DNA from: a virus
Virus record (IMG/VR): IMGVR_UViG_3300025570_000007
Length of the DNA: 64,000 nucleotides
Reading direction: 5' to 3' (one strand)
This document shows positions 1 to 64,000 of this stretch, one piece after another. Position 1 is the first letter of the stretch. Every line of letters begins with the position of its first letter. A program made the position numbers and the translations under genes. Under the pieces are notes generated by a model, which did no database searches, was not told the DNA's origin, and saw only the letters and a program-made list of their open reading frames with translations.

Positions 1-984
1 GATGATTGTGTTCGAATGTTTGAACGTGTGAACTGTTATATGTGTACCATCGGGTGCAAATGTTCCAAATCTAACTTTTCCAGCACCCAACCACTGGTAA
101 TCTATCCAATATATATTGTATTTAGATACATCAAGTAAATATGAATCTATTGTGTTGTTCTCCAACTTATCACCGTTCCAATTATCTTGAATAACTGTAT
201 TATCTATAACAGTACCGGTTGATGAATTTCTTACATTTACACTCATTATTGAACCGCTTAGTTCAAAAAATAAACCATCTTCATCATCAAACAAACCCCA
301 TCGTCTTACAACATTGGCTGTTCCTGTATCACCAGAACGGTATGACATTAACATTTCATTACCTTCTCCAGGATTGTATGGAAAATATTGATGTGAAGTA
401 CGTGTTATACGTGAACCAGATGTAATGGGTGTTGAAAGTACTAGTGAACTATCTACTACTGATCCTGTTATTGCACCACCAGCTATAGTTTCATCATAAA
501 AATCTTCCGCGTTATCACCGTATGTGAACATCCAATCAAATACCTTAGAGGCTTGTGAGAATTGAGCATGTCCGAATGCATCGAATCCTAAATCACCTTC
601 GGAATATCTTACATATGAACTACCTTTATCATCTATCTTTTGTGTATTATATGGATTATTACCATCACTCATTACAATCGAAGGAGTGTATATATTTAAT
701 AATGATACAACTGTACCTATATTACCATTAGATACATCACTCAAAACTTCACCTACTGTGAATTCTCCTGTTGTATCAGTAACGTGAATAAAAACTTCAC
801 CATACTTTGTATTCGTTCCTGTGTACGTTCCTGTAATACCGCTGGTATTGCCGATAATTTGTGTACCTACTTCAATCGTTGATAGATCGATTAATATGGT
901 GTTTATTTCAACATCATATCTGTCTATATGTCTTATTCGTTTACCTGTTGAATCAGGTGGTATTCTTACAAATTCTGATGCCAT
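1..984 (-). CDS. Virion structural protein (lectin/beta-sandwich-like), 3' end runs off the window; missing from the ORF track
   Basis: Hand translation from ATG at 984 is open to base 1 (MASEFVRIPPDSTGKRIRH...YFPYNPGEG...RRWGLFDDEDGLFF...IYWIDYQWLGAGKVRFG). Late-promoter motif at 1008-1015. Confidence 0.75.
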   Translation of the reverse strand, partial: MASEFVRIPPDSTGKRIRHIDRYDVEINTILIDLSTIEVGTQIIGNTSGITGTYTGTNTKYGEVFIHVTDTTGEFTVGEVLSDVSNGNIGTVVSLLNIYTPSIVMSDGNNPYNTQKIDDKGSSYVRYSEGDLGFDAFGHAQFSQASKVFDWMFTYGDNAEDFYDETIAGGAITGSVVDSSLVLSTPITSGSRITRTSHQYFPYNPGEGNEMLMSYRSGDTGTANVVRRWGLFDDEDGLFFELSGSIMSVNVRNSSTGTVIDNTVIQDNWNGDKLENNTIDSYLLDVSKYNIYWIDYQWLGAGKVRFGTFAPDGTHITVHTFKHSNTII

Positions 985-1030
985 GTTAATTATGTGCTAG
1001 TATATTATATAAATATGGAAGTTTTTATGT

Positions 1031-1237
1031 TTACTGCTTTCTTCCTGTATTCATTTGCTTTGTCAGTTTATCAGAGATCTCTGCGTAATTAGTTCTTATC
1101 TCGGTTGATGCCTTATCCATTAACGGCATTACTTCGTTTTGCACAAATAAAAATAGTGAATTTGGTGATGCATCTGCTTTAAAGAACTGTTCTTGTAATT
1201 GTCTTATTTTTTGTGTAGCTAAATCTATGTTGTTCAT
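1031..1237 (-). CDS. Small helical hypothetical protein
   Basis: 68-aa ORF downstream of the host-type promoter at 1270-1299. Confidence 0.65.
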   Translation of the reverse strand: MNNIDLATQKIRQLQEQFFKADASPNSLFLFVQNEVMPLMDKASTEIRTNYAEISDKLTKQMNTGRKQ

Positions 1238-1300
1238 TCTTCTGTTATTAGTTTACTTATACTATCTTTTAATATACGATTTTTCTTCCGTATCTCCAAA

Positions 1301-1492
1301 CTATCTTACCATTCCTATAATAAAACCGTCTTCACTTACTAATCTTATCCTTATTCCATCGAACATAGTACACCTGTATATACCTTCAGTGAAGGGTAAG
1401 CCTACGTTCTGTCTTATCTGTGTTGGTGTTTCAAATAATTTTCCTAGAAAATCTTTTGAATTTGATTCTGTAACTTGAAATTTCTTTATCAT
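1301..1492 (-). CDS. Small hypothetical protein
   Basis: 63-aa ORF whose start overlaps the upstream stop by 4 nt. Confidence 0.55.
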   Translation of the reverse strand: MIKKFQVTESNSKDFLGKLFETPTQIRQNVGLPFTEGIYRCTMFDGIRIRLVSEDGFIIGMVR

Positions 1493-3072
1493 GGGTTATT
1501 ATAGTACCTGTCCGGTTGTTGTTGTATAGGTACAGTAGATGTTGTACCAGGTAGTGTATAGTTAATAGAGATGTACACATAAGCTAAGTTATGTATAACA
1601 ATTGTAGTAGCTGTTGAGGCTGCTAATGAAAATGTAAAGCTCCTATTATCCACTGTTCCATCTGTTGCATTTTCAATTCCTGCTAATTCAGTATTTGTTC
1701 CAAAAGCCAATACCCTTACTTCTGTACTATCCCTTAATCCTGATAATGTAATGGATACGTTATTATTTATGGTAGTTGTAGCTCCTGTTCCGTTTCTAAC
1801 ACTAACTACCCCTGTTGTATCAGAAACGTTAAGAGTAACTGCTCCTCCACTGTTGTTGTATATAACTTCATTACCCGTTGAACCATCTACTGTGTTGTAT
1901 CCCTCAAAGGTATTACCTGAAAGAGAGTATGTATTTCCTGCAGTTGCGGTTGATAATTCCATAGCATGATTAGTTGCTGCAGAAGACCCGGTTGTAAAGA
2001 AATTACCCTGCACTAGGGTTGGGTTATTTGATAATAGGGAAACGGTATTTTGAGAATCTACAAATGTGCAAACGTCAACCGATGCACTTCCTTGTGTAAC
2101 TAGTCCACAACGTCTCCAAGTAACTCCCTCTAGTGCACTATTTGATTGAAATATAAAGGTACTCATATCTGTAAATACACAAGTATTTAATGAAACAGTA
2201 GCATTATCTATTACTTCAAATTCACCTTTGGCACGTGTACCAAGTGAAGAAATAAGAACCGAAGTCCATTCTATATTTGAAGATGCGTTGTGTACTTCAA
2301 TTCTATTGAAATCCGTACCTACCATTTCGGTATCATCAATGTTTAGTACAACGTTGGAATCTCTCATATCTACCGAAGTACCGCTTAATCCCAAACTCAT
2401 TAAACCTTTCCATAAATAAGAACCACCTTGGTCTTGAATCAATCCAAATCTACCTGTTGTTGGATTATCATTTACTGCTGCGTATCCAGCAAACGTTGCG
2501 TATCCATTTGCTAAATCACCATCGGTAAATCTTGATTCACCTCTACCATATCTGATAATATCTATTGTATATGCGTTACCCTTTTGAGGTGTTGATGTTG
2601 GACAGAATACACCGAACCCTACGGTGTTATATGTTGTTGTTGGTGAACCTTGTGTTTGTGTTGCCAATGTTGTTTCAGTTGGGTCTACCACATAATTTTC
2701 CCATCCACCATATTCATAAGTTTCTGCACCACCCATATACCAACCACGGTAATTTGCCGCAGTGTTACCTATCAATACTCTAAGTCCACCATTTGCCTTT
2801 GAACCCAATGAGTTAGGTGCGAACCATTTGAACCATACAAAATAATGTGTTGTTCCTGCTGTCCAAGTTGGTTGTGTTCCTGTAAATACTAAAGCACCAA
2901 GTGTGGTTTTTCTCATAGCCTCTGAAATACATACTGTACCGTAGATTGCTAAATCACCATCAACCTCACCTGCACCATTCAAATCTGTCATACCTGTTGG
3001 TTCTGACCAACCCGTTATAGATGTAACATCGTTATATGTAAGTAAGTCGGTTGTGTAAGCTGGTGCTGCCAT
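1489..3072 (-). CDS. Virion/tail-associated protein with probable right-handed beta-helix
   Basis: 527 aa, T/G/S/N-rich, with beta-helix-like repeats (SLNTCVF, VDVCTFV, LSGNTFE). Confidence 0.6.
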   Translation of the reverse strand: MAAPAYTTDLLTYNDVTSITGWSEPTGMTDLNGAGEVDGDLAIYGTVCISEAMRKTTLGALVFTGTQPTWTAGTTHYFVWFKWFAPNSLGSKANGGLRVLIGNTAANYRGWYMGGAETYEYGGWENYVVDPTETTLATQTQGSPTTTYNTVGFGVFCPTSTPQKGNAYTIDIIRYGRGESRFTDGDLANGYATFAGYAAVNDNPTTGRFGLIQDQGGSYLWKGLMSLGLSGTSVDMRDSNVVLNIDDTEMVGTDFNRIEVHNASSNIEWTSVLISSLGTRAKGEFEVIDNATVSLNTCVFTDMSTFIFQSNSALEGVTWRRCGLVTQGSASVDVCTFVDSQNTVSLLSNNPTLVQGNFFTTGSSAATNHAMELSTATAGNTYSLSGNTFEGYNTVDGSTGNEVIYNNSGGAVTLNVSDTTGVVSVRNGTGATTTINNNVSITLSGLRDSTEVRVLAFGTNTELAGIENATDGTVDNRSFTFSLAASTATTIVIHNLAYVYISINYTLPGTTSTVPIQQQPDRYYNNP

Positions 3073-3518
3073 TATTTAATTTTCTCGTATTCGTTCATTA
3101 CAATTCTTTGTACAATTTCTTTTTTATGACCCTCTGCTAAGAAGAATTCATTAGGTTCTTTTGTAAATGAAGAGGCTATTACCGATATCCCTTTCTCATT
3201 TAAGTCCTGAATGTGTTCCATTACGGGCTTGCTTTGATATGCTTCAGTATCCTGGTAATGACATAAAGCTAGGTAAATCCTAGTTGTTATTCTTTCAAAA
3301 ATAACATTACAGTTATCAGGTCTTAGATGTTCATCCATTTCTTCTGTAGATAAATAGACACAATCAAAATTAATACATGAATTAGGTCGATTTTCGTAGA
3401 TGTTACACCCTTTCTTGATTGTGCAATTACCGCATAAAGTATTTATAGGCTTCCCTAGTTCAGGGATTGGCAGTAGTTCGCAACATAAGGTGCAATCTCC
3501 ACATGTATTCTTACTCAT
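3072..3518 (-). CDS. CxxCxxCC (YkgJ-like) metal/Fe-S cluster protein
   Basis: CGDCTLCC...CGNC...CNIYENRPNSCINFDC motif. Confidence 0.7.
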   Translation of the reverse strand: MSKNTCGDCTLCCELLPIPELGKPINTLCGNCTIKKGCNIYENRPNSCINFDCVYLSTEEMDEHLRPDNCNVIFERITTRIYLALCHYQDTEAYQSKPVMEHIQDLNEKGISVIASSFTKEPNEFFLAEGHKKEIVQRIVMNEYEKIK

Positions 3519-3535
3519 ATAACTTATTTTTAACT

Positions 3536-3561
3536 AAAAAAGGAAGGAATTGCTCCCTTCC
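3536..3561 (-). terminator. Intrinsic terminator
   Basis: Sense GGAAGGGA-GCAA-TTCCTTCC followed by T6, after the 3591-4973 gene. Confidence 0.75.
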
Positions 3562-3590
3562 CTCTTATTAGCTTATTTTAGATCCCTTTA

Positions 3591-4973
3591 TTATGGGTTC
3601 AAGTAGTTTCTTTCTAAGGCAGCAACGAAGTTGACAGTGTTTGCTGTACTTCTTGTAAATGTTCCTGTAGTTACAACATACTGTGCTGCTGTTAACCCTA
3701 AAGCTACAGCTGTGAATGGTACATCTGATCCAGATGAATCAGAACCCCTTTGTATATTTCCATCGTAATCATAATCGAATCCTACACTAGCACTTGTTGC
3801 TACAGATCCTGTTAAAGGTCCTGTACTATTAGTGTCAATTACAATAGCTTCCTGTGTTCCAAAGTCTCTACCTGTATTATCACCAGCATCATCGTTTGTA
3901 AAGAATACTTTATAGATTGAATCAGTATCACCTGTTAAGTTAGTGTTAAATAATAAGTTACCGGCTGCAACGAATGGGAACGTTCTAACTGATCCACTTA
4001 CATCTGTAAATTCTAATCTGTTGGTATCTGCTGCTAAGAACGTATCAATGTAAACTCCATCTGATGTTCTTAAGGTATCTCCAATGAATGATAATAGCCC
4101 CTCTGCAACATCACCACGTAATTGATTAACTAGATCAGCATCAATATCTGTAGACTGTCTAAGTGACCATTGTACAAATTCGTAAATTTCCTCTGCTGTA
4201 CCACTATTACCTTCAACAATAATATTATAATCGTAAGGAGTTCCACCAATCGTTCTTTGAATAGAAGAAGTATGGTATGTAATACTCATTCCTGTATATG
4301 GTGTAGATCCTGTAATAATATTATCTACTGCAGTAATTTTTAAATCGGTTGCGTTTGCTAACGGTAAGGCATATTTCCTATACGTTATAGCAGCTAAATT
4401 CTGCTCTGTTAATAAATCGTAGAAACCGTATGTTTTTCCTTGCTCACGCAGGTATATTTTATAGAATCCTCTGTAATCGAAGTTTGATGATCCTGAAGCG
4501 AATATCTGAACTCCCTGATTTACCTCACCCGGTAGTATAATAGTTTCGGGTATTGCTGTTGCAAATCCTACTAAGGCTGGATCTTGCTGTAAGAAGTAAG
4601 CTTGGTCAGTAGTTGCATTATCAAATGCTCCTAATGATGTAATATTCATCCACTCTTCTGTGTTAGCTGATGTGTCAGGACTTACAACAGCCCATCCACC
4701 ATCTCTGATCAAATACTTACTTTGGCTGTTAATAAGGTTCCATCCGTTAATCATCTCAAACTGTTCCGATGTAATCGAAACCATTGGGAATGGGAACTTA
4801 ATAAGGTTATTATCATTTTTCCACTCTTCCTTAATAAAGGAATATAGTGTTTGCATAGATACGCCATCTGTTGATAACGTTCCTGCGATGTTTAGTTGAA
4901 TATCTAACGAGCCTGTTACGAAATTTACCTCTACGCCCTGATTTAAATCATCCGGATCAATTATTTTTGCCAT
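3591..4973 (-). CDS. Virion structural protein
   Basis: 460 aa, T/G/S/D-rich, many SGS/TGS motifs. C-terminus LERNYLNP resembles the neighbour's PDRYYNNP. Confidence 0.6.
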   Translation of the reverse strand: MAKIIDPDDLNQGVEVNFVTGSLDIQLNIAGTLSTDGVSMQTLYSFIKEEWKNDNNLIKFPFPMVSITSEQFEMINGWNLINSQSKYLIRDGGWAVVSPDTSANTEEWMNITSLGAFDNATTDQAYFLQQDPALVGFATAIPETIILPGEVNQGVQIFASGSSNFDYRGFYKIYLREQGKTYGFYDLLTEQNLAAITYRKYALPLANATDLKITAVDNIITGSTPYTGMSITYHTSSIQRTIGGTPYDYNIIVEGNSGTAEEIYEFVQWSLRQSTDIDADLVNQLRGDVAEGLLSFIGDTLRTSDGVYIDTFLAADTNRLEFTDVSGSVRTFPFVAAGNLLFNTNLTGDTDSIYKVFFTNDDAGDNTGRDFGTQEAIVIDTNSTGPLTGSVATSASVGFDYDYDGNIQRGSDSSGSDVPFTAVALGLTAAQYVVTTGTFTRSTANTVNFVAALERNYLNP

Positions 4974-4974
4974 T

Positions 4975-5520
4975 TTACTTTAGTTTTTTTAATACTTCAT
5001 TTAATAGTGAGTCCACTGGTTGTTTTACTTTATACTTTTCTACATACCCTCCTAATAACGGTGTAGCTATGTCGATATTTTCTCTTAAATTAGCCTTAGT
5101 AATACCTTTCATTTTAAACAGCTCTAACACAACGTCACTATGTGTCTTCTTAGGTGTTTTTGGTGTTTCTACTTTAACTACTAGTTTTTGCTCTCTTATA
5201 GAAGGTTTACTGTTTTCCGCTACTTCTACTGTTACCTTCTTACTGGTCTTGATTAGAAATTCCCCACTCCATGGTGAGAAGAAAGTATCATTAGCTATTA
5301 CTTCTAATTTCAGATTTCCTGATGTACCTTCTTTAAGAAAGCCTTTCAGTTTAGTAACTGGTACTGTACATTCCCCACTGGAGTCTACTTTACCTTCAAA
5401 TAAAAGGCTAGCACCTGTATTTTCAAATACTAGTCTAGCTTGAACATCGTCTATATCTGAACCTTCTACTCCAATCTTACATTTAAAGTCTTCGGTTTTG
5501 TCGGTATAAAATGTATGCAT
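4975..5520 (-). CDS. Hypothetical late protein (Ig/adaptor-like N-domain)
   Basis: 181-aa ORF preceded by the late motif at 5534-5541. Confidence 0.6.
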   Translation of the reverse strand: MHTFYTDKTEDFKCKIGVEGSDIDDVQARLVFENTGASLLFEGKVDSSGECTVPVTKLKGFLKEGTSGNLKLEVIANDTFFSPWSGEFLIKTSKKVTVEVAENSKPSIREQKLVVKVETPKTPKKTHSDVVLELFKMKGITKANLRENIDIATPLLGGYVEKYKVKQPVDSLLNEVLKKLK

Positions 5521-5586
5521 TTAATTCGTTTATTATAAATAGCGAGAAGTTATTGAAACGGTGTTCCGGCAATTATTATTAAATCT

Positions 5587-5613
5587 AAAAAAAAGACCAA
5601 GAGTTACTTGGTC
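5587..5613 (-). terminator. Intrinsic terminator after queC
   Basis: Sense GACCAAG-TAACT-CTTGGTC-T8. Confidence 0.8.
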
Positions 5614-5637
5614 CTTATAAATAGTGTATGTTATTAA

Positions 5638-6513
5638 TTAACTTGCTGTATGTTCTGCTAAAACTTTTTCTACTGCTGCTCTTGCTACTTCGTATTCTAC
5701 AGGACCTGTTTCGTCTGCATATGCTACAGGATCAAGTCTTCCTAGTTTAATAAATGCCTCTATACGTTCTACTGAAGATGCTGATTTATAATCAGAATAC
5801 CATTTACCGTGTATGCTTCCGTCATCGTTCTTTACAAAGTCGCTTTGAATGAAGATTGGCTTGTATGAAGTATTGGTTCTTGAATAGACTTCATCGAAAT
5901 CTAATCCTAATTTTTTACATACTACTAATCCGTCTTCTAGTATACCAAATTTATCGGTATTTAAATAAGGTGTAAAATACCCTACTCTTTCTGCATCCCA
6001 ATTACCCATTCTAAAAGCTGCATCATCGGCATCTCTAAACTCTTGACGACAGTCGGGATATACTGCATGATCTCCTGCATGTATTCCTAATGCAATATCA
6101 CAAGTTTCTCCTGTTCTATTTGCAATTGATAAAGCTACGGCTTGAGCAATAGAAGCAAACATCTTGTTACGGTTAGGTACAACTGTTTCTTTCATATTAT
6201 CTTGCTCATAATGTCCTTCCGGAACATCTTTACCTCCTGTCACTAGTGCCGAGTCTAATAGGTCTACTAGTCCGTCTAACTTAATTTGACGGTACGTAAT
6301 TAAGTCCACATCTGGTTCAACAAGGTCTTTTATGCTACTGTTAAGGTTAACGTAACTTACTAGCGATACAGCTCTTTCTAACTCTACTCTATGTTTTTGA
6401 CCGTAATCAAATGAGATAGCAGTTACGGTATCGTACTCTGTTAAAGCTCTTAATAGTAATGTTGAGGAATCCATCCCTCCTGATAAGGATACTACTACAT
6501 GTTTTTTTGCCAT
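5638..6513 (-). CDS. queC: 7-cyano-7-deazaguanine (preQ0) synthase
   Basis: PP-loop SGGMDS, FDYGQKH, VPNRN, GIHAGDHAVYPDCR. Confidence 0.95.
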   Translation of the reverse strand: MAKKHVVVSLSGGMDSSTLLLRALTEYDTVTAISFDYGQKHRVELERAVSLVSYVNLNSSIKDLVEPDVDLITYRQIKLDGLVDLLDSALVTGGKDVPEGHYEQDNMKETVVPNRNKMFASIAQAVALSIANRTGETCDIALGIHAGDHAVYPDCRQEFRDADDAAFRMGNWDAERVGYFTPYLNTDKFGILEDGLVVCKKLGLDFDEVYSRTNTSYKPIFIQSDFVKNDDGSIHGKWYSDYKSASSVERIEAFIKLGRLDPVAYADETGPVEYEVARAAVEKVLAEHTAS

Positions 6514-6531
6514 GTTTATTTAAATTTAAAA

Positions 6532-6567
6532 TTTGCCAGGTATTGTAAAGCGTATAGGCAAACGCTT
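6532..6567 (-). ncRNA. Candidate H-type pseudoknot in the queC leader (putative riboswitch or operator)
   Basis: Sense AAGCGU-UUGCC-UAU-ACGCUU-UACAAUACCU-GGCAAA gives P1 AAGCGU/ACGCUU and P2 UUGCC/GGCAA. Confidence 0.5.
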
Positions 6568-6571
6568 GAAC

Positions 6572-6877
6572 TTAATCGACGTTTGCGATACTGCTCATTT
6601 TATCTTTAATCTCTTCCCAAGCTTTAAGATAAGCACCCACTGTTTTGTAGTGTTTGTTTTTATGGTCTTGAAGGTACTTAGCTGTTCTCTTCAGTGCTGA
6701 GTTAAATGTTGAGGGGTAACATAGTGCATCAATATACTTTGTGTTATTCTCTCCTCTAATTACTCTTTTGTAAATGGTATACCCTCCTGCATCTGATTTT
6801 GTAATAAAGTAAGGTTCCATTGCTGGGTCTTCAATGATTGTATCTCTTGAAGGAATTGAATCTGGTTTACGTAACAT
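6572..6877 (-). CDS. Hypothetical protein
   Basis: 101-aa ORF in the queC operon. Confidence 0.7.
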   Translation of the reverse strand: MLRKPDSIPSRDTIIEDPAMEPYFITKSDAGGYTIYKRVIRGENNTKYIDALCYPSTFNSALKRTAKYLQDHKNKHYKTVGAYLKAWEEIKDKMSSIANVD

Positions 6878-6898
6878 AACTTATTTAATTTATAAAAT

Positions 6899-7243
6899 TT
6901 ATTTCCAAAATACTTGTACTACTACTATAATAAAAGACAGAAGTAAGGTAATACCTGTCTTAAGGTTTATACCTTCCCCCAGATGTACATAAGTTAGAGA
7001 AGCCATAATAATCATACCTGTTGAAAAACCTACTAACCTTCCTGGCCATAATAAGCCGTCAAAGCCTTTTACCGCATACGTTGTTGCAACTATTAGTATA
7101 TAACTCACAGGCCATCCTATTATTGCTAACAGCCAAGGCCTATCTTTTGCCCATTCTGACAGGAATTGGGCATTTGTCTGGTACCATATGATCAGTTGAC
7201 CGGCTGTGAATAGGCAGAGTGCTATTATTATATCTTTATTCAC
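6899..7243 (-). CDS. Small four-TM membrane protein (DMT/SMR-like size and topology)
   Basis: 114 aa with four hydrophobic segments and a C-terminal HLGEGINLKTGI resembling DMT motifs. GTG start. Confidence 0.6.
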   Translation of the reverse strand: MNKDIIIALCLFTAGQLIIWYQTNAQFLSEWAKDRPWLLAIIGWPVSYILIVATTYAVKGFDGLLWPGRLVGFSTGMIIMASLTYVHLGEGINLKTGITLLLSFIIVVVQVFWK

Positions 7244-7387
7244 CTATTGAACGCCTCTTGCTCTGTAGTGGTTAGCTCTAGATCTCTTTTCTATCTTTGT
7301 CTTGATAGTATCTCCTTTTACTGTGTTAAATTGCTTTAACCATTCATCTAACTGTGCTACTCTTGCTCTTGCGCTATTTTTTGACAT
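7244..7387 (-). CDS. Small basic hypothetical protein (47 aa); missing from the ORF track
   Basis: MSKNSARARVAQLDEWLKQF...RARGVQ*. First gene after the promoter at 7409-7438 and abuts the next start codon. Confidence 0.6.
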   Translation of the reverse strand: MSKNSARARVAQLDEWLKQFNTVKGDTIKTKIEKRSRANHYRARGVQ

Positions 7388-7408
7388 CTTTATCTAGTTT
7401 ATTTACAT

Positions 7409-7438
7409 TAAGATAAGGTAATTTTCCCACATAGCCAA
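7409..7438 (-). promoter_or_regulatory. Bacteroidota-type host RNAP promoter (queC operon)
   Basis: Sense TTG-N20-TATCTTA. Confidence 0.7.
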
Positions 7439-7876
7439 CTATTTCATCTTATTTCCATCGACTGTAATCTCATGCCAGTGTACTCGACCTTCCTCAATTG
7501 CTTTTTTTATATTTTTCTGCTTTCCCATTAGGAAAGCGTTTCCACTTTTCACCTCTACAAAATGTACTGAAGCTTTTGATGGACTTCCTGAGTCTTTAAA
7601 GCAGACATAGTCTATAGGCATTCCTAGAAATACGCAATCTTCTGGCGGAACGGGGAAATCAGTCATGAAGGGTACGAAATGTTCAATAGTCTTACCCCAT
7701 TGTACTGCGCCTGATCTCTTCTTAGCATCTATTCTAATCCTGCCTCTCTCTTTTTCAAATTCTTCCTTAATTTGCTGAACTTCTTTTTGATGTTCTTTGG
7801 TTCTTTTTTTTGAGGCTACGTAACTAACTGCTAGACCTATTAACAGTATTATTGCTATCCCTATGTTTATTCCCAT
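7439..7876 (-). CDS. Holliday-junction-resolvase-related PD-(D/E)XK endonuclease with N-terminal membrane anchor
   Basis: GKTIEHFVPF...FLGMPIDYVCF...FVEVKSG, with a hydrophobic N-terminus and coiled coil. Confidence 0.8.
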   Translation of the reverse strand: MGINIGIAIILLIGLAVSYVASKKRTKEHQKEVQQIKEEFEKERGRIRIDAKKRSGAVQWGKTIEHFVPFMTDFPVPPEDCVFLGMPIDYVCFKDSGSPSKASVHFVEVKSGNAFLMGKQKNIKKAIEEGRVHWHEITVDGNKMK

Positions 7877-7920
7877 ACTATCTTCTGTTTTAATTAACCT
7901 TTATTTTAGTAAGTTTCGTA

Positions 7921-8286
7921 TTAATTAAGTATTCCCTTTAGCCAAGAGTACCTTTTTCTAGTTTCAAAGTAATCTAAGTTATTCTGGTTAGCGTATGCTT
8001 CTTTTTCTGCTGCTAAATGATAATATGCTTTAGATCCAAATTTAAAAAGTTTAAAAGCCCACTCTATTACGTACAGTAGGTAGAAGGGGACTACCCCTAT
8101 TTCTAAAGCTTGTTGAAAATGTATCGATTCGTGATTAACGGTTGTTATTCCTTTCTTAGCATGAGTGCCTCCCTCTTTATACTTTTCTCTAAGAATAATA
8201 AAGGGCCACAGTGAAATGCCTCCTATGCTCATAAATATTGAAATGCTTTTTAAAAATCTGTCACTGTATATAATTACTGGTTTCAT
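7921..8286 (-). CDS. HExxH zincin-like membrane-associated protein
   Basis: NHESIHFQQ followed by E(K)EAY. Confidence 0.65.
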   Translation of the reverse strand: MKPVIIYSDRFLKSISIFMSIGGISLWPFIILREKYKEGGTHAKKGITTVNHESIHFQQALEIGVVPFYLLYVIEWAFKLFKFGSKAYYHLAAEKEAYANQNNLDYFETRKRYSWLKGILN

Positions 8287-8315
8287 ATTGGTGTTTTATT
8301 CTGATAAATATAGGT

Positions 8316-9665
8316 TTATCCTTTTTTATCAAATAATTCTTCCATTTTTTCTCTTGACAGGTTAAAGGAAGGTCCTGAAGATTCTTCATCTCTTTCTTCG
8401 AATAGTCCTTTCTCATCAAACTCTATGTGACCGTTGTTAGTATCCATCTTTACGCTGTATGTCATACCGTCATTTCCGTACCTATTCTTCATAAAGTGTA
8501 TTCTACCTGTTCCCAGTACCTTATCTTCTTTCATTCTCGACAAAGACATACATATGTCTGCTACCATCATCTTATCGTAAGACCCTGCTGCCTTATCTCC
8601 TTCGATTACACTATCTTTTGCTCCCATTCGGTTAACCTGTGAAGGAGTTAGTATTGGAATCTTTAATTCTTTTGCTAATCCTTTTGTAGCAATAAATACA
8701 TCGTCAATTTCATCTTTCCTGTCACTAAACTTACCTTTTGAAGGTGCTCTTAGGTAATCAACATAATCTATAATAACTAAATCAGGCTTATGTCCCATAT
8801 CTTCACATTTTTGAATATGTGATCGTATTGTAGATACTGAAGCTCCTTTTGGTGGGTACTCTTTAACGATAAGCTTACCTTTTAGGTTATTTACTATATC
8901 CTGTACCTCTTCTCTGTGCTTCTGAACGTCATCGATACTGTACCCTGTTAGGTAGCAGTCAAATCTCTTACCTACATAAGCTTCTCCTAACTCTAGGGTA
9001 TAGAAATTAACATTGAATCCTAGTTTTACAGCATGTGCAGCCATTGCAACCATTGTCCAAGATTTACCTCCACCCGGATTACCGAACATAATGACTAGAT
9101 CTCCGGGACCAAAGCCTCCTTGAATAGCATCATTCATTAAAGGCCAAGGAGTTGGAACAGTAGGTCTATAGTCTTCCCTATACCGGGATTCTACATCTTT
9201 ATTATACTCATGTCCAATATTCTTATCCATTCCTGCCTTCATGGCTTTCTCAATCATGTTACGTATCCCGTCATAATCCCCATCTCTTAGCAGGTCTGTA
9301 GAATTTAAGATAGCTTGCTTCATTTCTTGGTTTTTGCAGAATGTTGCAAACTCTTCCTGTACGTACTTTAAGTCGTCCTGCGAAGCTTCGTACGAATTTC
9401 TCAACTCTTCCTTTAGTGCTATCTGTAATATGTCCTTATCTACTTTTTGGAGTTCTACTTTTATAACATCCATGGTAATAGTAGTATGGTACTTATCAAA
9501 ATACTCTATAATCTGGTTTACAATCCACCTATGTGCATCTGAGTCAAAGTACTCTTCTTTTAGTACATCTCTTATGGTGAGTATGAAGGTCTTGTCTGTT
9601 AGTAAGGCACCCAGTACCTTTAGTTGAAATCCTTTACCGTATTGATTTAATGCTTTTAGTGTCAT
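8316..9665 (-). CDS. dnaB: Replicative DNA helicase (DnaB/T4 gp41-like)
   Basis: Walker A GNPGGGKS, YTLEL, VIIDYVD, SQVNR, KNRYG. Confidence 0.92.
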   Translation of the reverse strand: MTLKALNQYGKGFQLKVLGALLTDKTFILTIRDVLKEEYFDSDAHRWIVNQIIEYFDKYHTTITMDVIKVELQKVDKDILQIALKEELRNSYEASQDDLKYVQEEFATFCKNQEMKQAILNSTDLLRDGDYDGIRNMIEKAMKAGMDKNIGHEYNKDVESRYREDYRPTVPTPWPLMNDAIQGGFGPGDLVIMFGNPGGGKSWTMVAMAAHAVKLGFNVNFYTLELGEAYVGKRFDCYLTGYSIDDVQKHREEVQDIVNNLKGKLIVKEYPPKGASVSTIRSHIQKCEDMGHKPDLVIIDYVDYLRAPSKGKFSDRKDEIDDVFIATKGLAKELKIPILTPSQVNRMGAKDSVIEGDKAAGSYDKMMVADICMSLSRMKEDKVLGTGRIHFMKNRYGNDGMTYSVKMDTNNGHIEFDEKGLFEERDEESSGPSFNLSREKMEELFDKKG

Positions 9666-9672
9666 TTATAAC

Positions 9673-10704
9673 TTATTTTTTTACCCCTATTAATCCTCTA
9701 AAATTTTCTAGCCAACTCTCTGTGCTTTTCGTAATACTTTCCACTTTATCATGCTGTAACATACTAAGGAATCCTCCTGTCTGCATCGGCGGAACTGGTT
9801 TAGATATCTCTTCTACTATGTATTGCTTTTCCCCATCATCTAACACTGTCTCATGAAGATTCATTAGCTGGTAGTTAGTCTCTACCTTATCCCAATTTTC
9901 TACAATATTAATAAAGACTTTTTTTACTTTGTCACCTTCTAATTTTTTTGCACAAACATCGTAAATGTAATCTAACTCGATAAACGGATCTGTATTGACT
10001 GCAGGAAATTCTTTAAGAATAGTTTTTATCCCCAGTCCTCTAACTCCTGATAAGTTATCAGATTTATCACCTGTTAAGGCTTTTATTATATTATAATTCT
10101 CAGGTATTACCCCTAATTCTTCTTGTAAGTTATCCGGAGTGAATACTTTCTTTTTTACTGGCGCATATACTTGTATGTTACTATCTACTAGTTGTAGAAA
10201 ATCCTTATCTGAGGATACTATTGTGCATTTCTTACCTCCTGCTTTTATTTTTAATGCAAGGTATGCTATTATATCATCCGCCTCTAATTTCTCCATTTGA
10301 AGCTGCTGTAGAGGTAAACATTCAAGATAGTCTTGTGTTCTGTACAACTGTCCTATAAGAGCTTCTGTTTCCTGCTCTTTAGTATCGTATAGTCCCCAGT
10401 GAGTAATTCTTGCAGTTGCTCTTTGAGCTTTATAATTTGAATCTATATTCTTTCTATTTCCTGATCCACCTTTTCCATCCCAGACTACTATAACTCTTGT
10501 AGGATCAAACATCCTAGTCATGTAACCTAGACTTCTTAAGAAACCTAAAAAGCCACCTGTATGATGGCCTTCTGGGTTCATGGACTTGATTAATGCAAAG
10601 CTACGAATTAACATGTTCATAGCATCTATTATTAATATATGGTCATTTAACTGTCTTGGCGGTCCTTCTTTTAATTTATTTAAAATACTTCCGTAGTCGT
10701 TCAC
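9673..10704 (-). CDS. 5'-3' exonuclease/flap endonuclease (PolA N-domain, T4 RNase H-like)
   Basis: IIDAMN, VWDG, YKAQR, EADDII, SSDKDFLQL, GDKSDNLSGVRGLGIKT. Confidence 0.92.
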   Translation of the reverse strand: MNDYGSILNKLKEGPPRQLNDHILIIDAMNMLIRSFALIKSMNPEGHHTGGFLGFLRSLGYMTRMFDPTRVIVVWDGKGGSGNRKNIDSNYKAQRATARITHWGLYDTKEQETEALIGQLYRTQDYLECLPLQQLQMEKLEADDIIAYLALKIKAGGKKCTIVSSDKDFLQLVDSNIQVYAPVKKKVFTPDNLQEELGVIPENYNIIKALTGDKSDNLSGVRGLGIKTILKEFPAVNTDPFIELDYIYDVCAKKLEGDKVKKVFINIVENWDKVETNYQLMNLHETVLDDGEKQYIVEEISKPVPPMQTGGFLSMLQHDKVESITKSTESWLENFRGLIGVKK

Positions 10705-11777
10705 TAATTTAGTGGTTTTATGTTAGGCCTGTCTTCTTCTAAATCGCCTTCTTCTACTAAGTCAAACTTATCTGACCCTAGTAGTTCAAACCACCTATCT
10801 TTATGTTCAGCTTTGTAGTTATCTATTGCTTTTTTCTCATCTTCTATAAACCCATGAGCTGTCATAACAATCTTACCTCTAGATTGTACACCGCCTATGT
10901 GATTTTTCTCTATCTGCACATTTGTCTTTTTAGCAAACTCAACCTGCTTACCTCCGTTAATAGCTTTTATCTTAGAAGTTCCCGGATTTGTAATATTACC
11001 AAATGTAATAATTAATGTAGCATCATACCACATCGTCATTCCGTTCTTATTCTGTAATTTAGGCTGTCCCATTGGGTGTTCCGGTTTCGCCGTCCAGACC
11101 TTGTTGATTGCAATAAGAGTGTTTGTATACTTTGTACCTTCCTTTCTTGAAAGTAGTATCTTTTGATTCATATTGTTACCAAACTGAGTAGACATAGCAC
11201 CGGCATTCCATTCATTGTTGTTCTTATTAGAACGAACGGATAAGTCACATGGTACTGATCCTATAGAATCCCAAAAGAAACATAAGTCATACGGTAAGTT
11301 ACCTTTTTGCTGTTCATCCATTAGGTCTGCCATGTAAACAGCAACATCTTCTATTGTGTTTAGTGTACCCCTATCAGCATAAAGGAAAAAACCTTCGTAA
11401 TCTAGTATCTCACCTGTACTTTCATCAACTACTTCTTCAAAGTCAAGGCCCATTATTCTACTGTGTTCCCAAGACCATTTCATCTCAGTTACTATAAATA
11501 CTGGTAGAGTTCCTCTCTTTTGGCATTCTATTGCAGCTTCAATTAATGCGGTTGTCTTACCTGTATCACTATGTCCTCTAAGTAGTGTAATATGCCCTAC
11601 AGGGTAGCCTGGTAGTGAAGTGATTTCTTGCAGTGCAGGAGACATTGGTATGTATTCTTGCTCTTTAAACTTAACAGAGGTTAGAGCGTACCCTTTCTTC
11701 TTCTTAAAACTTCCGAGATTAAAATTTTTCTTGACTGCCGCAGATGCGGCGTCCTGTACGCTCTTTTTCTTTGCCAT
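10704..11777 (-). CDS. recA: RecA/UvsX recombinase
   Basis: Walker A GHSDTGKTT, WDSIGS, RecA-like C-terminal strands. Confidence 0.85.
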   Translation of the reverse strand: MAKKKSVQDAASAAVKKNFNLGSFKKKKGYALTSVKFKEQEYIPMSPALQEITSLPGYPVGHITLLRGHSDTGKTTALIEAAIECQKRGTLPVFIVTEMKWSWEHSRIMGLDFEEVVDESTGEILDYEGFFLYADRGTLNTIEDVAVYMADLMDEQQKGNLPYDLCFFWDSIGSVPCDLSVRSNKNNNEWNAGAMSTQFGNNMNQKILLSRKEGTKYTNTLIAINKVWTAKPEHPMGQPKLQNKNGMTMWYDATLIITFGNITNPGTSKIKAINGGKQVEFAKKTNVQIEKNHIGGVQSRGKIVMTAHGFIEDEKKAIDNYKAEHKDRWFELLGSDKFDLVEEGDLEEDRPNIKPLN

Positions 11778-11783
11778 TCCTAA

Positions 11784-12638
11784 TTAGTTAAATAAGTCGT
11801 CGAATTTTGCTACTGCACCTTTCTTATTCTCTGTTGCAGTCTCTAAGGTAAAGTCTGTTTTTTGCTTTCCTAATGCTTCAGGAAGGTCTTTGTCTTCTTT
11901 CAAAGATTCGGACTTAGTAGCTTTCTTAGCTTCTACCTCTTCTTTTGAAGGAAACGGTGATTCATCTTGAGATTTTTCTTCTACTGCGTTTGGATCTAAG
12001 TAGCTCTTAAGCTGTGTCTTAATGTGGTCGTAACTATATTGAGTAAAAGATTCTTCTGCTATTGGCTGTTCTTTTAACCATAACTCAACTTGCTTATTAT
12101 CTTCTGATAATGGGGTTTGTTTAGGTTTAATTCGAACACTAGTTTCAGGGTAAGGGTTTCCTTTTTGCTTATCAACTACCAAGTCCCATCCGTTAATAAC
12201 ATCAGTGAAATCACCTATGTCTTCATCTTCTGCTAAAGCAAGTAATGCTTTGTATATAGTTACACCAAATCCGTATAACCTAACTCCCTGATCTTCTTCA
12301 CCTCTTACGATTACCGGAGCATATATTCTAAGTTTTGGATTAAGTTTTCCTGATAGTGACCAGTTGTCCTTATCATCTGTTTTACGTAATTCTTTTACGA
12401 ATTCGTCAATAGGGTCTTGTTTACCGAAGTTTGATAAAGCTATCATTGGGAACTTTCCTATATTAAAGTGAAACTTTAATTCAGTAAAAGGATAAGCTGG
12501 GTTGTTTACTGCAGGGACTATCCGAATGGTCTGTTTACCGAATTCTGGTTTCCAAAAGATTTTTGAGAAGTCAATCTTCTCTCTATCGTTGTCACTGTTA
12601 AGAGCATCTAGCTTAGCTCTGATTGCATTAATGTCCAT
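11784..12638 (-). CDS. Single-stranded DNA-binding protein (T4 gp32-like)
   Basis: FWKP...IRIVP...GDFTDVINGWDL, C-terminal FDDLFN tail, located beside recA. Confidence 0.8.
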   Translation of the reverse strand: MDINAIRAKLDALNSDNDREKIDFSKIFWKPEFGKQTIRIVPAVNNPAYPFTELKFHFNIGKFPMIALSNFGKQDPIDEFVKELRKTDDKDNWSLSGKLNPKLRIYAPVIVRGEEDQGVRLYGFGVTIYKALLALAEDEDIGDFTDVINGWDLVVDKQKGNPYPETSVRIKPKQTPLSEDNKQVELWLKEQPIAEESFTQYSYDHIKTQLKSYLDPNAVEEKSQDESPFPSKEEVEAKKATKSESLKEDKDLPEALGKQKTDFTLETATENKKGAVAKFDDLFN

Positions 12639-12675
12639 ATGTTAAATTTGTTTAATTTACTATTTCTGTTTAACA

Positions 12676-12705
12676 TAATTTAGGAAAAAGATTTCAATTA
12701 GACAA
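12676..12705 (-). promoter_or_regulatory. Host-type promoter for ssb-recA-exo-helicase
   Basis: Sense TTG-N20-TAAATTA. Confidence 0.65.
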
Positions 12706-13173
12706 CTAAAGCTCAATTAGTTTGTGTAGCTTTGTACCTACCTGCTTTAATTCAACACCCTTAGTTAGAAGTACGCAGTTTCTGTAGTTATTCCAGTCTA
12801 TTCTGAAGGAAGTATCTAGTACTCCTCCGTTCAATTCTTTAATCAGTAGGTTAAGTGCGTTTATTGTATATAACGTGTTTGTTTCTTTTTTTCGATGTAC
12901 TAAAATAGTATTATCTAAAAAATTGTTAATATTTCCAAAATCTACGTTGTAAGTACATAGGTACTCATCTTGTTGTTTTGAATATAGTACAAATATCTTA
13001 TTGTAGAGAATTTTATAACTAGTCTCTATAGTAGTTAACACTTCTTCTAACTCTTCTCCGGTAGAAAAAGTGCAAAACAACTTATTACTCATATCTTCAT
13101 TTCTAAAAGCTGATCCGGTGTCGTAGTCGAATTTGCTTATTAACGTATCGTTCATATATAAATAGTTACTCAA
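12706..13173 (-). CDS. Hypothetical protein (true start may be MSNKLFCTF at 13092)
   Basis: HRKKETNTLYTINALN motif. A late motif at 13157-13164 lies inside the annotated 5' end. Confidence 0.65.
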   Translation of the reverse strand: MSNYLYMNDTLISKFDYDTGSAFRNEDMSNKLFCTFSTGEELEEVLTTIETSYKILYNKIFVLYSKQQDEYLCTYNVDFGNINNFLDNTILVHRKKETNTLYTINALNLLIKELNGGVLDTSFRIDWNNYRNCVLLTKGVELKQVGTKLHKLIEL

Positions 13174-13175
13174 TT

Positions 13176-14507
13176 CTATAAACTCAGATCCTTACTAAAT
13201 TGAAATTTTACGGGGTATTTTTTACCCTCCTCTAGTATTTTCTGTAGTTCTTCTAAGGTTTCCTTTCCGTCTTCTTTCTTAAAGTCTATTATAATCGCAT
13301 CATAAACGTATAACACTACTTTAGAATGTTTTCCGGATAAGTACCTTAGTACTTCTTTTAATATACGTATATTCCTCGAAGTCTCCAACGATTGCATCAT
13401 ATAGTTCATCAACTTGGCTGGATGCATGTCTTCTAGTTCTTTTGTGAAGGGTTTTTTTGATATTGGGTCATAGACTACTCCCTCTTCTTGGTAGGTTCTC
13501 CACATAGTATCTATAAATTGCTGTATTAACCTAAAGATAGGTAGGTTTTTATGCTGCACAGGTATCTTACCGTATATTGCATGGAAGTTTATCTGCTTTG
13601 CTTTTAAGTATTCTTCATCTGTAATCTCATCTTTACCGAAATATAGCTTAGCTAACTGCTTATGTGCTGATTCTTCGGTTAGCTCGTACCCTACTTGTTC
13701 AGCTAACAACCTTAAATGGTATCCATCAAAGTCAAACTCAACAAAGAAGTCGTTTATAGGTGTAAACACTCCTCTATGTTCCCTTGTCTTAGGAATAGCT
13801 GCAAAATTAACCGAGTTAAATGCGTTAGTTGGCCTAGAAGTGCTATTATATAGGTTATACTGTGTATATGCCACACTACACTCTATATTGTGAACAGGAT
13901 TTCGTGGTTGAAACAGTTCTACGAAGGATTCGTACTGTATTCCTATCCCTTGCTGTTCTACCATAAAGAATACATTTGCTGCAAGCTTATTATAGTAGTC
14001 GAATCCTGAAGGGATATTAAGATCTACTTTTTTCGTGTTAAATACGTGTTTATACTCGTTTTCGCACCTTTCGTACAATTTACCTAACGGTATAAGTTTA
14101 TTAAGGTCTTTCTTACTACTGTGCTTAATGTAGTACCAGTTAATCAGTGTACTACTATCAGGAAGTTCTAACCTTTCGTAATGATTCATTGAATAGATTA
14201 GTGATATGTCTATAGCATCCTGTAAGTTAAGGTGGTACAGTAGATTCTTCTTATTCTTTACGTATAGTATTGTAAATTTCTTTAAGATATCATAAACACG
14301 TTGTTTTACTACGTTTAGACCCTCTTCGTGATCGATAGGAATGATATACCCTTGTGGGGATTCTAACGGACGTATGTAGATTGCTACAGTTTCTGTCAGA
14401 TAAGGGTGATACATGTCGTTTGTTGTAATAACGTCAAGGTAGCCTCCTCTACTGCTCTGTTCTTCAAGCCAGTCTAACTGATCTTCTGTTTCTAGTATAT
14501 AAAACAT
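13176..14507 (-). CDS. Short, divergent family A DNA polymerase
   Basis: Motif A EFDFDGYHLRLLA, motif B AKQINFHAIYG, NYMMQSLE, motif C YVYDAII. Confidence 0.8.
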   Translation of the reverse strand: MFYILETEDQLDWLEEQSSRGGYLDVITTNDMYHPYLTETVAIYIRPLESPQGYIIPIDHEEGLNVVKQRVYDILKKFTILYVKNKKNLLYHLNLQDAIDISLIYSMNHYERLELPDSSTLINWYYIKHSSKKDLNKLIPLGKLYERCENEYKHVFNTKKVDLNIPSGFDYYNKLAANVFFMVEQQGIGIQYESFVELFQPRNPVHNIECSVAYTQYNLYNSTSRPTNAFNSVNFAAIPKTREHRGVFTPINDFFVEFDFDGYHLRLLAEQVGYELTEESAHKQLAKLYFGKDEITDEEYLKAKQINFHAIYGKIPVQHKNLPIFRLIQQFIDTMWRTYQEEGVVYDPISKKPFTKELEDMHPAKLMNYMMQSLETSRNIRILKEVLRYLSGKHSKVVLYVYDAIIIDFKKEDGKETLEELQKILEEGKKYPVKFQFSKDLSL

Positions 14508-14528
14508 CTATAATATAACCTTTTTATC

Positions 14529-14558
14529 TAATATACGTAATCTATATCAGATCTACAA
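14529..14558 (-). promoter_or_regulatory. Host-type promoter for the polymerase gene
   Basis: Sense TTG-N20-TATATTA. Confidence 0.7.
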
Positions 14559-15197
14559 CTTCCTTCCTGGTGCTGGAATATCAAAAGATGTGTTCTCCGG
14601 TCTAGTCTTGCTTTTTTGTACTAAGTCTGCTGGTGTTTCTTCAACATATTGTGTGAAATCCGTAATTAATGCGGTAATCCCTGGCATTTCTCTATTGAAT
14701 AGCTGTGTAGACCTTCTATTTACGCTCTCAGCACCCCTATATACACGGTTATCCACTGTTATATCCTTTACTGGTCCTCTTAATCTCCAATTTAGTATAC
14801 CGATTACTTCATATAGAGGAGTACCTTTAAACTTTCTATCAAAATCTACTTCAGATACCTCTTTTATCTTACCTGTTGATAAGTTCTTACTAAAGTATCT
14901 TCCGGTTATTCCTAATTTCATCTCTCTTTCAGTAGGTTTAAATACTATTGGTGTAGTATCGTAACTAGTTTGTACTTCTGAGTCTGAATTTAGTATGTTA
15001 TCTATAGCTTTACTTGCGAATAGTTGAACTGCATTAGTAAATATACCTAATGCAAGGTCAGCAACCGGTACATCGAAGAACTGTCCTGCAGATGTCTTAA
15101 TTACAGAGGATTTTTTATAGTTATTACCTTCACTATCTTTAAGTGGAGGTACATCCTGTGTTTTTTCTTTTTTATATTGGTGATTAGGTAAGTACAT
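14553..15197 (-). CDS. Hypothetical baseplate-region protein
   Basis: 214 aa, last gene of the baseplate operon. Confidence 0.55.
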   Translation of the reverse strand: MYLPNHQYKKEKTQDVPPLKDSEGNNYKKSSVIKTSAGQFFDVPVADLALGIFTNAVQLFASKAIDNILNSDSEVQTSYDTTPIVFKPTEREMKLGITGRYFSKNLSTGKIKEVSEVDFDRKFKGTPLYEVIGILNWRLRGPVKDITVDNRVYRGAESVNRRSTQLFNREMPGITALITDFTQYVEETPADLVQKSKTRPENTSFDIPAPGRKL

Positions 15198-15211
15198 GTT
15201 AGTTTTTTATG

Positions 15212-18200
15212 TTAAACTGGTCCCCAGTATTCGAAATGCCATAGTTCATCTGTGCCTGAATTGTCAGATAGTCTCCATGGGTTATAAAATCCGTACTTAG
15301 CACCTATTTCTGCTATTTTCTTATACTTATCGGTTTTTCTTCCTTCTAAGTTCTTAGCTGGATCACCTGATCCGCCTACTAGTACGTTTAAATCTCCTAA
15401 ATCAATGGTTCCTCCCCATCCATGAGCCGATTTTCCTGGTGTTGCTACTGTGTTTTTTTGTTCTAAGGTACCTTGGTGCTTTGTATTTCTGTATGCACTC
15501 GATACTTGGTAGGAAATACCTAAAGCTTTCATCGTTTCCCGCCAGTTTCTCCAAGCTCTGTAGGCTATTGGGTGTAGCATGTACTCAGGAATGTGGTTAG
15601 GATTCATGTACCTCTTTGAAGCGCCTTGATTTTCCCCTATAAACACTAGTACATTAGCATCTGTCTGGTCTAATAGTCCATTTAAGCGGAATTCTGCTCT
15701 TAACTTCTGTGCTAAAGGTGAACTATCGTAACGAGAACTACCTACCTTACCTTTATTTATGATTGGAGCCCAGTCTGTACCTGTATCCGATACAACCTCC
15801 TCTGTAATCGTAGTCTCTGGTGTTTCTTCTGGTATAGTATCTACACTATTTTCTTTATGTGCTACCTTTTCTACTTCAGTTGGCAGTCCTATGTTAAAGA
15901 ATTGAGTCTTTATTGAAGTAATCCACTTATTGTCCTGTATCGAATGTGCTAATCCTGTGATTAAGAATCCAAACTGTGTGGTATATACTTCAGGTAGCAC
16001 ACCTTTCTCTACTAGGAATGCCTGTCCTATCTTTAATCCTCCGATTCCTATAGTATCAAAAGATAACTCTATGGGAATGACCCCTGGTACAGGTTTTTTT
16101 GAAGTCCTTCCTTTAAAATATTCATCAAGTACGTTTATTGAGCAGTACTGCTTATGGTAAGATCTTAAATTATTGAACCCTTCTTTATTGTAATCAGGTG
16201 CTTTGTAAAATTCAATAAAATTATCATCGTGATTGAATTCATCAAAACAATTTTTCACTTCCCTAAACCATTCAAACTTCCTTTTTGCCTCTTCCGCACG
16301 TTGTTTCTCTTTTGAACTATCATCAGCAGTATTTACTACTGTCTTTGCTCGAATGTGCCTATCAATTAGTCCTGAGTTCCATTTTAGAAGTGCTTCTACG
16401 TTCTCTTTATAGTTGTTCCCTGTTCCTTGTGCAGCTATTGATATTTGTGCAGCTATTTCGTTTGATATTTTACTACTAATATTAAGTTTTGATACTGTTG
16501 ACTTAAGCCCTACTAGGTTAATAGAGGCATTATCCGGTAATGATACTCTTGCAGGAGTTATTTTCCTATCTACAATATAGTACAGGTCCTCTACCTCATC
16601 ATAGAATAAATCTAACTCGTTTACTCCTCCTAGTACGTCATTTATACCTGATAGTACTCTTTTCAAGTAACTTGTCATGTTCTGTTGGGACTTGTCCGTA
16701 CTATCTGCGATATCATCTATAATAGATGTTAGGAAATAGACAGATACGTATATATTAAGTATGTCATCAGGCTTTCCCCTCAACTTACCTTCCTTAAAGA
16801 ATTTTGATATGTTATCGTGCACATTCGAAGTTGTAATCTTACCTAAAGAACCTTTTACTGTAATTTCTTTTTGTTCTGTCTTTGATGGAACTACTATCGG
16901 TGTTCCTCCTTTAGTATACACAATTGATTCCTTACTTTCTTTAACCAGTCTACCTTTCTCCTCTATAGGTGCAGATGCTTTAGGAAGTATACATACTAGC
17001 GGGTCTATAGAAAAATGCTTTGGTGATGTTATGTATTTTGCGACACTTTCGTAATCTCCTGTCTTATCTACATCAGTCTGCCCTACGTAGAATTGAATCA
17101 GCTTTTTATTCTCTCCGTTCTTAAGTAATTCATCTTTTTCTGTAGAATCCATAGGTGCAACAAACTTATTGTATACATCTAGCAATGTTCTTAATGTTAT
17201 ATACTGTCCTGAGATATCATCGTTGTCCCAAAAACCTGTATCTTTCATCTCTAACGACACTACATTGACGGAATAGAACTGATCTAAGCGTTTCTTAAAC
17301 TCTTTCGCGGTATCGTTGGATAAGGCTTTATCAGGTCTTTTATCATTGTTAAGAGACGTATAATCCTGTTTACTTTTTTTAGTTAATTCGGTAAAAAATT
17401 TATGAAATACACTTTTTCTTTGAAATCTATCTGTTTCTCTTCCTTCTGCGACATCCAAAGCTATTCCTGCATTGGAAGGATCAAAGGTTATTGCCATAGA
17501 TTCTAATATAGAGCCTTTAGATATTAGAGTCACTGTACAATCGTATCCTCCGTCCTCTCTAAAGTTCCAAGAGAAGTTTTTAACATACCCGTACATAGCA
17601 TCATAGTTATTATCACTAGCTTTTCTAAATTTTGCTAACTGTTCTTCTATATACCTTGTTCTATAATGCCAATTTACAAATTCATCAAAGCCTTTTACTT
17701 CTGAGCGAAGTTCTTGGTTTTCGCTATCTATCCATAAGCTATGTCCCCACTCTAACAGCATAGAGTAGCCCGGTCTTAAATACAGGGCTTGTATTACTTC
17801 TAAATCTTCTAAGGTCCATGCTACTAGTTTAATAGTTGCTTCTCTTAATGTACCGTAAGTGTTTTTTGATTCAACATTTACTGATTCAATACCTGGTGTT
17901 GGCCTGAATCCTAGTGACTGGTAGTTGTGGTATGTATTTGTTCTTAAATCTCCAGGTGTAATAGTACCGTCTTGTGCTACAGTAACAGGGGAGTGGTATT
18001 TATCTGTTGAGATCCCTCCTGATAGGGGTACATTCTTTTTCATACTACCTCCCAGCAGTACATTATTATATGCTAAGTCTCTATTACCTGCTATTAATTT
18101 AGGATCGGTTCCTTCTTGTAATTTTTCAACCTCTTCCTTTGTTAAAGTATCAACGCTAGACATAAGCCTAACCCATGCACCGTTACTGTTCATGTACATT

Positions 18201-18310
18201 AGTTGATCTGAGGTTCTATTAACTGAGCTAAATAGCTTTTCTCTTGCTTTTAGTTGAGCAGCTACTTCAGGAGTGAATCCTGAACCTATAACTTCTTTTC
18301 TTTTTGCCAT
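15212..18310 (-). CDS. Baseplate hub/tail lysin with C-terminal M15 (VanY-like D,D-carboxypeptidase) domain
   Basis: C-terminal SAYR...Q...ATPGKSAHGWGGTID...ELWHFEY. Hub-like N-terminus. Position after tape measure and LysM genes. Confidence 0.75.
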   Translation of the reverse strand: MAKRKEVIGSGFTPEVAAQLKAREKLFSSVNRTSDQLMYMNSNGAWVRLMSSVDTLTKEEVEKLQEGTDPKLIAGNRDLAYNNVLLGGSMKKNVPLSGGISTDKYHSPVTVAQDGTITPGDLRTNTYHNYQSLGFRPTPGIESVNVESKNTYGTLREATIKLVAWTLEDLEVIQALYLRPGYSMLLEWGHSLWIDSENQELRSEVKGFDEFVNWHYRTRYIEEQLAKFRKASDNNYDAMYGYVKNFSWNFREDGGYDCTVTLISKGSILESMAITFDPSNAGIALDVAEGRETDRFQRKSVFHKFFTELTKKSKQDYTSLNNDKRPDKALSNDTAKEFKKRLDQFYSVNVVSLEMKDTGFWDNDDISGQYITLRTLLDVYNKFVAPMDSTEKDELLKNGENKKLIQFYVGQTDVDKTGDYESVAKYITSPKHFSIDPLVCILPKASAPIEEKGRLVKESKESIVYTKGGTPIVVPSKTEQKEITVKGSLGKITTSNVHDNISKFFKEGKLRGKPDDILNIYVSVYFLTSIIDDIADSTDKSQQNMTSYLKRVLSGINDVLGGVNELDLFYDEVEDLYYIVDRKITPARVSLPDNASINLVGLKSTVSKLNISSKISNEIAAQISIAAQGTGNNYKENVEALLKWNSGLIDRHIRAKTVVNTADDSSKEKQRAEEAKRKFEWFREVKNCFDEFNHDDNFIEFYKAPDYNKEGFNNLRSYHKQYCSINVLDEYFKGRTSKKPVPGVIPIELSFDTIGIGGLKIGQAFLVEKGVLPEVYTTQFGFLITGLAHSIQDNKWITSIKTQFFNIGLPTEVEKVAHKENSVDTIPEETPETTITEEVVSDTGTDWAPIINKGKVGSSRYDSSPLAQKLRAEFRLNGLLDQTDANVLVFIGENQGASKRYMNPNHIPEYMLHPIAYRAWRNWRETMKALGISYQVSSAYRNTKHQGTLEQKNTVATPGKSAHGWGGTIDLGDLNVLVGGSGDPAKNLEGRKTDKYKKIAEIGAKYGFYNPWRLSDNSGTDELWHFEYWGPV

Positions 18311-18615
18311 TACCTACTATTATTAACATTGTCAAAGTTTTGTAATACCTGGTTCTTATCAGCAGGAATTCTTAACTGTATTCCCGGTGTTATGTTTAAA
18401 GATCCTCTAAAGTAGTTGTTGGCACTTGCTATTATCCACCATAAGGATGAATCGTTGTAGAACTGTTGAGCCAGTACATCGAACCTATCACCAGCTGATG
18501 TAATAACGTAAATGTCATTCTCATTAACAGGTACTTCGGGGTATATAGCATTAGTTCTATAATTTACTCCTTCTGTTGACTTAGTGGTGTCTATATTTTT
18601 ATAACGTCTCGGCAT
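18310..18615 (-). CDS. LysM-like baseplate wedge/tail X protein (gp53-like)
   Basis: GDRFDVLAQQFYNDSSLWWIIASAN...GIQLRIP. Confidence 0.85.
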   Translation of the reverse strand: MPRRYKNIDTTKSTEGVNYRTNAIYPEVPVNENDIYVITSAGDRFDVLAQQFYNDSSLWWIIASANNYFRGSLNITPGIQLRIPADKNQVLQNFDNVNNSR

Positions 18616-20083
18616 TTGGTATGAAAGGTTTTCTGTTTCCTAGCGGTGTTGGGTTTGTAATGAAAGGTACTTTACCTGTTCTCGGTACAAAGTTATGAAT
18701 TGGTTTAAATGCTATTCCACAATTCATTGTGTGAGGCAGTTCTTGCATGTCGTCATCTGTACTTCCTTCCGGATTCTGCATTGCTATCTCCCAAGAATAG
18801 TCTTTTTGCCAACTATAATTGACACTTTCAAGTATTCCAGGTACTTCGTATATATAATCTCCTACAGTTAGCTTAACTAGTGTACCTCTCATAAAATTAT
18901 TAATATTTGTATAGGTAGGTGCTGTAGCTGATGCTAGATAGGCCATTTTTTGATATAGAGGCTTCATTTCGTCCCTTGAAGCTGCAGATATTATAAATCC
19001 TAGGTTTACATTTCTTGAGAAACCCTGATATGTGTATAAGTCTTCTGCTCTACCTAGATACTTGGTACTATTCCAACTTCCTTGGAAACTATCGTCAAAC
19101 TGTGTAATAAATGCTCTAAAGTATAGGAATTTACTCTCTTCAGGAGTAATTATCTCAAATTTAAACTTTATAAGGTCTCTACTTGCTTTTGTACCGTCAA
19201 TCTTTGTATCCTGTATGGCTAATTTGTTAATCTGGTCTATTGTATCCTCATCTGATACACTATATGTTGTTCTTATTCTAGATACCTTACCTTGGTTACC
19301 TAATCTTATTCTTGTCTCTTTATTTATGGTGTTTTTACCGTAATCTAATGAATAGTAAGAAGTATTACCGTCTTTTCGAAAATCCTGTACCTTTGTACTA
19401 GGCGGGTTAATAGAAGTATCCGCTTTAGAACTACTTATTGATGTACTTCCTGGGATAGGTCCTCCTGTCTGTCCGTTAATGTTGTTTGTATCAAGGTAGT
19501 TGGGTGTTTCACTATCAATCTGAAATTCACTTTCTCTAGTAACTGTAAACTTGTCTGAGGCTTCCTTGTCTCCGAAGTTTGATTGAGCTTCCCCGTTAAT
19601 TATTGCACCTTTTAGTGCAAGCGGGGCTCCCTCTACTCCTCCTCCTCCGAAGAATTGAGCAAACTGTGATCTATTATTACCGTTTAATGGCTGTAGGTAA
19701 GTATCTGTTCTAAATCCTCTTAGGAAATGTGTACCTGTACCGTTTACCGGTATTTGAGCTAATGTTGATCCAGCTACCTTAACTATATTTACTGCTGTCT
19801 TTCCTAATTGACCTATTACACTACCTACTGCTGTTCTATCTTTTTCTAACTTATTCTGTATGTTAGTTTGATTTAAAAGAGCTTCGTGTGCTAGAAACTT
19901 AAACCCCGGTTTACTTATAAGCATTTTTGCTATACGAGAAGTATCATCTATTCGATGTGTTATTTCATTGCTTGTAGCTCCAAATGGTTTAACTACATAA
20001 GGAGTCTCTGTGCCTGTTTCTGCGTACGTTATTGAACGCAGGGCATTCATTTTACCCTCATCGTAGTCTTTTAAAATTCCCAT
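18599..20083 (-). CDS. Baseplate/tail-tube initiator protein
   Basis: FRAFITQFDDS...YLGRAE...YQGFSR tube-like fold, located between tape measure and LysM genes. Confidence 0.65.
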   Translation of the reverse strand: MGILKDYDEGKMNALRSITYAETGTETPYVVKPFGATSNEITHRIDDTSRIAKMLISKPGFKFLAHEALLNQTNIQNKLEKDRTAVGSVIGQLGKTAVNIVKVAGSTLAQIPVNGTGTHFLRGFRTDTYLQPLNGNNRSQFAQFFGGGGVEGAPLALKGAIINGEAQSNFGDKEASDKFTVTRESEFQIDSETPNYLDTNNINGQTGGPIPGSTSISSSKADTSINPPSTKVQDFRKDGNTSYYSLDYGKNTINKETRIRLGNQGKVSRIRTTYSVSDEDTIDQINKLAIQDTKIDGTKASRDLIKFKFEIITPEESKFLYFRAFITQFDDSFQGSWNSTKYLGRAEDLYTYQGFSRNVNLGFIISAASRDEMKPLYQKMAYLASATAPTYTNINNFMRGTLVKLTVGDYIYEVPGILESVNYSWQKDYSWEIAMQNPEGSTDDDMQELPHTMNCGIAFKPIHNFVPRTGKVPFITNPTPLGNRKPFIPNAETL

Positions 20084-20085
20084 TG

Positions 20086-20295
20086 TTATGCTGGTGGGTT
20101 ATCTAAGTACTTGTCTGGTGTTAATCCGTCTAGGTCTAAGCTAGAAGGAGCTTTAGTAATCTCCGGTTTGTTATTAATTGAAGATTGATTATGTAGTGTT
20201 GAACTACCTTTTGCACCTTCTCTTTGGTTCGGTGTTGATCCTTTCAGCCCTAATGTAGACTGTTTTAGTTGATCGTTTAAAATTCCGTTTGACAT
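20086..20295 (-). CDS. Small late protein
   Basis: 69 aa (SSLDLDGLTPDKYLDNPP) after the late motif at 20315-20322. Confidence 0.6.
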   Translation of the reverse strand: MSNGILNDQLKQSTLGLKGSTPNQREGAKGSSTLHNQSSINNKPEITKAPSSLDLDGLTPDKYLDNPPA

Positions 20296-20325
20296 AATTG
20301 TGTTTTTTATTTATTATAAATAGAG

Positions 20326-22773
20326 TTAAGAACTTTTATAAGAGCCCATTACTAAAGCAGAACCTACTTTATTACCGTCTAATATTACATCTCCTCCTTT
20401 TGATACTAGTGCTATTAGTCTATCTAATTTTGCTTCTAGTTTTGCTGTTGACATTGAACCTCCACTTCCTCCACTAAATAGATCTGTTCCTGCTACTACT
20501 GTATCTTTATTATTTAATTGGATACTTCCTTCTGGTCCCGATAATACTCTGTCTCCGTATCCAGCTGGTGATACCATATCATCTGCTGTCATTGCTCTAT
20601 ATCCTGCAAAGGCTGCTCCTGCTGCTGCAACTGCTATTGCAGCTCCTATTCCAAAAGTTAAAGCGGAGTTTGCTAGTAATTCTGCGGCTGCTCTTGCAAC
20701 TGTTTGTGCTAATAGTACTGCTCCTCTTGCTACACTTTTTACCAGTGCTGCACCTTGCATTATCATTGAACCTAATATAGTTTGTTCAAAACCTGCTCTT
20801 ATCGCTGACATTGCATTACCTTCTAACTGCATTGAGTTAGCATATGCTTTTGCTACGTTCTGAAAGCCTAATACAGATAGTATTTTTCCACCTAATCCTA
20901 ATTCTACTACCTTAGAGGTAGTCATTCTTGCTTGAATGGCCATAATAGTTGCCATTGTAGTCTGAGTTGTGTTAAGTATTGCTAGTCCTGTTGCTAAGTA
21001 TCCTACAAATTTACCTACTCCTGTAGCTAATGCTCCTGCTATCATAGTAGTAATGTCTGCTATACCTGATACTATTGGAGTAACTATGTCTAATATAGGT
21101 GCAAATGCTTGTGCTAATTTTCCAAGAGACTTTTGTAACTTCTCTTGAATATTCATCTGTTCCATTTGCTCTACTGTAACACCTCTTGCTGCTGCTTGTT
21201 GTGCTAAGGTAGCATTTTTACTTAGTAACTGCTGTTGAGCCATTTTACCTAGATCATCTCTAGACATTCCAAGTGCTTTTGCTAATGCTTCTTGCTGTAT
21301 CCTATTCATACTAGCAAACTCTGCTGCTGATGCACCATTTCTTGCTAACTCAGCTGATAGTCCTTCTAAGTCATTATTTAAAGCTAATTCTCTTGCCTTG
21401 GCTAAGTTTATATTCTTACCTGTTAGTAGTTGTGCTTCTAATTCGTTTCCTATTGAATCTGCAAAATTCATTAAGCTTGAAGCTATGTCATCTACCTTTG
21501 AAAGTTCTTGCCCTAATGACCGTGCTGCTGCAGCTGCTTTAGCTATTCTTTTAGGATTTCCTCCTAATGAAAGTGCTATACCGTCTGAAGTGTTTAATAC
21601 GTCCTGCATTACTACTCCATGTGCTACAACATTATTATTTAGGTCGTTATATGTATTAGTAGCCTGTACAATACCTTCTTTATAGGCATCTATATTAACT
21701 CCTGCTACTTTACTTCTAATTCCTAATAATCCTGCCTGGTCAGCTGATAAACCTAAAAGGTTTTTAGCCTCAGCCATATTTGCTATATCATCCGGAGAAA
21801 ATATACTGGTTGCTGCTAATCCTGTCTGTTTTGTAAGTTCTGCTGCTTGTTCTAGAAAATCTACTGAGGTCGCTAGTCTTGAATTCATTCCTGAAATTCT
21901 AACTGCATTCTGTCCTGTAAGTCTTCCAAACTCTACAGACGCTTTGTTTACGTCAAGGAAAGCATCAAGTAAAGCTCCGGTAATCACTACCGGGTCTTTT
22001 AAACCTTGTCCGAACCCTCTTATTAAAATACCTAATCCTTTAGCAGAAATTTTCATTCTGTCGAAGAGGTTAGCATTCTCTCCTGCAAGTTTAGATTGAA
22101 GTCTCATTGCTTCTGCAGAATCCTGCATTGCATCGTGGAAGATACCTGAACGCATACCTAAACGTTCCATTAATGCTCCTGTACCTTCTACAAGTGCACC
22201 GGTAACTCCCATATTTTTACTTATGGCCTTCTCTTCTTTCAGTCTTGCTCTTGCGGCTATTACAAGCCTCTTTAGAGCACTTTCTTCATCATTTATTGCA
22301 TGAAGTGCTGCTTCTACTTCGTGATTAATCTTACCTCGTACGGTAGCTGCGGTCTGTAAGAGTTCTAAATTCTGTTTCTCTTGCTTTAGTGCATTATTAT
22401 AAACCTTTACTTTTCTTTGTAGAGCTTCTACCTGTAGTCTAGTTAAATCAGTTATTCCTTGTTCATCGTCCCTAAGCTTTGCGGCTTCTCTCTCTAATCC
22501 TCTAAGTGCACCTCTAACTTTCCCTAACGGTGTAAGCTGTTTTCCAAATTCTGAGGTTATTCCTCTTAATTGTTCGTACAGTCCTGAAGCTGAATTCTCT
22601 AGGTCTTTTACAGCTGCCAGTGCACCATTTATAGCTTTTGTAAGGTTTTCTGTATTAGCTGCTGTAGTAGAAGATATTTTAGTAAGACTTTCTCCTAATC
22701 TTGCCTCTAGTAGGTTAAGTTCGGTTAAAAGCCTTTTTCTTTCTTGAAGATCACTGTTATTCTGTTTAGCCAC
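20326..22773 (-). CDS. Tail tape measure protein
   Basis: 815-aa Ala/Leu-rich helical protein with hydrophobic stretches, downstream of tube and chaperone genes. Confidence 0.85.
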   Translation of the reverse strand: MAKQNNSDLQERKRLLTELNLLEARLGESLTKISSTTAANTENLTKAINGALAAVKDLENSASGLYEQLRGITSEFGKQLTPLGKVRGALRGLEREAAKLRDDEQGITDLTRLQVEALQRKVKVYNNALKQEKQNLELLQTAATVRGKINHEVEAALHAINDEESALKRLVIAARARLKEEKAISKNMGVTGALVEGTGALMERLGMRSGIFHDAMQDSAEAMRLQSKLAGENANLFDRMKISAKGLGILIRGFGQGLKDPVVITGALLDAFLDVNKASVEFGRLTGQNAVRISGMNSRLATSVDFLEQAAELTKQTGLAATSIFSPDDIANMAEAKNLLGLSADQAGLLGIRSKVAGVNIDAYKEGIVQATNTYNDLNNNVVAHGVVMQDVLNTSDGIALSLGGNPKRIAKAAAAARSLGQELSKVDDIASSLMNFADSIGNELEAQLLTGKNINLAKARELALNNDLEGLSAELARNGASAAEFASMNRIQQEALAKALGMSRDDLGKMAQQQLLSKNATLAQQAAARGVTVEQMEQMNIQEKLQKSLGKLAQAFAPILDIVTPIVSGIADITTMIAGALATGVGKFVGYLATGLAILNTTQTTMATIMAIQARMTTSKVVELGLGGKILSVLGFQNVAKAYANSMQLEGNAMSAIRAGFEQTILGSMIMQGAALVKSVARGAVLLAQTVARAAAELLANSALTFGIGAAIAVAAAGAAFAGYRAMTADDMVSPAGYGDRVLSGPEGSIQLNNKDTVVAGTDLFSGGSGGSMSTAKLEAKLDRLIALVSKGGDVILDGNKVGSALVMGSYKSS

Positions 22774-22810
22774 TGCTTATATAATTTAATATAAATAGTT
22801 AAGGCCCGCA

Positions 22811-23041
22811 TTATTGTCGAGCCTTAGTTGTATAAGTTGGTCCTGTATCAGGTCCTTTTAGTGTTGCACCTTTCTTTTCCGAGAAATTCTTTGCATCTTC
22901 CTGTGCTTCATTCTGTTTTTCGTAAAAAGTATTTAATTTTTGGAAGGTATACTTCCTTAACCATATAGGCATGTTATAAACCGTATCATAATCATATCCT
23001 CCTTTACCATGAAACACTATTTCATGTATTTGTGAGAACAT
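22811..23041 (-). CDS. Tail assembly chaperone, second part (gpGT/gp51-like); possibly reached by +1 frameshift
   Basis: YNMPIWLRKY motif. The frame is open upstream into the previous gene (FFGLTPTYRVN-M). Confidence 0.7.
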   Translation of the reverse strand: MFSQIHEIVFHGKGGYDYDTVYNMPIWLRKYTFQKLNTFYEKQNEAQEDAKNFSEKKGATLKGPDTGPTYTTKARQ

Positions 23042-23048
23042 ATTTACT

Positions 23049-23792
23049 CTATAAGTCGGCGTCAGGCCAAAGAAAGCTTATCCCTAATGGGATACGTACC
23101 CCCCCTTCTGGTCCTCCTTCCGGAAAGAATGTTAAGTCTACATCTGGTTCAACATCGTTGAGGTAATTTCTAAAAGCTCTTGAATCTCTTGCAAGAAACT
23201 CATTATCTACAAAACTTCTTACGTCTGCACGTTCACTACTACCGTCTACAGAAATAAGTTGATGTTTTAACCTTGTTGATAGTTCAGCAGAGGACTCTTT
23301 ATTAATCTTCTTAAGTCCGTTTACCTCTTGTTTTACCTTTTGCTCATCTCCATGAGTTAGAAACTTAAAGGTTAGTGCCCTATTTCCAGTAGGAGTCGTA
23401 TAATTAAACGAATTATCTGTTGCCTCTTCTATATCCTTATGTAAAGTCTTATTATTTACCTTAGTTAGATCTACTACTTGTAGAGATCCTCTATATGTGA
23501 AGTCATAATCCTTTCCATACCCTAGAATACGTGCAGCTACTAGCAGTGCATTAATATCTCCTGAGAATAATTGGCTATAATCGATAGTTTTATCTACAAT
23601 AAGTGCTTGTAGTAACTTATCTACTACTATTCCTTTCTCGATATAGTTCTGATTGGTTAAAATATCCTCTTCTTTAGCTGTCATGTACTTCATTTCGATA
23701 GTACCTGATGAGAGAGGTGAGTCTTTTGGGTAAAGTATTCCTTTTGAAGGTAATTCTACAACTTCCGTAGGGAATTTTTGTGTTTGTTCCAT
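23049..23792 (-). CDS. Tail/baseplate hub assembly chaperone (T4 gp26-like)
   Basis: ELPSKG...MTAKEEDIL...ARILGYG, located between tube and tape measure genes. Confidence 0.8.
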   Translation of the reverse strand: MEQTQKFPTEVVELPSKGILYPKDSPLSSGTIEMKYMTAKEEDILTNQNYIEKGIVVDKLLQALIVDKTIDYSQLFSGDINALLVAARILGYGKDYDFTYRGSLQVVDLTKVNNKTLHKDIEEATDNSFNYTTPTGNRALTFKFLTHGDEQKVKQEVNGLKKINKESSAELSTRLKHQLISVDGSSERADVRSFVDNEFLARDSRAFRNYLNDVEPDVDLTFFPEGGPEGGVRIPLGISFLWPDADL

Positions 23793-23840
23793 AAATCTTA
23801 TTAATCTATAACTTTATCCACTTTACGTGGTGCGAATAAT

Positions 23841-23870
23841 AAATATACGAAGATTAACTTTCTAAAACAA
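23841..23870 (-). promoter_or_regulatory. Host-type promoter overlapping a late motif (23838-23845)
   Basis: Sense TTG-N20-TATATTT-ATT. Confidence 0.6.
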
Positions 23871-23871
23871 C

Positions 23872-23894
23872 AAAAGCCTGAAGAATCAAGCTTT
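23872..23894 (-). terminator. Intrinsic terminator after tail tube gene
   Basis: Sense AAAGCTTGA-TTCT-TCAGGCTTTT. Confidence 0.6.
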
Positions 23895-23915
23895 ATGTTA
23901 TATGTTAATGTGCTA

Positions 23916-24401
23916 TTAGTAGTTTAATACGCAGTGATCCATTGCTACTGTCATTGATACTTCAACAACTTCTGGCGAAGACCAGTCAAAGTCTCCTTGA
24001 GTAAATGTTTTTACGTAAGCTCCCTTAATTACCCACTCTCCTACTACGTCCCCAACTGGGCCTAGTATATTGAAGGTAAGATCTTTCTTATAAAAGTCAG
24101 AATACCCTGCTCTTCCTGTTACTGATTCGTAAGATAAACGAGCCCAGTCCATTACTGCTTGAGCTGCTGATGGTGTGATTGGATCGTAAAGTGTCATGTC
24201 CATATCGTTCCACATTCTCTTACCTCTTATCTTACGATAAGTGTTTATGTGGTCAAGAACTACCTCACCATCATCAAATCCAGGAGCTGTTACTTTTTTC
24301 ACCATGAATGAAGGTATATTATCCATATACATGATAAATCTATTTTGAACTCTTGGTTCAAAGGCTCTGAACATTATTTCGTTTGGATCTAGTACTGCCA
24401 T
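23916..24401 (-). CDS. Tail tube protein (gp19-like)
   Basis: FEPRVQNRF...GKRMWNDMDMTLYDPI...YKKDL...W..KGA, directly after the sheath gene. Confidence 0.9.
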   Translation of the reverse strand: MAVLDPNEIMFRAFEPRVQNRFIMYMDNIPSFMVKKVTAPGFDDGEVVLDHINTYRKIRGKRMWNDMDMTLYDPITPSAAQAVMDWARLSYESVTGRAGYSDFYKKDLTFNILGPVGDVVGEWVIKGAYVKTFTQGDFDWSSPEVVEVSMTVAMDHCVLNY

Positions 24402-24438
24402 TTTCTATTCTTTATTATAAATATCGTTATTTTAAAAA

Positions 24439-26193
24439 TTATCCTGCAAATGTAGCTCCAGTAGGTTCAATTGTGAAGTCAAGTAATATAAATTCAGCAG
24501 TTTTAGCTGGTTGAATAAATATTTGACCTATTAGTTGATTTCTGTCTACAACGTCTGCTGTATTATTCGTATCGTCCATTACCACTCTATAAGCGTAAAG
24601 GCCTTCTCTCTGTACTACTGAGTCAAGGTATGGATTTACTGTTGCTAAGAACTTATTACGAGTTGCTATAGTATTTTGTTCGAATACTAATTTTCTTGCT
24701 TCTTTACCAATGAAATCCTTAATCTCAATTAATAAACGTCTAGCATTTACTCTATCTAAAGCTGATGCCTTAGTTTGTAAAGTCTTTTGTCCGTATACTG
24801 CTATTCCCTGTCCAGGAAATGTTGCAATTGGGTTTACTTTAGCGCTATATAGTGTATCTCTTTGAGTACGGTTTAATTTTCTTTCTGCTTGAATAATTCC
24901 AGGAATTCCTCCTTTAACTAATCCTGCTGGTGCAAACCACGGTGCTGAGTAGTTATCTGTGAAAGCATATACTCCAGGAATTACTGCTGATGGTGGTGCC
25001 CATTCGTCTTTACCTGTTGCTGATCTCATCTGTACCCATGGCCAGTAGGTTGCTGCATAAGAACTGTTAATAGTTGTTGCTTGTGAAGCTGCTTCAGCTA
25101 CTGTCTGTCCATAGTTTGTTAGATCTAGCACTGCTATACAGTCTCCTCTTGATTCTGCAAGAGACACAATTAAATCTATCGGAGTCACATGAGATGCGTT
25201 CTGGTATGCTAATCCTGGTGTAGAGATTATGTTGAATACATATTCTTCTGAATTTCCTAGTAGTGAGATTACGTTTAAGTAATTATCTGCTACTAAGCCT
25301 TGTGTATCGTTATTATCTATACTTCCAAAATAGTTACCCGGTCTATCGCTTGCAAAATTAGTACCCGTAGCGCCTGAGAATGATCCTGAAGATGCTATTG
25401 GTAGTGAAGCTGAGTATGATATTGTATCGGAATCTGTATTAACAGTGATTCCGTCTGTCGATAAGTAAGATAAGGTCGGAGTATTTACTGTAGATACCCT
25501 AACGTAGTTAGATTTATTAACGTACGATCCTGATGTTCTTAGGTATGTTCCGTCTGCTCCTGTTACTAGAGTTTGTGATTGGTTACCTATCATCTTCTCG
25601 ATGTAGTTATCAGTATTAGGATCTAAAGAAATATTATTAAATGTTTCTAAGACCACTTTACTTTTTATAGTATCGTCTCCTCTTCTAATACTTAAAGAAA
25701 AAGTACCTCTTTGATTGTTTATGTTAGATACTTCCCATCTTAGGTTGTCCTCTGTTCCATCAGCTAAAGATCCATCACTATTTTCTCCTCCTGCAAAATT
25801 ATTAAAAATTTCACCTTTACCTAAAGTCTCTAATGCAAAAGCATCGTACACTGTAGATCCAGACTCAATCTTAGTTGCTACTATTCCTGTATCTGTTGCT
25901 GTTGTGAATGACCCTGAAACTACTCTGGTAACTAGTACTGATCCTCCTCCCTGTGAGAAGTAGTTCTTTACTGCTACAGATGTTAGAAATTCGTGCTTTG
26001 TTGATCCTGATGTAAATGTTGTTCCGAATTTCCTTACGTACTCGTTATAAGAGGTAACTAATGTTGGAGTCTCTACCGGTCCTTTTACTGCTGGTCCTAT
26101 AATAGCTGCTCCAGCTTCTACCGCTGCTGGTTGTACGAATGAAATATCGTTTTCTCTTGAGAATACACCTGGAGAGATTATTGATTCTGCCAT
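24439..26193 (-). CDS. Tail sheath protein (gp18-like)
   Basis: SPGVFSREND, PWFAPAG, VNPI, GQKTL, DRVNARRL, QPAKTAEFI. Confidence 0.95.
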   Translation of the reverse strand: MAESIISPGVFSRENDISFVQPAAVEAGAAIIGPAVKGPVETPTLVTSYNEYVRKFGTTFTSGSTKHEFLTSVAVKNYFSQGGGSVLVTRVVSGSFTTATDTGIVATKIESGSTVYDAFALETLGKGEIFNNFAGGENSDGSLADGTEDNLRWEVSNINNQRGTFSLSIRRGDDTIKSKVVLETFNNISLDPNTDNYIEKMIGNQSQTLVTGADGTYLRTSGSYVNKSNYVRVSTVNTPTLSYLSTDGITVNTDSDTISYSASLPIASSGSFSGATGTNFASDRPGNYFGSIDNNDTQGLVADNYLNVISLLGNSEEYVFNIISTPGLAYQNASHVTPIDLIVSLAESRGDCIAVLDLTNYGQTVAEAASQATTINSSYAATYWPWVQMRSATGKDEWAPPSAVIPGVYAFTDNYSAPWFAPAGLVKGGIPGIIQAERKLNRTQRDTLYSAKVNPIATFPGQGIAVYGQKTLQTKASALDRVNARRLLIEIKDFIGKEARKLVFEQNTIATRNKFLATVNPYLDSVVQREGLYAYRVVMDDTNNTADVVDRNQLIGQIFIQPAKTAEFILLDFTIEPTGATFAG

Positions 26194-26288
26194 GTCTTAA
26201 TGAAGTTTATTTTAATGTCTTTAATAAATATCAGATTATTCTACAAACCTTCTGTTAAGTAGTAGGTAGGTATCTGTATATAAATAGG

Positions 26289-26313
26289 AAGGGAAGATGC
26301 AAAACCCTCCCTT
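26289..26313 (-). terminator. Probable terminator hairpin
   Basis: Sense AAGGGAGG...TCTTCCCTT after the 26341 gene. Weak U-tail. Confidence 0.45.
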
Positions 26314-26340
26314 ATTAAACTCCAGTACTGTTACTAAGTG

Positions 26341-26622
26341 TTACGCTTTTTTCTTGCGAGGTTTTTTTGGCACCGGTGCAGGTATAAATTCTCCTTTTTC
26401 AAGATCAATTGAACCTATTCCGTACTTATCCTCTAATTCTTTCACTAAGCCCTGTTCTCCTTGAACAGTCTCATCCCTAAAAGCTAGAATGCTAGTACGT
26501 CGTGCTTCTAGTTCCATCTTATCCAACTCGAGCTGTCCTAATTCAACTACGACTGCCTGCTTTCTTCTTTGAATAACCTGCACTCCTTGAACTTCTTCTT
26601 CTGATAACTTTTTGTTTGTCAT
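26341..26622 (-). CDS. Small coiled-coil protein (possible fibre chaperone)
   Basis: LEDKYGIGSIDLEKGEF. Has its own host-type promoter at 26648-26677. Confidence 0.65.
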   Translation of the reverse strand: MTNKKLSEEEVQGVQVIQRRKQAVVVELGQLELDKMELEARRTSILAFRDETVQGEQGLVKELEDKYGIGSIDLEKGEFIPAPVPKKPRKKKA

Positions 26623-26663
26623 TTTTGTAATTAATTAATGTTAGATCTAATGTACGAAATTAC

Positions 26664-27278
26664 TTATTGCGATACAACTTCTTCATATACTTTTACGTTC
26701 TTTAATTTAAACCTAAAGGTGTACCTCTTTCCTACTCCTAGTTGAATTTCCATCCATGTGTTTCCAAACAGGTTTCCTGCGTAAGAGCATCTCCAGTACA
26801 GTTTACCTTTTATCTTAAACCATATAAACACTTTTCCTAATTTTGAAAATCGAATTGAAAGGTACTTTCCTGCATTATGAGACCATTTACCTTTTTCATC
26901 AACATAGAACAGTACTGCTACATTTGATGAGTCTATTTCTTTTCCGTCTGCTGTTAGCTTTCCTTTTTCTGAGATTATTACTTCTTCACCTTTTACCGGT
27001 ACAAGTATAGTATGTAGGTTCCACATCGGATTACGTAATGCACTCCATCTATAGGATACCCAGAACGTATCCTCAGTTATTCCTTTTGCATCTTTCCAAT
27101 ACTGTGCTCCATATAGTCCGTCTTCTTCGTCAAAGAAATACCATAGTATCTTCTCCCTAAACAATCTCTTGTGTCTTAGGCTGTATGCAATAGGGTAAAA
27201 CACCGGTGCAATAATGAATGCTAATAAAGGAATTATCATTACCCCTATCCATTTTAAAATTGAAAGTACTTTTTTCAT
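26664..27278 (-). CDS. Membrane-anchored hypothetical protein
   Basis: N-terminal TM segment, Trp-rich, WSALRNP motif. Confidence 0.65.
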   Translation of the reverse strand: MKKVLSILKWIGVMIIPLLAFIIAPVFYPIAYSLRHKRLFREKILWYFFDEEDGLYGAQYWKDAKGITEDTFWVSYRWSALRNPMWNLHTILVPVKGEEVIISEKGKLTADGKEIDSSNVAVLFYVDEKGKWSHNAGKYLSIRFSKLGKVFIWFKIKGKLYWRCSYAGNLFGNTWMEIQLGVGKRYTFRFKLKNVKVYEEVVSQ

Positions 27279-27314
27279 AAAGTGTATTGTTTTAGTTTTA
27301 TTAAAAAGGGCTGG

Positions 27315-27716
27315 TTATATAGCTTCGTATGCAGCAATTTCTGATGGGGTCGTTTCTGCTAGTATCTTAAAGGCTTCCGTAATATTAGCTGCTAGAAAGT
27401 TACTCCAATCATCGGTAGTTGCTGTAAGTACTGTTGCATAGTTCCCTGTGTCTGCATAAATTGCTATTAGCAGTTTTGACGTAGTTTCAGTTTGTTGAGC
27501 ATTATTCAGCAACTTTGTACATATGCTTAGGTATTTCATAAGGTAACTATAGGCTGGAAGGTCTGTAGCTGGGTCAATATTTTTCATGTTTTGAATGAAT
27601 ACTTGTGCTTCGTTTACCGATACCTGTGTTACTAATTCAGCTAAGGAGTAGTTACTGTCTGTAGGAGTTACTATTCCGCTTAAAATGTCTAACTGTTCTC
27701 TAATTGATAATGCCAT
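27315..27716 (-). CDS. Hypothetical late protein
   Basis: 133 aa after the late motif at 27746-27753. Confidence 0.6.
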   Translation of the reverse strand: MALSIREQLDILSGIVTPTDSNYSLAELVTQVSVNEAQVFIQNMKNIDPATDLPAYSYLMKYLSICTKLLNNAQQTETTSKLLIAIYADTGNYATVLTATTDDWSNFLAANITEAFKILAETTPSEIAAYEAI

Positions 27717-27761
27717 TACGTCTCTATTGTTTCTATGTTATTATTTATAAATACTCTCTTT

Positions 27762-29138
27762 TTATGTTATTATTGACCAACTTCCATCTTCGTAGAGTGT
27801 TGGTACCTGTGCACCGAATCTAGTATGGAGTACATCTTTAACTTTATCAAAATTAGACCCGCCTAAAATTCCATTTTTAATTAACTTCGGCATTACTATC
27901 TTTAGGTCTTGTTCAAACGTTCTTAGATTTCTTACGTTAATGTATACGAAGTGTAATTCCTTATCCTTAAACAACGTATCCACTATTAATGCATCTCTCT
28001 TAACATGGTTTACACAATCTTCAAAAAAATAAGTATTACTGTGAAATCCTAGTGCTACATCTTGCCAGGTTATATCATTTTCAAGATTAAACAAGTCCTC
28101 TCCCCTTAGTGGATCTATTGCGTAAATTTGATTAAATAATCCGCTTGATGCAAAAAAGAACGTACTCTCTCCACAGTGGCTATATAATTCTACCATCTTA
28201 AGATCTGCCCAATAATCTTTGGCTAACCGTCTCAGGTCTGCTATTAGTTCAACTATCCCAAAAAACTGCGTGTTTAGCTTTTGTGAAGTTTTTTTAAATT
28301 TCTGATATCCAAACCTGGGTTTTTCCAATACTGTTATTGGATAGCTATCTACCATGTCTTTAGGGTGCTGCAGATATTGTACTACTTGTTTATCTAGTAC
28401 ATGACCTTTTTCATCAAAGGTAAGTCCTACTGTTCCACCTCCTTCCCTATAGGCATTGTAATACGTATCTGAATCGGATAGATTACCGTCTACTTTATCA
28501 GAATCTTGTCTGAATATACTCTTCTTTACTGTAAATATGTTATGGGATTTACAGAACTGTTCTAGGTATACGTCTGCTGCATATGTAATTGGAAAGTAGT
28601 TATCCGAAAGTTCCTTAGCCATTTTACTAGTAATTGCATAGGAATGAGCACCGTTATAGTTTGTATTAAACCTCGGTATCATCAGATAATTTCCTACATG
28701 TATTCCGTCTTGATACTCTGTCTTCTTTCCTAGATTAACTAAATCCCAATCCAAGTTACTCACTTCATCTAAAACACCTTTGTAATATTCACTAAAAGTT
28801 CTTTCCTCTACTAACTTAAAGATACTTTGTACATCATCTTCTAATATTAGTGCATCAGTTACGCCATCTCTAAGTGCTTGATCCCAGGCTTTCTTATGAG
28901 AGAGTGCACAAGCAAATACTCCTATAGTTACCATTCCCGCTGGGTCCTGGAATCTAGTGTTTAGGCTACCCTCTTCTATTAACTGTCTCTGATCTATATC
29001 ATTAGCATCTACAGCTTCTATAAATGTTAACTCTAATTCAGGAAAATTTAGTAACATTCTCTGCCGTCTATCGTGTCGTTTTTTTAAGTTTATAACATAT
29101 ATCTTATCAAAACCCAATGTCTTAATTTTTTCGCTCAT
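27762..29138 (-). CDS. GT25-family glycosyltransferase fused to a degenerate class I methyltransferase-like domain
   Basis: IYVINL..R.DRR, EAVD, CALSH..AW, ILEDD, GAHSY. C-terminal MVELYSHCGES...AIDP...NGILGG. Confidence 0.8.
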   Translation of the reverse strand: MSEKIKTLGFDKIYVINLKKRHDRRQRMLLNFPELELTFIEAVDANDIDQRQLIEEGSLNTRFQDPAGMVTIGVFACALSHKKAWDQALRDGVTDALILEDDVQSIFKLVEERTFSEYYKGVLDEVSNLDWDLVNLGKKTEYQDGIHVGNYLMIPRFNTNYNGAHSYAITSKMAKELSDNYFPITYAADVYLEQFCKSHNIFTVKKSIFRQDSDKVDGNLSDSDTYYNAYREGGGTVGLTFDEKGHVLDKQVVQYLQHPKDMVDSYPITVLEKPRFGYQKFKKTSQKLNTQFFGIVELIADLRRLAKDYWADLKMVELYSHCGESTFFFASSGLFNQIYAIDPLRGEDLFNLENDITWQDVALGFHSNTYFFEDCVNHVKRDALIVDTLFKDKELHFVYINVRNLRTFEQDLKIVMPKLIKNGILGGSNFDKVKDVLHTRFGAQVPTLYEDGSWSIIT

Positions 29139-29139
29139 A

Positions 29140-30177
29140 CTAAAAGGACTTTAAAAACTTCGAATAATACTCTCTACTTCTCTCATCGTTTAGTTCTACA
29201 AGTGATGCACCGTATTGATTTATCACCTGTTTCAATATACCCGGAGGAGTTTTATATACTTTATCTAATGTGCTCTTTACCGACTCTTCATTAGGCTCTA
29301 CTATAAACGGATAGTCACTAAGGTATTCTTTCTGTGCTGATACTGTGCTTATTATCGGCACCATTCCGTTTAGTAAGCTTATGTAGGAAAAGTAATGGAA
29401 CCCTCCGTAAATTGAAACGTCGTAATATACGTGATTTGTCTTAAAGAAATTAGCATAATCCCGCAACTTACCCTTAAACTTAATAGCTTGACTATTTTCT
29501 GTGAGTTCATTTACAAGTAGTTCATTATTTAAAGCCCCTCTTCCGTGGCTTCCGTATAAGTTTACTGAGTATTTTGAAGATTCTTTTATGGCCTGGTATA
29601 ATGTAAGTAATCCGTTTGCGAACGAAGGTGTTCCGTTAAACCCGATTGAATTATTTGGACTAAAGTGAGATAAGTCTACTCCGATATCGGCCTCTTTTCC
29701 TAATGAAGGCGGAATTATAATTACCGGTTTCTCTTTTACTAGTTTATAAAAGTTTTCAAAAAGGTCTTGATCTAACCTACTGTAAAATACAAACCCGTCT
29801 GCGTAATCTTCGTAAAGAAGTGTTTGTAGTTTGTGAGAAAGTCCTACGTATCTGGAGACTGGGTTTCTTGTTATCACCTTAGTAAAATAGTCGTCCAGCT
29901 CTCTATGCTCTTCCGGGACTGTATCAATTATAAAGACTCTAGGTATCTTTAGTTCTGTGAGTATATCTCTAGATGTAGTTATACTTGTCATCTCGTAGTC
30001 GAGTATAACTAATACGTGGGTATAGTTACTGTTAATTGTGTATTCGATGTTTCTGTCTGTAATATTAAATATATCACAAGGGGCTAATTCTAGAGTCTTA
30101 ACTAACCTGTTGTAAATCAGTAACTCGTTTACAGAATCCCTACGTACGTTATAATTTGTTAGTATACATACCTTCAT
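29140..30177 (-). CDS. GT-B (GT4-like) glycosyltransferase, divergent
   Basis: IGFNG...NGL..L..AI...LYG...KFKG...S.YGGF...NGMVPIIS pattern. The canonical Ex7E glutamates are absent. Confidence 0.6.
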   Translation of the reverse strand: MKVCILTNYNVRRDSVNELLIYNRLVKTLELAPCDIFNITDRNIEYTINSNYTHVLVILDYEMTSITTSRDILTELKIPRVFIIDTVPEEHRELDDYFTKVITRNPVSRYVGLSHKLQTLLYEDYADGFVFYSRLDQDLFENFYKLVKEKPVIIIPPSLGKEADIGVDLSHFSPNNSIGFNGTPSFANGLLTLYQAIKESSKYSVNLYGSHGRGALNNELLVNELTENSQAIKFKGKLRDYANFFKTNHVYYDVSIYGGFHYFSYISLLNGMVPIISTVSAQKEYLSDYPFIVEPNEESVKSTLDKVYKTPPGILKQVINQYGASLVELNDERSREYYSKFLKSF

Positions 30178-30220
30178 TTAATTATATTTTCAATATAGTA
30201 ATATATGAAAAATAACAATG

Positions 30221-33214
30221 TTAAACTACTGTATAGGAATTATCAGGACAAAAGTATATCAAGTCATCTATAATATTCACTACATACCCTATTATTCGTA
30301 CAATATCTGTAGCACCTGTTGGTGCAGTCTGTGTAAAGGCGCCTGCGGTGTTGGAAATGTATAATTTTGCACCACGTGTTGTTAACCCTGTATATGACCC
30401 GTTAGAGGTAAATCTAGCAAATCCTCTTACTAACATTCCATCACTGTTGGAAGTTGTACCTAATGCTATAGCTAGTAGCCCTGTACCCGTTGTTGCGGTA
30501 TCTGCATCTGCTGCAGTCCATCCTGCAGCACTGTTATAGTAGTACAGTGACCCTGCTACGGTTGATGCTGATCCGAAGTATACTATTTCTCCTGCTGTTG
30601 CTGCGGTTCCTAAGTAGTTGAGGGAGGCTTTAGCTGCATAGCAGGTTGTATTATTAAAGGAAGTTGTACATTCGGAAAGTGCTGTTATTCCGTTTCCTAT
30701 AACGAATGCAAAATTTGTGGAGGTTATGGAATTACTGCTGCCTCCTAATATTCCGCTACAGTTACTGGTGGTTATAGTATTAGATACTCCTCCTCCTATA
30801 AAGGATCTACAGGTTCCGTTATTTTGGTTTAGATCTCCTCCTCCTATAAAACTGGTACCGGAGGCACCACAGATAGTGTTCTTAAGCCCCCCTGCTATAG
30901 TGTTGTGAGAATTGTTGCCAGTTAGTGTTGTTACTGTGTTACACTGTCCTCCTCCTATGGTGGAATGGATTCCCCAAACCGGTACACAGTTTCTACTACC
31001 TCCTCCTATTGTTGAACAACCGGCTCCGGATCCCAAGCAATGAAAGCAGCCTCCTCCTATTGTGCCGTGGGTAGCATAACCTCTATTACAAAATCCTCCT
31101 GATACTGTAGTATACTCTAGTGCACAGTTTCTACTACCTCCTCCTACTGTGCCGAATTTGAGGCATGCTACGTTTTGACACCCTCCTGATACAGTTCCGA
31201 AGGCTCCTGATGATGTGTGAAAAGATCCTCCTCCTATTGTTGACCCTGAACTAATTGCGGTAAGATCTAGAGTTGTTCCGTTTGATACTATGTTACAGTA
31301 ACCTCCTGATATTGTTGAATTGTCTGCTAAAACGTAGTTGCCGTTTCCTCCTCCTATTGTTGAACTGGCTCCTGATGCTGTGTGAAAAGATCCTCCTCCT
31401 ATTGTTGAGAAAGCTGCTGTTACTGTGTTGTTTGCTCCTCCTCCTATAGTAGAGTAACAAGAACCGGTTCCTAATAATGCTATTATGGAATTATTACATC
31501 CTCCTCCTATAGTTGAGAAAGAACTATTGAAATATGTTGAGTTGGTAATGTTATTAATACATCCTCCATTTATCGAAGAATAGACTCCACTATTGGTATG
31601 TCCTGCACCTATCGTGATACATCCTGATCCTAGTATATTACCTACTACTGATAATTTTTCGCCAGGACTAGTAGTACCTATTCCTACATTTTTAGTACCT
31701 TCTATAAAACTAGCTATTATATCACCACTTCTATTTGTTATTTTTAACCTTATACTAGTGTTATCATACTCAATACCAAATCTTTTAGCTCCACTCGTAT
31801 TATGTATATCAATAAGTTTGTTGTTAGAAACACCTTCTAACGCCTCTAATACAACCCCTGGCGATGCTGACGTTATTCCATCAATGTGTAGTTTACCATC
31901 TGGATTAGATGTTCCAATACCCACATTACCGCCTGATGTAATTGTTAATCTTGCAATATTATTAGTAAATAATTGTAATGGGTGTCCAGTAGGAGTACCA
32001 AAATAACCCGCATTATCTAATGCATTGGTAAAACTACTTCCAACTGACCCATTTATACCTATTTTAGAATGTACTGCACGATTATCCTGATAAAAATCTA
32101 CTCTTGGATTATCATCCTCTGAACCTGCATTATCCGTATCGGATTCTATTATAATCACAGCATCACCAGTTGTTCCTGAAGAAATGTGTAATAATGATTC
32201 AGGAATACTTATGCCTATACCTATCTTATTTCCGGATCCGGTCAGGGTTAAATCTCCATTTCCAATTATTACATCATTTTGAAGACCACCAACACCACCT
32301 CCTAATAAAATATCTTTTGCAGTTGTATTATAGATGTACAAATCACCACTGTTTGAAGTAAGTGATCCACCGGAGGTGAGCTGAAAAGCCGATGATGCTT
32401 GAATTGTGCCATTTACGTCTAAACTTGTACCAGGATCTAGTACCCCTATTCCTACATTACCTGCACCATCTATCCTCACTCTCTCACCTCTATCAGCTGC
32501 ATTCTGAGTGTTAAAGGCTAAACCGTATTTATTACCTGCATTTTCTGCAACGACTCTAATAGAAGCCGCAACACCGACACCAAAATCACTAAGATCGTTA
32601 GATTGGAATTCTATTTTATGAACATCTTCGGTATCATTAATTCCTACATCTCCGTTTTCTAGTATCAAGGTCGTTGGGGAATCCACACCTAATTCGTATA
32701 GATGTAACCTTGACTCAGGATTTGTTGTTCCTATACCTACATTCCCCGTTGAATTTTCTATAATCATTCTCTGGTTGAGTGTATAAGGAGTGCTCGTCAG
32801 TCTAGTAGAAAATATAAGGTTACTAAATGTGTCAGCAAATATTTTAGAACCAAGAACAGAGGCTCCAGTAAAAGTAATACCATTCGTTCTATCGACTCCT
32901 ATTCCAAGCGTTCCTACATTTACATCATATGATGTCTTTGGGTCCGTTCCAGCAATAACTTTACCTGTTACAGTTAAGTCTCCTGTAAGCGTATCTGTTG
33001 TATCTAATAAATAATTACCTGCAGGTTGATAGGCTGTAGAAGTGAAAGCATTACTTCCTAATTCTCGTGTACCCACGACACTAGAATCATTAATCATAAG
33101 GGCAGTGGCTTCACTTGCTTGTGTAGAGAGTGTAGAAAGGGTTAAGGTTTTAGCTGTAAGTGAGTTTAGTGAAGCATCAGACCCACTCGTAATAAGTTTT
33201 TTCCAATTTGGCAT
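30221..33214 (-). CDS. Long tail fibre/adhesin with GNVGIGT repeats and a Cys-rich STIGGG beta-solenoid
   Basis: Repeated GNVGIGT..P...LH units, many S/T-I-G-G-G units, C-terminal G.LYIS..AG..T.T.P domain. Confidence 0.8.
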   Translation of the reverse strand: MPNWKKLITSGSDASLNSLTAKTLTLSTLSTQASEATALMINDSSVVGTRELGSNAFTSTAYQPAGNYLLDTTDTLTGDLTVTGKVIAGTDPKTSYDVNVGTLGIGVDRTNGITFTGASVLGSKIFADTFSNLIFSTRLTSTPYTLNQRMIIENSTGNVGIGTTNPESRLHLYELGVDSPTTLILENGDVGINDTEDVHKIEFQSNDLSDFGVGVAASIRVVAENAGNKYGLAFNTQNAADRGERVRIDGAGNVGIGVLDPGTSLDVNGTIQASSAFQLTSGGSLTSNSGDLYIYNTTAKDILLGGGVGGLQNDVIIGNGDLTLTGSGNKIGIGISIPESLLHISSGTTGDAVIIIESDTDNAGSEDDNPRVDFYQDNRAVHSKIGINGSVGSSFTNALDNAGYFGTPTGHPLQLFTNNIARLTITSGGNVGIGTSNPDGKLHIDGITSASPGVVLEALEGVSNNKLIDIHNTSGAKRFGIEYDNTSIRLKITNRSGDIIASFIEGTKNVGIGTTSPGEKLSVVGNILGSGCITIGAGHTNSGVYSSINGGCINNITNSTYFNSSFSTIGGGCNNSIIALLGTGSCYSTIGGGANNTVTAAFSTIGGGSFHTASGASSTIGGGNGNYVLADNSTISGGYCNIVSNGTTLDLTAISSGSTIGGGSFHTSSGAFGTVSGGCQNVACLKFGTVGGGSRNCALEYTTVSGGFCNRGYATHGTIGGGCFHCLGSGAGCSTIGGGSRNCVPVWGIHSTIGGGQCNTVTTLTGNNSHNTIAGGLKNTICGASGTSFIGGGDLNQNNGTCRSFIGGGVSNTITTSNCSGILGGSSNSITSTNFAFVIGNGITALSECTTSFNNTTCYAAKASLNYLGTAATAGEIVYFGSASTVAGSLYYYNSAAGWTAADADTATTGTGLLAIALGTTSNSDGMLVRGFARFTSNGSYTGLTTRGAKLYISNTAGAFTQTAPTGATDIVRIIGYVVNIIDDLIYFCPDNSYTVV
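30641..31621 (-). repeat. Coding repeat region (STIGGG units) with near-identical DNA copies
   Basis: Repeated cctcctcctat. tgtgtgaaaagatcctcctcctattgttga occurs at about 31214 and about 31379. Confidence 0.8.
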
Positions 33215-33229
33215 AGTATGTGTAATTAC

Positions 33230-33271
33230 GGTTGGTTACAGGATTGCCTGTCCACTTCCCTTTCGGGCCAA
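33230..33271 (-). ncRNA. Candidate structured 5'-leader RNA (three-way junction) of the tail fibre gene
   Basis: Sense UUGG-CCC GAAA GGG-AAGUGG-ACAGG CAAU CCUGU-AA-CCAA-CC. Confidence 0.5.
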
Positions 33272-33290
33272 TAATATCTATAATAAATAT

Positions 33291-33317
33291 AAGAAAAAGA
33301 TCCTTCCGGACCTTTCT
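33291..33317 (-). terminator. Intrinsic terminator
   Basis: Sense AAAGGTCC-GGAA-GGATCTTT-TTCTT. Confidence 0.65.
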
Positions 33318-33322
33318 TTTTA

Positions 33323-33493
33323 TTATAAAGTTTCTATATGGTCTGTAACCTTCTTAACCACCTTGTAGAATAGTTCAAATTCATTTCCCGTATACGTAGC
33401 TGTCCTTAATTTAGCTATTATAAATTCAGATTCCTGCTTTGTTAAGTTCGATACCTCTCTAGGTTTTGCTTTCGCCTTATCTATTAATCCCAT
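33323..33493 (-). CDS. Small hypothetical protein (56 aa); missing from the ORF track
   Basis: MGLIDKAKAKPREVSNLTKQESEFIIAKLRTATYTGNEFELFYKVVKKVTDHIETL*, followed by a terminator. Confidence 0.7.
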   Translation of the reverse strand: MGLIDKAKAKPREVSNLTKQESEFIIAKLRTATYTGNEFELFYKVVKKVTDHIETL

Positions 33494-33519
33494 AAACATT
33501 TTTATAACTTTAATTACTT

Positions 33520-34662
33520 TTATACGTAGATGAATATATCTGCTCCCTCTACTCTTATGTTTCCTACGTGATCTGCTTGTGCTGTTGCTGCATTAGCTTC
33601 TGTACCTTCGTATACCCCTGCTATTGAGTAATCTGGTGTAGTATCTCCTGTAGCATTACCTGCTAGTGAGTTTACGATTCTTAAACGTCCATCGTTGGAA
33701 TTGAAACTTGCATCCCATACTAATGCTGCACCTGTGTTAGCTGTTCCGTTTGATCCGCCAAATACAAGTCCTGAATCTCCGACTACGGCTGATCCTGAAT
33801 TAAGTAGTACGTATTTATCTTCTACGTTTAAGTTATCAGCATTAACGGTAACTGTTGTTCCGTTAACAACTAAATCTCCTGTAATAGTTACATCGTTTTG
33901 GAATGTTCTACTACCTGCGATTGAATCTGCTAAACCTAATGTCCAAGAAGGACCGCCACCTAGTGCTTGTGAACTAACTCCTGCATCTAATGTTAATTCA
34001 TTGGCTGTAACTGCTACTGTTGCTGTAGTATCACCTTCTACGGCTGTGTTAGCAGCTGATCCGTAATTTACTGCTATAGTTGGAGATGAACCTTCTCCTG
34101 TATTTGATCCAATTGTTACACCTGTACCTGCACCTAGGTTATCTACGTAGTCTCCTGTTGTATCAGTTCCTAAAGCAACTGAGTTAGCCTGTATTGTTGC
34201 AACACCGGAACCGTTAATAAGTACGTCTCCACTTATTCCTGACCAGTTTGAGGTATTAAAGTAAGTAGCTAATGATCCAGAATCTACTGAAAATGTTCTA
34301 GCTGTTGCTCCTGTATACGTACCTGTAGATGTTAACCCACCTCCTGCTGTTAGTGCAGCTAAGTTTGAACCTAATGCTACACCTGATATTGTTGAGTTTG
34401 CTAGTGATGCGTTAGGAATAGCGATTAGATCGAATGTAACCGTATCTGGTGCTGATGTTCCTGTTAATCTAAGCCCTTGTCCTGAGCCGGATGCAAATGT
34501 CAGAGAATCCTCTAGACCGGCTGTAAGAATCGTTCCGTTTATAGAAGCTGATGCGTAGCTGTTTGTTGATCCTGAAATCTCTCCTGATGTTACGTATCCT
34601 GCATCGTTAATTAGTTGTGTTATATTCGAGCCCGATACAACGAGTTTTTTCCATTCTGCCAT
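33520..34662 (-). CDS. Tail fibre/collar-like structural protein
   Basis: N-terminus MAEWKKLVVSGS parallels MPNWKKLITSGS. ITGDLVVNGTT...VEDKYVLLNSG fibre motif. Confidence 0.7.
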   Translation of the reverse strand: MAEWKKLVVSGSNITQLINDAGYVTSGEISGSTNSYASASINGTILTAGLEDSLTFASGSGQGLRLTGTSAPDTVTFDLIAIPNASLANSTISGVALGSNLAALTAGGGLTSTGTYTGATARTFSVDSGSLATYFNTSNWSGISGDVLINGSGVATIQANSVALGTDTTGDYVDNLGAGTGVTIGSNTGEGSSPTIAVNYGSAANTAVEGDTTATVAVTANELTLDAGVSSQALGGGPSWTLGLADSIAGSRTFQNDVTITGDLVVNGTTVTVNADNLNVEDKYVLLNSGSAVVGDSGLVFGGSNGTANTGAALVWDASFNSNDGRLRIVNSLAGNATGDTTPDYSIAGVYEGTEANAATAQADHVGNIRVEGADIFIYV

Positions 34663-34701
34663 TTTATAGTGGTGTTATTATGTGTTTTTAATAAATATCT
34701 A

Positions 34702-35118
34702 CTAAGTACTGAAACCAAAGTAAAAATCGTCAGAGTCATTGTAGTAGATTCCCCCCGGCACTGGTGATGGTGCTACTGATTGGGATACTAGTTGAAGTGT
34801 TCCTTCGTTATTTACTTTTACTTTATCTTCTCCTGCTACAGAGACTACAAACTCTTCTGCAGTATTGTCTAAGTCTATATACAGGGAACCTGTTATCTGT
34901 AAGTCTCTTGTTGTGTTCCAATAAGAGCCTGTTTGTCTAAATATTGAACTAGAATTTTCAATAAGATCTAGTATATTATCTCCATTAATGTATAGTGAGC
35001 CTGATGTGTTTAGAGAGCCTGTAATATTAAGAGCACCTTCTACACTTAGGGTACCTGTTAAGTACTTTCCTGCTCCAGGTAACCCTTCTTTTATTTGATC
35101 CCAAAATATCTTGGCCAT
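34702..35118 (-). CDS. Virion structural protein (fibre-like)
   Basis: Repeated ITGSL motifs, C-terminal GGIYY...FYFG. Confidence 0.6.
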   Translation of the reverse strand: MAKIFWDQIKEGLPGAGKYLTGTLSVEGALNITGSLNTSGSLYINGDNILDLIENSSSIFRQTGSYWNTTRDLQITGSLYIDLDNTAEEFVVSVAGEDKVKVNNEGTLQLVSQSVAPSPVPGGIYYNDSDDFYFGFST

Positions 35119-36383
35119 TACAGTACATTTAATTTACCTACTATCGTAAACTCCATTCCTACTTCTAGTGCAAAGTTTAGATTATTATTAAAAGTTATTA
35201 CGACATTTAGCCCTACTTCTGCAATTGAGGTAATAGCGGAAGGTTCTACATTCTGTCCATTTATAAATACTTGGAAATCTTCTTTTGTTAAAGCAGGAAA
35301 GTTCTCAGGCACTGTTGCTATTGAAAGATCTAAGAATGTTATTGTCTTAGCAGGAATATCTAAACTAAATCCGTTATTGGTTGTATCTATCATAGTGTTT
35401 AGACTGATGAAGGTTATTTCCTCAGGAGTTAATCCACTACTTGTATATGTTGGATAAATCACTGTTGTTGATGATGTCTCATCAAAGAATCTTGACGGTG
35501 CTTCGCTTATTGGTGTTTGTGCTGAAGCATTTAGTATTTCTTCCGAACCGGCTGTCTCTATTCCAAACTTTATTGCTGCTTTTGAATAGAATTTATTCAT
35601 ATTTGCAATAGAAGTGTTAATAGTATCGGATACTATATGTCCTAGCATATTAATCTCAAAGCTTGTTCTAACAGTCCTATCCTGTCCTTGAACTACCTCT
35701 GTAGTAGTCGTATATGAGTCAATCATTGCCCTAAAGTTAAATCTTTCAGGATCTCCCCAATACGCATCGGAAGCAAAATTAATACCTTCTATAATCTTAT
35801 TCATTTGCTCAATGTACTCTGTAAAGATTATACAAGAATACTTTAAGTTTACGTAGTCTGGTATAATTACTCCGTAAAGTTCTTCTACCGGGTCTCTATT
35901 AGTTAGTGTGCTAAATCGGTCATATACGTTTTTCTTTGAGTATCTTTTTTGGAAGATTGAGAAGTTATTAGGAGCATTTGCATCTAATTTATTTCCTAAC
36001 TCCCTATTCTTTGTTAGAGATTCCCTCTTAAACATAATTAAAGGGGTCTGTATTTTACCGTTCTTATCTCTATAGAATCCGTCTTTCTGTACAGCTGCCC
36101 ACCTTTCTGGTGATCCGTATAATATCGGTACTACTAATCTGCTTCCGTTCTGTATTACCGATGGTTTTATTACGTTGTTAAAGTAGTATATAATTGTTTC
36201 ATCTATATCTCGAAGTCCTATACTAAACTGCTTTACGTCATCGTCCTTAACTGAACGTTCGTATGCTCTGTTTTTCTTTAGGTCATCCGGAGTAGGTGAC
36301 TTTTGAGCACTGTTGTAGGTCTCAATAGATTCCTGAGATAATTGGGATTGTCTTTTAGGTATTACTTTTTTTTGTTTAGCCAT
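35118..36383 (-). CDS. Tail terminator/sheath stabiliser (gp15-like) with C-terminal extension
   Basis: VPILYGSPERW...TPLIMFKR, in neck-gene synteny. Confidence 0.65.
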   Translation of the reverse strand: MAKQKKVIPKRQSQLSQESIETYNSAQKSPTPDDLKKNRAYERSVKDDDVKQFSIGLRDIDETIIYYFNNVIKPSVIQNGSRLVVPILYGSPERWAAVQKDGFYRDKNGKIQTPLIMFKRESLTKNRELGNKLDANAPNNFSIFQKRYSKKNVYDRFSTLTNRDPVEELYGVIIPDYVNLKYSCIIFTEYIEQMNKIIEGINFASDAYWGDPERFNFRAMIDSYTTTTEVVQGQDRTVRTSFEINMLGHIVSDTINTSIANMNKFYSKAAIKFGIETAGSEEILNASAQTPISEAPSRFFDETSSTTVIYPTYTSSGLTPEEITFISLNTMIDTTNNGFSLDIPAKTITFLDLSIATVPENFPALTKEDFQVFINGQNVEPSAITSIAEVGLNVVITFNNNLNFALEVGMEFTIVGKLNVL

Positions 36384-36386
36384 TAT

Positions 36387-36872
36387 TTACCTTACCTCTT
36401 TTACTCCTATTCTGTCTGATCTTGTTAAATGGCAGTCTACTATTATAGATACTGAAGTTCCGAACTGGTCTCCGTACGATGTCAGGTTATATCCACTGTC
36501 TCTACCTACAAATAACTGGTTCTCTCGTACTGTATCTACTTCGTAGTAATCTTCTTGCCACATCACTATATCTCCTACCTCAGCTACAGTATTTGCATCT
36601 ACTAAATCATTTCTTAAGAATGCAAATGAACACTCTCTTCCTAAATCTGGTCCAAAGTCATCTACTGCTATAATTTGATCTCCTCTTGTTACTAAGCAGT
36701 TCAGCTTAACCGGGTCCAGGTATACTTTTTCTAGTGCTTCTCCGTACAGGTTTGCTTGAGTATCTTCTAGAGATATTTTATAGTAGCCGATTTCTTGCTC
36801 TACAACATCTGATAGTAACTCCCTGTTTATGTTAACAAGTAAGCAAAAGTCTCTATTGGATCCGAATAGCAT
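36387..36872 (-). CDS. Neck/head completion protein (gp14-like)
   Basis: NLYGEA...EVGDIV...YYEV, following the gp13-like gene. Confidence 0.7.
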   Translation of the reverse strand: MLFGSNRDFCLLVNINRELLSDVVEQEIGYYKISLEDTQANLYGEALEKVYLDPVKLNCLVTRGDQIIAVDDFGPDLGRECSFAFLRNDLVDANTVAEVGDIVMWQEDYYEVDTVRENQLFVGRDSGYNLTSYGDQFGTSVSIIVDCHLTRSDRIGVKEVR

Positions 36873-36875
36873 ATG

Positions 36876-37181
36876 TTATTTTTTCTTTTCAATTGTCTTC
36901 TGTGCAACTTCCAGTTTCTTTATTTCCGGTACTCTTTCTATTGAGGTATTCTTAAACGCTGCAAAAGCTTCTGGTGCTGATTTTGTTGTCAATATCTTTA
37001 CTTTCATGATAGCGTTGTTTGTATTACCGTCGTGGGATACCTGGCCTACTGTAAGTACTCCCGGGACTGCTCTTAACATTTCTCCGATATCCTGTACGGT
37101 TATATCTTCTGTGTGAGTAATTCGTACCATAGCTTGGTATATTGAGAATTGCGTCTCTGCTATTATGTCTACTAGTTTCAT
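36876..37181 (-). CDS. Small ferredoxin-fold-like protein with capsid-targeting-like N-terminus
   Basis: MKLVDIIAE; LRAVPGVLTV. Confidence 0.55.
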   Translation of the reverse strand: MKLVDIIAETQFSIYQAMVRITHTEDITVQDIGEMLRAVPGVLTVGQVSHDGNTNNAIMKVKILTTKSAPEAFAAFKNTSIERVPEIKKLEVAQKTIEKKK

Positions 37182-38323
37182 TATCCTATATAAATTACCA
37201 TCGGAACTCCTTGAAGGATTTTAGATGAGTTATCAGCCTCTTGAGCTTTTCTTTCTAATTGTGAGCTTCTAGAGGTTTGTTCTAACATCTCTCTTAAATT
37301 CTCTAATAAAGCAGCTTTCTCCAGTCTTGCGTCAGTAAGTAGATCTTGCTGGTTTAGTATAGTTTCCGAACCTGGGATAGGTACTGTTGTGTATTTTCCT
37401 CTAATATAGGCTAATAGCTCTTTTGTGAGAGCTAAGGTATAGTTTCTTATCCACTGTTTACCTACACTGTTTATTCCCGTATACACAGGATTATCGTAAG
37501 GAACTTCTCCGACATTTGACACTAGTCCTGCGCCGTCTAGTAATGTTGCTGCTCGTTTTTCATCTACCTTATAGTACTCAAAGGTATATATACCTCCTAC
37601 TTTAGGTTGTGGAAATATTCTTAATTGATTATTTACCAACTCGAAAGTGTATGTTGATTTTCTAATCTGATCATTAAACTCAATTGCTTGAATCTTTAGT
37701 ACATCAAAAGATGCTGGCATTAGCATAAAATTAACTCCTGGACTATATGATCCGAAATCAAATGCATCCATAAGTGATTGAATACCTGTCCCTGTTCCTG
37801 CATATGGATCAAAGTAACGTAGTATTGCAGGAGGTGCTTCATAGAATACTTTTCTCACTTCTATACTTCCTGTTATATTTTGGTCTATTGCCCATTGGTT
37901 CAGATCGTATTTTTGAATACTTTGAGTAACATTTAACTGACCTGTATACTTTGTTGCAAATCCACCAACATCTGCCTCTGTTCCGTAGTTTTTTGAAATC
38001 TGAATTACTCTATCTAAAGTGGGGTTAATTATCTTATTATTTATAGAGACTGAACTGTTTGTTCCTTCTAATGAAATATAATTCTCTCTAATCTTGTACT
38101 GAAATACTTCGTTTCCGTATGCTGAAACAGCTTCTTCAAAGGCAGTGTAAAAATTTATATCTTGTAACTCCACATCCATTAGAGGCCATCCTAGTCTATG
38201 AGCACAGAAACTTGCTACCTTATCAGCATCAGCTTGAAATTCTAGATCATTATCATAAAATCCAAACGGAGTCTGTCCGGGAGTGAATGCTGAAGTACCT
38301 GTCCAAGTTTTTATGTCTGCCAT
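37181..38323 (-). CDS. Neck protein (gp13-like head-tail adaptor)
   Basis: RLGWPLMDVEL...WIRNYTLALTKELL..IRGKY..VPIPG...LN...P.VIYIG. Confidence 0.8.
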   Translation of the reverse strand: MADIKTWTGTSAFTPGQTPFGFYDNDLEFQADADKVASFCAHRLGWPLMDVELQDINFYTAFEEAVSAYGNEVFQYKIRENYISLEGTNSSVSINNKIINPTLDRVIQISKNYGTEADVGGFATKYTGQLNVTQSIQKYDLNQWAIDQNITGSIEVRKVFYEAPPAILRYFDPYAGTGTGIQSLMDAFDFGSYSPGVNFMLMPASFDVLKIQAIEFNDQIRKSTYTFELVNNQLRIFPQPKVGGIYTFEYYKVDEKRAATLLDGAGLVSNVGEVPYDNPVYTGINSVGKQWIRNYTLALTKELLAYIRGKYTTVPIPGSETILNQQDLLTDARLEKAALLENLREMLEQTSRSSQLERKAQEADNSSKILQGVPMVIYIG

Positions 38324-38423
38324 TTGTTTAGTTAATTTATTATAAATATGAAGAATTTACTTAATAGGGCACTAAACTGCGGAGTGTACGTAAGCTTGTG
38401 GGTACCTTGACATTCTATATCTA

Positions 38424-38570
38424 TTATGCTGGCATTTGTTCATGTACAATTGCCCAATCTTCTGCTGTTAGTGCTCTATTCCATATTAAACATCTTCTCA
38501 TGGATCCTTTAAAGGTATACCCGCTCCCTGCACCTATACCATCCGAACATATTACAATTGGTTTTGACAT
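38424..38570 (-). pseudogene. Orphan C-terminal LamG fragment, in frame with the upstream gene
   Basis: MSKPIVICSDGIGAGSGYTFKGSMRRCLIWNRALTAEDWAIVHEQMPA*, starting two codons after the TAA at 38577-38579. Confidence 0.6.
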
Positions 38571-38576
38571 TTTGAT

Positions 38577-40103
38577 TTATGGATTAATATCTATTCCTGC
38601 TAATTCTGCCGTTGCTATGTCTGTTATTTCTCCTTGTGTTAATTCTTTGTTCCAAAACCTAACACAATCTAAATTTCCACTAAATGGTAATATTCCTGTT
38701 TCATTTCCATGTTGACCAAATACCACAGGGTCGTTTCCATCACGTAAACCTACATAAGTTCCATTTATAAATTCAGTTACATCTTGTTCTACACCATTAA
38801 AATATGTTTTCATCCCTCCTACTAATAAACTATCATCCACAGTGCAAATTAAATGTACCCATTGATTATCAGCTGGTGTTGCTATTGTTTGTGTATAAAT
38901 TCTATCTGTATTGTTGGTACTTTCCAGATACCATTGAATCTTTTCATCTACATAATAAACGTAAAATTCTCTCGTAAGATTTAGTTTACTTACTATCATT
39001 CCATTTTCCACTCGATTTGTTATGTAAATTAACATAGAAATGCTCCATGCATTTGAGCCAAAATTAAAACTTGCAGAATCTGGTATAACAACTTTTGCAG
39101 TTGTGCTATTAAAAACTCCTGTTTGTCCTACTAATCCACTTGCATAAGTTAAATCAGTTGCAGTTCCATTATTAGTTCCCACTGTATCAAGTGTGTTATT
39201 TTCAAACTTATATTCAGATATAATGTTTTGCAGTGGCAGTATATCAGCTATCAATCCAAAGTTTACCCTTGCAACACGAATATCTTCTGCAACATCTAAA
39301 CTTGATAAATCTCCTGCTTGTACAGTAAATCCTCTATTATCATTAATTTTACCACCTGTAATACTGTTACTATAGCCTACTCCAAGAAACATTCCAATTA
39401 AAGATTGTCCTCCAACAATTTCATTTCCTAGATTTCCGATAACTTCAATTCCATTTCTATAAAACTTTGGAACTCCTTCTATATATACAAGAGAAAAGAG
39501 AGTAAAGGTTGTGGTACTATCTCCTTTGGGAAAGCTATAAAAGTAATCTGATGCACTCCCATTTCTATCATAAAGAAACTTAAATCCTAAGATATAATTT
39601 GACCCACTAGGTCTAAAAGCTAATCCTATATTGCCTTGTCCTTTTATATCATCTCTTCTAATAAGTAGATTTATTCTTGTATTATTGGGATTTGTCTCAT
39701 TTCTAAAGCAATAATGAACTATAAAATCTTGAGATAGGTCTAGGTTAGGTTGCCCCAATCTGTATAATCCCATCGCTTGTGTAGTGTCCATTATATGAGT
39801 ATCTCCTATACCTACTCCATCTACTGCTGAAGGTTGTAGAGAAGGTGTGGGATTAGTTAAAACTACTTCTCCTTTCTGTTGCTCATACAACTTACTGTAT
39901 CTAACATCTCCCCCTTGAGCAAATGTAGTTATCTCATTTGCATCTACACTAATTCCATCCCATCCTATATCTACTGTAACATCATCCAAGACTCTTCTAA
40001 GTTCAGCGGGTGAAGGAACATCATTAAATTTATAAGTAGAGAATGAATATTTCTTATCAAAAGAGCTTGTTGTTCTCATAAACATTGCTTTTTTCTTACT
40101 CAT
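38577..40103 (-). CDS. LamG/concanavalin-like lectin virion protein (receptor-binding candidate)
   Basis: YKFENNTLD, NQWVHLICT, YFNGV, FSGNLDCVRFWNKELT. Confidence 0.8.
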   Translation of the reverse strand: MSKKKAMFMRTTSSFDKKYSFSTYKFNDVPSPAELRRVLDDVTVDIGWDGISVDANEITTFAQGGDVRYSKLYEQQKGEVVLTNPTPSLQPSAVDGVGIGDTHIMDTTQAMGLYRLGQPNLDLSQDFIVHYCFRNETNPNNTRINLLIRRDDIKGQGNIGLAFRPSGSNYILGFKFLYDRNGSASDYFYSFPKGDSTTTFTLFSLVYIEGVPKFYRNGIEVIGNLGNEIVGGQSLIGMFLGVGYSNSITGGKINDNRGFTVQAGDLSSLDVAEDIRVARVNFGLIADILPLQNIISEYKFENNTLDTVGTNNGTATDLTYASGLVGQTGVFNSTTAKVVIPDSASFNFGSNAWSISMLIYITNRVENGMIVSKLNLTREFYVYYVDEKIQWYLESTNNTDRIYTQTIATPADNQWVHLICTVDDSLLVGGMKTYFNGVEQDVTEFINGTYVGLRDGNDPVVFGQHGNETGILPFSGNLDCVRFWNKELTQGEITDIATAELAGIDINP

Positions 40104-40105
40104 GC

Positions 40106-41488
40106 TTAATCAGGTTGTGAGATTAAAACTTTGAAAAAAGGAGTAGTTGATATTTTTACATATTCCGCAACTACTGTGTTTATAGGACCTGGGGTGTATC
40201 CACCGTTAATATAGTCAACCCATCCTACTGGCCAAGTTGGTGTAAAACTACCTGTCATATATATTGTGATTAGCTTACTGCCTACTAAGGGTAAGTTGGT
40301 ATCCGTAAATGTACAATCTCCTGTTAGTTCATAGTAGAATGTTTCGTATGAATCCCAATCTATGTTTTTTGAACCTGAGACTGTGAGGTCTTCTTCAAGC
40401 CTGTATTCCAAGCCAGTTAAACCACTTCCGTCACCTCGGAAACTTCCACTAAAACTTCCACTTGCTTCAAATACCTTTAAACTACCGCTAATTGTTAAAT
40501 CTGCAGTAATCGCCCTATCTTCATCTACTTGTATAAATTCATGTTTATTTAAATTATTTACGCGTACGTGTATAGTTCCGTTACTCTTAGTGTTGAGTAC
40601 AAATGCAACAGGCATTGCCATTCCAGGAAAAACTGGTTCTATATTAGTGATTACACCGGGTATAGTTGAGCTAATGTAGAGTATGTCACCCTCTTCCCAA
40701 AGACCTCCCCAATCGCCGCTTCCACTGTAATCTGTCTTAACGCCTCTAACTTTACCAAAAGTTGTTACTTTCCCTACATCGCCACTATCTATTGCTTCGG
40801 TTGAAACACCTAAAAATCGTTTTGTATTTACTGTATCAGAACCATCCATTAGTGCAACTCTAATATTTCCACTTGCACCGTTCGTTCCTACTGCCATTAC
40901 AGCCATGCCGTCTCCTATGTTTACGCCGCTATCATTTACAACTTGATACTGCTGTTCTTGTCCTACCTGTAAAGTAGTCCCGTTTTGAATTAAGTCTAAT
41001 GTAAGTTCCTCCGGATTCCATTGTAAAGTTCCTTGTACTGTAGGTGTATTTTCGGGTGTAGTGTTGAATGTAATATAATCAATACTTGATATTCCATCGG
41101 TTATATCTACTGACCCTGACATTATAGTTGAGTTGTTTATCTCTAGTGTCCCGTTTATAAGTAGGTTACCGTTAAACGTGTCGGTTGTATTTAGTAAGTA
41201 CGATCCTGTAGCACTTGTTAAATTAGTTACTTCTGCTTGGATTGACCCTGTAAATATGTTTATTGAAGCTGAATGGATACTTAGATTGTCTACTTCTGCT
41301 TGGATTGACCCTGTAAATATGTTTATTGAAGCTGAATGGATACTTAGATTGTCTACTTCTGCTTGGATTGCGTCTAAAGAAGCTGATTGAGCAGCGGTTC
41401 CGTCGTTTCCCTTTATTCCTTTTTCTGATATCGAAATCTGCAGTACGGGCGTACTGTCGTCGATATTTATTAATATATTATCAGCCAT
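40106..41488 (-). CDS. Fibre/whisker-like structural protein with coiled-coil repeats
   Basis: Tandem IQAEVDNLSIHSASINIFTGS, many SGS/TGS motifs, GDILYIS domain. Confidence 0.65.
   Translation of the reverse strand: MADNILINIDDSTPVLQISISEKGIKGNDGTAAQSASLDAIQAEVDNLSIHSASINIFTGSIQAEVDNLSIHSASINIFTGSIQAEVTNLTSATGSYLLNTTDTFNGNLLINGTLEINNSTIMSGSVDITDGISSIDYITFNTTPENTPTVQGTLQWNPEELTLDLIQNGTTLQVGQEQQYQVVNDSGVNIGDGMAVMAVGTNGASGNIRVALMDGSDTVNTKRFLGVSTEAIDSGDVGKVTTFGKVRGVKTDYSGSGDWGGLWEEGDILYISSTIPGVITNIEPVFPGMAMPVAFVLNTKSNGTIHVRVNNLNKHEFIQVDEDRAITADLTISGSLKVFEASGSFSGSFRGDGSGLTGLEYRLEEDLTVSGSKNIDWDSYETFYYELTGDCTFTDTNLPLVGSKLITIYMTGSFTPTWPVGWVDYINGGYTPGPINTVVAEYVKISTTPFFKVLISQPD
41228..41370. repeat. 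Perfect 63-bp tandem repeat, about 2.3 copies
   Basis: Units start at 41228, 41291 and 41354. Confidence 0.95.
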
Positions 41489-41489
41489 A

Positions 41490-41843
41490 CTATCTTGTTA
41501 CGTCGTTTACAATCTCAAGTACACCCTGTACGTAAGTCTTAACAACTCCGCTAGAGAATGTAACTTCCACGTCGTAGTAGTAGATGCTTACGGCTAGTTC
41601 CATTGAGCTTATAGCATCTAGGGTAAATGTTCCATTAACCGCATCATCAACGGTAATCCCGTTTCCAATAGAAAGATCTAATGATAACCCTCCACTTTTA
41701 GATCCTTTTCTAAACTGGCATCTGATTATTGCTGCTGTTAAATCAATAGGTGTAGCGGTAGTTATATTACTAAGGGTAAACTGTACTCCGTTAAATCCGT
41801 CCCCTCTTACATGGGTTTTAAAATTATAAGTTACGGGTTTCAT
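41490..41843 (-). CDS. BppU-N-like adaptor/structural protein
   Basis: RGD.F...PIDLT...QFR...YYYDVEV...TYVQG. Confidence 0.7.
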   Translation of the reverse strand: MKPVTYNFKTHVRGDGFNGVQFTLSNITTATPIDLTAAIIRCQFRKGSKSGGLSLDLSIGNGITVDDAVNGTFTLDAISSMELAVSIYYYDVEVTFSSGVVKTYVQGVLEIVNDVTR

Positions 41844-41866
41844 CTGTATTTTAATATAAATAGCAA

Positions 41867-42553
41867 TTAATCCCTAAAGGTTTTATAAACTTCTAGTAGT
41901 GGGGATACGATGGTATGTCTATGGTTTGCTAATAGAGTATATATCTTAAAGCCTTTAACATGCTCTTCTAATCTGAAAAGAAAACTAAAACCTGTATCTT
42001 TCTTATCTTTTAAATCTATCTGTGCCAAATCTCCACAGATTACCATCTTAGATCCCTTACCTAATCTGCCCAATACAGCTTCCATTTGGGAATGGGTAAC
42101 GTTTTGAGCTTCATCTACAATAATAAAAGCATCTGTAAATGTTCTTCCTCTTAGAAATGCGAAAGGAACTATTTCAATATTTTCCTTCTCTAATTCCTTA
42201 TCTACCTTTTCCTTACTATATAGCATGTATAGGTTGTGATAGATTGGAGCTAACCACGGATCCATTTTATCCTTTATATCTCCTGGTAAAAATCCTATAT
42301 CTTCTTTAGACACTGTTGGTCTTGTTATTATTACCTTCTTTACCTGTTTTGTAAATAACATATCTAATGCAACTTGTGCTGCTACTAAGGTTTTACCGCT
42401 TCCTGCCATCCCTTTCAGCACGGTTATAGGATTTGTAAGAATAGTAGCTTTTGCTTCTTTCTGTTCTTCGTTTAGTTGTAAGTTAAATTTAATTGGATTC
42501 TTCGGTCTGCGTTTTTGAGTAAATATCTCATCAGTGTGTGAATTACTTGCCAT
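41867..42553 (-). CDS. phoH: PhoH-family ATPase
   Basis: GMAGSGKT, RP, GFLPGD, LRGRTF, DEAQN, GDLAQID. Confidence 0.95.
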   Translation of the reverse strand: MASNSHTDEIFTQKRRPKNPIKFNLQLNEEQKEAKATILTNPITVLKGMAGSGKTLVAAQVALDMLFTKQVKKVIITRPTVSKEDIGFLPGDIKDKMDPWLAPIYHNLYMLYSKEKVDKELEKENIEIVPFAFLRGRTFTDAFIIVDEAQNVTHSQMEAVLGRLGKGSKMVICGDLAQIDLKDKKDTGFSFLFRLEEHVKGFKIYTLLANHRHTIVSPLLEVYKTFRD

Positions 42554-42604
42554 ATAGGAACTTTATTGTTTAGTATAAATATCCGAAAAATTCCTCGTAT
42601 AAAC

Positions 42605-42635
42605 AAAAAAAGAGAGGGCTAATGCCCTCCCTCTT
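42605..42635 (-). terminator. Intrinsic terminator after major capsid gene
   Basis: Sense GAGGGAGGGC-ATTA-GCCCTCTC-T7. Confidence 0.85.
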
Positions 42636-42656
42636 ATTATCTATGATAAGTGTTAC

Positions 42657-44264
42657 TTATATAGTCTCTAAATCACTGATGAAGATCTTACCGTAAAATT
42701 CTGGTCTGATCATTTGTTTAGCGTAACGAGTCATGATACCTTTACGTGGAGTAAAAGTTTCTGGATCGTATACTAACGGTGTCATCATTAACGGAATGTA
42801 TGGAGCATATACAGCACCTGTTTCCAAGAATTGAGAACCTCTGTATCCCATAAGGATTGTGTTTTCAGTCATGTAAGGGTTTTTGTATACCTTGTAACGT
42901 CCGTTTAATGATCCGGCTTTTTGTACACCGAATGCAAAGTCCATTTTGTCACCGTCTGTGTTAGCAGCAAATCCTGGAATAGATTCTAAGATTGTAGCTA
43001 CTGTTGGAGATACTACTAAGAAGTTAGCTCCACCACGTAAAGTTTTTTGATGAATTTTGTTTGAGATCTTTTGGATTTTAGTACCAAGTGTTTGGAACCA
43101 TTGTCCTTGAGTGTTATAGAAATCTGTAGAAGCAGCTGTTCCTGAAGACCAAGCTCCATTCTCATATGTTCTGTTATTTCTAGCTGACCACTTTTCAGTT
43201 GTACGAGCACCTAAGATTAACATATCTAAGATCTCTAAATCGATCTCCATAGAGATATATTCAGACAATAGAGAAGTTAATTCAGCTTCTGCGTCAATGT
43301 TTTGGTAAGCACTAAGATCTTGAGAAAATTCTGGTGTCCATTGTGCTTTTAACTTACGTGTTTTAGCAACAATTGCTTCAGAAGCAAGTTCTACGTTGAT
43401 CTCAGGAATACTGATTGGATTGTTTGCTGAGTTTAAAGTTGTGTTACCGTCTTCAAAGTCACCTCTCTTATTATCAGTTGGTTGTTTGTGATAAACAACA
43501 GATCCTGTGATTGATGTATCTACTGATGTAGCAGATTTTGCGATAACGAAAGTTACTGCATTTCCTGATACTGTAGTATACTGTGGTAAACTTGTTACGT
43601 CTGCTGATGCAGATAAGATTCTAAAAGCTCTTACGCCTTCAGCATCAAAGTTAGTACCTGAAAAATCAACTGCTACTGTGTAGTAGTCGCCTGGATTAAT
43701 TCCAGCTTCAAATCCGATAGATGCAGATGTTGCAGCTCCTACCCCTTGAGTGATGGCTAAAGAAGCCGAGTTGATTGTGTATCCAAATCTTCCTGCTCCG
43801 TAAAGACCTCCGTCTACGTCTTGATCTACAGCCATTTTACTGTTTGCAGTTGAAACGTTTCCGTAGATATTGTCTCCTTCAGAGAAAGGTGCATTACCTG
43901 ATCCGTATTTAAAATCTAAGTAAAATACAAGTCCTGAAGGTAAATTCATTGGTTGTACAGATACAAAGTCTTTAGAAGCGATTTGAGCGAATACTTTACG
44001 TACTAATGGTAAAGCTACTCCTGCCCATTGTTCTCCTGAACCGGCTGTGAAGCTTGCTCCTGCAGTACCGTTACCGGTAACAGAACCTTCAGATACGATT
44101 CTTTTAGCTTGATTCTCAAGAATCATAGCCATGTTATTTTTCTCGATTTCGTTAGAGATTCCCTCTAATAATCCAGACTGTTGCCATTTCCCAGCTAAAC
44201 GTGCAGCATCTGCTTGTACGCTTTTGTAAGGGTTAGCACTCTCTAATAATTGGTTAATTTCCAT
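42657..44264 (-). CDS. Major capsid protein (T4 gp23-like)
   Basis: ILENQ, LPLVRKVF, VQPMNLPSGLVF, AKTRKLKAQWTPEFSQDL, YAPYIPL, PRKGIMTRY. Confidence 0.97.
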   Translation of the reverse strand: MEINQLLESANPYKSVQADAARLAGKWQQSGLLEGISNEIEKNNMAMILENQAKRIVSEGSVTGNGTAGASFTAGSGEQWAGVALPLVRKVFAQIASKDFVSVQPMNLPSGLVFYLDFKYGSGNAPFSEGDNIYGNVSTANSKMAVDQDVDGGLYGAGRFGYTINSASLAITQGVGAATSASIGFEAGINPGDYYTVAVDFSGTNFDAEGVRAFRILSASADVTSLPQYTTVSGNAVTFVIAKSATSVDTSITGSVVYHKQPTDNKRGDFEDGNTTLNSANNPISIPEINVELASEAIVAKTRKLKAQWTPEFSQDLSAYQNIDAEAELTSLLSEYISMEIDLEILDMLILGARTTEKWSARNNRTYENGAWSSGTAASTDFYNTQGQWFQTLGTKIQKISNKIHQKTLRGGANFLVVSPTVATILESIPGFAANTDGDKMDFAFGVQKAGSLNGRYKVYKNPYMTENTILMGYRGSQFLETGAVYAPYIPLMMTPLVYDPETFTPRKGIMTRYAKQMIRPEFYGKIFISDLETI

Positions 44265-44292
44265 AATTATTTTTAAAAAATGTGTTCTTTAA

Positions 44293-45441
44293 TTATTTTA
44301 TAATTCCTGCTAGTTTCTGCATTCTTCTAACAGCGTCTGATGCTTCAGAGATAATCTCTGGTTTTGCAGCAGTAGTTCCGGTGGCTTTTGAAGCTCTACC
44401 TAATTTTGCTTCTTGTATTTTGCGTCCTCTTATAGGCTTAGCAATTACGTTTTTAGAAACAGTTTCGTAAACTAATTTAACTTCTTTTACTGTCTCAGCT
44501 TTATCAAATGCAGTGATAATATTCACTTTTTGAGACTCGTTTAAATTATTTACTTTGAATACCTTATTTACATAAAGTAATTTAGCATTAAGAAGATTAA
44601 CTTCTTGAAGTTGTTTCTTAAGTACGTTAACTGTCTTAACTGCCTCTTTCAAGTCAGCTTTTACTTCTTCCACAGTTTCTTCTTTAGATTCTTCTTGTTC
44701 GTTTCTCATTGCTGATCCGGCTCCGGCTCCTAAGTCCTGTAAAAGTGCTATTGCTTTTGCAGCAATAGGTCCTCCTTTAGCTACTAGAGCTTTTAATCCG
44801 TCAACGATACTATCAAGTCCAGCTGCAGCTCCTCCGGTTGGTTCTCCACCAAATTGACCTTCGTTTGCTTCGCCTTCTTCCATTGCAGAAAGTTCTCTAA
44901 GAAGTTCGTCTAAATCAATTTCCTCTTCTTCTTCTGCTCCCATCATATCATCAGCAGGCATTTCTTCGCCTGGTAATTCTTCTCCTGGGATTGGTTCTCC
45001 TTCTAGTCCACCTTCGCCAGCCTCTTGGCCAACTATGTCTCTAATAAGGTCTTTTAAATCGTCGATAGTTAAATCTTCAATTTCTAATTCGTCTTCAAGT
45101 TCACCTTCTTCGCCAGCTTCTGCTTCGTCTTCAGATTCTTCTGAATCAACCTCGGCTTCGTCTTCTAGACCTTCTTCTTCCTCTTCGAAAGTAAGTTCTT
45201 CCTCAAGTTGTTTAGTCTGTTCAGTTGTGTCTTTCGTGTTAACGTCTACTTCTCCACCTTGGATTTCATCAACTGTTTCTTCATCAGACTCTTCCATCTC
45301 TTGAAGTTTTGCAGCTAACATGCTTTTTAAATGAGGTGTCAATGTTTCCTCTAAAGCGTCTTTAGCGTTGATTATAGCAGCTTCACGTACAGACTTCGCG
45401 GCAGCAATAGCTTCCTTGAATAGTTCTTTGTTGTTGTGCAT
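44293..45441 (-). CDS. Prohead core scaffold protein (gp22-like)
   Basis: Very acidic coiled coil, EVNLLNAKLLY, RMQKLAGI, directly upstream of the capsid gene. Confidence 0.85.
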   Translation of the reverse strand: MHNNKELFKEAIAAAKSVREAAIINAKDALEETLTPHLKSMLAAKLQEMEESDEETVDEIQGGEVDVNTKDTTEQTKQLEEELTFEEEEEGLEDEAEVDSEESEDEAEAGEEGELEDELEIEDLTIDDLKDLIRDIVGQEAGEGGLEGEPIPGEELPGEEMPADDMMGAEEEEEIDLDELLRELSAMEEGEANEGQFGGEPTGGAAAGLDSIVDGLKALVAKGGPIAAKAIALLQDLGAGAGSAMRNEQEESKEETVEEVKADLKEAVKTVNVLKKQLQEVNLLNAKLLYVNKVFKVNNLNESQKVNIITAFDKAETVKEVKLVYETVSKNVIAKPIRGRKIQEAKLGRASKATGTTAAKPEIISEASDAVRRMQKLAGIIK

Positions 45442-45462
45442 TTAATAAATTTTTGTTGTGTC

Positions 45463-45522
45463 TACGATTATTGGAATCGTAATAGGAAAGTTTTTTATGC
45501 GAATACAGTATAGTGACTGTAT
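45463..45522 (-). promoter_or_regulatory. Two-hairpin 5' leader of the scaffold-capsid operon
   Basis: Stems ATACAGT/ACTGTAT and TACGATT/AATCGTA between the late motif at 45532-45539 and the ATG at 45441. Confidence 0.45.
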
Positions 45523-45557
45523 ATTTGTAATAATAAATAGTGCTAGGTTCCGGAAAC

Positions 45558-45587
45558 AAGAAAACCTACCGTTTCGGGTAGGTTCTT
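45558..45587 (-). terminator. Intrinsic terminator
   Basis: Sense AACCTACC-CGAAAC-GGTAGGTT-TTCTT. Confidence 0.8.
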
Positions 45588-45610
45588 ATGGTGTGTTATG
45601 TTTTTACTAT

Positions 45611-46237
45611 TTACTTCTGAAAGATTAATACATCTTCGCTGTCAAAGAAAAGAACTGATGTTTTAAATCCGCTTTCATCGTTTGGAGTATACCCTACTTC
45701 TGTAGGATCTAGTGTATAGTTTATAGCAAAACCATCTTCGATTTCTTTTGCGTTTTCAGGATCTGTTAATATCTGTTGTCTTTGACTTTCTAGATATTTT
45801 AAAAGTTCTTTAGGGTCTCTATTATCTTTTACCTCAACATTACCAGGAGATCCGTAATCTGTTTCAGTGCGTACAGGTCTGTTAAGATCTATCCCTACTT
45901 TCTTGAAGAGATCAGCTACTGATATATCTTTTCCGCTTATGTAGTTAGAGGTCTCCTCTTTTTCGTTTTCTTTAATTCCCTGGAGGTAATCTCTAACGAT
46001 TGAGTCGATTTCGTCTGTGTCTTTACTTGAGATTAAAGAGTCCCAAGTATTCCATCCTTGTTGATCTTCATCATCTCCTGTTAAATCATCGTAAACCTGT
46101 CTTAATACCTCTTGTCCGTATTTTTTCTCAATATAGGTTTGTGCGTTAAATTCCTTGATTACTGTGTTAACTCTCTTACTATCGAAAGTTTGTTTATTCT
46201 CTATTAAGAATTTTTTAAGGTCGAAATTGTCTGCCAT
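45611..46237 (-). CDS. Putative internal head protein
   Basis: MADNFDLKKFLIENK, VIKE and GIKE sites, acidic. Confidence 0.6.
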   Translation of the reverse strand: MADNFDLKKFLIENKQTFDSKRVNTVIKEFNAQTYIEKKYGQEVLRQVYDDLTGDDEDQQGWNTWDSLISSKDTDEIDSIVRDYLQGIKENEKEETSNYISGKDISVADLFKKVGIDLNRPVRTETDYGSPGNVEVKDNRDPKELLKYLESQRQQILTDPENAKEIEDGFAINYTLDPTEVGYTPNDESGFKTSVLFFDSEDVLIFQK

Positions 46238-46278
46238 TTTATTATTATTATTATTATTATGCTAAATATATGTGTTTT

Positions 46279-47262
46279 TTATCGTTTTTGCAACTGTTTA
46301 TCTAAGTAATCTTGGTAAGCTTCTGCTTCTTCTGGTCTCATTTCTCTATCTATCTCGATTGAGTCGTAATCAGTTTCGCCATATGATCCTGCAGCTATCC
46401 CTACATAATACTTACCTGTGCTTGTACTTTTTCCGTTCATCTCAACATCATACCCTTCTCTTTCTGATTCATCTTGATCCCAAGGATTATCTGTTCCTCC
46501 GTATGGAAGTACTCCGTCTTCTGTCCACTCTATGTCGTCTGGATGTTCTAATGTATTTTCTTTAACACTTCCTTTACGTTTTGCTAATTCTTTCTTAACA
46601 TCTTGTATATCTTGTTCATTTCCTTCGTACCTTGATAGATTAACAATCATATCAGCTAGTGCATCATTAGAATATCCTTCAAGACCTTCAATAACAATTA
46701 ATTTAATTACATCTTCCTTAAGTACTCTCTCTTTAGGTGTTAATCCTTCAAATAACGATTCATATGCCCATTGATGTAGTTGATCTGCATGCTGATCCTG
46801 TAATCTGTTTAATTGATCATCTGTTAACTCGGTTCCATCTTCAAAATTAGCTGTTGCTATGAAAGTATCGGTAAAATCAGGGTAATCCCTATCATCTACA
46901 CCGTCTAGTTGAACTGTTCCCATGTCTACCTTCTTTCCGTCAATAGTTCCTGCTGGTTCTACTGGTAAGTCTGGAGATATTTGGAATCCTTTAATACTTT
47001 TAACGCTATATGTGATTTCCCCTATTTTATCTTTTAGTAGAGCTAATGCTTCATCTTCGCTACCTGCTTCTACAGTGTATCCATAGTCTACTCCTGGTCT
47101 ACTCTCTACATTTACAACTATCTTATACTGTAAAGGCTCTTCTTTAATGACTCTATGGGTAACTAGCTTATTTTCGTTAGTATTATCCTCTGTTAAAATC
47201 TTTTTACCTTGTTCCTCCTTATAGTTAGTTAGAAACCTGTAATAGTTGAATCTTTCTCCCAT
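46279..47262 (-). CDS. Putative internal head polyprotein
   Basis: Acidic modules separated by ILTE, VIKE, LFE, VLKE, VKE. Confidence 0.6.
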   Translation of the reverse strand: MGERFNYYRFLTNYKEEQGKKILTEDNTNENKLVTHRVIKEEPLQYKIVVNVESRPGVDYGYTVEAGSEDEALALLKDKIGEITYSVKSIKGFQISPDLPVEPAGTIDGKKVDMGTVQLDGVDDRDYPDFTDTFIATANFEDGTELTDDQLNRLQDQHADQLHQWAYESLFEGLTPKERVLKEDVIKLIVIEGLEGYSNDALADMIVNLSRYEGNEQDIQDVKKELAKRKGSVKENTLEHPDDIEWTEDGVLPYGGTDNPWDQDESEREGYDVEMNGKSTSTGKYYVGIAAGSYGETDYDSIEIDREMRPEEAEAYQDYLDKQLQKR

Positions 47263-47840
47263 TATGCTCTTAATATGTCGTTAATTAGATCGTGTGCTTT
47301 ACAGTATCTGGTGCAAGCTTGCTTTCCTTCGTTTAAACTTACTGGATTCATAAATGCTCCATGTGTTGAAGGATTAGATACAAAGTCCCAGCATACTAAC
47401 TCAAAATCAGGCTGTACTTCTAATGTTCCTTCATTTGTTTGTTCTACTGATCCTGTTCCTCTTGATGAAATACCTATTGTATGACCTGCTTTTACAATCT
47501 CCTTTACAATATTTCCTGAAGGTGTATTAAGAAGTTCTATTCTTCCTTTCAGTTCATCACCATCCCACCATAATTCTTTGATTATATGTGATGCATTCTT
47601 TAAAGACACTACTGCTGATTCAGGATGATCTAACTCACCGTAAGCATTCCCGTTCTTTACAAACTCGTCTACATATTTTTGAGCTTCAGTTACTAAAATC
47701 TCTTTTTTATATACTCTCCCGTTCTGGTTTTTAGCTCCAGCTCTTTGTAATACACCTTCTACCTCAAAAACACCAGGTCTTTGCTTAGATTCCCTAAGGA
47801 TAGGTTTAAACGATGTTATATCTACAAGTAATTTTGTCAT
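47262..47840 (-). CDS. Prohead maturation protease (T4 gp21-like)
   Basis: NQNGRVY, GELDHP, NASH, GISSRGTGS, WDFVSNPS. Confidence 0.95.
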   Translation of the reverse strand: MTKLLVDITSFKPILRESKQRPGVFEVEGVLQRAGAKNQNGRVYKKEILVTEAQKYVDEFVKNGNAYGELDHPESAVVSLKNASHIIKELWWDGDELKGRIELLNTPSGNIVKEIVKAGHTIGISSRGTGSVEQTNEGTLEVQPDFELVCWDFVSNPSTHGAFMNPVSLNEGKQACTRYCKAHDLINDILRA

Positions 47841-47846
47841 GTTCTT

Positions 47847-48146
47847 TTAGTTTCCTGTTCTACTCTTTACTCCTTTGTATGCACCAAGTAAGTGACTGGC
47901 TATTGATTTAGCATCCATGTTTGTTAACTGGTCTGCTGATCTTCTGTAATGTTCTGCAAGCTTATATAAAAGTTCCTCCATTTCCTCTGCAGAAAAGTAT
48001 CGAAGTTCGTCCATTATCTGTTCTACACTCTGATTTTTATTATTAGAGCTTTCGTACAGTTTAGCTTTCCAGTTATGTATATCGAAATCTGATTTCATAT
48101 TACTTTTTTCTTTTAGTATATTTTCTTTTTGGAGACTTATTCTCAT
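47847..48146 (-). CDS. Small putative internal head protein (probable start MKSDFDIHNW at 48098)
   Basis: FDIHNWK..LYE N-terminal motif resembles FDLKKFLIE. Confidence 0.55.
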   Translation of the reverse strand: MRISLQKENILKEKSNMKSDFDIHNWKAKLYESSNNKNQSVEQIMDELRYFSAEEMEELLYKLAEHYRRSADQLTNMDAKSIASHLLGAYKGVKSRTGN

Positions 48147-49875
48147 TAACTTCTCCTCCTGCTGGATTCTGTCTTATCATTTCCTGCTGTTCTGGTGATG
48201 CTACTTGTGTCTTAGGTAGCTCTATCGATCTGTATTTCTGAAGGACTGGTTCTAAGTCTTTTTTAAATGCTGCTGATATTGCTGGTGCCATAAATGGACC
48301 TATGTTTGTATATATATTCTCAATATTCTGTCTAGTGTCTAGATAAGTCTTTTCAATCTTAGCGATATGATCTGCTAAATCTGTAGCTCCTTTACGTATA
48401 CGTGCTGCTAGGTCTTCGTTATCACTATTTTCATAGTTGATATACCTTTCTAAATTTTCTGCTCTAGCTTCTTTAAGAAGTTTTCTGTCTTCTGTAAGAA
48501 TACCTGTGATCATTTTCTTAAAGGTTTCTTTAAGTTGTTCTCTTACTTTATTTTCTTCATATACACCGAAAGCATCTTCCTCTGATCGTTCTGCTGCTCT
48601 ATCTGATGCATTTCTATCTTGGGATGCTCTTATTTTAGCGTTCTTTAAAGAAAGTCCTTTTGCTACGTATCTCTTAACTAATGCGTCAAATGATTTTGAA
48701 GCTTCTTCTATATTATCAGTACCTTCTTCAACACTCTCTTCTACTTCCTGTAAATTACTTGCAAGATAGTCTACTAAATCTTTCTTAGCGTGTGGAATCA
48801 TTCCTGGCTCTGTCATAGGACCGTCTTTCCATTCATCCCATACTGCAAGTAAGTGTTTGATAGCTTTTTCTAATCTTGGACCCATAGACTCTACGTATCC
48901 TCCATTTCCATAATCATCTTCTTTTACTATCTTACCTCCTTTAATTTTTCTTGCTCTACCTTCTTCTAGAGATTTTGCACTATTTAAAGCTTTAAGTATT
49001 ATCTCTTTCTTTGATAATTGATCAGATGATAATGTTTCCTCTCCTAAATCAAAAAGTCCTTTAGCTTTCATTTTCTTAACCCAAGCTTGTCTACTCTTTC
49101 TATGTTCTTCTCTTCCAGCTGGTGATAGTTTTTTATGGTGATTAAGTCCATCTACCTTTCCTTGATACTGGTTAGTAGCTTTAGGGTAGCTTGGATGTTT
49201 CATTTCTTTAAAATTAGTCTTCTTCTTATCCATTACCATTTTTGCTATACTTAGACTACGTCCCCAAAGACTTGTTGGATTAGCATCTATATAGTCCTGT
49301 ATTTCATCAGCGGTTAAATCATCCCACTTTGGATGCTCACTCATGGAGTTCTTATCTCCTTTCTCAAAAGCCGGAGTTCCATGAGGTGAAAATTCACTTA
49401 TTTTACCTTTTTTAGATTCCTTTAGTGTAGCTTTCTTAAGTCCGTTATAAGTATCAACAGTATTTTTTGCTGTTGCTGGTGTCATTTGGTCATGTTTATC
49501 TACTTTCTTAGAATCTCCTGACATTAAATGCAAGTAGAAGTTACAGTCTTTAGCTAAGTTTTTCATAACTTTAGCTTTGGCTTTTTCATAGTCACTCTTT
49601 TGTACAGTTCCTACTGTATCGATACCCATTTTTTCTAACTCCACGTCAACACCTCTCTGAATTGATTCTAATGAGTAGTTCTTTTCAAGATCTGCTGCTG
49701 GTGTTTTTTTAGCCTCTACAATCACACCTTTATTCTTAAGAATCTGTACAGTGTCTTTGTATCCGTTAAAAGGACTAATGTAGTTAGGTAGCTGTAGTTT
49801 AGCATCTCTAACAAATTGTGTTTTAGAGAAGTTATTCTCTAATATTGCGTTATATTTTTCCTGTAGTGTCTTCAT
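48100..49875 (-). CDS. Putative internal head/core polyprotein
   Basis: MKTLQEKYNAILE, more than 10 [ILVF]xE sites. Confidence 0.6.
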   Translation of the reverse strand: MKTLQEKYNAILENNFSKTQFVRDAKLQLPNYISPFNGYKDTVQILKNKGVIVEAKKTPAADLEKNYSLESIQRGVDVELEKMGIDTVGTVQKSDYEKAKAKVMKNLAKDCNFYLHLMSGDSKKVDKHDQMTPATAKNTVDTYNGLKKATLKESKKGKISEFSPHGTPAFEKGDKNSMSEHPKWDDLTADEIQDYIDANPTSLWGRSLSIAKMVMDKKKTNFKEMKHPSYPKATNQYQGKVDGLNHHKKLSPAGREEHRKSRQAWVKKMKAKGLFDLGEETLSSDQLSKKEIILKALNSAKSLEEGRARKIKGGKIVKEDDYGNGGYVESMGPRLEKAIKHLLAVWDEWKDGPMTEPGMIPHAKKDLVDYLASNLQEVEESVEEGTDNIEEASKSFDALVKRYVAKGLSLKNAKIRASQDRNASDRAAERSEEDAFGVYEENKVREQLKETFKKMITGILTEDRKLLKEARAENLERYINYENSDNEDLAARIRKGATDLADHIAKIEKTYLDTRQNIENIYTNIGPFMAPAISAAFKKDLEPVLQKYRSIELPKTQVASPEQQEMIRQNPAGGEVNENKSPKRKYTKRKK

Positions 49876-50050
49876 CTAAGTAATCGAACATTTTAGTATT
49901 ATGTGGTCTTTTTTTTCCTTTAACTTTCTTAAAAGCTTTTGGAGATCCTGTTTGTGCTCCTGATCCTGGTGTAAATGAAGCTCCACCCCCTGTGGTGTTC
50001 ATCTCCTTTATTACACTTTGAACAAAATTTGTTAATTCACTTCTCTTCAT
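49850..50050 (-). CDS. Small putative core protein
   Basis: MKRSELTNFVQSVIKE, then MNTTGG...PKAFKK. Confidence 0.6.
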   Translation of the reverse strand: MKRSELTNFVQSVIKEMNTTGGGASFTPGSGAQTGSPKAFKKVKGKKRPHNTKMFDYLDEDTTGKI

Positions 50051-50901
50051 TACTTCTTTAATTCTTGGACCAGCTCGTAATATTGCATTATATTTACAAG
50101 ATGATCGTCAGTTACTCTTTTTGTTTTAGGTACCGGTATAATTGTCTTAACTACTTCCTGTAGTTTAATTCCAATAATTTCATCTTCAACGTCATTACCT
50201 ACCTCTATTATAGCTACTCTAAGTTTACTTAGCTCTTCATTTACTATATTTCTCAACCTAGTTGAGGAATCTACTGATGTTATAAATTCTCTCAGTATAT
50301 TTTTTTGCTCTGGTAAAAGAGATTTGTACCTTTTATTAAACTTCTCTAAAAGTATCTTAAAGGTCAGTAGTTTTAAATCTTTATCGTATTTAGAATATTC
50401 TTCTATTAACGTATCTTTTACATCATCCTTATCCTGTTCTGCATTTGTAAGATGTTCCAGTAAGGTTGTCTTATTATCAATAAGTACCTCTGGATCGACA
50501 ACATCTGTGGCTTTATGGGCTTCTAGTAAACAGTATAATGCTGCTAGTGGTTTATAGTCTGGTACTTTTATTGAAAAGAATTCCTCTACGTCGTAACTTT
50601 CTTTAATTTCCTTAATAAGACTGTATTTCTGTTTCTTAAGGGTATCTGAATTAACCGTTCTAGATATTTCTATGATGGTTGATACGATAGATTCTGCCTT
50701 ATTTTGAGATACTGCTCTATTCTTAAGGATGAACTCATACAACTTAAATTCACGCACTAACGCTGTCTTACCTGTATAGAAGTTTTTTAATATCTTCACA
50801 GCAGGGGAATCTTGATTATTTAAAGTATCGGCAGCAATTTGTTTTACTAGCAACTCAAATATCAGTCCCGTATTTTTATACTTACTATGTTTTATGCGCA
50901 T
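50050..50901 (-). CDS. Prohead core/head morphogenesis protein
   Basis: KHSKYKNTGLIFELL, directly downstream of the portal gene. Confidence 0.6.
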   Translation of the reverse strand: MRIKHSKYKNTGLIFELLVKQIAADTLNNQDSPAVKILKNFYTGKTALVREFKLYEFILKNRAVSQNKAESIVSTIIEISRTVNSDTLKKQKYSLIKEIKESYDVEEFFSIKVPDYKPLAALYCLLEAHKATDVVDPEVLIDNKTTLLEHLTNAEQDKDDVKDTLIEEYSKYDKDLKLLTFKILLEKFNKRYKSLLPEQKNILREFITSVDSSTRLRNIVNEELSKLRVAIIEVGNDVEDEIIGIKLQEVVKTIIPVPKTKRVTDDHLVNIMQYYELVQELKK

Positions 50902-50954
50902 TATTGTTTAGTTTTTCGTGTATAAGTATACCGCTCTACTTATATAAATAGTAT

Positions 50955-52895
50955 TTAATTATCTAAATCTATAATTAGGTCTTCGTTCAGTAGCTCGTCC
51001 TTCTCTTCTATAGGTTCTTCAAAGATAAGTTTTTTCTTTTCTGTGAACATTTCTTTGTTCTGTAAAAAAACTTGCTTTGCAATAGTTCCTACTCTAGCTG
51101 GTGATTTACTACTTTCTTGAACGTTTTCATTATCTGAGGGGTATCCTCCTTTCATACCGTGTCGTCCTAATGGATCTCTTCCTCCCATTCCGTCGTTTGT
51201 TCCGTAATGTGATGCATGTGTTCTTGGTGCTCCACCTTCTGGTCCAGGTTCCCCTACTTGATGAGGTCCTGTTGGGTTTGGATGATCTTCATACCCTGCT
51301 GGTACTTCTCCGAAAGAGACTCCCTTATCTCCTTCAAAAGCTCTTCTACCGTATAGTGTTGCTAGATCGTGAGGTGTTCCGTATGATTTTCCTGATTTAG
51401 ATGGATCGTTACCTTCGTTCTCTATTTGAGCTAATCTAAATAATCGTTTGTGATCTTCAGCAATTAGGTCTCTCATCTCTATGTATTGATCCTCTGATAA
51501 GTTAAATATATTGTCGTAGATAAAGTCAGTTGAGAATAATTTAGAGTCTCTCATTTGATTTGCTAAATCGACTTTTTCTTTCAGTAATGCTACCTTCTCT
51601 TGTTCAAAGATAATTGAAGGATTTGTAAGTTTAATTTCGAAGTTAGTTAGAGCTGCTCCTTTAAACCCTTGTGCGTATAAATGTACTAGTGCTATCTTGG
51701 TTAACTCTGATTCTAATATTCTCTGTACTCTCTCTACAGTGTGAGCAAACCTAACATCTTCTGCTGCTATAGTAGCTTTACCCGATAAGTCTTCTTCATA
51801 TCCGAAATAAGCTTTTGGTATTTTAAGTGCTGCGAATAGTTTAGCTCTGAGGTATTCTATATCGTTTGTACCGTCGTATTGTAGACCTGGTGTAGTTTCA
51901 ATTCTTGTTGATTGATCTCCTCCTCTTATTGGAAGGTAAAAATCTTCCATCATGTTCATCATGTTGAAACGTAAGTTGTAATCCCCTGTCTGTGGATCAA
52001 CGTACGGTGTTTTCTTCATGGTATTAATAGTCTTCTGCATGAACTGCTCTACCTCTTGAGGTGGAATCTGTCCTACGTTAACATAGAAGGTTCTCTTCTC
52101 AGGAGCTCTCATTATACGATGTATTAGCATCGCATCTTCCATTAAGGTTAGCTGTTTATATATCTTTCTACCTGGTTCTATGTAAGCTCGTCCGTACGGT
52201 AAGTAACTTGTATCTGCTATTAACCTAAAGTGAGCTACTTCGTAATTATCAAACTCTAATATTTTTGAATTGTCTCTGCGATGTACTGTAGGATCTTGTG
52301 ATGCTGCAATTCCGTCAGGGTCTAACTGGAATGTTACCTTGGTTGGGTTTTCAGGGTCAAGACCTTCTGTCCTTGTCATATGGTACACCGTATAAGGTAG
52401 TACGTTAAATACTCCAAACTCTTCTGCAATCTCTAATTTTAAGAAAAAGTCACCGTATTTACACATATTCCTTGTCCAAGACCATAGGTTAAATTCTATG
52501 TTAAGTACGTCGTAAAATAGATTGTAAAGTACTCTCTGCAGGTTTTCATCAGAAGATTTAATAGAGAGTACTTCTCCCATATCATTCTTTAGAGTCGCTT
52601 CATCCGCTATAATATCTAATGCTGACATTATAATTGCATCTGAGTCCATTGCTTCATAATCTGCGTATAGTTGGATACGGAGTGTTTGGTAATTTAAATT
52701 AGGGTTAAATATATTTTTATTGTTGTAAATATATAATCTCGAGAACCTGTCAACAAGTGAGTTTGTCTGGTATTTCCCTGTTTTCTGTATTTGATTTACA
52801 TCAACTACTTTTAACTGGTCGCCGCCAACATTTCTTATTACTACATCAGAAGAAAACAATCTTCCTAGTCTCTTAAATAGTGAAGTATCTGCCAT
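50955..52895 (-). CDS. Portal protein (T4 gp20-like)
   Basis: LMEDAMLIHRIMRAPEKR.F, EDFYLPIRG, IETTPG, ALKIPK. Confidence 0.95.
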   Translation of the reverse strand: MADTSLFKRLGRLFSSDVVIRNVGGDQLKVVDVNQIQKTGKYQTNSLVDRFSRLYIYNNKNIFNPNLNYQTLRIQLYADYEAMDSDAIIMSALDIIADEATLKNDMGEVLSIKSSDENLQRVLYNLFYDVLNIEFNLWSWTRNMCKYGDFFLKLEIAEEFGVFNVLPYTVYHMTRTEGLDPENPTKVTFQLDPDGIAASQDPTVHRRDNSKILEFDNYEVAHFRLIADTSYLPYGRAYIEPGRKIYKQLTLMEDAMLIHRIMRAPEKRTFYVNVGQIPPQEVEQFMQKTINTMKKTPYVDPQTGDYNLRFNMMNMMEDFYLPIRGGDQSTRIETTPGLQYDGTNDIEYLRAKLFAALKIPKAYFGYEEDLSGKATIAAEDVRFAHTVERVQRILESELTKIALVHLYAQGFKGAALTNFEIKLTNPSIIFEQEKVALLKEKVDLANQMRDSKLFSTDFIYDNIFNLSEDQYIEMRDLIAEDHKRLFRLAQIENEGNDPSKSGKSYGTPHDLATLYGRRAFEGDKGVSFGEVPAGYEDHPNPTGPHQVGEPGPEGGAPRTHASHYGTNDGMGGRDPLGRHGMKGGYPSDNENVQESSKSPARVGTIAKQVFLQNKEMFTEKKKLIFEEPIEEKDELLNEDLIIDLDN

Positions 52896-52909
52896 TAATA
52901 TGGTTTAGT

Positions 52910-52917
52910 TATAAATA
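52910..52917 (-). promoter_or_regulatory. Late promoter motif TATTTATA (representative copy, portal gene; about 20 copies in the window)
   Basis: The same motif sits mostly 10-45 nt upstream of structural gene starts. Positions are listed in the findings. Confidence 0.75.
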
Positions 52918-52921
52918 TGTG

Positions 52922-54496
52922 TTATTTAAAGATCCATGAGATATCCTCGCTCCCATGAGTCGTTTGAATAATATAAGGATTATTTTGCTGGCTGCCAACG
53001 GAAGATATGATTGCTTTGTTGTTGGCATTTAAATTTGTGAAAGATGATAACTGTGCTCTAGACAGGTCTAACCCTTGTTGACGGAGTCTTAATGCAGTAT
53101 CACGTACATACAGGGCTGTTGCAAAGGCCATCAATAAGTCATCGTTATAATTCGTCTGTGCTTGTGCTTTACCGTTCTTCCATACAAATACTCTCATTTC
53201 TCCGAGTAGTCGTTTTGACTGTATTGTTACACTTTTTTCACGTACGTACTCCATCATTTTAGCAATCACTAATGGACGGGTTCTCATCGACATTGTAAAG
53301 CCCGGTACTAGTTGATCTCTTTCGTACTTTATCATATACGATTCAACTGTGTCTAACTGGTTCTTAGGACTGTAGTATAGATTCTTGTATTCCCGTTCAA
53401 GTACCTGTTCGATTGTAGACCATCCTATATTTGCATTCTCTATGACAAGTAGTGCATCATTATAATCAGATGCTACACCTACTAGTATGTTTCCTAACTG
53501 TTTCGGGGATACCTTGCCTTTATATTCCCCTACTTGTACACAAGCTTCTATGTCAAAAATATGGAATCCTGAGTAATCTTTAGAGTCCCCTCTTGATACA
53601 TCTGCTACAACCATATACGATTTTGTATAGTCTGGCTGTTCCCATATCCATAAGTTATGGTCTACTCCTCTTTTCTCTACTGGGTCTGTTTGGTAGGTTT
53701 GTTCGTAGAAAGACAGGTCTTCCGGTTCAAATACAGTATCACCCGAAGCTAAGAAATCACAGTCACATTCCTGTGCTGCCATCCTTTCCCCAAGGTCCCT
53801 GTCTTGTAAGTCTCTCCACTCTTGACTTCTTTCAGGATGTACCGTCCAAGGTAGCCTAACCGGTAAAAATGAATTTTCACCTGTTTCTGCTTTTTCCCAT
53901 GTTAAGTGAAACCAGTTACCAATTCCGTTAGGAGTTGATAGTGCCATACACTGTCCCCCTGTAGCTAACGTTTGTTGTGCAGCTGCAAATGTTTCGTCAA
54001 TGTTGTCAATAAAGGCTGCTTCATCGAGAATTAACAGTGATACCGCTTCTGAACGAGCAGCATCTGAGTTAGATGATTTGGCTTGTATTTTAGATCCGTT
54101 TTTAAGTCTAAGTGATAATTTGTTCTTCTCAACGTGAGACAGCTTTAACCATTTAGGTAGTTGGTCGTACATGAAAATCACTTTTGATACAAGGTTTCTT
54201 GCTGTTGCTTGTGTAGTTGCTAAGGCTAGTACGTTTTTATCTTTATGGAATATCATCAACCATAAACTGTAAGCAGCTGATAGTGTTGAGATACCTAGCT
54301 GTCTTGACTTAAGTGTTATGATGTATTGATGATCCTTAAATAAGTGGAGTACTTCACTTTGAAAAGGGTATAGGTTGAATAGGATTCTACCTCTCTGTGG
54401 ATGTTGTATATAACAATACTTCCTCATAAAGTAGGCAGGGTCCTTTGCACACTTGATATACTCTTGTGCAACTATCTGTTTTATGTTTTGTGCCAT
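52922..54496 (-). CDS. terL: Terminase large subunit (T4 gp17-like)
   Basis: LYPFQ, KSRQLGIST, ILDEAAF, STPNG, DVSRG, NDDLLMA. Confidence 0.95.
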   Translation of the reverse strand: MAQNIKQIVAQEYIKCAKDPAYFMRKYCYIQHPQRGRILFNLYPFQSEVLHLFKDHQYIITLKSRQLGISTLSAAYSLWLMIFHKDKNVLALATTQATARNLVSKVIFMYDQLPKWLKLSHVEKNKLSLRLKNGSKIQAKSSNSDAARSEAVSLLILDEAAFIDNIDETFAAAQQTLATGGQCMALSTPNGIGNWFHLTWEKAETGENSFLPVRLPWTVHPERSQEWRDLQDRDLGERMAAQECDCDFLASGDTVFEPEDLSFYEQTYQTDPVEKRGVDHNLWIWEQPDYTKSYMVVADVSRGDSKDYSGFHIFDIEACVQVGEYKGKVSPKQLGNILVGVASDYNDALLVIENANIGWSTIEQVLEREYKNLYYSPKNQLDTVESYMIKYERDQLVPGFTMSMRTRPLVIAKMMEYVREKSVTIQSKRLLGEMRVFVWKNGKAQAQTNYNDDLLMAFATALYVRDTALRLRQQGLDLSRAQLSSFTNLNANNKAIISSVGSQQNNPYIIQTTHGSEDISWIFK

Positions 54497-54555
54497 TTAT
54501 TATCTATAATGTATTATATAAATAGCTACGGTGTATGGAAAGATATTTCTATTTT

Positions 54556-55182
54556 CTATAAAGGCTCGTCTCCTTTTTCAAAATCTACATCTTCACCGCT
54601 AAGGTCTTCAGGTTCTCCAGCTTCATCTCCTAATGGTACATCTTCTGCAGGAGGTGTTTCGTCAAATGCATCTTCTCCAGGTGCACCACCTTCTCCACCA
54701 GGAAATTCTCCACCACCACCACCTCCGGCTGCAAATGGATCATCTGCTCCTCCTTCTTCTTCTGCTCCTTGAATTGGTGCTGTTTTATAAAGTATGGCTA
54801 GTTTATCTAGTGCTTGTTGAAATTCGTCTACTGTACCCAGGAAGTACTTTTTTCCTTGTATAGTTGCTTGGAAGTTTTTTCCTGACCATTTTAGTGTAAA
54901 GTCCTGATCGTTCTGAAGATTAATTCTAAATTCTGTAGGTCGGGGTGATACCCAGTCTATTGTTTTTACAAACTCTTTATAGTCTTTAGTCATTAACTTA
55001 GTTAACGACTTCTTAAGGGTTGGAAATTTTTCAAGCATAGTATCTGTAGCATCCGGTAATACGGCTTCCGTACTTGCTGTTTCGTCTCCTTTTGGGTCTT
55101 CTGGTTGTGGCTCTTCATCTTGTTCTAATAGAACTTCAATATAAGCTTCTTCCATTAATTTTATAAGGTCTCTTTTTTTCAT
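54556..55182 (-). CDS. Acidic, Gly-rich putative head protein
   Basis: MKKRDLIKLMEEAYIEVLLE; low-complexity acidic tail. Confidence 0.6.
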   Translation of the reverse strand: MKKRDLIKLMEEAYIEVLLEQDEEPQPEDPKGDETASTEAVLPDATDTMLEKFPTLKKSLTKLMTKDYKEFVKTIDWVSPRPTEFRINLQNDQDFTLKWSGKNFQATIQGKKYFLGTVDEFQQALDKLAILYKTAPIQGAEEEGGADDPFAAGGGGGGEFPGGEGGAPGEDAFDETPPAEDVPLGDEAGEPEDLSGEDVDFEKGDEPL

Positions 55183-55188
55183 CTTTTA

Positions 55189-56706
55189 TTAAATTAATCC
55201 GCTTAAATCTAATGATATTCCTATAGCTTTTGCAGCTTTAACTAGGATAGGTTTCATCTGCTTTCTCTTCTCCTTGCTACCGTTTTTATAGATTTCTAGC
55301 ATTCTAATGTACTTCTGTCTTGGAGTTTCCTCGTCTTCGTTCTCATACATATCTTTACCGTACTCAACTTCTCTATCTGCTCTCTCTAAATCTTCCCAAG
55401 GTTCAAATGTATCTTTTGAATCATCTTTAGGAGCATCTTTATCAGTTTTATTAGCTTTTGCTTCTCTCACGTAACTTGTTAGAATCCTCTTAGCATCGTC
55501 AATAGCATTCTCTAATTCAGTATCGTCTAACTCGCTCCAGTACTGCCTATCGTCTCCGTCTAAGTACTGTCCTGATACTTTCTCCCATTCATTTTCTATC
55601 TCTCCTCCTATATCCCATATTTTACCTTCTAGTTTACCTATCTGTTCAACATACGGATTTACAACTCTGTCTGTATTTCCTGAGCCTTGCATTGGTCCGA
55701 ATTCTTTTATAGACTTTTTAATATGAGATGATCGGTAATGGTCTTTTAGGTATTCTATTATCTCTTCTGCTGCATCAGATTCACTTACACCGTCCTCAGA
55801 TGCTCTACTCTTTATAATGTTTACAATATCATCTCCATCTCCTCTACCTTCACTAACATCTTCTGTTTCGTTTAAAGCTTGAAAATGCTTTACCATATTG
55901 TTCTTTATAACGTCTCTATGTACTATTGCTTCTCCTGAAGGTTTTACACCTACTTCTCCTATCTCTTTGTCGAAGGAAAAATCTGCTAAATGTAGCGTAT
56001 CTTGGTCGATATGAAAAGCAAAATCATCTTCAAAATCATTCTTATACTTTATAAATATTTCAAATGAATTAGGCTCTACATGATGTATCTTAGCACTATC
56101 GATTTCTTCACCAACTTCTCTTAAGGCAGTCGCTAACGCTTTTCCTACCTCTCTTGCAATTGCCTGGGTCTCTTCTACACTAAACTCTATTCCTCGTTCT
56201 TCTTTAATCTCTTCTCCATCTGCTGTCTTAATACTCTCTACATCAGAATTATCTTTTAACTTATCTAATTCTTTCTTATCTGTATATTCAGCTGGTTGAC
56301 CGTTTATAAAAGCTGTTTTTTCTCCTTCTTTTATTGTAGACTTCTCTAGAAGAGCCTTAATATCACTGTATTTTTTCATTTTTGATTCTTTAATCATAAT
56401 GTACCTATTATCTTCTGTTTTTTCTGCTTCTCCGTTGGAAATAAAACTGTTCCATACTCTCTCTGCATCTTTTGTCATTGCTTGATCTGAGTATAATCCT
56501 TTTGTTAGTTTGTCGTTTGCTGCTCTGTAGAGTTCTTTTCCTATTCCTACTCCTCTATAGTCTTTAGATACTGTAACAGAGTCAACTTGGTAAGAATCTT
56601 TAAAAGGCTTTAACCTCAGTGCTCCTACTTTCTTATCGCCTACTACCGCAATAACTACCTTCTTTCCGTTAGCTTTTATAAAACGAAAGTCTATAGTTTC
56701 TTCCAC
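55189..56706 (-). CDS. Putative internal head polyprotein with N-terminal GNAT acetyltransferase domain
   Basis: VTVSKDYRGVGIGKELY acetyl-CoA motif, then modules split by IKE/LLE/LNE/VRE. GTG start. Confidence 0.7.
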   Translation of the reverse strand: MEETIDFRFIKANGKKVVIAVVGDKKVGALRLKPFKDSYQVDSVTVSKDYRGVGIGKELYRAANDKLTKGLYSDQAMTKDAERVWNSFISNGEAEKTEDNRYIMIKESKMKKYSDIKALLEKSTIKEGEKTAFINGQPAEYTDKKELDKLKDNSDVESIKTADGEEIKEERGIEFSVEETQAIAREVGKALATALREVGEEIDSAKIHHVEPNSFEIFIKYKNDFEDDFAFHIDQDTLHLADFSFDKEIGEVGVKPSGEAIVHRDVIKNNMVKHFQALNETEDVSEGRGDGDDIVNIIKSRASEDGVSESDAAEEIIEYLKDHYRSSHIKKSIKEFGPMQGSGNTDRVVNPYVEQIGKLEGKIWDIGGEIENEWEKVSGQYLDGDDRQYWSELDDTELENAIDDAKRILTSYVREAKANKTDKDAPKDDSKDTFEPWEDLERADREVEYGKDMYENEDEETPRQKYIRMLEIYKNGSKEKRKQMKPILVKAAKAIGISLDLSGLI

Positions 56707-56707
56707 C

Positions 56708-57169
56708 TTATTCTGGCTTTTTATTCCCTACAATTTCTTTATAGTCCTGCATAGTAAGAATCTCATCATGTGTACTTCCTAACCTTATTGCTCTTTCTGC
56801 TACATCGTGAAGATCCATATCTGATTTAGCGTCTTCTTTTGCGTATTCTAATAACCGTATAAATAGTGGAATATCTAATGTTACCTTATCAGCAGGATTT
56901 TCAGATTCCCCTACGAAGTTTAACTCTTCTTCAGTTTCTGCAGCTGCTACTAGGTCCATTAGGTGCCTGTCTTGAAGCAATTCGGTGTTTAGTGCCGTAA
57001 ATGCGTTCATAAAATCATCTCCTCGTCCTACATGTGCTATATAATCTCGACCATCCTCGTAGGTATTCTCTAAATACTTTGTTAGTGATTCAAGTGCGTC
57101 CATATCATACCCCAGGTAGTATGTATTGTCTTCGGTAAAAGCTTCTACAATTAGCTTACTTAGCTTCAT
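56708..57169 (-). CDS. Putative internal head protein
   Basis: MKLSKLIVE; DIPLFIRLLEYAKED module. Confidence 0.6.
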   Translation of the reverse strand: MKLSKLIVEAFTEDNTYYLGYDMDALESLTKYLENTYEDGRDYIAHVGRGDDFMNAFTALNTELLQDRHLMDLVAAAETEEELNFVGESENPADKVTLDIPLFIRLLEYAKEDAKSDMDLHDVAERAIRLGSTHDEILTMQDYKEIVGNKKPE

Positions 57170-57199
57170 ATTAATGTATTTTTATATAAATAGCGGTGA

Positions 57200-57775
57200 T
57201 TACTTGAAATGTTGCTTTAGGTGAGTAGTGTATTCCTTAATTCCGTCCATTATCTTCTTTTTCTCGTTTGAATTAGAATTCCAATCCTCAATATCGCCCT
57301 GTTCTGTAACAAAGGTAGATTTTGCATTCACTAAGTCTAGTGCCCAAGCTTCTATATCATTAGCAAATGCGCTCATATTTCCTTGCATCATTCTCTCCTC
57401 ATATTGCTTATATAGCCCTGCTTTTCTTAACTTAGCTTCATATCCAATAGTGCAATCAAAACAGAATCCATGTATCTTATACATTTTTTTTGCTAAATGA
57501 TGCTTCATCGAACCTTTACACTTCGGACATGTTAGCGGAATACGTAAAGCTTTTTTTGCTGCATCTAGTTTAGTAATATTCTGCTTTAATCCGTTTTTTA
57601 TTGTCCACTGTTTTCCGCCTTCTTCCCAAAAATCTCCTTCTTTATGTCTTTCTGAACTTCTTTTGTATCCTGTTTGAGATTTTGTAGCTGCAGTAAAGTC
57701 TTTATTGACTATATTACGTACTCTTTCTATATCGGATTTCTTAAATTCTTTCTTTAGTAACGATTCTTTACTCAT
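57200..57775 (-). CDS. Zinc-ribbon hypothetical protein
   Basis: CPKC...CFDC. Confidence 0.7.
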   Translation of the reverse strand: MSKESLLKKEFKKSDIERVRNIVNKDFTAATKSQTGYKRSSERHKEGDFWEEGGKQWTIKNGLKQNITKLDAAKKALRIPLTCPKCKGSMKHHLAKKMYKIHGFCFDCTIGYEAKLRKAGLYKQYEERMMQGNMSAFANDIEAWALDLVNAKSTFVTEQGDIEDWNSNSNEKKKIMDGIKEYTTHLKQHFK

Positions 57776-57920
57776 TATTCAACTTTATTTTATATTCATG
57801 ATAAGCTTCAGCAAATTTTAACATCACTTTCCACTTCCTTCCAGCACTTCTTCCTCCTGTGTATATCTCTCTAGGTTGTTTTGCTGACCAGTTACGGTAG
57901 TATTCTTCAACTTCACTCAT
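57768..57920 (-). CDS. Small hypothetical protein (50 aa); missing from the ORF track
   Basis: MSEVEEYYRNW...KFAEAYHEYKIKLNNE*, fills the gap and overlaps both neighbours. Confidence 0.5.
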   Translation of the reverse strand: MSEVEEYYRNWSAKQPREIYTGGRSAGRKWKVMLKFAEAYHEYKIKLNNE

Positions 57921-58458
57921 ATCCTAGTGCTATTAATGTTTGTATTACTTCGTCTGAATCACCGTCTTTGCATCGTATTGCTATACCTCCTGCTTCTTGC
58001 CATTCTTTAATGTTAGACTTCTTATCGTCTATTAGGATTGCATTGGGAGATGCGTATCTCTGCTTGTCTTCCGAGTATGCGAATATAACCTTAGGTGGCG
58101 GTACTATATTATCCCTAACCCAGAGATTCTTACCTAACCTAGATGTGTCGTCTCTAGAAGGAGATGTTAATAAGTCCGGTGTATATTGTGCTAAGAATGA
58201 CCACAGTTTCTTACCTTGTGGCATCCAATTCATTTTTTGCCAAAACTGTATACCTATCTCTTGATCTATTAACTTCCAGAAAATAGGGTCTCCGTAATCC
58301 TCTAAAAATTCATCAGGAGTTTTTCCTGTGAAGTGTTCGAAACGTCCTTTAAAATCTGTCAATACCCCGTCCATGTCACAGTAGATCTTATACGGCGGTA
58401 TTTCTTTAATAGGGTATGCTTCTAATAAATCTACTAATTGTCCCATAACCATTTCCAA
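57913..58458 (-). CDS. HAD-family 5'(3')-deoxyribonucleotidase-like phosphatase
   Basis: DMDGVLTDF, LTSP, K, ILIDD. Confidence 0.88.
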   Translation of the reverse strand: MEMVMGQLVDLLEAYPIKEIPPYKIYCDMDGVLTDFKGRFEHFTGKTPDEFLEDYGDPIFWKLIDQEIGIQFWQKMNWMPQGKKLWSFLAQYTPDLLTSPSRDDTSRLGKNLWVRDNIVPPPKVIFAYSEDKQRYASPNAILIDDKKSNIKEWQEAGGIAIRCKDGDSDEVIQTLIALGYE

Positions 58459-58790
58459 TTTTCTTCTTCTTGTGATGCTTTCTTCTCGTACGGATGATCC
58501 GTATAGGAAAGTCCCATATTTGAATACCTAACATACCAGGTAGGTGACTGGAGGTAGTGTTGGTATTCATGTATTATTGTTCTAGCTAAATCCTCTTTTG
58601 ATTCTATGTTATTACAGTATATTGTGATTTCATTACCTGTAAAGCAATACTGTCCTTTAGCTGTATCTCCTTCATAGGCTAGTTCATACTCTAAGTAAGG
58701 AGTGCATGGTTGAAATTTAGAGTATCCGTAAAAGTTACATACTTCAGTAATATACTCTTTAGCTAATCTCCTTACAGTTCTTTTATCCAT
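58434..58790 (-). CDS. HExxH zinc metallopeptidase-like protein
   Basis: TIIHEYQH...HPYEKKA. Confidence 0.75.
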   Translation of the reverse strand: MDKRTVRRLAKEYITEVCNFYGYSKFQPCTPYLEYELAYEGDTAKGQYCFTGNEITIYCNNIESKEDLARTIIHEYQHYLQSPTWYVRYSNMGLSYTDHPYEKKASQEEENWKWLWDN

Positions 58791-59433
58791 TGCTATTTTT
58801 TACCTTATCTTCCCATGTTCTAAAAGTCATGTTTCCTTTTAGGTATGCTTCTTTTTCTATCTCTTGAAGACTTTCATCTTCATTAACATTAGAAGTGTTT
58901 ACATTACCTAACCTATCTTCCATATTTTGCATATGGTGTATCATCTCATGAGTAAATGATCTCATAACATCTTTCGGATGCCTACCTTCTACATACAGAA
59001 CTACTTCCTTCTTAACAGGATCATAGTAAGCTGTTTTACCGAAAAAGTCTGCTGATTCTACCATATCTCTTCTTATCTTAATTTCCGGAAGAGGTTGTAT
59101 TTTCATACCTAAGTCTACCATGTGTTCTAAAATAGAGCCCATAAAAGGAGTAAAGCTGTATCCAGCACTGTCACTATGTTTTGCTAACTTAACAATTATT
59201 CTATCATTATTAAGTACAACTTCATATTCCTGTCCTAGTGAGTTATAAAGCTCTTTATATACCTGTGTGAGTTTTGCTCTGTCTTCTGAAGCTATTGGTG
59301 CAGCTGGAGATATGTGTGTTCCTGCTGATCCTTCTGTTGTTCTGACCTTCTTTTCGAAGAGATGTTCATCCCTTAAGGTATTATTAACAGCTTCATGCAT
59401 GTTCTTTGTTGCTTCGTCTAGTGCTGATTTCAT
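58783..59433 (-). CDS. HExxH zinc metallopeptidase-like protein
   Basis: TAYYDP...RSFTHEMIHHMQ...EKEAY. Confidence 0.75.
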   Translation of the reverse strand: MKSALDEATKNMHEAVNNTLRDEHLFEKKVRTTEGSAGTHISPAAPIASEDRAKLTQVYKELYNSLGQEYEVVLNNDRIIVKLAKHSDSAGYSFTPFMGSILEHMVDLGMKIQPLPEIKIRRDMVESADFFGKTAYYDPVKKEVVLYVEGRHPKDVMRSFTHEMIHHMQNMEDRLGNVNTSNVNEDESLQEIEKEAYLKGNMTFRTWEDKVKNSNG

Positions 59434-59947
59434 ATTTAATTACATTTATTACATTCTCCTTATCTTCAGTCGATAATTGACTGGGTATCCATTCACCTTT
59501 TTCGAGGTACTCTGTTTGAGTTCTTATAGCAGAAGCAGAGAGTTTATTTTCTTCATCTCCTATCCTTGGAAGCTCTACTAATTCAACTTTCAAGTATTTC
59601 TCCTTATTCCTCTTACTTTTAAAATAAGCAAACTTTTTTAATTCCTCCGGTAATGAACCTGTTATAATTTTCGAATACGTATCGTAATATGCATCTACAT
59701 AATCGTAAATATCTTTTATAGGGGATCCTTTAGAAAGTACTATGTCTGTATTAGCTGGAAGATATTTTAAATATATTTTCCATATCTCTGCTGACTGCTT
59801 AGGAGTTATAGTTATTCCCTCTCTGACTACTGATCCTATAAATATAATTAGCTTATCAGAACTGTTTCCTAACATAACTGCATTTTCGAAGTGTGCTTTG
59901 TGGGGTGGTTTAAACCCTCCTGCGTATAGTGATACTGTTGGTTTCAT
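59393..59947 (-). CDS. HIGH-motif nucleotidyltransferase (cytidylyl/adenylyltransferase family)
   Basis: GGFKPPHKAH...LSASAIR. Confidence 0.85.
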   Translation of the reverse strand: MKPTVSLYAGGFKPPHKAHFENAVMLGNSSDKLIIFIGSVVREGITITPKQSAEIWKIYLKYLPANTDIVLSKGSPIKDIYDYVDAYYDTYSKIITGSLPEELKKFAYFKSKRNKEKYLKVELVELPRIGDEENKLSASAIRTQTEYLEKGEWIPSQLSTEDKENVINVIKYEISTRRSNKEHA

Positions 59948-60798
59948 AGTTCTCTAACTGCTTTTAATGCTTTTTCTTTATTATGTCCTTTATCTGTCCC
60001 TATCTCTCCTGATTTTACGGATACCATACTTTCGAAGATACCTTTTACTCTATTAAATGATCTTTCTGTGGTTAGTTTTCTACTAATGTCTGTCAGTAGT
60101 TCAGCAAAACTTCCTTCTATGTTGTAATGTGTAAGTAATTTTTCGACTAATCTCCAGTCGGTTGTTGACCATATATGCTCTTTTTCAAGAGTATGAAAAT
60201 CTCTATCCAACTTTACTTTTCTTACCTCTAATCTACTAGAGCTAAGGTTAAATTCATACTCTTCATCCCATCCCATAAGTGCAGGAAATTCTTCTATCCC
60301 TAATCGTTCTGCTACTTCGTAAAAATCTTCTTCTATTAAAACTGTTTTAACTAGTCCTAATACTAACCCCTGTTTTTCTGCAGGTAAATTTAAGAAGTTG
60401 TACTTAAATAAACTCTCTTCTTCTGTTAGTGCTATTATATTATCTACCTGGATGCATTCTAAAGCTCCTCTTATTGGAAAAAGAACTGTGATTATCTCCC
60501 CTGAATTGTAATACTTTCTTCCTAGGTATTTACTGCTTCTGAAAGGTATTATAATATGTTCAGGTAAGGAGTTGGTGACTTTTAGTATTTTTTTCTTTAC
60601 TTGTTTCTTATCTGTTCCTTCAATATATACTATTATATCTAAATCTCCATAGACTATTTTCTTTCCTGCAACTACGCTTCCTGACAGTCTTGCATGTACA
60701 AATCCAGGTACTTTCTTTAAGACTGTATCTATGTATGATTGAAATGTATCTTGTACATCTCTCTTATGTATCATCGAACCTCCTGCTACTCCGCTCAT
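59944..60798 (-). CDS. Pol-beta/PolX-superfamily nucleotidyltransferase B
   Basis: GS....K...GDLDII...IQVD. Confidence 0.75.
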   Translation of the reverse strand: MSGVAGGSMIHKRDVQDTFQSYIDTVLKKVPGFVHARLSGSVVAGKKIVYGDLDIIVYIEGTDKKQVKKKILKVTNSLPEHIIIPFRSSKYLGRKYYNSGEIITVLFPIRGALECIQVDNIIALTEEESLFKYNFLNLPAEKQGLVLGLVKTVLIEEDFYEVAERLGIEEFPALMGWDEEYEFNLSSSRLEVRKVKLDRDFHTLEKEHIWSTTDWRLVEKLLTHYNIEGSFAELLTDISRKLTTERSFNRVKGIFESMVSVKSGEIGTDKGHNKEKALKAVREL

Positions 60799-61706
60799 AC
60801 CTTATAAGGTGTTAATTTTGAATCTTCAGGTAAAAATTTTCCTGTCAAGTTTAAAGCTTCTTGTTTGAGTTTCCAATACATTTGACAATCGTCAGGTATG
60901 TCTACTCTTGTACTATCTAATACCTTTAGGTACAGGTCTAACACACCTTCTAAATTAAACTGATCCATGTATGTTTTAATTAACATCATTATATCATGGT
61001 AATTTCTCAGTGTACTTAGTCTAAACTCAAGTCCGTAAAGTGCAGTTAGAAATTCTACTGCTTTTTTAGGTGTATCCGCCACTATTCGCTGAGTTATTTT
61101 ATTCTTAACTCCGTAATTGTGGGAGAAGGTATAGCCTTTATTTGAAAATAGTGCGATAATTAACTGTGTACGGTGTAGCCCTTTTACATTGCCCTCGTAA
61201 CTGTCTGAATGGTATGCGAACTTTAACCAGTCTATATTTCCTATACTTATATCAACTTGTACATTCTCGGGTAACCAGCAGTTATGGTATGCACCAAATT
61301 GTGGTGCTACTAAGAATAATGTTCCTGCTGATGATCCTTTTGCATTTGCTACAAGATCCGTATTAGAGTCATTTAATTTATCTGCAAGTGCTACAATTAT
61401 AGATTTTTTACGAAGTTGTTCATCTGTAGCAGTTCTAGCTCGCTTCTTAAAAACTGTAAAAAGCTTATTAATTATATCGTGATCTAGATCCCAGTCTGCT
61501 AAATCAGTAAATGCATATTCAGATAATGCTAAATCGATATCTCCTGAAAATTCTTTCTTTCCTGCAGAACCTATTAATTCTAATCCGCCTATATGTCTTC
61601 TTGCTTTCGGGAAGACCGTATAAAGTTGTTCGAAGAATAGATCTAAAGTAGGTTGTACGTTTTCTCGTTTAATCCTTGAAGTTTCACTAAAAACATTTCC
61701 TCCCAT
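60795..61706 (-). CDS. Pol-beta/PolX-superfamily nucleotidyltransferase A
   Basis: IGSAGKKEFSGDIDL...VQVD. Confidence 0.78.
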   Translation of the reverse strand: MGGNVFSETSRIKRENVQPTLDLFFEQLYTVFPKARRHIGGLELIGSAGKKEFSGDIDLALSEYAFTDLADWDLDHDIINKLFTVFKKRARTATDEQLRKKSIIVALADKLNDSNTDLVANAKGSSAGTLFLVAPQFGAYHNCWLPENVQVDISIGNIDWLKFAYHSDSYEGNVKGLHRTQLIIALFSNKGYTFSHNYGVKNKITQRIVADTPKKAVEFLTALYGLEFRLSTLRNYHDIMMLIKTYMDQFNLEGVLDLYLKVLDSTRVDIPDDCQMYWKLKQEALNLTGKFLPEDSKLTPYKV

Positions 61707-61731
61707 TCTATAACCTTTTTTAATTAATCAT

Positions 61732-61761
61732 AAAGATAAGAAACAATCTTTAAGTCTACAA
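61732..61761 (-). promoter_or_regulatory. Host-type promoter for the nucleotidyltransferase operon
   Basis: Sense TTG-N20-TATCTTTA. Confidence 0.7.
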
Positions 61762-62538
61762 CTTTAAAACTGTCGGATATTCCTTAAAAATAGGCTTTAC
61801 TTCAGGGTTATCTAATTTATATAGTTTATATATTGTTTGAAATAAATCAAAATTATGGTCTATCTCGTCAACTATCTTAACTTGCCACCCTTTTCCTTGG
61901 TACACTCCTTTCTTTTTCGATTCACTCCTTGTTAAGGCTTTAAGCCAAAGTATACCTGTTCTTTCTATCTTCGTACCTGTTGCTTCTTCTATAGATTTTG
62001 CATAAGCTGAAAGTTGTAGGTTGTAGGCTCGGTGTAAGTTGTTAGAAGTCTTTAAATCTAGTAGCCACACTTCTCCATCCATTTTCACTACTAAATCAGC
62101 TGTTCCTGCATACTTATGTGTATCTGAGTATGTAAATTGTTCTGAGGATATTAGTTCAGGTTTATGTGTTGTCCAAAATTCATGGAACTTTATAATCATT
62201 GCCCATACTACTTGAGAATACTTAGCATTACCGTAGTCATCCAACCAGGTAACTTCTTCTCCTTTTACTAATGCTTCAGCTGCTTCATGTACTTGCGTAC
62301 CTTCTCTACCTGCTTTTGCCAGTATTAAATCAGCATTATGTCCTACATCTTTCAACCAGTTGTCAAAAAACTTATTCTTAGGCATGTACTGTAGAACTGT
62401 TGTGACTGAAGGGTAGTATACTCCTTCTGATCTTCTATATACTCTCCTATCTAGGAAGGTAATTTGTTTTAATTTAGGTTTGAATTCTAACCTCTCTTTT
62501 TTAGCTTCTTTTAAGATACTGTTACCTTCTCTAATCAT
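61756..62538 (-). CDS. PD-(D/E)XK (Cas4/RecB-like) exonuclease
   Basis: YPSVTTVL, GTQVH, YAGTADL, LDLKTS, QLSAY. Confidence 0.88.
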   Translation of the reverse strand: MIREGNSILKEAKKERLEFKPKLKQITFLDRRVYRRSEGVYYPSVTTVLQYMPKNKFFDNWLKDVGHNADLILAKAGREGTQVHEAAEALVKGEEVTWLDDYGNAKYSQVVWAMIIKFHEFWTTHKPELISSEQFTYSDTHKYAGTADLVVKMDGEVWLLDLKTSNNLHRAYNLQLSAYAKSIEEATGTKIERTGILWLKALTRSESKKKGVYQGKGWQVKIVDEIDHNFDLFQTIYKLYKLDNPEVKPIFKEYPTVLKL

Positions 62539-63467
62539 ATGGCATTCATTTTGTGCAACATTAGATTACGAAAATCTAATTCCTTTGTCGACTGTATTAG
62601 TTCTGTGAAAGCTTTAAATCCCATTTCACTAGGATCTTTCTGCTTTAAATCTACTAAGAAAACCTTTTTACCTATTTTAATCAACTCTTCAGCATGTCTT
62701 AGTGCTGCTTTCTGTGCATCTAGGTCTAATGCAATGTATATATCTTCTACGTCTGATGTGATTATTCTCTTCAATAACGAATCTGCTATTGCTTTTCCTA
62801 AGATAGGAATTGAATTACGTTTAACTGCCATGGCATCGAAAACTCCTTCTACTAATATAATTGGCTGGTTCCAGTTAATAAGATTCTCAAAGAAAATTAT
62901 ATTTTTATCTGTTTCTGGTCCTTTGTACTTGAAGTAATTTCCTTCGTAAGTTCGGCCAATAAAGTAATTGAGTTTATTCGATGAAGAATAACTTGGGATA
63001 ATAACTCTTCCGGCATAGAGTCCATCTGTTGCGTATCCAACATTATATTTAATAAAATCATTGTCGGTAAGTCCTCTCTCATATAGGTATCTTCTTACTT
63101 TGTTTGCGATAACTGATACTTTTGTAGCTGAAGCTAGTGGTTGAAATTCTTCTGGTAGTTTAGTTACCTCTTCTCCGCGGTATATGTATTTCTTCCCTTT
63201 CCTTACGTACTTTAGTATTTCGTCTGCTTCGCTTTTAGGTATTTTAGCTTGCTTAAGTAGTGAGTATATCGACTGTCCTCTAGTCTGACATACCCAGCAT
63301 TCCCAAAAGTTTTTACCTTCCTCGTTGGTTCTTAGATTGATCTCTAATTTAGGTTTCTTATGATTACAGAAAGGACAAGCAAAAGCGTGATTATCTCTAG
63401 CTCTCTTATAACTCTTTCCTAAGATACCTTCTAACGACCCTAGTAGAAAAGTATAGTCCATACACAA
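62535..63467 (-). CDS. dnaG: DNA primase (Zn finger plus TOPRIM)
   Basis: CPFCNH...CWVC, VEGVFDA, LDLD, KDP. Confidence 0.9.
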   Translation of the reverse strand: MCMDYTFLLGSLEGILGKSYKRARDNHAFACPFCNHKKPKLEINLRTNEEGKNFWECWVCQTRGQSIYSLLKQAKIPKSEADEILKYVRKGKKYIYRGEEVTKLPEEFQPLASATKVSVIANKVRRYLYERGLTDNDFIKYNVGYATDGLYAGRVIIPSYSSSNKLNYFIGRTYEGNYFKYKGPETDKNIIFFENLINWNQPIILVEGVFDAMAVKRNSIPILGKAIADSLLKRIITSDVEDIYIALDLDAQKAALRHAEELIKIGKKVFLVDLKQKDPSEMGFKAFTELIQSTKELDFRNLMLHKMNAI

Positions 63468-63480
63468 TAGTTTATTCTTC

Positions 63481-63510
63481 TAATGTACGAATAATAATCT
63501 ACGATACCAA
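63481..63510 (-). promoter_or_regulatory. Host-type promoter for primase-exonuclease
   Basis: Sense TTG-N20-TACATTA. Confidence 0.7.
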
Positions 63511-63705
63511 CTAATCCTCTTTTTTTAATTGGCTTACTAGTTCTTGTAGGAATGGTTGGTAATTATGTTTACCGTAATTCTCTCTAAGTATCTCAGCTAC
63601 TCCTGCTGCAAGTTCTTTATATCCTAAATCTGGATCAACTTGGTTTATTGCCTGATCAAGTGCAGAATAGATATCCTCCTTGATTATTAATTTAGTTAAT
63701 TTCAT
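63511..63705 (-). CDS. Small putative internal head protein
   Basis: MKLTKLIIKE N-terminus. Confidence 0.6.
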   Translation of the reverse strand: MKLTKLIIKEDIYSALDQAINQVDPDLGYKELAAGVAEILRENYGKHNYQPFLQELVSQLKKED

Positions 63706-63706
63706 A

Positions 63707-64000
63707 TTAATCGAATCCGCTGTTTCCTTTTTCTCTTTGTTTACCTAGCCATGCTTTTTTTCCCTGCTTATACTTATCTCTTTCTTGCTTAAAAGCAGGT
63801 ATTTTAAATACATGCATCCAAGGTTGTGTTCTATCTATAATTACCTCTAAGCTTAGGTCTTTATCTTGCTTCCACCTCTCTAGATCTCCCTCATCGTTTA
63901 TCTGTGTTAGTGAATCTCGTTTTGGATCAGCTAAACTATCCCCTCTCTTAACGTTAACGCCAAACTTTAAATCCGATAAAGTAGTCCGTGTTCCTTGTTC
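63707..64000 (-). CDS. Hypothetical protein, 5' end outside the window
   Basis: Open frame from 64000 (EQGTRTTLSDL...REKGNSGFD*) to TAA at 63707-63709. Confidence 0.65.
   Translation of the reverse strand, partial: EQGTRTTLSDLKFGVNVKRGDSLADPKRDSLTQINDEGDLERWKQDKDLSLEVIIDRTQPWMHVFKIPAFKQERDKYKQGKKAWLGKQREKGNSGFD

Follow-up and report, generated by a model that had tools for sequence, protein, structure and literature searches.

The window, that is, the whole 64,000-nt stretch of viral DNA analysed here (IMG/VR record IMGVR_UViG_3300025570_000007), encodes T4-like gp32 (the homologue lies at 11784-12638), gp19, a prohead protease and a DnaB-type helicase, and on its minus strand it carries a queC gene (5638-6513) whose 291-aa product matches the QueC Pfam family (PF06508, E = 3e-35). 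Upstream on the same strand lies an ORF of 101 aa without a Pfam match (6572-6877), and a gap of 58 nt separates its stop codon (TAA, 6574-6572) from the queC AUG (6513-6511). Direct reading of the sequence of this gap on the minus strand reveals, at 6567-6533, two interleaved stems with the topology of an H-type pseudoknot of 35 nt. Both stems are perfect Watson-Crick helices: P1 (6 bp) is formed by AAGCGU (6562-6567) and ACGCUU (6548-6553), with A6553 pairing with U6562, the invariant junction-proximal U, and P2 (5 bp) by UUGCC (6557-6561) and GGCAA (6533-6537). The UAU of loop 2 (6554-6556) places U6554 immediately ahead of the 3' strand of P1, while U6556 stands opposite U6538 in a U-U mismatch; loop 3, UACAAUACCU (6538-6547), is A-rich and includes a nearly invariant 3' block, AAUACC, at 6544-6539. 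An A/U-rich, unstructured spacer without a Shine-Dalgarno sequence (6514-6532) connects the knot to the start codon: A6532 is followed by the 18 nt (6531-6514) that set the distance between knot and AUG. The original prediction had described AAGCGU/ACGCUU and UUGCC/GGCAA as interleaved in the 58-nt gap, 18 nt before the AUG, and the coordinates and pairing bear this out. Drawn as UUGCC/GGCAA, P2 leaves a loop 1 of 0 nt, which is sterically awkward; the consensus of the family described below has instead a P2 core of GCC/GGC (here 6557-6559 and 6535-6537) with optional U-A pairs on its outer side and 1-4 nt in loop 1, and in that frame U6561, and perhaps U6560, belongs to loop 1.

Since the stop codon of the upstream ORF lies 4 nt before P1, the motif in the window is intercistronic. 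On the other side of the gene, a terminator-like hairpin of 10 bp with a U-run (5592-5616) begins 22 nt past the queC stop; it is the sole such site found by a terminator scan of 5500-8000 and suggests that queC is the end of its transcription unit. From the intercistronic position of the motif, together with this hairpin, it follows that any control exerted by the knot would most likely be translational. The knot itself was considered as an intrinsic terminator of the upstream gene and rejected, as P1 is followed by UACAAUACC with no U-run and the terminator scan returns only the site at 5616-5592.

The QueC lineage to which the protein of the window belongs keeps the SGGMDS, YGQKH and VPNRN motifs and is devoid of the C(x)8CxxCxxC zinc motif that typifies canonical QueC; alignments of the window's QueC to solved QueC structures end at residue 182. 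The window region, part of a Flavobacterium-type phage, shares 74% DNA identity with Flavobacterium phage vB_FspM_immuto (hereafter immuto). Isolates of immuto are the only cultured carriers of this QueC lineage among 50,697 phage records, and hundreds of IMG/VR contigs encode QueC proteins 60-79% identical to that of the window. In immuto, all dG is replaced by formyl-preQ1, and the phage encodes FolE, QueD, QueE, QueC, QueF, DpdA3 and DpdN (PMC10516641). Because all G is swapped for formyl-preQ1, the flux through this pathway is large. It may be observed in passing that immuto makes its preQ1-derived DNA with this zinc-motif-less protein as its sole QueC.

As a lone sequence, the knot of the window constitutes weak evidence, and its significance comes solely from comparative data. 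The nested minimum-free-energy fold of the single leader is uninformative (z = -0.10), shuffling the 58-nt gap 20,000 times produces a 6+5 bp H-type knot on 89 occasions (0.45%), and of 8,526 overlapping 58-nt segments of the actual 64 kb, 25 contain an equivalent 6+5 bp knot (some 13 sites, counting both strands). The leaders of related queC genes present a different order of evidence. Read directly, they display the motif about 20 nt before the queC ATG irrespective of the upstream gene, with a main type that may be written RCGU-N1-2-GCC-UAU-ACGY-N2-4-AAUACCU-GGC. A structure-aware scan found the knot in 167 of 277 loci or, counted as distinct leaders of the phage queC lineage, in 102 of 177, as against 5 positives in 1,385 shuffled regions. 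Across the family, P1 spans 4-7 bp, loop 1 0-4 nt, P2 3-8 bp and loop 2 1-2 nt ending in U, and the A-rich loop 3 extends over 8-16 nt and ends in A[U/C]AC[C/U]. The distance from the end of the knot (P2) to the ATG ranges over 13-25 nt among unique motifs and is most often 18-20 nt. Stop-codon readthrough or frameshifting out of the upstream ORF was likewise entertained and set aside, given that the upstream genes, their stops and their frames vary between contigs and that the spacer often contains stops.

Outside the helices, unpaired nucleotides beside the junction are conserved. Of the 58 unique motifs, 49 have AU and 9 have U as loop 2, counts from a scan that demanded the U, and the final 7 nt of loop 3 read (U/A/C)AAUACC in 50 of the 58 and A[U/C]AC[C/U] in 58/58, counts from a scan anchored on this block; as the structure scan demanded the junction letters, its 58/58 counts are no independent test of their conservation. 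That is provided by MAFFT alignments, made independently of the structure scan, in which the closing U and A of P1, the U of loop 2 and the AUAC are invariant in 54 sequences. One variant group (L461, L462, L465, L469 and L470) combines an 8-bp P2 with a GGAG Shine-Dalgarno sequence 3 nt past the knot, which implies either a host outside the Shine-Dalgarno-less Bacteroidota or a different mode of initiation.

Both helices are maintained by compensatory change. In the 40 sequences of the main group, P1 is 99.5% paired, and three of its five pairs show compensatory replacements (G-C/A-U/G-U, C-G/G-C/U-A and G-C/A-U); the P1 covariation score was reached by 0 of 500 shuffles, shifting the partner columns abolishes the pairing, and RNAalifold, blind to the proposed structure, predicts the same P1. 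The P2 core of the main type, GCC/GGC, is nearly constant, with one A-U and one G-U exception. It is the divergent leaders, recovered via other QueC queries, that widen the range: with these included, positions 2-6 of P1 and positions 2-6 of P2 each present 3-5 standard pair types among the 58 unique motifs, and across the family P1 takes the form of about 7 distinct helices and P2, in an unchanged register, of about 10. Divergent P1 helices include GGAU/AUCC, AGGUU/AACCU, AGUGGUU/AACCACU, CCGGUU/AAUCGG and AGUGAUU/AAUCACU, and divergent P2 helices include GCUAC/GUAGC, GGCCC/GGGUC, ACUCC/GGAGU, GCUCC/GGAGU and GUUCC/GGAAC, as well as GAAGC/GCUUC, UAGAGC/GCUCUG, AUGAAAGC/GCUUUCAU and AUGGAAGC/GCUUUCAU. 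The MAFFT alignment of main and divergent variants together is structurally inconsistent, and the family was parsed by a custom structure script; the pair-count statistics refer to the main group only. Conservation and covariation in homologous queC leaders had been named beforehand as the test of the original prediction, and the result is clear, as both stems covary.

The same data bear on whether the pairing could be fortuitous, or the conserved letters a signal at the DNA level such as a promoter or a terminator. The unimpressive single-sequence statistics would agree with this, as would the loop 3 of some members, which resembles an A/T-rich -10-like or T4 late-promoter-like box (TATAAATA in L416). 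Yet compensatory changes in two interleaved helices are left unexplained by a promoter, a reading that the covariation rules out, no U-run follows P1, and the promoter and terminator scans list nothing at the motif; an origin of this kind is thus exceedingly improbable. We are accordingly highly confident that the pseudoknot is a real, conserved and dedicated element of the queC leader. It is very probably an uncatalogued gene-control RNA and possibly a riboswitch.

The dedication of the motif to queC emerges from several searches. A pattern scan of IMG/VR that was not anchored on this gene returned 117 stretches, about 45 of them with intact P1 and P2; all of these intact matches precede queC or sit at a contig end where the QueC N-terminus starts, and the remaining ones are random and stemless. 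When 4.3 Mb of phage loci were scanned under strict structural criteria, 87 true sites were obtained, all ahead of QueC-type ORFs, including that of L091 with a SAGMDS loop in its QueC, and the roughly 40 extra A/T-rich matches correspond to the shuffle rate, leaving no other credible site. A covariance model built from the main sequence type (R1) finds one site in the 64-kb window at 58 bits, with the next best at 13 bits, and in complete phage genomes of 150-170 kb one queC site each at 54-63 bits, with all others at 19 bits or below. Within immuto, queC alone of the seven pathway genes has this leader: queD, queE, dpdA, dpdN and queF adjoin upstream genes, and queC lies 11 kb away from them.

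The contig L416 (IMGVR_UViG_3300007540_000054) records what looks like a cassette replacement with the old leader left behind. It bears two copies of the motif 390 nt apart (1047-1090 and 1442-1482): the first, of the main type (61 bits), is followed by a queC stub of 7 codons (MARYCVF-stop) and then by a 62-aa ORF, while the second, a variant with ACUCC/GGAGU, stands ahead of an intact queC. An orphan motif with its stub beside a variant motif with an intact gene indicates that motif and queC behave as one exchangeable cassette. The same contig offers a separate observation on gene neighbourhood. The ORF at L416:3-683, which in several contigs lies two genes upstream of queC, resembles a TGT/DpdA-type transglycosylase to judge from its residues (…LHLLGCASP…), so that a putative dpdA, a small ORF, the motif and queC would be adjacent in those phages.

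In cellular genomes, no comparable leader came to light. With R1, nothing above 27 bits was found in 153 Flavobacteriaceae genomes, the best matches being stemless, bare AATACCTGGCA strings; as R1 misses most of the divergent variants (among those searched, 13.8 bits are reached by L391 and 9.7 bits by L416, and the rest are unreported at E <= 10), these bacterial searches span the main sequence type only. A pattern scan of 185,579 species genomes gave no real copy among the 120 matches listed, and no such leader precedes the genes of the best 25 QueC homologues (identity of 43% or less) from 401 Bacteroidota genomes. Within the limits of the main-type model and the sampled genomes, the motif is therefore phage-specific.

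About 42% of the distinct related queC leaders (e.g., L339, L353, L378 and L396) are without the motif. These relatives have no leader at all, the queC ATG adjoining or overlapping the upstream ORF (e.g., …AAUAGUGAAUUAUGG…), which suggests that translational coupling takes the place of the pseudoknot in them. This dichotomy may be accommodated by a knot that works constitutively and independently of any ligand, protecting the processed queC mRNA at its 5' side, insulating queC from ribosomes that finish the upstream gene or fixing the rate of initiation at a low or high level. The classic build of a stable H-type pseudoknot (in which loop 1 is short, loop 2 measures 1-2 nt and loop 3 is long and rich in A), the P2 of 5-8 bp in some variants and the location of the window motif 4 nt past the upstream stop might all be read in the same way. 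However, a generic device would not be expected at just one gene, always the same one, per genome of 150-170 kb in many phages, and the strict invariance of the unpaired junction bases, along with the weak, three-pair P2, points to something more than bulk stability; we therefore consider a constitutive role unlikely.

Among known RNAs, the closest parallel might be struck with the preQ1-I riboswitches (RF00522; e.g., those of B. subtilis queC, T. tengcongensis and E. coli), one of the three classes of preQ1 riboswitches distinguished in a 2024 review (PMC11625349). Both are H-type knots of about 35 nt in which P1 has about 5 bp, P2 is short and loop 3 is rich in A, both are situated in the leader of a 7-deazaguanine gene (queC), and both likely exert translational control via the P2 3' strand or the tail. 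In its overall form the phage motif indeed agrees with what is expected of the class, namely, an H-type pseudoknot some 34 nt long within the leader of a queuosine/7-deazaguanine gene, being 35 nt long and ending 18 nt before queC. The preQ1-I class is defined by a specificity cytosine that immediately precedes the 3' strand of P1 (as UC in type I and as AC in types II and III) and pairs with preQ1, and a conserved G (G5) in the closing G-C of P1 makes up the floor of the pocket and contacts the aminomethyl group through its O6 (PMC11625349). In the phage motif, the specificity C is replaced by U in 54/54 MAFFT-aligned sequences, and the closing G-C by U-A in the same 54/54 and also in the 58 scan-defined motifs. 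Loop 2 measures 1-3 nt as against 4-6 nt in preQ1-I. In preQ1-I, the A-rich 3' tail (loop 3) rests in the minor groove of P1, ahead of a short P2 3' strand; loop 3 of the phage motif is A-rich (e.g., UUAAAAUACC) but has a conserved block of its own, AAUACY, which is absent from preQ1-I. Unlike in preQ1-I, moreover, P2 touches no Shine-Dalgarno sequence, most of the hosts here using none, and the motif is found only in phages.

Rfam searches point in the same direction. At E <= 10, the 301 nt at 6400-6700 of the window yielded noise only, with neither RF00522 nor any other riboswitch family; at E <= 1, seven variant loci gave none of these families either. A divergent preQ1-I member that binds preQ1 in the canonical manner would share the topology, the approximate size, the A-rich loop 3 and the position before queC as in Bacillus (PMC11625349), but the failure to match RF00522, the U in place of C, the U-A in place of G-C and the loop 2 of 1-3 rather than 4-6 nt make this very unlikely. 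The element thus resembles preQ1-I in topology and context and is not a member of it. The original prediction was right that the canonical loop C and consensus of preQ1-I are absent, as evidenced by the U at the specificity position, the U-A at the floor and the want of an Rfam match; its view that the knot has the same size and topology as preQ1-I holds for topology and fails for size, on account of the shorter loop 2 (1-3 nt vs 4-6) and the P2 of 5-8 bp in variants. The preQ1-II and preQ1-III classes (RF01054 and RF02680), which are HLout knots of about 80-100 nt with P1-P4/P5 located before queT, were rejected too, the motif being 35 nt long, with two helices, before queC and without an Rfam match. 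In the literature, searches turned up no phage queC riboswitch, no fourth preQ1 class and no description of the motif.

Two further leaders with some outward semblance of preQ1-I may be recorded in their own right. The 70-nt folE leader of immuto (L518:10328-10397) contains a hairpin, GGAG/CUCC, with AC ahead of its 3' strand and AUAAAAAC behind it; for all this preQ1-I-like look, it gave no Rfam match at E <= 10 and no clear P2 was seen. In L504, L510 and L515, which are Bacteroidota with distant queC-like genes, …CCACGUAAAAAACA… occurs shortly before the ATG and is reminiscent of the preQ1-I tail; these leaders had no match at E <= 1 in a 36-kb Rfam scan.

A second parallel leads away from metabolites. 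The gene 32 operator of phage T4 consists of a pseudoknot followed by an unstructured A/U-rich stretch up to the start codon, and here, too, a T4-like phage has an H-type knot upstream of an unstructured A/U-rich leader. The differences are that the gene is queC and not that of an ssDNA-binding protein, that the knot is nearer to the AUG (18-20 nt) and that no cognate binder is evident; an assignment to the gene 32-type operators was rejected, as the motif precedes queC and the gp32 homologue of the window is encoded at 11784-12638. By analogy, nevertheless, QueC itself or an RNA/ssDNA-binding protein might bind the knot, cover or block the A/U-rich leader and thereby repress queC. The similarity in form to the gene 32 operator and the presence of gp32 in the window of a T4-like phage may be counted in favour of such a translational operator, and conserved loop nucleotides would be equally suited to a protein, with no switching helix being conserved. 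Against it, the one constant companion of the motif is queC, whose product is not known to bind RNA, the upstream neighbour varies between contigs, the motif is retained in the variant group with a Shine-Dalgarno leader, which probably belongs to another type of host, and conservation is concentrated around the helical junction of the 35-nt RNA, a pattern shared with small aptamers. On balance, a protein-binding operator seems rather unlikely.

The clustering of conserved residues invites comparison with SAM-II (RF00521), SAM-V, SAM/SAH, guanidine-III and fluoride riboswitches, which are likewise minimal knot aptamers with conserved residues lining the junction or grooves and which effect translational control without a separate expression platform, as is proposed here. 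They differ in that the phage motif has no Rfam match to them and that their gene associations are unrelated to queC. It is this model of a ligand-sensing riboswitch, acting as a new, phage-specific cis-regulator of queC translation, that we favour for the queC knot, judging from sequence comparison that such a reading has about an even chance of being right. A more specific version is advanced tentatively and with a little more doubt: the knot might represent a previously undescribed, phage-restricted class in which 35 nt sense a 7-deazapurine intermediate and gate queC translation by blocking ribosome loading on a Shine-Dalgarno-less leader. Given the U at the specificity position, the ligand is possibly not preQ1 itself.

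Bacteroidota mRNAs generally have no Shine-Dalgarno sequence and rely on unstructured A-rich leaders. Against this background, the knot would act in cis on the translation of queC in the following manner. The P1 hairpin, at about -6.5 kcal/mol on its own, should fold unaided, while P2, consisting of three G-C pairs in most members and only marginally stable at -3 to -5 kcal/mol, would close only once the conserved junction nucleotides were organized. With so little energy in P2, closure of the knot in most members plausibly needs tertiary contacts or a ligand at the junction, and the organizer would most plausibly be a small ligand supplied by 7-deazaguanine synthesis, such as preQ0, preQ1, CDG or a related compound. 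Once folded, the knot, with its 3' edge 18-20 nt before the AUG, might then hinder the loading of 30S/S1 on the A/U-rich, Shine-Dalgarno-less leader.

Several strands of evidence are consistent with a riboswitch of this kind: the recurrence of the knot in 102 of 177 distinct leaders as against 5 of 1,385 shuffled regions, the covariation of both P1 and P2, the conservation of the unpaired junction nucleotides in the 54 MAFFT-aligned sequences, the marginal stability of P2, and the exclusive association with queC, in one copy per complete phage genome that moves with the gene. The spacing to the ATG is fixed, and neither RNAalifold nor the terminator scan found a conserved competing helix or a terminator between the knot and codon 10. 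The large pathway flux in immuto (PMC10516641) would also suit a metabolite sensor. Other features run counter to it. No alternative, switching structure is conserved; compact knots with A-rich loop 3 triplexes can be stable free of ligand, and the P2 of the 5-8 bp variants should fold unaided; about 42% of the related queC genes manage without the motif; the U at the preQ1-I specificity position offers no obvious fit to a guanine-like ligand; and at a distance of 18-20 nt from the AUG the knot could occlude the start site only indirectly.

Immuto-type phages swap every guanine of their DNA for a 7-deazaguanine derivative and thereby evade restriction, and we know of no account of how this guanine-replacement pathway is regulated. 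With a small leader RNA that is strongly conserved and serves queC alone, the pathway would have its first described regulatory element. Should this RNA bind a metabolite, it would represent a new aptamer fold or mode of recognition for the preQ1 family and a compact sensor of 7-deazapurines. It would also offer a test case for translational control by riboswitches in Bacteroidota, where mRNAs are without Shine-Dalgarno sequences, and a cultured pair that has the motif exists in vB_FspM_immuto on Flavobacterium sp. LMO8.

Follow-up and report, generated by a model that had tools for sequence, protein, structure and literature searches.

Leader-tagged proteins around the head genes of a Far-T4 myophage, probably packaged into the capsid and processed there

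Around the protease, portal and terminase genes of the phage studied here lies a run of genes whose products open with short leaders ending in a hydrophobic-x-Glu motif, which raises the question of whether these proteins are loaded into the head and cut there by the head protease. The window, i.e., the whole 64,000-nt stretch of DNA analyzed, corresponds to a "Far-T4" myophage head module, and its source is a marine Flavobacterium-type relative of phage T4. The closest cultured relative is Flavobacterium phage immuto, which grows on Flavobacterium sp. LMO8 (72% identity in the capsid protein), and our comparisons covered the window, the whole immuto genome and 80 related metagenomic loci. A sequence-only reading of the region 45611-57169 had proposed a set of acidic polyproteins made of swappable effector domains, which are packaged, released by a gp21-like protease and injected. 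We found its observations partly confirmed and its interpretation partly supported: the region would represent the prohead-core and internal-protein set of a Bacteroidota Far-T4 myophage, an explanation that we consider fairly probable when taken as a whole.

All features described below lie on the minus strand. The proposed gp21-like protease (47262-47840) was recovered as a prohead protease of the Peptidase S77 (T4 gp21) family (PF03420, 5e-33; PHROG 207, 1e-51). It matches the T4 gp21 structure 5jbl (1.9e-21), with His and Ser present here and Ala in the 5jbl chain; judged from its sequence, this T4-type protease is intact. Its own N-terminal site, PILRE17 followed by S, is kept in 36/36 homologues. 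The gp23-type major capsid protein (42657-44264; PF07068, 1.7e-79) has a propeptide in which an alignment of 35 distinct N-termini revealed four invariant hydrophobic-x-Glu sites (LLE8, LLE34, xLE50 and IV(S/A)E59), all preceding the mature domain. Directly upstream of the capsid gene, like T4 gp22, lies the gene for a probable scaffolding protein (44293-45441; 382 aa, 19% Glu, 15 sites), whose site density is accounted for by composition and which has no sequence similarity to T4 gp22. Two context genes, those for the gp20-type portal protein (50955-52895; immuto homologue annotated as gp20-like) and the large terminase TerL (52922-54496; 75% identical to the immuto gene at the nucleotide level), code for no leader with the motif Glu at residues 8-22. 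A late-promoter-like motif, TATTTATA (24 matches versus 11.4 expected), occurs upstream of the tagged block (57185-57192, before the 153-aa gene), TerL (54517-54524), the portal gene (52910-52917), the 283-aa gene and many tail genes, such that this putative promoter motif is common to the tagged genes and the head genes.

A leader was scored when an [ILVM]xE motif had its Glu between residues 8 and 22. By this measure, a leader is present in 10/14 head-block genes of the window versus 18/56 others (Fisher p = 0.013), in 15/18 head genes versus 49/199 others across the immuto genome (p = 1e-6), and in 82% of 259 distinct variable head-region N-termini from the 80 related loci, where ORFs lying past the capsid gene give 42% and 20-aa windows from protein interiors 33%/22%; as the families are kin to one another, these counts represent non-independent events. 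The leaders of head-region genes are, as proposed, real, and they exceed chance in the window, the immuto genome and the 80 loci. The four head-block genes lacking one are those for the portal, TerL, a GNAT fusion (where the tag is internal) and a 327-aa protein (where it has decayed). The tag usually conforms to M-K/N-x-x-x-L/I-x-x-h-h-x-E, is helical and spans 9-20 residues. Selection on the site is indicated by its retention in every distinct N-terminus, 36/36 for the 591-aa family and 43/43 for the 66-aa one; where the site is missing at residue 13, another is found at 14-21. All eight leaders quoted in the sequence-only reading are encoded on the minus strand where it placed them, though two are doubtful as tags: for MKLVDIIAE (36876), an alignment-free scan of the immuto ORFs showed no motif at residues 8-22, and for MKLTKLIIKE (63511), comparative support is almost nil.

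Three of the tagged families are conserved. The 283-aa protein (50050-50901), encoded 3' of the portal gene, is richer in [ILV]xE than any other protein of the window (18 sites, 64 per 1000, z 4.8 against composition-matched shuffles), with T4 gp68 and gp22 at 43 and 78 sites per 1000, respectively. The family is found in 69 loci, and its 34 distinct N-terminal variants are all 284 aa long but for one of 287. Pfam, PHROG and Atlas offered no lead for it; it is a probable prohead core protein and occupies the position of T4 gp67/gp68. The 66-aa basic protein (49850-50050; pI 9.9) has the leader MKRSELTNFVQSVIKE, followed by M, and after the predicted cut starts with GGASFTPGSG, resembling the start of the mature capsid protein. 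The third, a 591-aa basic all-alpha protein (48100-49875; pI 9.1; leader MKTLQEKYNAILE, followed by N), comprises two conserved modules, an N-terminal one up to LKE153 and a C-terminal one from about residue 447, on either side of a variable middle; its homologues in 78 loci range from 291 to 978 aa and likewise share their ends and differ in between. In AF2 models, 9/20 of its sites are in linkers with a pLDDT below 50. The model has high confidence for the leader helix as well as for the two helices after it; hence, the leader may not be a free tag in this protein.

The remaining tagged proteins vary among relatives. A 153-aa acidic protein (56708-57169; pI 4.4; leader MKLSKLIVE, followed by A) opens the tagged block upstream of TerL; its homologues occur within a 707-aa fusion and at the start of a 262-aa protein. 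The adjacent 505-aa mosaic protein (55189-56706) begins with a truncated GNAT (residues 1 to ~78 by Pfam match; fold Z 7.5 over 1-75), the sole enzyme domain seen and one that occurs in this phage only. This is followed by IKE107, the internal leader-like MKKYSDIKALLE (ATG at 56379), IKE127 with a small beta unit after it, IKE169 and LNE280, which bound the main folded alpha/beta module (170-280), then helical modules, and finally MYE455 with a C-terminal helical hairpin (458-501). A 208-aa acidic protein (54556-55182; pI 4.1; leader MKKRDLIKLMEEAYIEVLLE, followed by Q) combines a conserved core (KFPTLK...) with a Gly/Asp/Glu-rich tail. About 10 relatives encode it separately, and about 25 as the C-terminal portion of fusions of 295-841 aa; nearly all the fusions shown have hydrophobic-x-Glu at the junction, in most cases with an acidic spacer after it. 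The leader MKSDFDIHNWKAKLYE, followed by S, starts at an internal ATG at 48098, one base past the stop of the 591-aa gene; since the immuto homologue starts at the same place, the true gene is 47847-48098 (83 aa). In immuto, this leader type heads another body, which corresponds to residues 325-375 of the 591-aa protein here. The 327-aa acidic protein (46279-47262) retains a decayed NFDL-type leader, RFNYYRFLTNYK, with the next site at residue 25 (ILTE25) and another at VIKE41. Its two modules occur in reversed order in relatives: 46-189 and 239-322 correspond to residues 134-272 and 25-109, respectively, of NFDL-tagged 273-275-aa proteins. Finally, another 208-aa acidic protein (45611-46237) has a two-part leader, MADNFDLKKFLIE then NKQTFDSKRVNTVIKE, followed by F.

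These comparisons support the view that the N-terminal leaders are a portable tag. The NFDL leader (NFDLKKFLxENK) heads, among 31 proteins, at least 14 unrelated body clusters that show no detectable similarity, with further copies elsewhere in the immuto genome, and different bodies follow the FDIHNW tag in this phage and in immuto. Some genes that stand alone in the window occur in relatives as fusions with hydrophobic-x-Glu retained at the junction, and a general junction test gave 57% versus 38% in the null. Comparison across more than 80 relatives likewise supports the motif as a putative marker of junctions between fused, split or reordered modules. That the modules are effector domains found no support: among 88 representative variable proteins, Pfam found essentially no domain, leaving the truncated GNAT as the sole enzyme.

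Not every site behaves as a junction. An excess of [ILV]xE over shuffles was seen in the 591-aa (z 3.3), 66-aa (z 3.0) and 283-aa proteins and not in the 505-aa (z 0.9), 327-aa (z -0.2) or 208-aa proteins; thus, of the three long proteins singled out as strings of modules, only the 591-aa one exceeds its composition. In the 591-aa protein, the Glu is more conserved at sites than elsewhere (0.70 versus 0.36, p = 0.006), with a second comparison giving 0.49 versus 0.28 (p = 0.07); VRE415, VRE446, IIE318 and IKE335 are among many listed internal sites without conservation in homologues. Across 47 mosaic homologues of the 505-aa protein, conservation reaches at least 90% at E107, E127, E169 and E280, which lie beside variable linkers. 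The best-supported HSP borders of this protein fall at 167-170, 280-282 and 457-458, and when weighted by support, borders match sites in 76% versus 16% (p = 0.0014); unweighted, the matches (4/16, 3/9 and 1/6) are not above chance. The AF2 models put linkers at the conserved sites 169 and 455 of the 505-aa protein and at site 153 of the 591-aa protein, and site 280 precedes a linker by three residues; several other sites fall within the confidently folded 172-283 domain, among which 179 is conserved. The picture of strings of 30-100-aa modules is thus not supported, since the sites found at domain borders are just a conserved subset and others are inside a folded domain.

The nearest known parallel is the set of internal proteins of T4 (IPI, IPII, IPIII and Alt; PMC9026906, PMC8442874, PMC3012670), which bear the targeting sequence MKTYQEFIAE and are processed by gp21 (PMC8442874, PMC9026906). 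Both phages share the S77 protease family, a short N-terminal tag ending in hydrophobic-x-Glu, the placement of that tag on unrelated, fast-changing bodies and the location of some tagged genes off the head module; MKTLQEKYNAILE and the MTYQEIK... of 505-aa homologues even resemble the T4 tag. However, T4 internal proteins reportedly receive a single cut, next to the tag (PMC8442874), whereas the present system has several tag families, one of them two-part, and many multi-module mosaics that repeat the tag motif at internal junctions. T4 gp67, gp68 and gp22 occupy the same positions (between portal and protease, or before the capsid gene), have many gp21-type sites and are presumably degraded during maturation. 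No similarity to the T4 prohead core/scaffold proteins gp68 and gp22 was detectable (hhalign probability 0.1; BLASTP E = 0.14). Unlike the T4 core, the 591-aa family has an insert that varies from 0 to about 700 residues, and gp67 and gp68 are both far shorter than the 283-aa protein. According to excerpts of work on the giant phages phiKZ, 201phi2-1 and SPN3US (PMC5694885, PMC7411985, PMC10052503), a T4-related prohead protease removes many head propeptides after Glu; some head proteins are multiply cut, paralogues share N-terminal propeptides and enzymes are packaged. Those phages are experimentally characterized, and there the motif is A/S/G-x-E with propeptides often exceeding 100 residues, in contrast to the hydrophobic-x-Glu and 9-20-residue tags here; the excerpts make no mention of module shuffling at junction motifs.

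As variable late proteins bear tags ending in the cutting motif of the head protease, they are probably taken into the capsid and trimmed inside it, like the T4 internal proteins; that they would be capsid-targeted and protease-processed is well supported by inference. Late in infection, the tagged proteins would be made alongside the portal, protease and capsid proteins as two groups: a conserved core (the 283-, 66- and 591-aa families plus the acidic scaffold) and a variable accessory set (the 83-, 327-, 505- and 153-aa proteins and the two of 208 aa), all with a short helical tag except the GNAT fusion, where it is internal. The tag may act like the capsid targeting sequence of T4 and dock each protein to the scaffold core during its assembly, and the S77 protease would then cut after the Glu of hydrophobic-x-Glu, removing tags and splitting modules at the conserved subset of junctions. 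Because tag and junction are the same short peptide, modules that move, fuse, split or change order would keep both loading and release, and such freedom of exchange could account for the extreme variability among relatives. This account, an internal-protein set with docking tags and S77 cutting, is the one that we hold to be reasonably likely in its entirety.

A simpler proposal is that the tagged proteins are scaffold or core only, building or sizing the prohead core before being degraded to peptides and expelled ahead of DNA packaging; none would then stay in the head or be injected, and they would not be effectors. It draws on the location of the genes between portal and capsid, where T4 has gp67, gp68 and gp22, on the mostly helical modelled parts with flexible linkers, the strong acidity of most of the proteins, the dearth of enzymes or known domains in the 88 variable representatives, and site densities of the 283- and 591-aa proteins comparable to those of T4 gp68 and gp22. 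Yet essential scaffolds are normally less variable than a system in which one tag heads at least 14 unrelated bodies and gene content near the protease differs in almost every relative. Moreover, immuto also has tagged genes far from its head module, like the T4 internal-protein genes, a scaffold would have no use for a GNAT passenger, and the 111-aa module 170-280 would survive as a unit, its conserved sites (169, 179, 280) being mainly at its edges. We regard this proposal as possible and yet rather unlikely.

That the motif has no proteolytic meaning, merely reflecting helix-rich, Glu/Lys-rich composition and shared leader ancestry, with the fusions left uncut, appears improbable. The motif is indeed frequent in the background (32% of genes outside the head block in the window, and 22-33% of 20-aa windows from protein interiors in related loci), three candidate proteins are no richer in sites than their shuffles, the match of borders to sites is not significant without weighting, and many sites are not conserved. 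Against this stand the enrichment in three separate data sets, the survival of the site through positional shifts in 36/36 N-termini, the four Glu of the 505-aa protein conserved beside variable linkers, and the fourfold invariant motif of the capsid propeptide alongside a T4-family protease of known Glu specificity (PMC5694885). Least credible of all is that the leaders serve membrane or secretion targeting or supply codons for efficient translation: in AT-rich genomes, highly expressed genes often have Lys2 and early codons rich in A and T, and residue 2 is Lys in 99/259 tagged-region ORFs, but the leaders have no hydrophobic stretch or signal-peptide features, and a translation bias would leave unexplained both the conserved Glu with a hydrophobic residue two positions earlier and the keeping of the same peptide at internal junctions.

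The description of these proteins as acidic is accurate for most (pI 4.1-4.9), the basic 591- and 66-aa proteins being the exceptions. The strong acidity of most accessory proteins, unlike the basic internal proteins of T4, argues against long residence beside packed DNA. Together with their place between the portal and capsid genes, it fits a degraded and expelled scaffold or core at least as well as delivered cargo.

All real genes of the window lie on its minus strand, and a tightly packed head module extends from 57169 to 42657. Its genes code, in order, for a 153-aa protein (56708..57169), a 505-aa protein (55189..56706), a 208-aa protein (54556..55182), the large terminase, the portal, and proteins of 283 aa (50050..50901), 66 aa (49850..50050), 591 aa (48100..49875) and 83 aa (47847..48098), followed by a protease, a 327-aa protein (46279..47262), a second 208-aa protein (45611..46237), a Glu-rich 382-aa probable scaffold protein (44293..45441) and the major capsid protein (42657-44264). 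The gp21-like protease that the sequence-only reading had placed at 47262-47840 indeed belongs to the Peptidase_S77 family of T4 gp21 (PF03420, 5e-33; PHROG 207, 1e-51) and aligns with the T4 gp21 structure 5jbl at 1.9e-21. At two positions that are Ala in the crystallized 5jbl chain it has a His (LDHP) and a Ser (ISSRG), which we take to be the catalytic pair. The capsid protein is of the gp23 type (PF07068, 1.7e-79; domain start at residue 78), with propeptide sites of the hydrophobic-x-Glu (h-x-E) form, LLE8, LLE34, xLE50 and IV(S/A)E59, that are invariant across 35 distinct N-termini and are followed by a variable Gly/Thr-rich stretch and then by the conserved mature domain; among T4 proteins, LTE65 is present in gp23 and LRE10 in gp24. 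Among cultured phages, Flavobacterium phage vB_FspM_immuto_2-6A (hereafter immuto) is the closest, its capsid protein being 72% identical, with Microcystis phage Mel-JY01 and Rhodothermus phage RM378 being more distant relatives. Since the 'Far-T4' group has RM378 as its cultured reference (PMC4360716), we place the phage in that group.

The short N-terminal leaders ending in h-x-E that had been quoted from the sequence were all found at their claimed positions. One of them, MKSDFDIHNWKAKLYE, begins at an internal ATG (48098) right after the stop of the 591-aa gene, and an immuto homologue with the identical start point identifies 47847-48098 as its real gene. The leaders are about 10-20 residues long and end in (L/I/V)-x-E, as in T4-type capsid-targeted, gp21-processed proteins, and they include the NFDL, MKL..IILE and MKTLQEKYNAILE types; in T4 itself, replacing the Glu with Asp prevents processing yet leaves targeting intact. 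Counting an [ILVM]xE whose Glu falls within residues 8-22, we found them in 10 of 14 head-block genes of the window against 18 of 56 others (p = 0.013) and, in a genome-wide test run on immuto rather than on the window's own genome, in 15 of 18 against 49 of 199 (p = 1e-6). In 80 IMG/VR loci around homologous proteases, 82% of the 259 distinct N-termini of variable head-region ORFs had one, as compared to 42% for ORFs located past the capsid gene and 22-33% for internal windows of 20 residues. All three sets point the same way; the counts overstate the number of independent events because related families are counted. The four untagged head-block genes are those of the portal, the terminase, an acetyltransferase (GNAT) fusion, i.e., the 505-aa protein, where the tag is internal, and the 327-aa protein, in which a copy of the NFDL tag has decayed and the next site is at residue 25. 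Further copies of the same leader types occur in immuto far from the head module. A site is present in 36 of 36 distinct N-termini of the 591-aa family, in all 43 of the 66-aa family and in all 36 of the protease itself; moreover, members of the 591-aa family that lack the A-[IV]-x-E normally seen at residue 13 have a replacement a few residues on (LNE, ISE, MAE or LAE). This pattern suggests that the h-x-E site is under selection. Most mosaic homologues of the 505-aa protein (P0002-P0120; e.g., L002:346-1635 and L041:514-2691 in related loci) begin with MTYQEIKDRLSKCE, which has TYQE(I/F) in common with the T4 tag MKTYQEFIAE and is free of h-x-E in its first 14 residues.

These leaders are portable. 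The two-part type M-x-NFDLKKFLxENK...LLKE is found on at least 14 body clusters without detectable mutual similarity (31 proteins), and it or a variant is found on three genes flanking the protease (45611, 46279, where it is decayed, and 47847). The sharing of a leader by otherwise unrelated proteins, a mark of T4-type capsid targeting, is thus seen at this locus. The FDIHNW variant precedes the 83-aa body in the window and a different, 75-aa body in immuto, the latter corresponding to residues 325-375 of the window's 591-aa protein. Comparable rearrangements affect whole genes: the 208-aa gene at 54556 stands alone in about 10 relatives and forms the C-terminal part of 295-841-aa proteins in about 25 others, nearly all of which retain the h-x-E at the junction, mostly with an acidic spacer after it. 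This gene is joined in immuto to the body of the 505-aa protein, giving a single 841-aa protein. NFDL-tagged relatives have the two modules of the 327-aa protein in the opposite order. We generalized this to every ORF whose N-terminus aligns within a second ORF: 57% of the 380 junctions (86 of 143 in non-redundant contexts) had a site where the tag was projected to lie, compared to 38% for a random position, with a maximum of 45% in 1000 trials. Three separate overlapping genes at 57200-61761 (a nucleotidyltransferase-like gene and its neighbors) correspond to one 907-aa immuto protein (gp088; 107131-109854), in which about two of the three junctions are near an h-x-E site; this protein has no N-terminal tag, and we did not count the operon as part of the system.

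The proposal that the long proteins are polyproteins cut at internal sites fared unevenly. Site density exceeds that of composition-matched shuffles in the 591-aa (z 3.3), 66-aa (z 3.0) and 283-aa (z 4.8) proteins, but not in the 505-, 327- and 208-aa proteins. The density reaches 64 sites per 1000 residues in the 283-aa protein and 30 in the 591-aa protein, as compared to 43 in T4 gp68 and 78 in T4 gp22. Borders of homologous segments coincided with sites no more often than by chance when unweighted (4 of 16, 3 of 9 and 1 of 6), significance being reached only when each border was weighted by the number of supporting homologues: in the 505-aa protein, 76% versus 16% (p = 0.0014); in the 591-aa protein, 45% versus 14% (p = 0.05). 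The best-supported borders, IKE169 and LNE280, bound a 111-residue module common to about 70 mosaic homologues; the others are MYE455 and, in the 591-aa protein, LKE153 and the sites at 446-450. Glu is better conserved in a site context than elsewhere (0.70 versus 0.36, p = 0.006; 0.49 versus 0.28, p = 0.07). Besides the tag ends, the conserved sites include E153 and E469 in the 591-aa family and E169 and E280 in the 505-aa family. Several sites, including IIE318, IKE335, VRE415 and VRE446, are unconserved and are probably chance matches.

In structural models, the 591-aa protein is predicted to be all-alpha with flexible linkers (mean pLDDT 66), with 9 of its 20 sites falling in the approximately 24% of residues with pLDDT < 50. 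The model of the 505-aa protein (mean pLDDT 67) comprises a GNAT half the usual size (residues 1-78), a long helix bearing an internal leader, a confidently folded alpha/beta domain (172-283) and a C-terminal helical hairpin (458-501). Sites 169 and 455, both conserved, are located in linkers adjoining domains, and the conserved site 280 is three residues ahead of a linker; among the sites that fall within the 172-283 fold, 197, 200 and 251 are unconserved and 179 is conserved (81% in site context).

As to what the modules are, the suggestion that they are swappable enzymes or effectors draws no support from domain content, since Pfam searches with 88 representative variable proteins of the relatives yielded just one DUF and a few coiled-coil-type matches. 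Searches of the candidate proteins themselves against Pfam, PHROGs and the Atlas recovered nothing besides the GNAT, the protease and the capsid protein. Foldseek matched the 591-aa model among viral structures to uncharacterized homologues only, and fold searches with the 505-aa model recovered the GNAT part alone, the 172-283 domain giving weak, unconvincing matches, including helix-grip proteins and a P1 head chain at probability 0.3-0.5. The N-terminal GNAT of the 505-aa protein (residues 1-107) is thus the sole recognizable enzyme among the modules. It preserves the R-G-V-G-I-G motif, yet its Pfam matches cover only profile positions 31-88 of 116 and its fold match (Z 7.5) spans 75 residues, about half of a normal GNAT. 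Among 163 homologues it is confined to this phage's own cluster, and we found no close stand-alone relative. Lacking an N-terminal tag, it lies upstream of IKE107 and the internal tag-like MKKYSDIKALLE, an arrangement suggesting that it may be carried in on the tagged protein and then cut off. The description of the proteins as acidic holds in part: six accessory proteins are acidic or neutral (pI 4.1-6.3), and the 66-aa (pI 9.9) and 591-aa (pI 9.1) proteins are the only basic ones. After its leader, the 66-aa family (49850-50050 in the window) continues as ...E|(A/M)N(V/T)T..GGASFTPGxG, closely resembling the mature capsid start after the last propeptide site, ...E|ANTTGTGG(T/S)FTAGxGEQW (42657-44264). 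The 66-aa protein may imitate the N-terminal arm of the capsid protein or compete for its binding site.

In T4, the capsid targeting sequence MKTYQEFIAE and its removal by gp21 are established, as is the variable repertoire of internal proteins in T4 relatives (PMC8442874, PMC9026906, PMC3012670); processing after Glu by related proteases is established in phiKZ-like phages (PMC5694885). The present locus resembles the T4-type system in its S77 protease with both His and Ser, in a capsid protein of the gp23 type whose N-terminal propeptide ends at an h-x-E site, and in the swapping of leaders between bodies, as seen between the window and immuto. It also recalls T4 gp68 and gp22 in gene position, between portal and capsid genes, and in high protease-site density, but there is no sequence similarity between gp68 and the 591-aa family (hhalign probability 0.1) or between gp22 and the 382-aa protein (BLASTP E = 0.14), and the locus belongs to a clade distinct from that of T4. 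Unlike T4 IPI-III, which are small, highly basic and DNA-associated, the six accessory proteins are not basic; and, unlike T4- and phiKZ-type systems, this locus has several tag families, mostly acidic bodies, and multi-module mosaics with repeated junction motifs. The literature yielded neither an account of Far-T4 mosaic proteins bearing such tags nor a relative's virion proteome, though coverage was limited and this is not proof of absence.

Taken together, the original observation is confirmed in part and its interpretation is partly supported. We consider it probable that this is a T4-style system, in which late proteins would be directed to the prohead core via short portable tags and trimmed by the S77 protease at h-x-E, with the same peptide serving as the joint between shuffled modules. 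A rather unlikely alternative is that the tagged proteins are scaffold components and nothing else: their gene position, acidity and dearth of enzyme domains would fit such a role, whereas their extreme variability, the dispersed tagged genes and a folded module whose conserved sites are mostly near its ends fit it poorly. An origin of the motif in pure chance or composition appears improbable; that the leaders have some other role seems more improbable still. Beyond the T4-style reading of this locus, we tentatively raise the possibility that in Far-T4 phages, and probably the whole T4 superfamily, a single short peptide is at once the tag for loading, the site for the protease and the boundary of the cassette, such that any module flanked by it could recombine into any tagged gene and still be capsid-loaded and released. 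The resulting plug-and-play proteins, including the piggy-backed acetyltransferase, would be delivered with the DNA, most likely for counter-defense.

Were this so, capsid targeting and protease release would not be peculiar to T4 and the giant phiKZ-like phages but a general means of delivery, open to evolution, in a phage clade abundant in marine and fresh waters. Dozens of late proteins now called 'hypothetical' could then be named as capsid cargo by a sequence rule. There would also be a pool of proteins that evolve fast and are first into the host, hence natural counter-defense candidates, and foreign proteins could be loaded into non-coli phages by means of such a tag. As immuto grows on a cultured Flavobacterium, the idea is open to direct testing. 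Several existing annotations among its acidic tagged head-module proteins (NC_055915, 112000-130000) are seemingly spurious: the 'DNA polymerase phi-like protein' is the scaffold, the 'cob(I)alamin adenosyltransferase' a 333-aa protein with an NFDL tag, and the 'tRNA(Ile2) agmatinyltransferase TiaS' a 104-aa tagged protein.

Finally, the motif TATTTATA, with 24 matches against an expectation of 11.4, closely precedes the 153-aa gene (57185-57192), the terminase (54517-54524), the portal (52910-52917), the 283-aa gene (50943-50950) and many tail genes (e.g., 20315, 22790, 24416, 38341, 41855 and 42574). Often extended to CTATTTATA(T/A) and situated 10-30 bases ahead of structural genes, it is probably the late promoter of the clade. 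By its positions, the tagged block upstream of the terminase is probably expressed late, like the head genes, this being a consensus match rather than a mapped promoter. The listed gaps upstream of the 57200-63467 genes have no copy. Neither does the 169-base gap ahead of the scaffold gene (45442-45610), which contains a short inverted repeat (TACGATT..AATCGTA) that could be an RNA element or a terminator separating the accessory genes from those of the scaffold and capsid proteins, which are highly expressed. The capsid gene is followed immediately downstream by a PhoH-like ATPase gene (41867-42553; PHROG 170, 1e-65) with a TATTTATA motif of its own. The window has no counterpart of a conserved 313-400-aa gene that most relatives have just upstream of the terminase region (e.g., L017:3299-4468, L022:3016-4185; immuto 116531-117592), the product of which starts with M-x-(L/I/V)-(I/V)-(D/E)-K-x-(I/Y)-(L/T)-E-W.

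Follow-up and report, generated by a model that had tools for sequence, protein, structure and literature searches.

Family X DNA polymerases (PolX) include TdT, which is template-independent, as well as minimal viral forms such as ASFV PolX (PDB 5hr9), which consists of palm and thumb alone and lacks the fingers and the 8-kDa domain. The PolX of Phaeocystis globosa virus (PgV) shares its chain with an NAD-dependent ligase domain, and base excision repair by this protein has been demonstrated (PMC5537341). For phages, no description of PolX-like enzymes was found in the literature. Here, a widespread, conserved and uncharacterised phage cassette is described, the core of which is a PolX-like pair hitherto uncharacterised in phages.

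The carrier of the cassette is a phage of marine Flavobacterium type. In the window (the whole 64,000-nucleotide stretch of DNA analyzed), the ORF reading placed six overlapping genes, A to F, on the minus strand at 57913-61706, with successive overlaps of 4, 4, 41, 8, and 25 nt. The tightly overlapping arrangement described in the earlier note was confirmed, and every motif quoted there was found in the six ORFs. The overlapping string runs on beyond F to 57200 through two minus-strand ORFs of unassigned function (57200..57920), one of 50 aa (57768-57920) and one of 191 aa with CxxC...CxxC (57200-57775), each overlapping its neighbour by 8 nt. Neither had a family match in Pfam and phrog profile searches, and 57 of 81 loci keep the 191-aa protein on the downstream side of F. 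Upstream of A, on the same strand (61756..63467), phrog profiles identified a DnaG-type primase (62535-63467; phrog_47 primase, E 1.3e-43) and a PD-(D/E)XK exonuclease (61756-62538; phrog_298 exonuclease, E 8.4e-43).

The 49-nt gap between the stop of the exonuclease and the start of A contains a promoter-like element read from the sequence, TTG-N19-TATCTTTA (61731..61761, minus strand), close to the Bacteroidetes -33/-7 consensus. The form TTG-N~19-TAT(A/C)TTTA(GG) was present at the same site upstream of A in most of the relatives listed. Within the window the element had no strand bias (10 vs 10 matches), so the evidence for it is conservation among relatives and not enrichment. Of the host-type promoter proposed earlier, this conserved element stands, whereas a generic sigma-70 scan did not call it.

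A (60795..61706, minus strand, 303 aa) is predicted to be a minimal PolX-like nucleotidyltransferase and B (59944..60798, minus strand, 284 aa) its PolX-like paralogue. A contains GSAGKKEFSGDID and QVD and has the N-terminus RIKRENVQPT, and B contains GSVVAGKKIVYGDLD and QVD and has the N-terminus MIHKRDVQDT. Pairwise BLASTP failed to reveal their paralogy (E 0.12); profile-profile comparison gave 61% (E 8e-5), and hhalign with diverse alignments gave 93.8% (E 1.7e-7), which, together with the same predicted fold, supports the paralogy suggested in the earlier note. The GS...DxD...D catalytic set was invariant in both families (G46, S47, D56, D58, and D152 in the alignment of A; the catalytic residues D52/D54/D119 in B), and the three catalytic Asp noticed before are indeed kept in every lineage examined. 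None of the 1218 homologues of A was named. A had no Pfam match, and the window's own A and B fell below every PolX sequence threshold, while among B relatives the most consistent family was Pfam DNA_pol_B_palm (14 of 20 diverse members), which exceeded the cut-off in three of them (P0164, P0147, and P0165).

The model of A (pLDDT 89.5) comprises a palm, a thumb, a helical insert, and a helical domain at the C-terminus; the model of B had a pLDDT of 91.4. Against the PDB, Foldseek matched A to Pol beta/lambda (E 4e-5) and B to family X polymerases (E 6e-7). Foldseek on BFVD agreed, with family X matches including giant-virus PolX and an entomopoxvirus entry annotated as 'Probable AP endonuclease', presumably a PolX fusion. 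In VIA, family X polymerases ranked top for A (Z 9.6-8.7, 163-186 residues, palm plus thumb); ASFV PolX led with Z 9.6 (163 residues aligned), ahead of Pol beta/TdT/lambda at Z ~9, and TUTases stayed at 6.8 or below. For B, the corresponding values were 11.6 for TdT, 11.5 for Pol beta, 11.3 for Pol lambda, and 10.6 for ASFV PolX, over 163-181 residues within model positions 6-231, and palm-only matches reached at most 9.4. Nucleotidyltransferases other than family X aligned to A or B over ~100 palm residues, and TUTases and CD-NTases matched the palm only. These models suggest that, within the Pol-beta superfamily, A and B match family X DNA polymerases specifically, thumb included. The superfamily assignment made in the earlier note holds, whereas the CD-NTases, CCA-adding enzymes, and protein nucleotidylases that it listed were not matched through the thumb. 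Fold alone does not prove polymerase function, and noncanonical bacterial PolXs are reported to be devoid of polymerase activity (PMC9226535). The lack of HhH fingers and of the 8-kDa domain, with which canonical PolX grips gapped DNA, also counts against a PolX reading.

The A/B family is essentially phage-restricted and resides in replication modules. In ~160 phage loci, A lies directly before B or forms one fused gene with it: a first set of 81 loci has B alongside A in 79, and in a second set, comprising 84 loci, all 76 with both genes resolved have A ahead of B or fused to it. A-B, C-A-B, and D-A-B fusions were present among representative clusters. In Flavobacterium phage immuto, the homologues are gp089 and gp088. 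The idea that the two enzymes act together thereby gains strong genomic support, and we infer that they form a heteromer, or one fused chain in some phages. A PolX role does not account for the need for two paralogues, a point against it. The gene order recurs in 80 IMG/VR loci and is therefore not due to chance; co-occurrence in relatives, on which the proposal had been staked, was thus observed. Of 81 loci, 72-73 keep the order primase-exonuclease-A-B, as do further lineages; primase and PD-(D/E)XK exonuclease are directly upstream of A in many lineages. Elsewhere, the module neighbours PolB, FEN/5'-3' exonuclease, SMC/Rad50-like, and gp32-like genes. Phages bearing the module have one or two family A polymerases of their own (bioRxiv 10.1101/2024.04.26.591309), which weighs against a further polymerase of PolX type.

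The remaining genes match the enzyme classes assigned to them in the earlier note. C (59393..59947, minus strand, 184 aa) contains GGFKPPHKAH and SASAIR, with H16, H19, S137, and R142 invariant. Atlas groups it with CTP_transf_like clusters (score 0.96), and in relatives the Pfam CTP_transf_like cut-off is exceeded. All top PDB sequence matches of its profile were NMNATs, although marginal (MJ0541 NMNAT, E 0.0025; Francisella NadM, E 0.01), and its homologue in immuto is annotated as NMNAT/NadR. By sequence, C is a HIGH-type transferase that comes closest, among known enzymes, to archaeal and NadM-type NMNATs; the marginal range of this link (E 0.0025-0.01) speaks against a combined PolX/NAD reading. 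D (58783..59433, minus strand, 216 aa) has a minimal zincin-like domain at its C-terminus with the motif HEMIHH (H162, E163, H166, and H167 invariant); sub-threshold matches to the putative metallopeptidase family DUF6782 were obtained for 16 of 33 members, and matches to M91, M76, and PipA for others. According to Atlas, the D domain is also part of phage fusion proteins with CTP_transf_like or NTP_transf_2. E (58434..58790, minus strand, 118 aa), a second minimal zincin-like protein, has HEYQH (H74, E75, and H78 invariant), with matches below threshold to DUF3920 (13 of 13 members) and SprT-like families (7 of 13) and a match to the phrog_87 metallo-protease (E 8.5e-4). Its profile resembles D and X weakly and within the core only, X being a different HExxH domain that is fused to B-C-D in place of E in many relatives. 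A zincin-like character is thus apparent in D as well as in E. F (57913..58458, minus strand, 181 aa) carries DMDGV and IDD and is probably a HAD-type 5'(3')-deoxyribonucleotidase, NT5C-like and acting on dNMPs (phrog_2643 5'-3' deoxyribonucleotidase, E 5.5e-25; Pfam NT5C weak). Its start is ambiguous (TTG at 58458, ATG at 58452 or 58446; gene callers give 177-179 aa), and it was found in 56 of 81 related loci. In most relatives, B, C, and D are encoded as one B-C-D polyprotein with the B domain N-terminal, while the window's lineage has a split B|C|D, seen in at least 24 independent contigs (JGI, ENA, Logan). A HIGH-type gene near A|B was undetected by HMM and motif search in ~40% of remote loci.

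The location of the cassette in replication modules makes DNA gap filling or end processing the most economical reading, and the tentatively preferred, plausible explanation is a minimal PolX module built on a pair of enzymes, to which nucleotide, NAD, and protease functions are accessory. The coherent pathway envisaged earlier survives as a conserved, uncharacterised module, whereas this role was absent from the list of functions offered for it. The cassette would be a conserved accessory to the phage DNA replication and repair module, with A and B, catalytically intact by motif, as its minimal family-X-like core of palm and thumb, as in ASFV PolX, devoid of fingers and 8-kDa domain. The pair would most likely catalyse nucleotidyl transfer to the 3'-OH of DNA at a gap, a nick, or an end, either filling gaps after the neighbouring exonuclease removes a primer or lesion, or processing ends. 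C, as an NMNAT-like adenylyltransferase, may make or regenerate a pyrophosphate-linked nucleotide that is a cofactor or substrate of the same process, the simplest product being NAD+ from NMN freed by a host NAD-dependent ligase. D and E may process polyprotein forms or strip protein from DNA, and F might shape the nucleotide pool by dephosphorylating dNMPs. Neither NadV nor a recognisable ligase was found in four complete immuto-like genomes, which fits reliance on the host NAD-dependent ligase. Three out of five remote module-bearing genomes encode an ATP-dependent ligase, which NMN recycling does not predict.

The NMNAT-like features of C could also reflect NAD+ regeneration against host NADase defences (Thoeris, SIR2-type), in which C would be a true NMNAT, A and B would act on related nucleotides, e.g., as signal decoys, and F on NMN or nucleosides. 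The all-NMNAT matches and the immuto annotation of C favour this, as do the established reconstitution of NAD by phage HIGH-type NadM/NadR (PMC9503650) and a NadR-type AAA_28 kinase three genes downstream in one lineage. This explanation appears unlikely, since NadM in a phage is always accompanied by NadV (PMC9503650), and NadV/NAMPT, the usual phage NAD-salvage partner, was absent from all five large genomes carrying the module. Moreover, C has marginal matches, it is A|B rather than C that makes up the universal core, the resemblance of A and B extends through the thumb for PolX and not for CD-NTases, and the AAA_28 kinase lies within a 7-deazaguanine cluster in immuto-like phages.

That TdT is the best structural match of B (Z 11.6), that the palm of A and B also has TUTase and poly(A) polymerase matches, and that template-positioning fingers are missing from both would suit template-independent, TdT-like or CCA-like enzymes tailing or repairing RNA/tRNA 3'-ends damaged by host nucleases. 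Such a role is improbable: no CCA-adding enzyme was among the matches listed, the surroundings are DNA replication genes rather than tRNA/RNA-repair genes, and neither an RNA ligase nor a polynucleotide kinase was seen as a partner within the cassette.

Support of 7-deazaguanine DNA is similarly doubtful. The cassette would here repair the abasic sites or the crosslinks between DNA and protein that result from base exchange by DpdA, with a zincin as crosslink protease, the exonuclease, and PolX fill-in, or would handle modified nucleotides. QueD, QueE, and the AAA_28 kinase directly follow A and B-C in one lineage (L003/L004/L032/L081), in another locus (L099) FolE2 stands immediately before C-A and B, a DpdA homologue was present in all five immuto-like genomes and QueD in four of five remote large contigs, and immuto swaps all G for fdPreQ1 via DpdA3 (bioRxiv 10.1101/2023.04.13.536721). 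However, this co-occurrence is confounded by common ancestry, the module lies 30-70 kb away from the Que/DpdA genes in most genomes, and one complete genome has no QueC and only a divergent DpdA homologue. In addition, tblastn of the window's A and B against a phage collection matched immuto phages only (plus Sinorhizobium phage Phosso for A), with no A/B detectable in other deposited phages, although the collection should hold other 7-deazaguanine phages. The SprT-like matches of E, which would suit a crosslink protease, are sub-threshold and not significant.

It is less probable still that the cassette is a polyvalent effector, in which B-C-D(-X), delivered or made early, nucleotidylates host or defence proteins or nucleic acids while the zincins free the domains. 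Very variable architectures, with extra nucleotidyltransferase and GNAT domains and repeated zincins, and weak MPTase-PolyVal matches in a few members point that way, and polyvalent proteins combining zincin and nucleotidyltransferase are a known theme (PMC5512222). Against this, many lineages place the module after primase and exonuclease, and the domains are already separate genes in the window's lineage with both zincins retained. Non-canonical nick sealing, in which C would adenylylate the 5'-phosphate of DNA or a dNMP and the PolX-like pair would join it to a 3'-OH with AMP leaving, is very improbable. HIGH enzymes do adenylylate phosphates, in PolX palms a 3'-OH does attack an activated phosphate, C is often fused or adjacent to B, and the four complete immuto-like genomes have no recognisable ligase, but the scheme is without precedent, three of the five remote genomes encode an ATP-dependent ligase, and many phages rely on the host ligase.

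Compared with known systems, the preferred paired PolX module shares with the polyvalent proteins of phages and conjugative elements (PMC5512222) long variable chains of nucleotidyltransferase and zincin metallopeptidase domains that also occur as separate genes; it differs in its fixed A|B core, its replication-module site, and the rarity and weakness of its MPTase-PolyVal matches. C resembles archaeal and NadM/NadR NMNATs in GxFxPxHxxH, SxxxxR, length, and best PDB sequence matches, but has neither a Nudix domain nor a fused kinase, is fused to a polymerase-fold domain, occurs in genomes without NadV, and matches with marginal E-values. Over palm and thumb, the best structural matches of A and B are Pol beta, Pol lambda, Pol mu, TdT, and bacterial PolX, and the Pfam PolX palm model fits many B-family members; unlike these polymerases, A and B have no HhH fingers and no dRP-lyase domain, nor the PHP domain of bacterial PolX. 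The entire 174-residue ASFV PolX can be superposed on A (Z 9.6, rmsd 3.4 Å) and on B (Z 10.6, rmsd 3.0 Å), over 163 residues in each case, and has the same GS...DxD...D catalytic set, although identity is ~12% and sequence and profile searches gave no sequence-level match. In contrast to it, A and B have additional helical segments, end in a helical domain, and form an obligate, phage-borne paralogue pair linked to a HIGH transferase and zincins. PgV PolX (PMC5537341) has a ligase partner and measured activities, whereas the phage cassette, known from sequence and models, has an NMNAT-like transferase, zincins, and two PolX-like units; both combine a viral PolX core with an NAD+-tied nucleotide-handling repair partner, and the PgV enzyme illustrates that viruses do build repair enzymes around PolX.

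Six overlapping minus-strand genes (57913-61706) end the replication block of the window, in which all genes lie on the minus strand and the GC content is about 36%. They follow genes for a DnaG-type primase and a PD-(D/E)XK exonuclease, and encode two paralogous nucleotidyltransferases (A, 60795-61706, and B, 59944-60798), a HIGH-motif transferase (C, 59393-59947), two HExxH proteins (D, 58783-59433, and E, 58434-58790) and a HAD nucleotidase (F, 57913-58458). The six reading frames, their overlaps of 4-41 nt and every motif quoted in the earlier note were borne out in the window sequence, and the string of overlapping genes was found to extend past F through ORFs of 50 and 191 aa, to 57200. 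The genes beyond the cluster are a handful of small ones, one for a GNAT-containing protein and the terminase gene. The stretch shares 67.6% DNA identity with Flavobacterium phage vB_FspM_immuto (immuto), a 160-kb myovirus of the genus Immutovirus, in which the cassette corresponds to gp087 to gp089, gp088 being a 907-aa B-C-D-type fusion annotated as NMNAT. A gene for a SegE-like GIY-YIG homing endonuclease (contig L082:436-927) was also detected upstream of the primase block of the same phage, just past the end of the window. The GNAT domain downstream of the cluster starts a 505-aa protein (55189-56706, three genes away), and a GNAT domain also follows B-C in a 961-aa relative of B (cluster representative P0168); given both occurrences, the acetyltransferase may belong to the same functional set as the cassette.

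The 49 nt before A form the sole non-coding gap and contain TTG-N19-TATCTTTA, which resembles the -33/-7 promoter of Bacteroidetes. A generic sigma-70 scan did not call the element in this gap, and the promoter-like motif has no strand bias within the window, so that the evidence for it is its conservation across relatives, most of which (among those printed) have TTG...TAT(A/C)TTTA(GG) at the matching position upstream of A. In many relatives (loci L001, L002, L005, L036 and others), another conserved motif, CTATTTAT, follows closely on the exonuclease stop, about 45-60 nt ahead of A; it is not obvious in the shorter gap of the window.

Both A and B possess the hG[GS], DxD and third Asp of a Pol-beta-type palm. 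The catalytic sets (G46 S47, D56, D58 and D152 in A; G40 S41, D52, D54 and D119 in B) are invariant in alignments of close as well as diverse relatives. Pairwise BLAST of A against B was not significant (E 0.12); the two family profiles align over the palm, with 61% and E 8e-5 for close relatives and 93.8% and E 1.7e-7 for diverse ones. AlphaFold models of both proteins were confident (pLDDT 89.5 for A and 91.4 for B), and Foldseek searches of the PDB matched A to Pol beta/lambda (E 4e-5) and B to Pol lambda/beta (E 6e-7). In VIA-align comparisons, the best PolX matches of A were ASFV Pol X (Z 9.6, 163 aa, rmsd 3.4), Pol beta (9.2), TdT (9.1), Pol lambda (9.1) and Thermus PolX (8.8), and those of B, aligned over 163-181 aa (6-231 of the model), were TdT (Z 11.6), Pol beta (11.5), Pol lambda (11.3), Thermus PolX (10.9) and ASFV Pol X (10.6). 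Among other nucleotidyltransferases, TUTases reached at most Z 6.8 with A, the better-fitting matches covering only about 100 palm residues, and the best matches of B reached at most Z 9.4, again over about 100 palm residues only; CD-NTases gave Z 4.5-5.3 with A and 6.7-8.2 with B, with only about 100 palm residues aligned, a ranking that leaves room for the CD-NTase and CCA-adding alternatives of the earlier note. The alignments with PolX chains run on through the thumb as far as the PolX C-terminus, over 1-240 of the A model and 3-241 of the B model (163-186 residues aligned), which places a thumb subdomain on the predicted models. Both proteins begin at the palm, and the canonical HhH fingers and 8-kDa dRP-lyase domain are missing from them, the alignments starting at Pol beta residue 102-148. 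BFVD searches retrieved PolX proteins of giant viruses alongside several unnamed phage proteins.

Pfam and PHROGs assigned no significant family to the window's A to E (no Pfam match for A, and only NTP_transf_2 at 14.6 bits for B), and PDB sequence searches returned nothing significant with the profiles of A, of B (from close as well as diverse relatives), of D and of E. Diverse B members matched the Pfam model DNA_pol_B_palm more often than any other (14 of 20 at E<1, best E 2.4e-5), three B relatives passing its cut-off (25.5-27.5 bits vs 25); there was no match to a PolX thumb model. Fold matches, Pfam palm matches of the B family and invariant catalytic residues together indicate that A and B, as modelled, are minimal PolX-like modules composed of palm, thumb and extra helical parts, with no fingers or 8-kDa domain. 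The model of A was also structurally similar (TM 0.60, ESM Atlas) to DUF6267, an uncharacterised Pfam phage family that was absent from the genomes examined and from the literature searched. DUF6267 is itself fused to CTP_transf_like in a 625-aa Atlas cluster; given this fusion and its resemblance to A, the theme of a polymerase fold combined with a HIGH transferase may be broader than the A/B family.

Across a first set of 80 IMG/VR loci recovered with A, the primase and exonuclease genes are usually followed by A and then by a single ORF of 670-1210 aa carrying B, C and D. Next comes either a separate E or a different fused HExxH domain (X), and then F and the 191-aa gene. In the lineage of the window, B, C and D occupy three frames with stop/start overlaps. 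Sequencing error was rejected as the cause of this split because independent samples (JGI, ENA and Logan) supply at least 24 contigs with the identical six-gene architecture, and the split is thus real. Comparison of 58783-60798 of the window with relatives (L002:6161-8167 and L001:6911-9634) depicts an ancestrally fused B-C-D broken into three ORFs, with ATGA at the B/C junction and, at C/D, a shift by one frame in which an ATG comes two codons past the stop. Independent splits were observed elsewhere (between A, B and C in loci L127 and L186), and A-B fusions also occur in other lineages.

An exhaustive search with the B profile yielded 210 clusters at 50% identity; among the 150 listed, B is found alone, as B-C, B-C-D or B-C-D-X, in longer proteins with GNAT or an extra nucleotidyltransferase, and in A-B, C-A-B and D-A-B fusions. 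In 84 loci of other lineages, the A-type gene directly precedes, or is fused to, the B-type gene wherever both were resolved (76 of 76). That A and B travel together suggests a heteromeric minimal polymerase. A HIGH-type gene, fused or separate, follows B in 69 of 81 close loci and in about 58% of remote loci, the latter share being a lower bound since the regular expression for the HIGH signature is insensitive. Neighbors of A and B in other lineages include ClpB-like AAA+, PolB, FEN, SMC/Rad50-like and gp32-like genes. One T4-like contig (L099:7485-12121) encodes FolE2 (GCHY-1), a 488-aa CTP_transf_like-A fusion and a 706-aa B protein, the HIGH domain being attached here to A and not to B.

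The A/B family is large and almost entirely phage-restricted: 1218 homologues of A were found, and a scan of 185,579 prokaryotic species genomes, with the close alignment as query, matched one MAG contig. Among deposited phage genomes, tblastn detected B in immuto phages only, and A in immuto phages together with a distant match in Sinorhizobium phage Phosso. The A homologue of this jumbo phage (L091:6001-6894), 26.6% identical to A over 167 aa, is an isolated gene surrounded by hypothetical ones, an uninformative context, and the window's B had no tblastn match in Phosso.

The other genes of the cassette kept the classes that had been proposed for them. For C, taken to be a HIGH nucleotidyltransferase, the (H/T)xxH and ISxxxxR-type motifs were found as GGFKPPHKAH and SASAIR in the window and as GGFKPPHxAH and SAxxxR, invariant in the family (H16, H19, S137, R142), and the Atlas groups C with phage CTP_transf_like clusters (score 0.96, 209 shared features). 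The Pfam model matched by the C family is the generic CTP_transf_like, and all top matches of its profile in the PDB were NMNATs, at weak E-values of 0.0025-0.2 (MJ0541, 0.0025; Francisella NadM, 0.01). D and E, which had been read as HExxH zincin-like proteins, carry invariant HEMIH and HEYQH, respectively, and X carries HEIEH, each behind a conserved strand; the strand-plus-helix core can be aligned between D and E, and these sequence features support the predicted class. Zincin matches were all sub-threshold. Members of the D family matched DUF6782 (16 of 33; best E 1.1e-4), M91 and M76, and those of the E family DUF3920 (13 of 13; best E 9.3e-4) and SprT-like (7 of 13), and no curated zincin family exceeded its threshold for either protein. 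A search with the Atlas's own D model found further phage proteins in which the D domain is joined to nucleotidyltransferases. F, proposed as a HAD nucleotidase, is a HAD 5'(3')-deoxyribonucleotidase with DMDGV and distal IDD motifs and a match to phrog_2643 (E 5.5e-25), scoring 15.4 bits against Pfam NT5C, below the cut-off of 24.8.

Since a paired, catalytically intact PolX-like unit lies in a replication/repair module, nucleotidyl transfer to DNA 3' ends, with accessory nucleotide, NAD and protease functions, is favored as the main reading of the cassette, although we would place it somewhat short of an even chance. A and B would work alongside the adjacent exonuclease, adding nucleotides to 3' ends of DNA, whether at gaps, at nicks or at termini. 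C would probably supply or recycle a nucleotide cofactor, and may recycle NMN released by the host NAD-dependent ligase, which would explain why NadV is not needed. The zincins may process polyprotein forms or clear protein off DNA, and F would trim the dNMP pool. All phages with NadM have been reported to carry NadV as well (PMC9503650). A search for NadV (PF04095) in five genomes, of which four are at least 94% complete, came back empty, and a classic NadV plus NadM salvage was therefore rejected. Replacement of a ligase by the cassette was weakened as an explanation: the four complete immuto-like genomes contain neither NAD-dependent nor ATP-dependent ligases (nor NadV), but an ATP-dependent ligase is present in three of five remote large contigs carrying the module.

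Among the rivals to 3'-end transfer, support of 7-deazaguanine DNA is possible. Every G of immuto is replaced by fdPreQ1 (bioRxiv 10.1101/2023.04.13.536721). A DpdA homologue was found in all five immuto-like genomes (the Pfam TGT model gave no match despite the presence of DpdA and is too distant to inform) and QueD in four of five remote contigs. QueD, QueE and an AAA_28 kinase come directly after A and B-C in one lineage, and FolE2 precedes C-A and B in another (L099). However, the module is usually far from Que/DpdA genes, the relatives carrying both are not independent, and tblastn revealed no A or B in deposited phages outside the immuto group save one distant match of A. The AAA_28 (NadR-type) P-loop kinase, annotated as thymidylate kinase (L092:35569-36093, which is immuto gp203; L105-L108; L003:11995-12627), is encoded next to DpdA3 or QueE within the 7-deazaguanine cluster in the L003 lineage and in four of the five immuto-like genomes, and a small phosphoribosyltransferase (gp211) is also present in the cluster of immuto; these two genes hint at a nucleotide-level step in a pathway that was proposed as purely post-replicative.

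Further rivals are NAD counter-defence, RNA tailing and a polyvalent effector. Joining with AMP as leaving group is very improbable: the B-C fusion would then serve channelling, C adenylylating the 5'-phosphate of a (modified) deoxynucleotide or DNA end and the PolX-like heteromer joining it to a 3'-OH with release of AMP, not pyrophosphate, which, if true, would be a new mechanism of DNA polymerisation or sealing and in 7-deazaguanine phages might install or repair modified positions.

Cells and large eukaryotic viruses are the known sources of family X polymerases. Full-text literature searches returned no description of them in bacteriophages, and nothing on this cassette was found in the literature searched. 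Phages go unmentioned in a comprehensive survey of PolX across prokaryotes (PMC9226535). In a survey of phage DNA polymerases, the immuto group is described as having an additional, divergent PolA, but the terms PolX, family X and Pol beta do not occur (bioRxiv 10.1101/2024.04.26.591309). The folds are already known; the novelty lies in the fusions, in the obligate pairing and in the occurrence in phages, with a PolX-like pair repeatedly welded to an NMNAT-like enzyme and small metalloproteases. If A and B act on DNA, they would represent a missing repair or gap-filling layer in the replication of abundant marine Bacteroidota phages, including some with fully 7-deazaguanine-substituted genomes. 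As the cultured immuto carries the cassette, its role is directly testable, and compact polymerase-fold enzymes, perhaps tolerant of modified DNA, could be useful tools.

Precedents for linking PolX to repair enzymes come from viruses. The BFVD matches include an entomopoxvirus entry annotated as AP endonuclease, and the PolX of PgV is fused to a NAD-dependent ligase domain, a case of a viral PolX joined to a repair partner (PMC5537341). ASFV Pol X, an accepted member of PolX, is likewise without fingers and 8-kDa domain, as are A and B.
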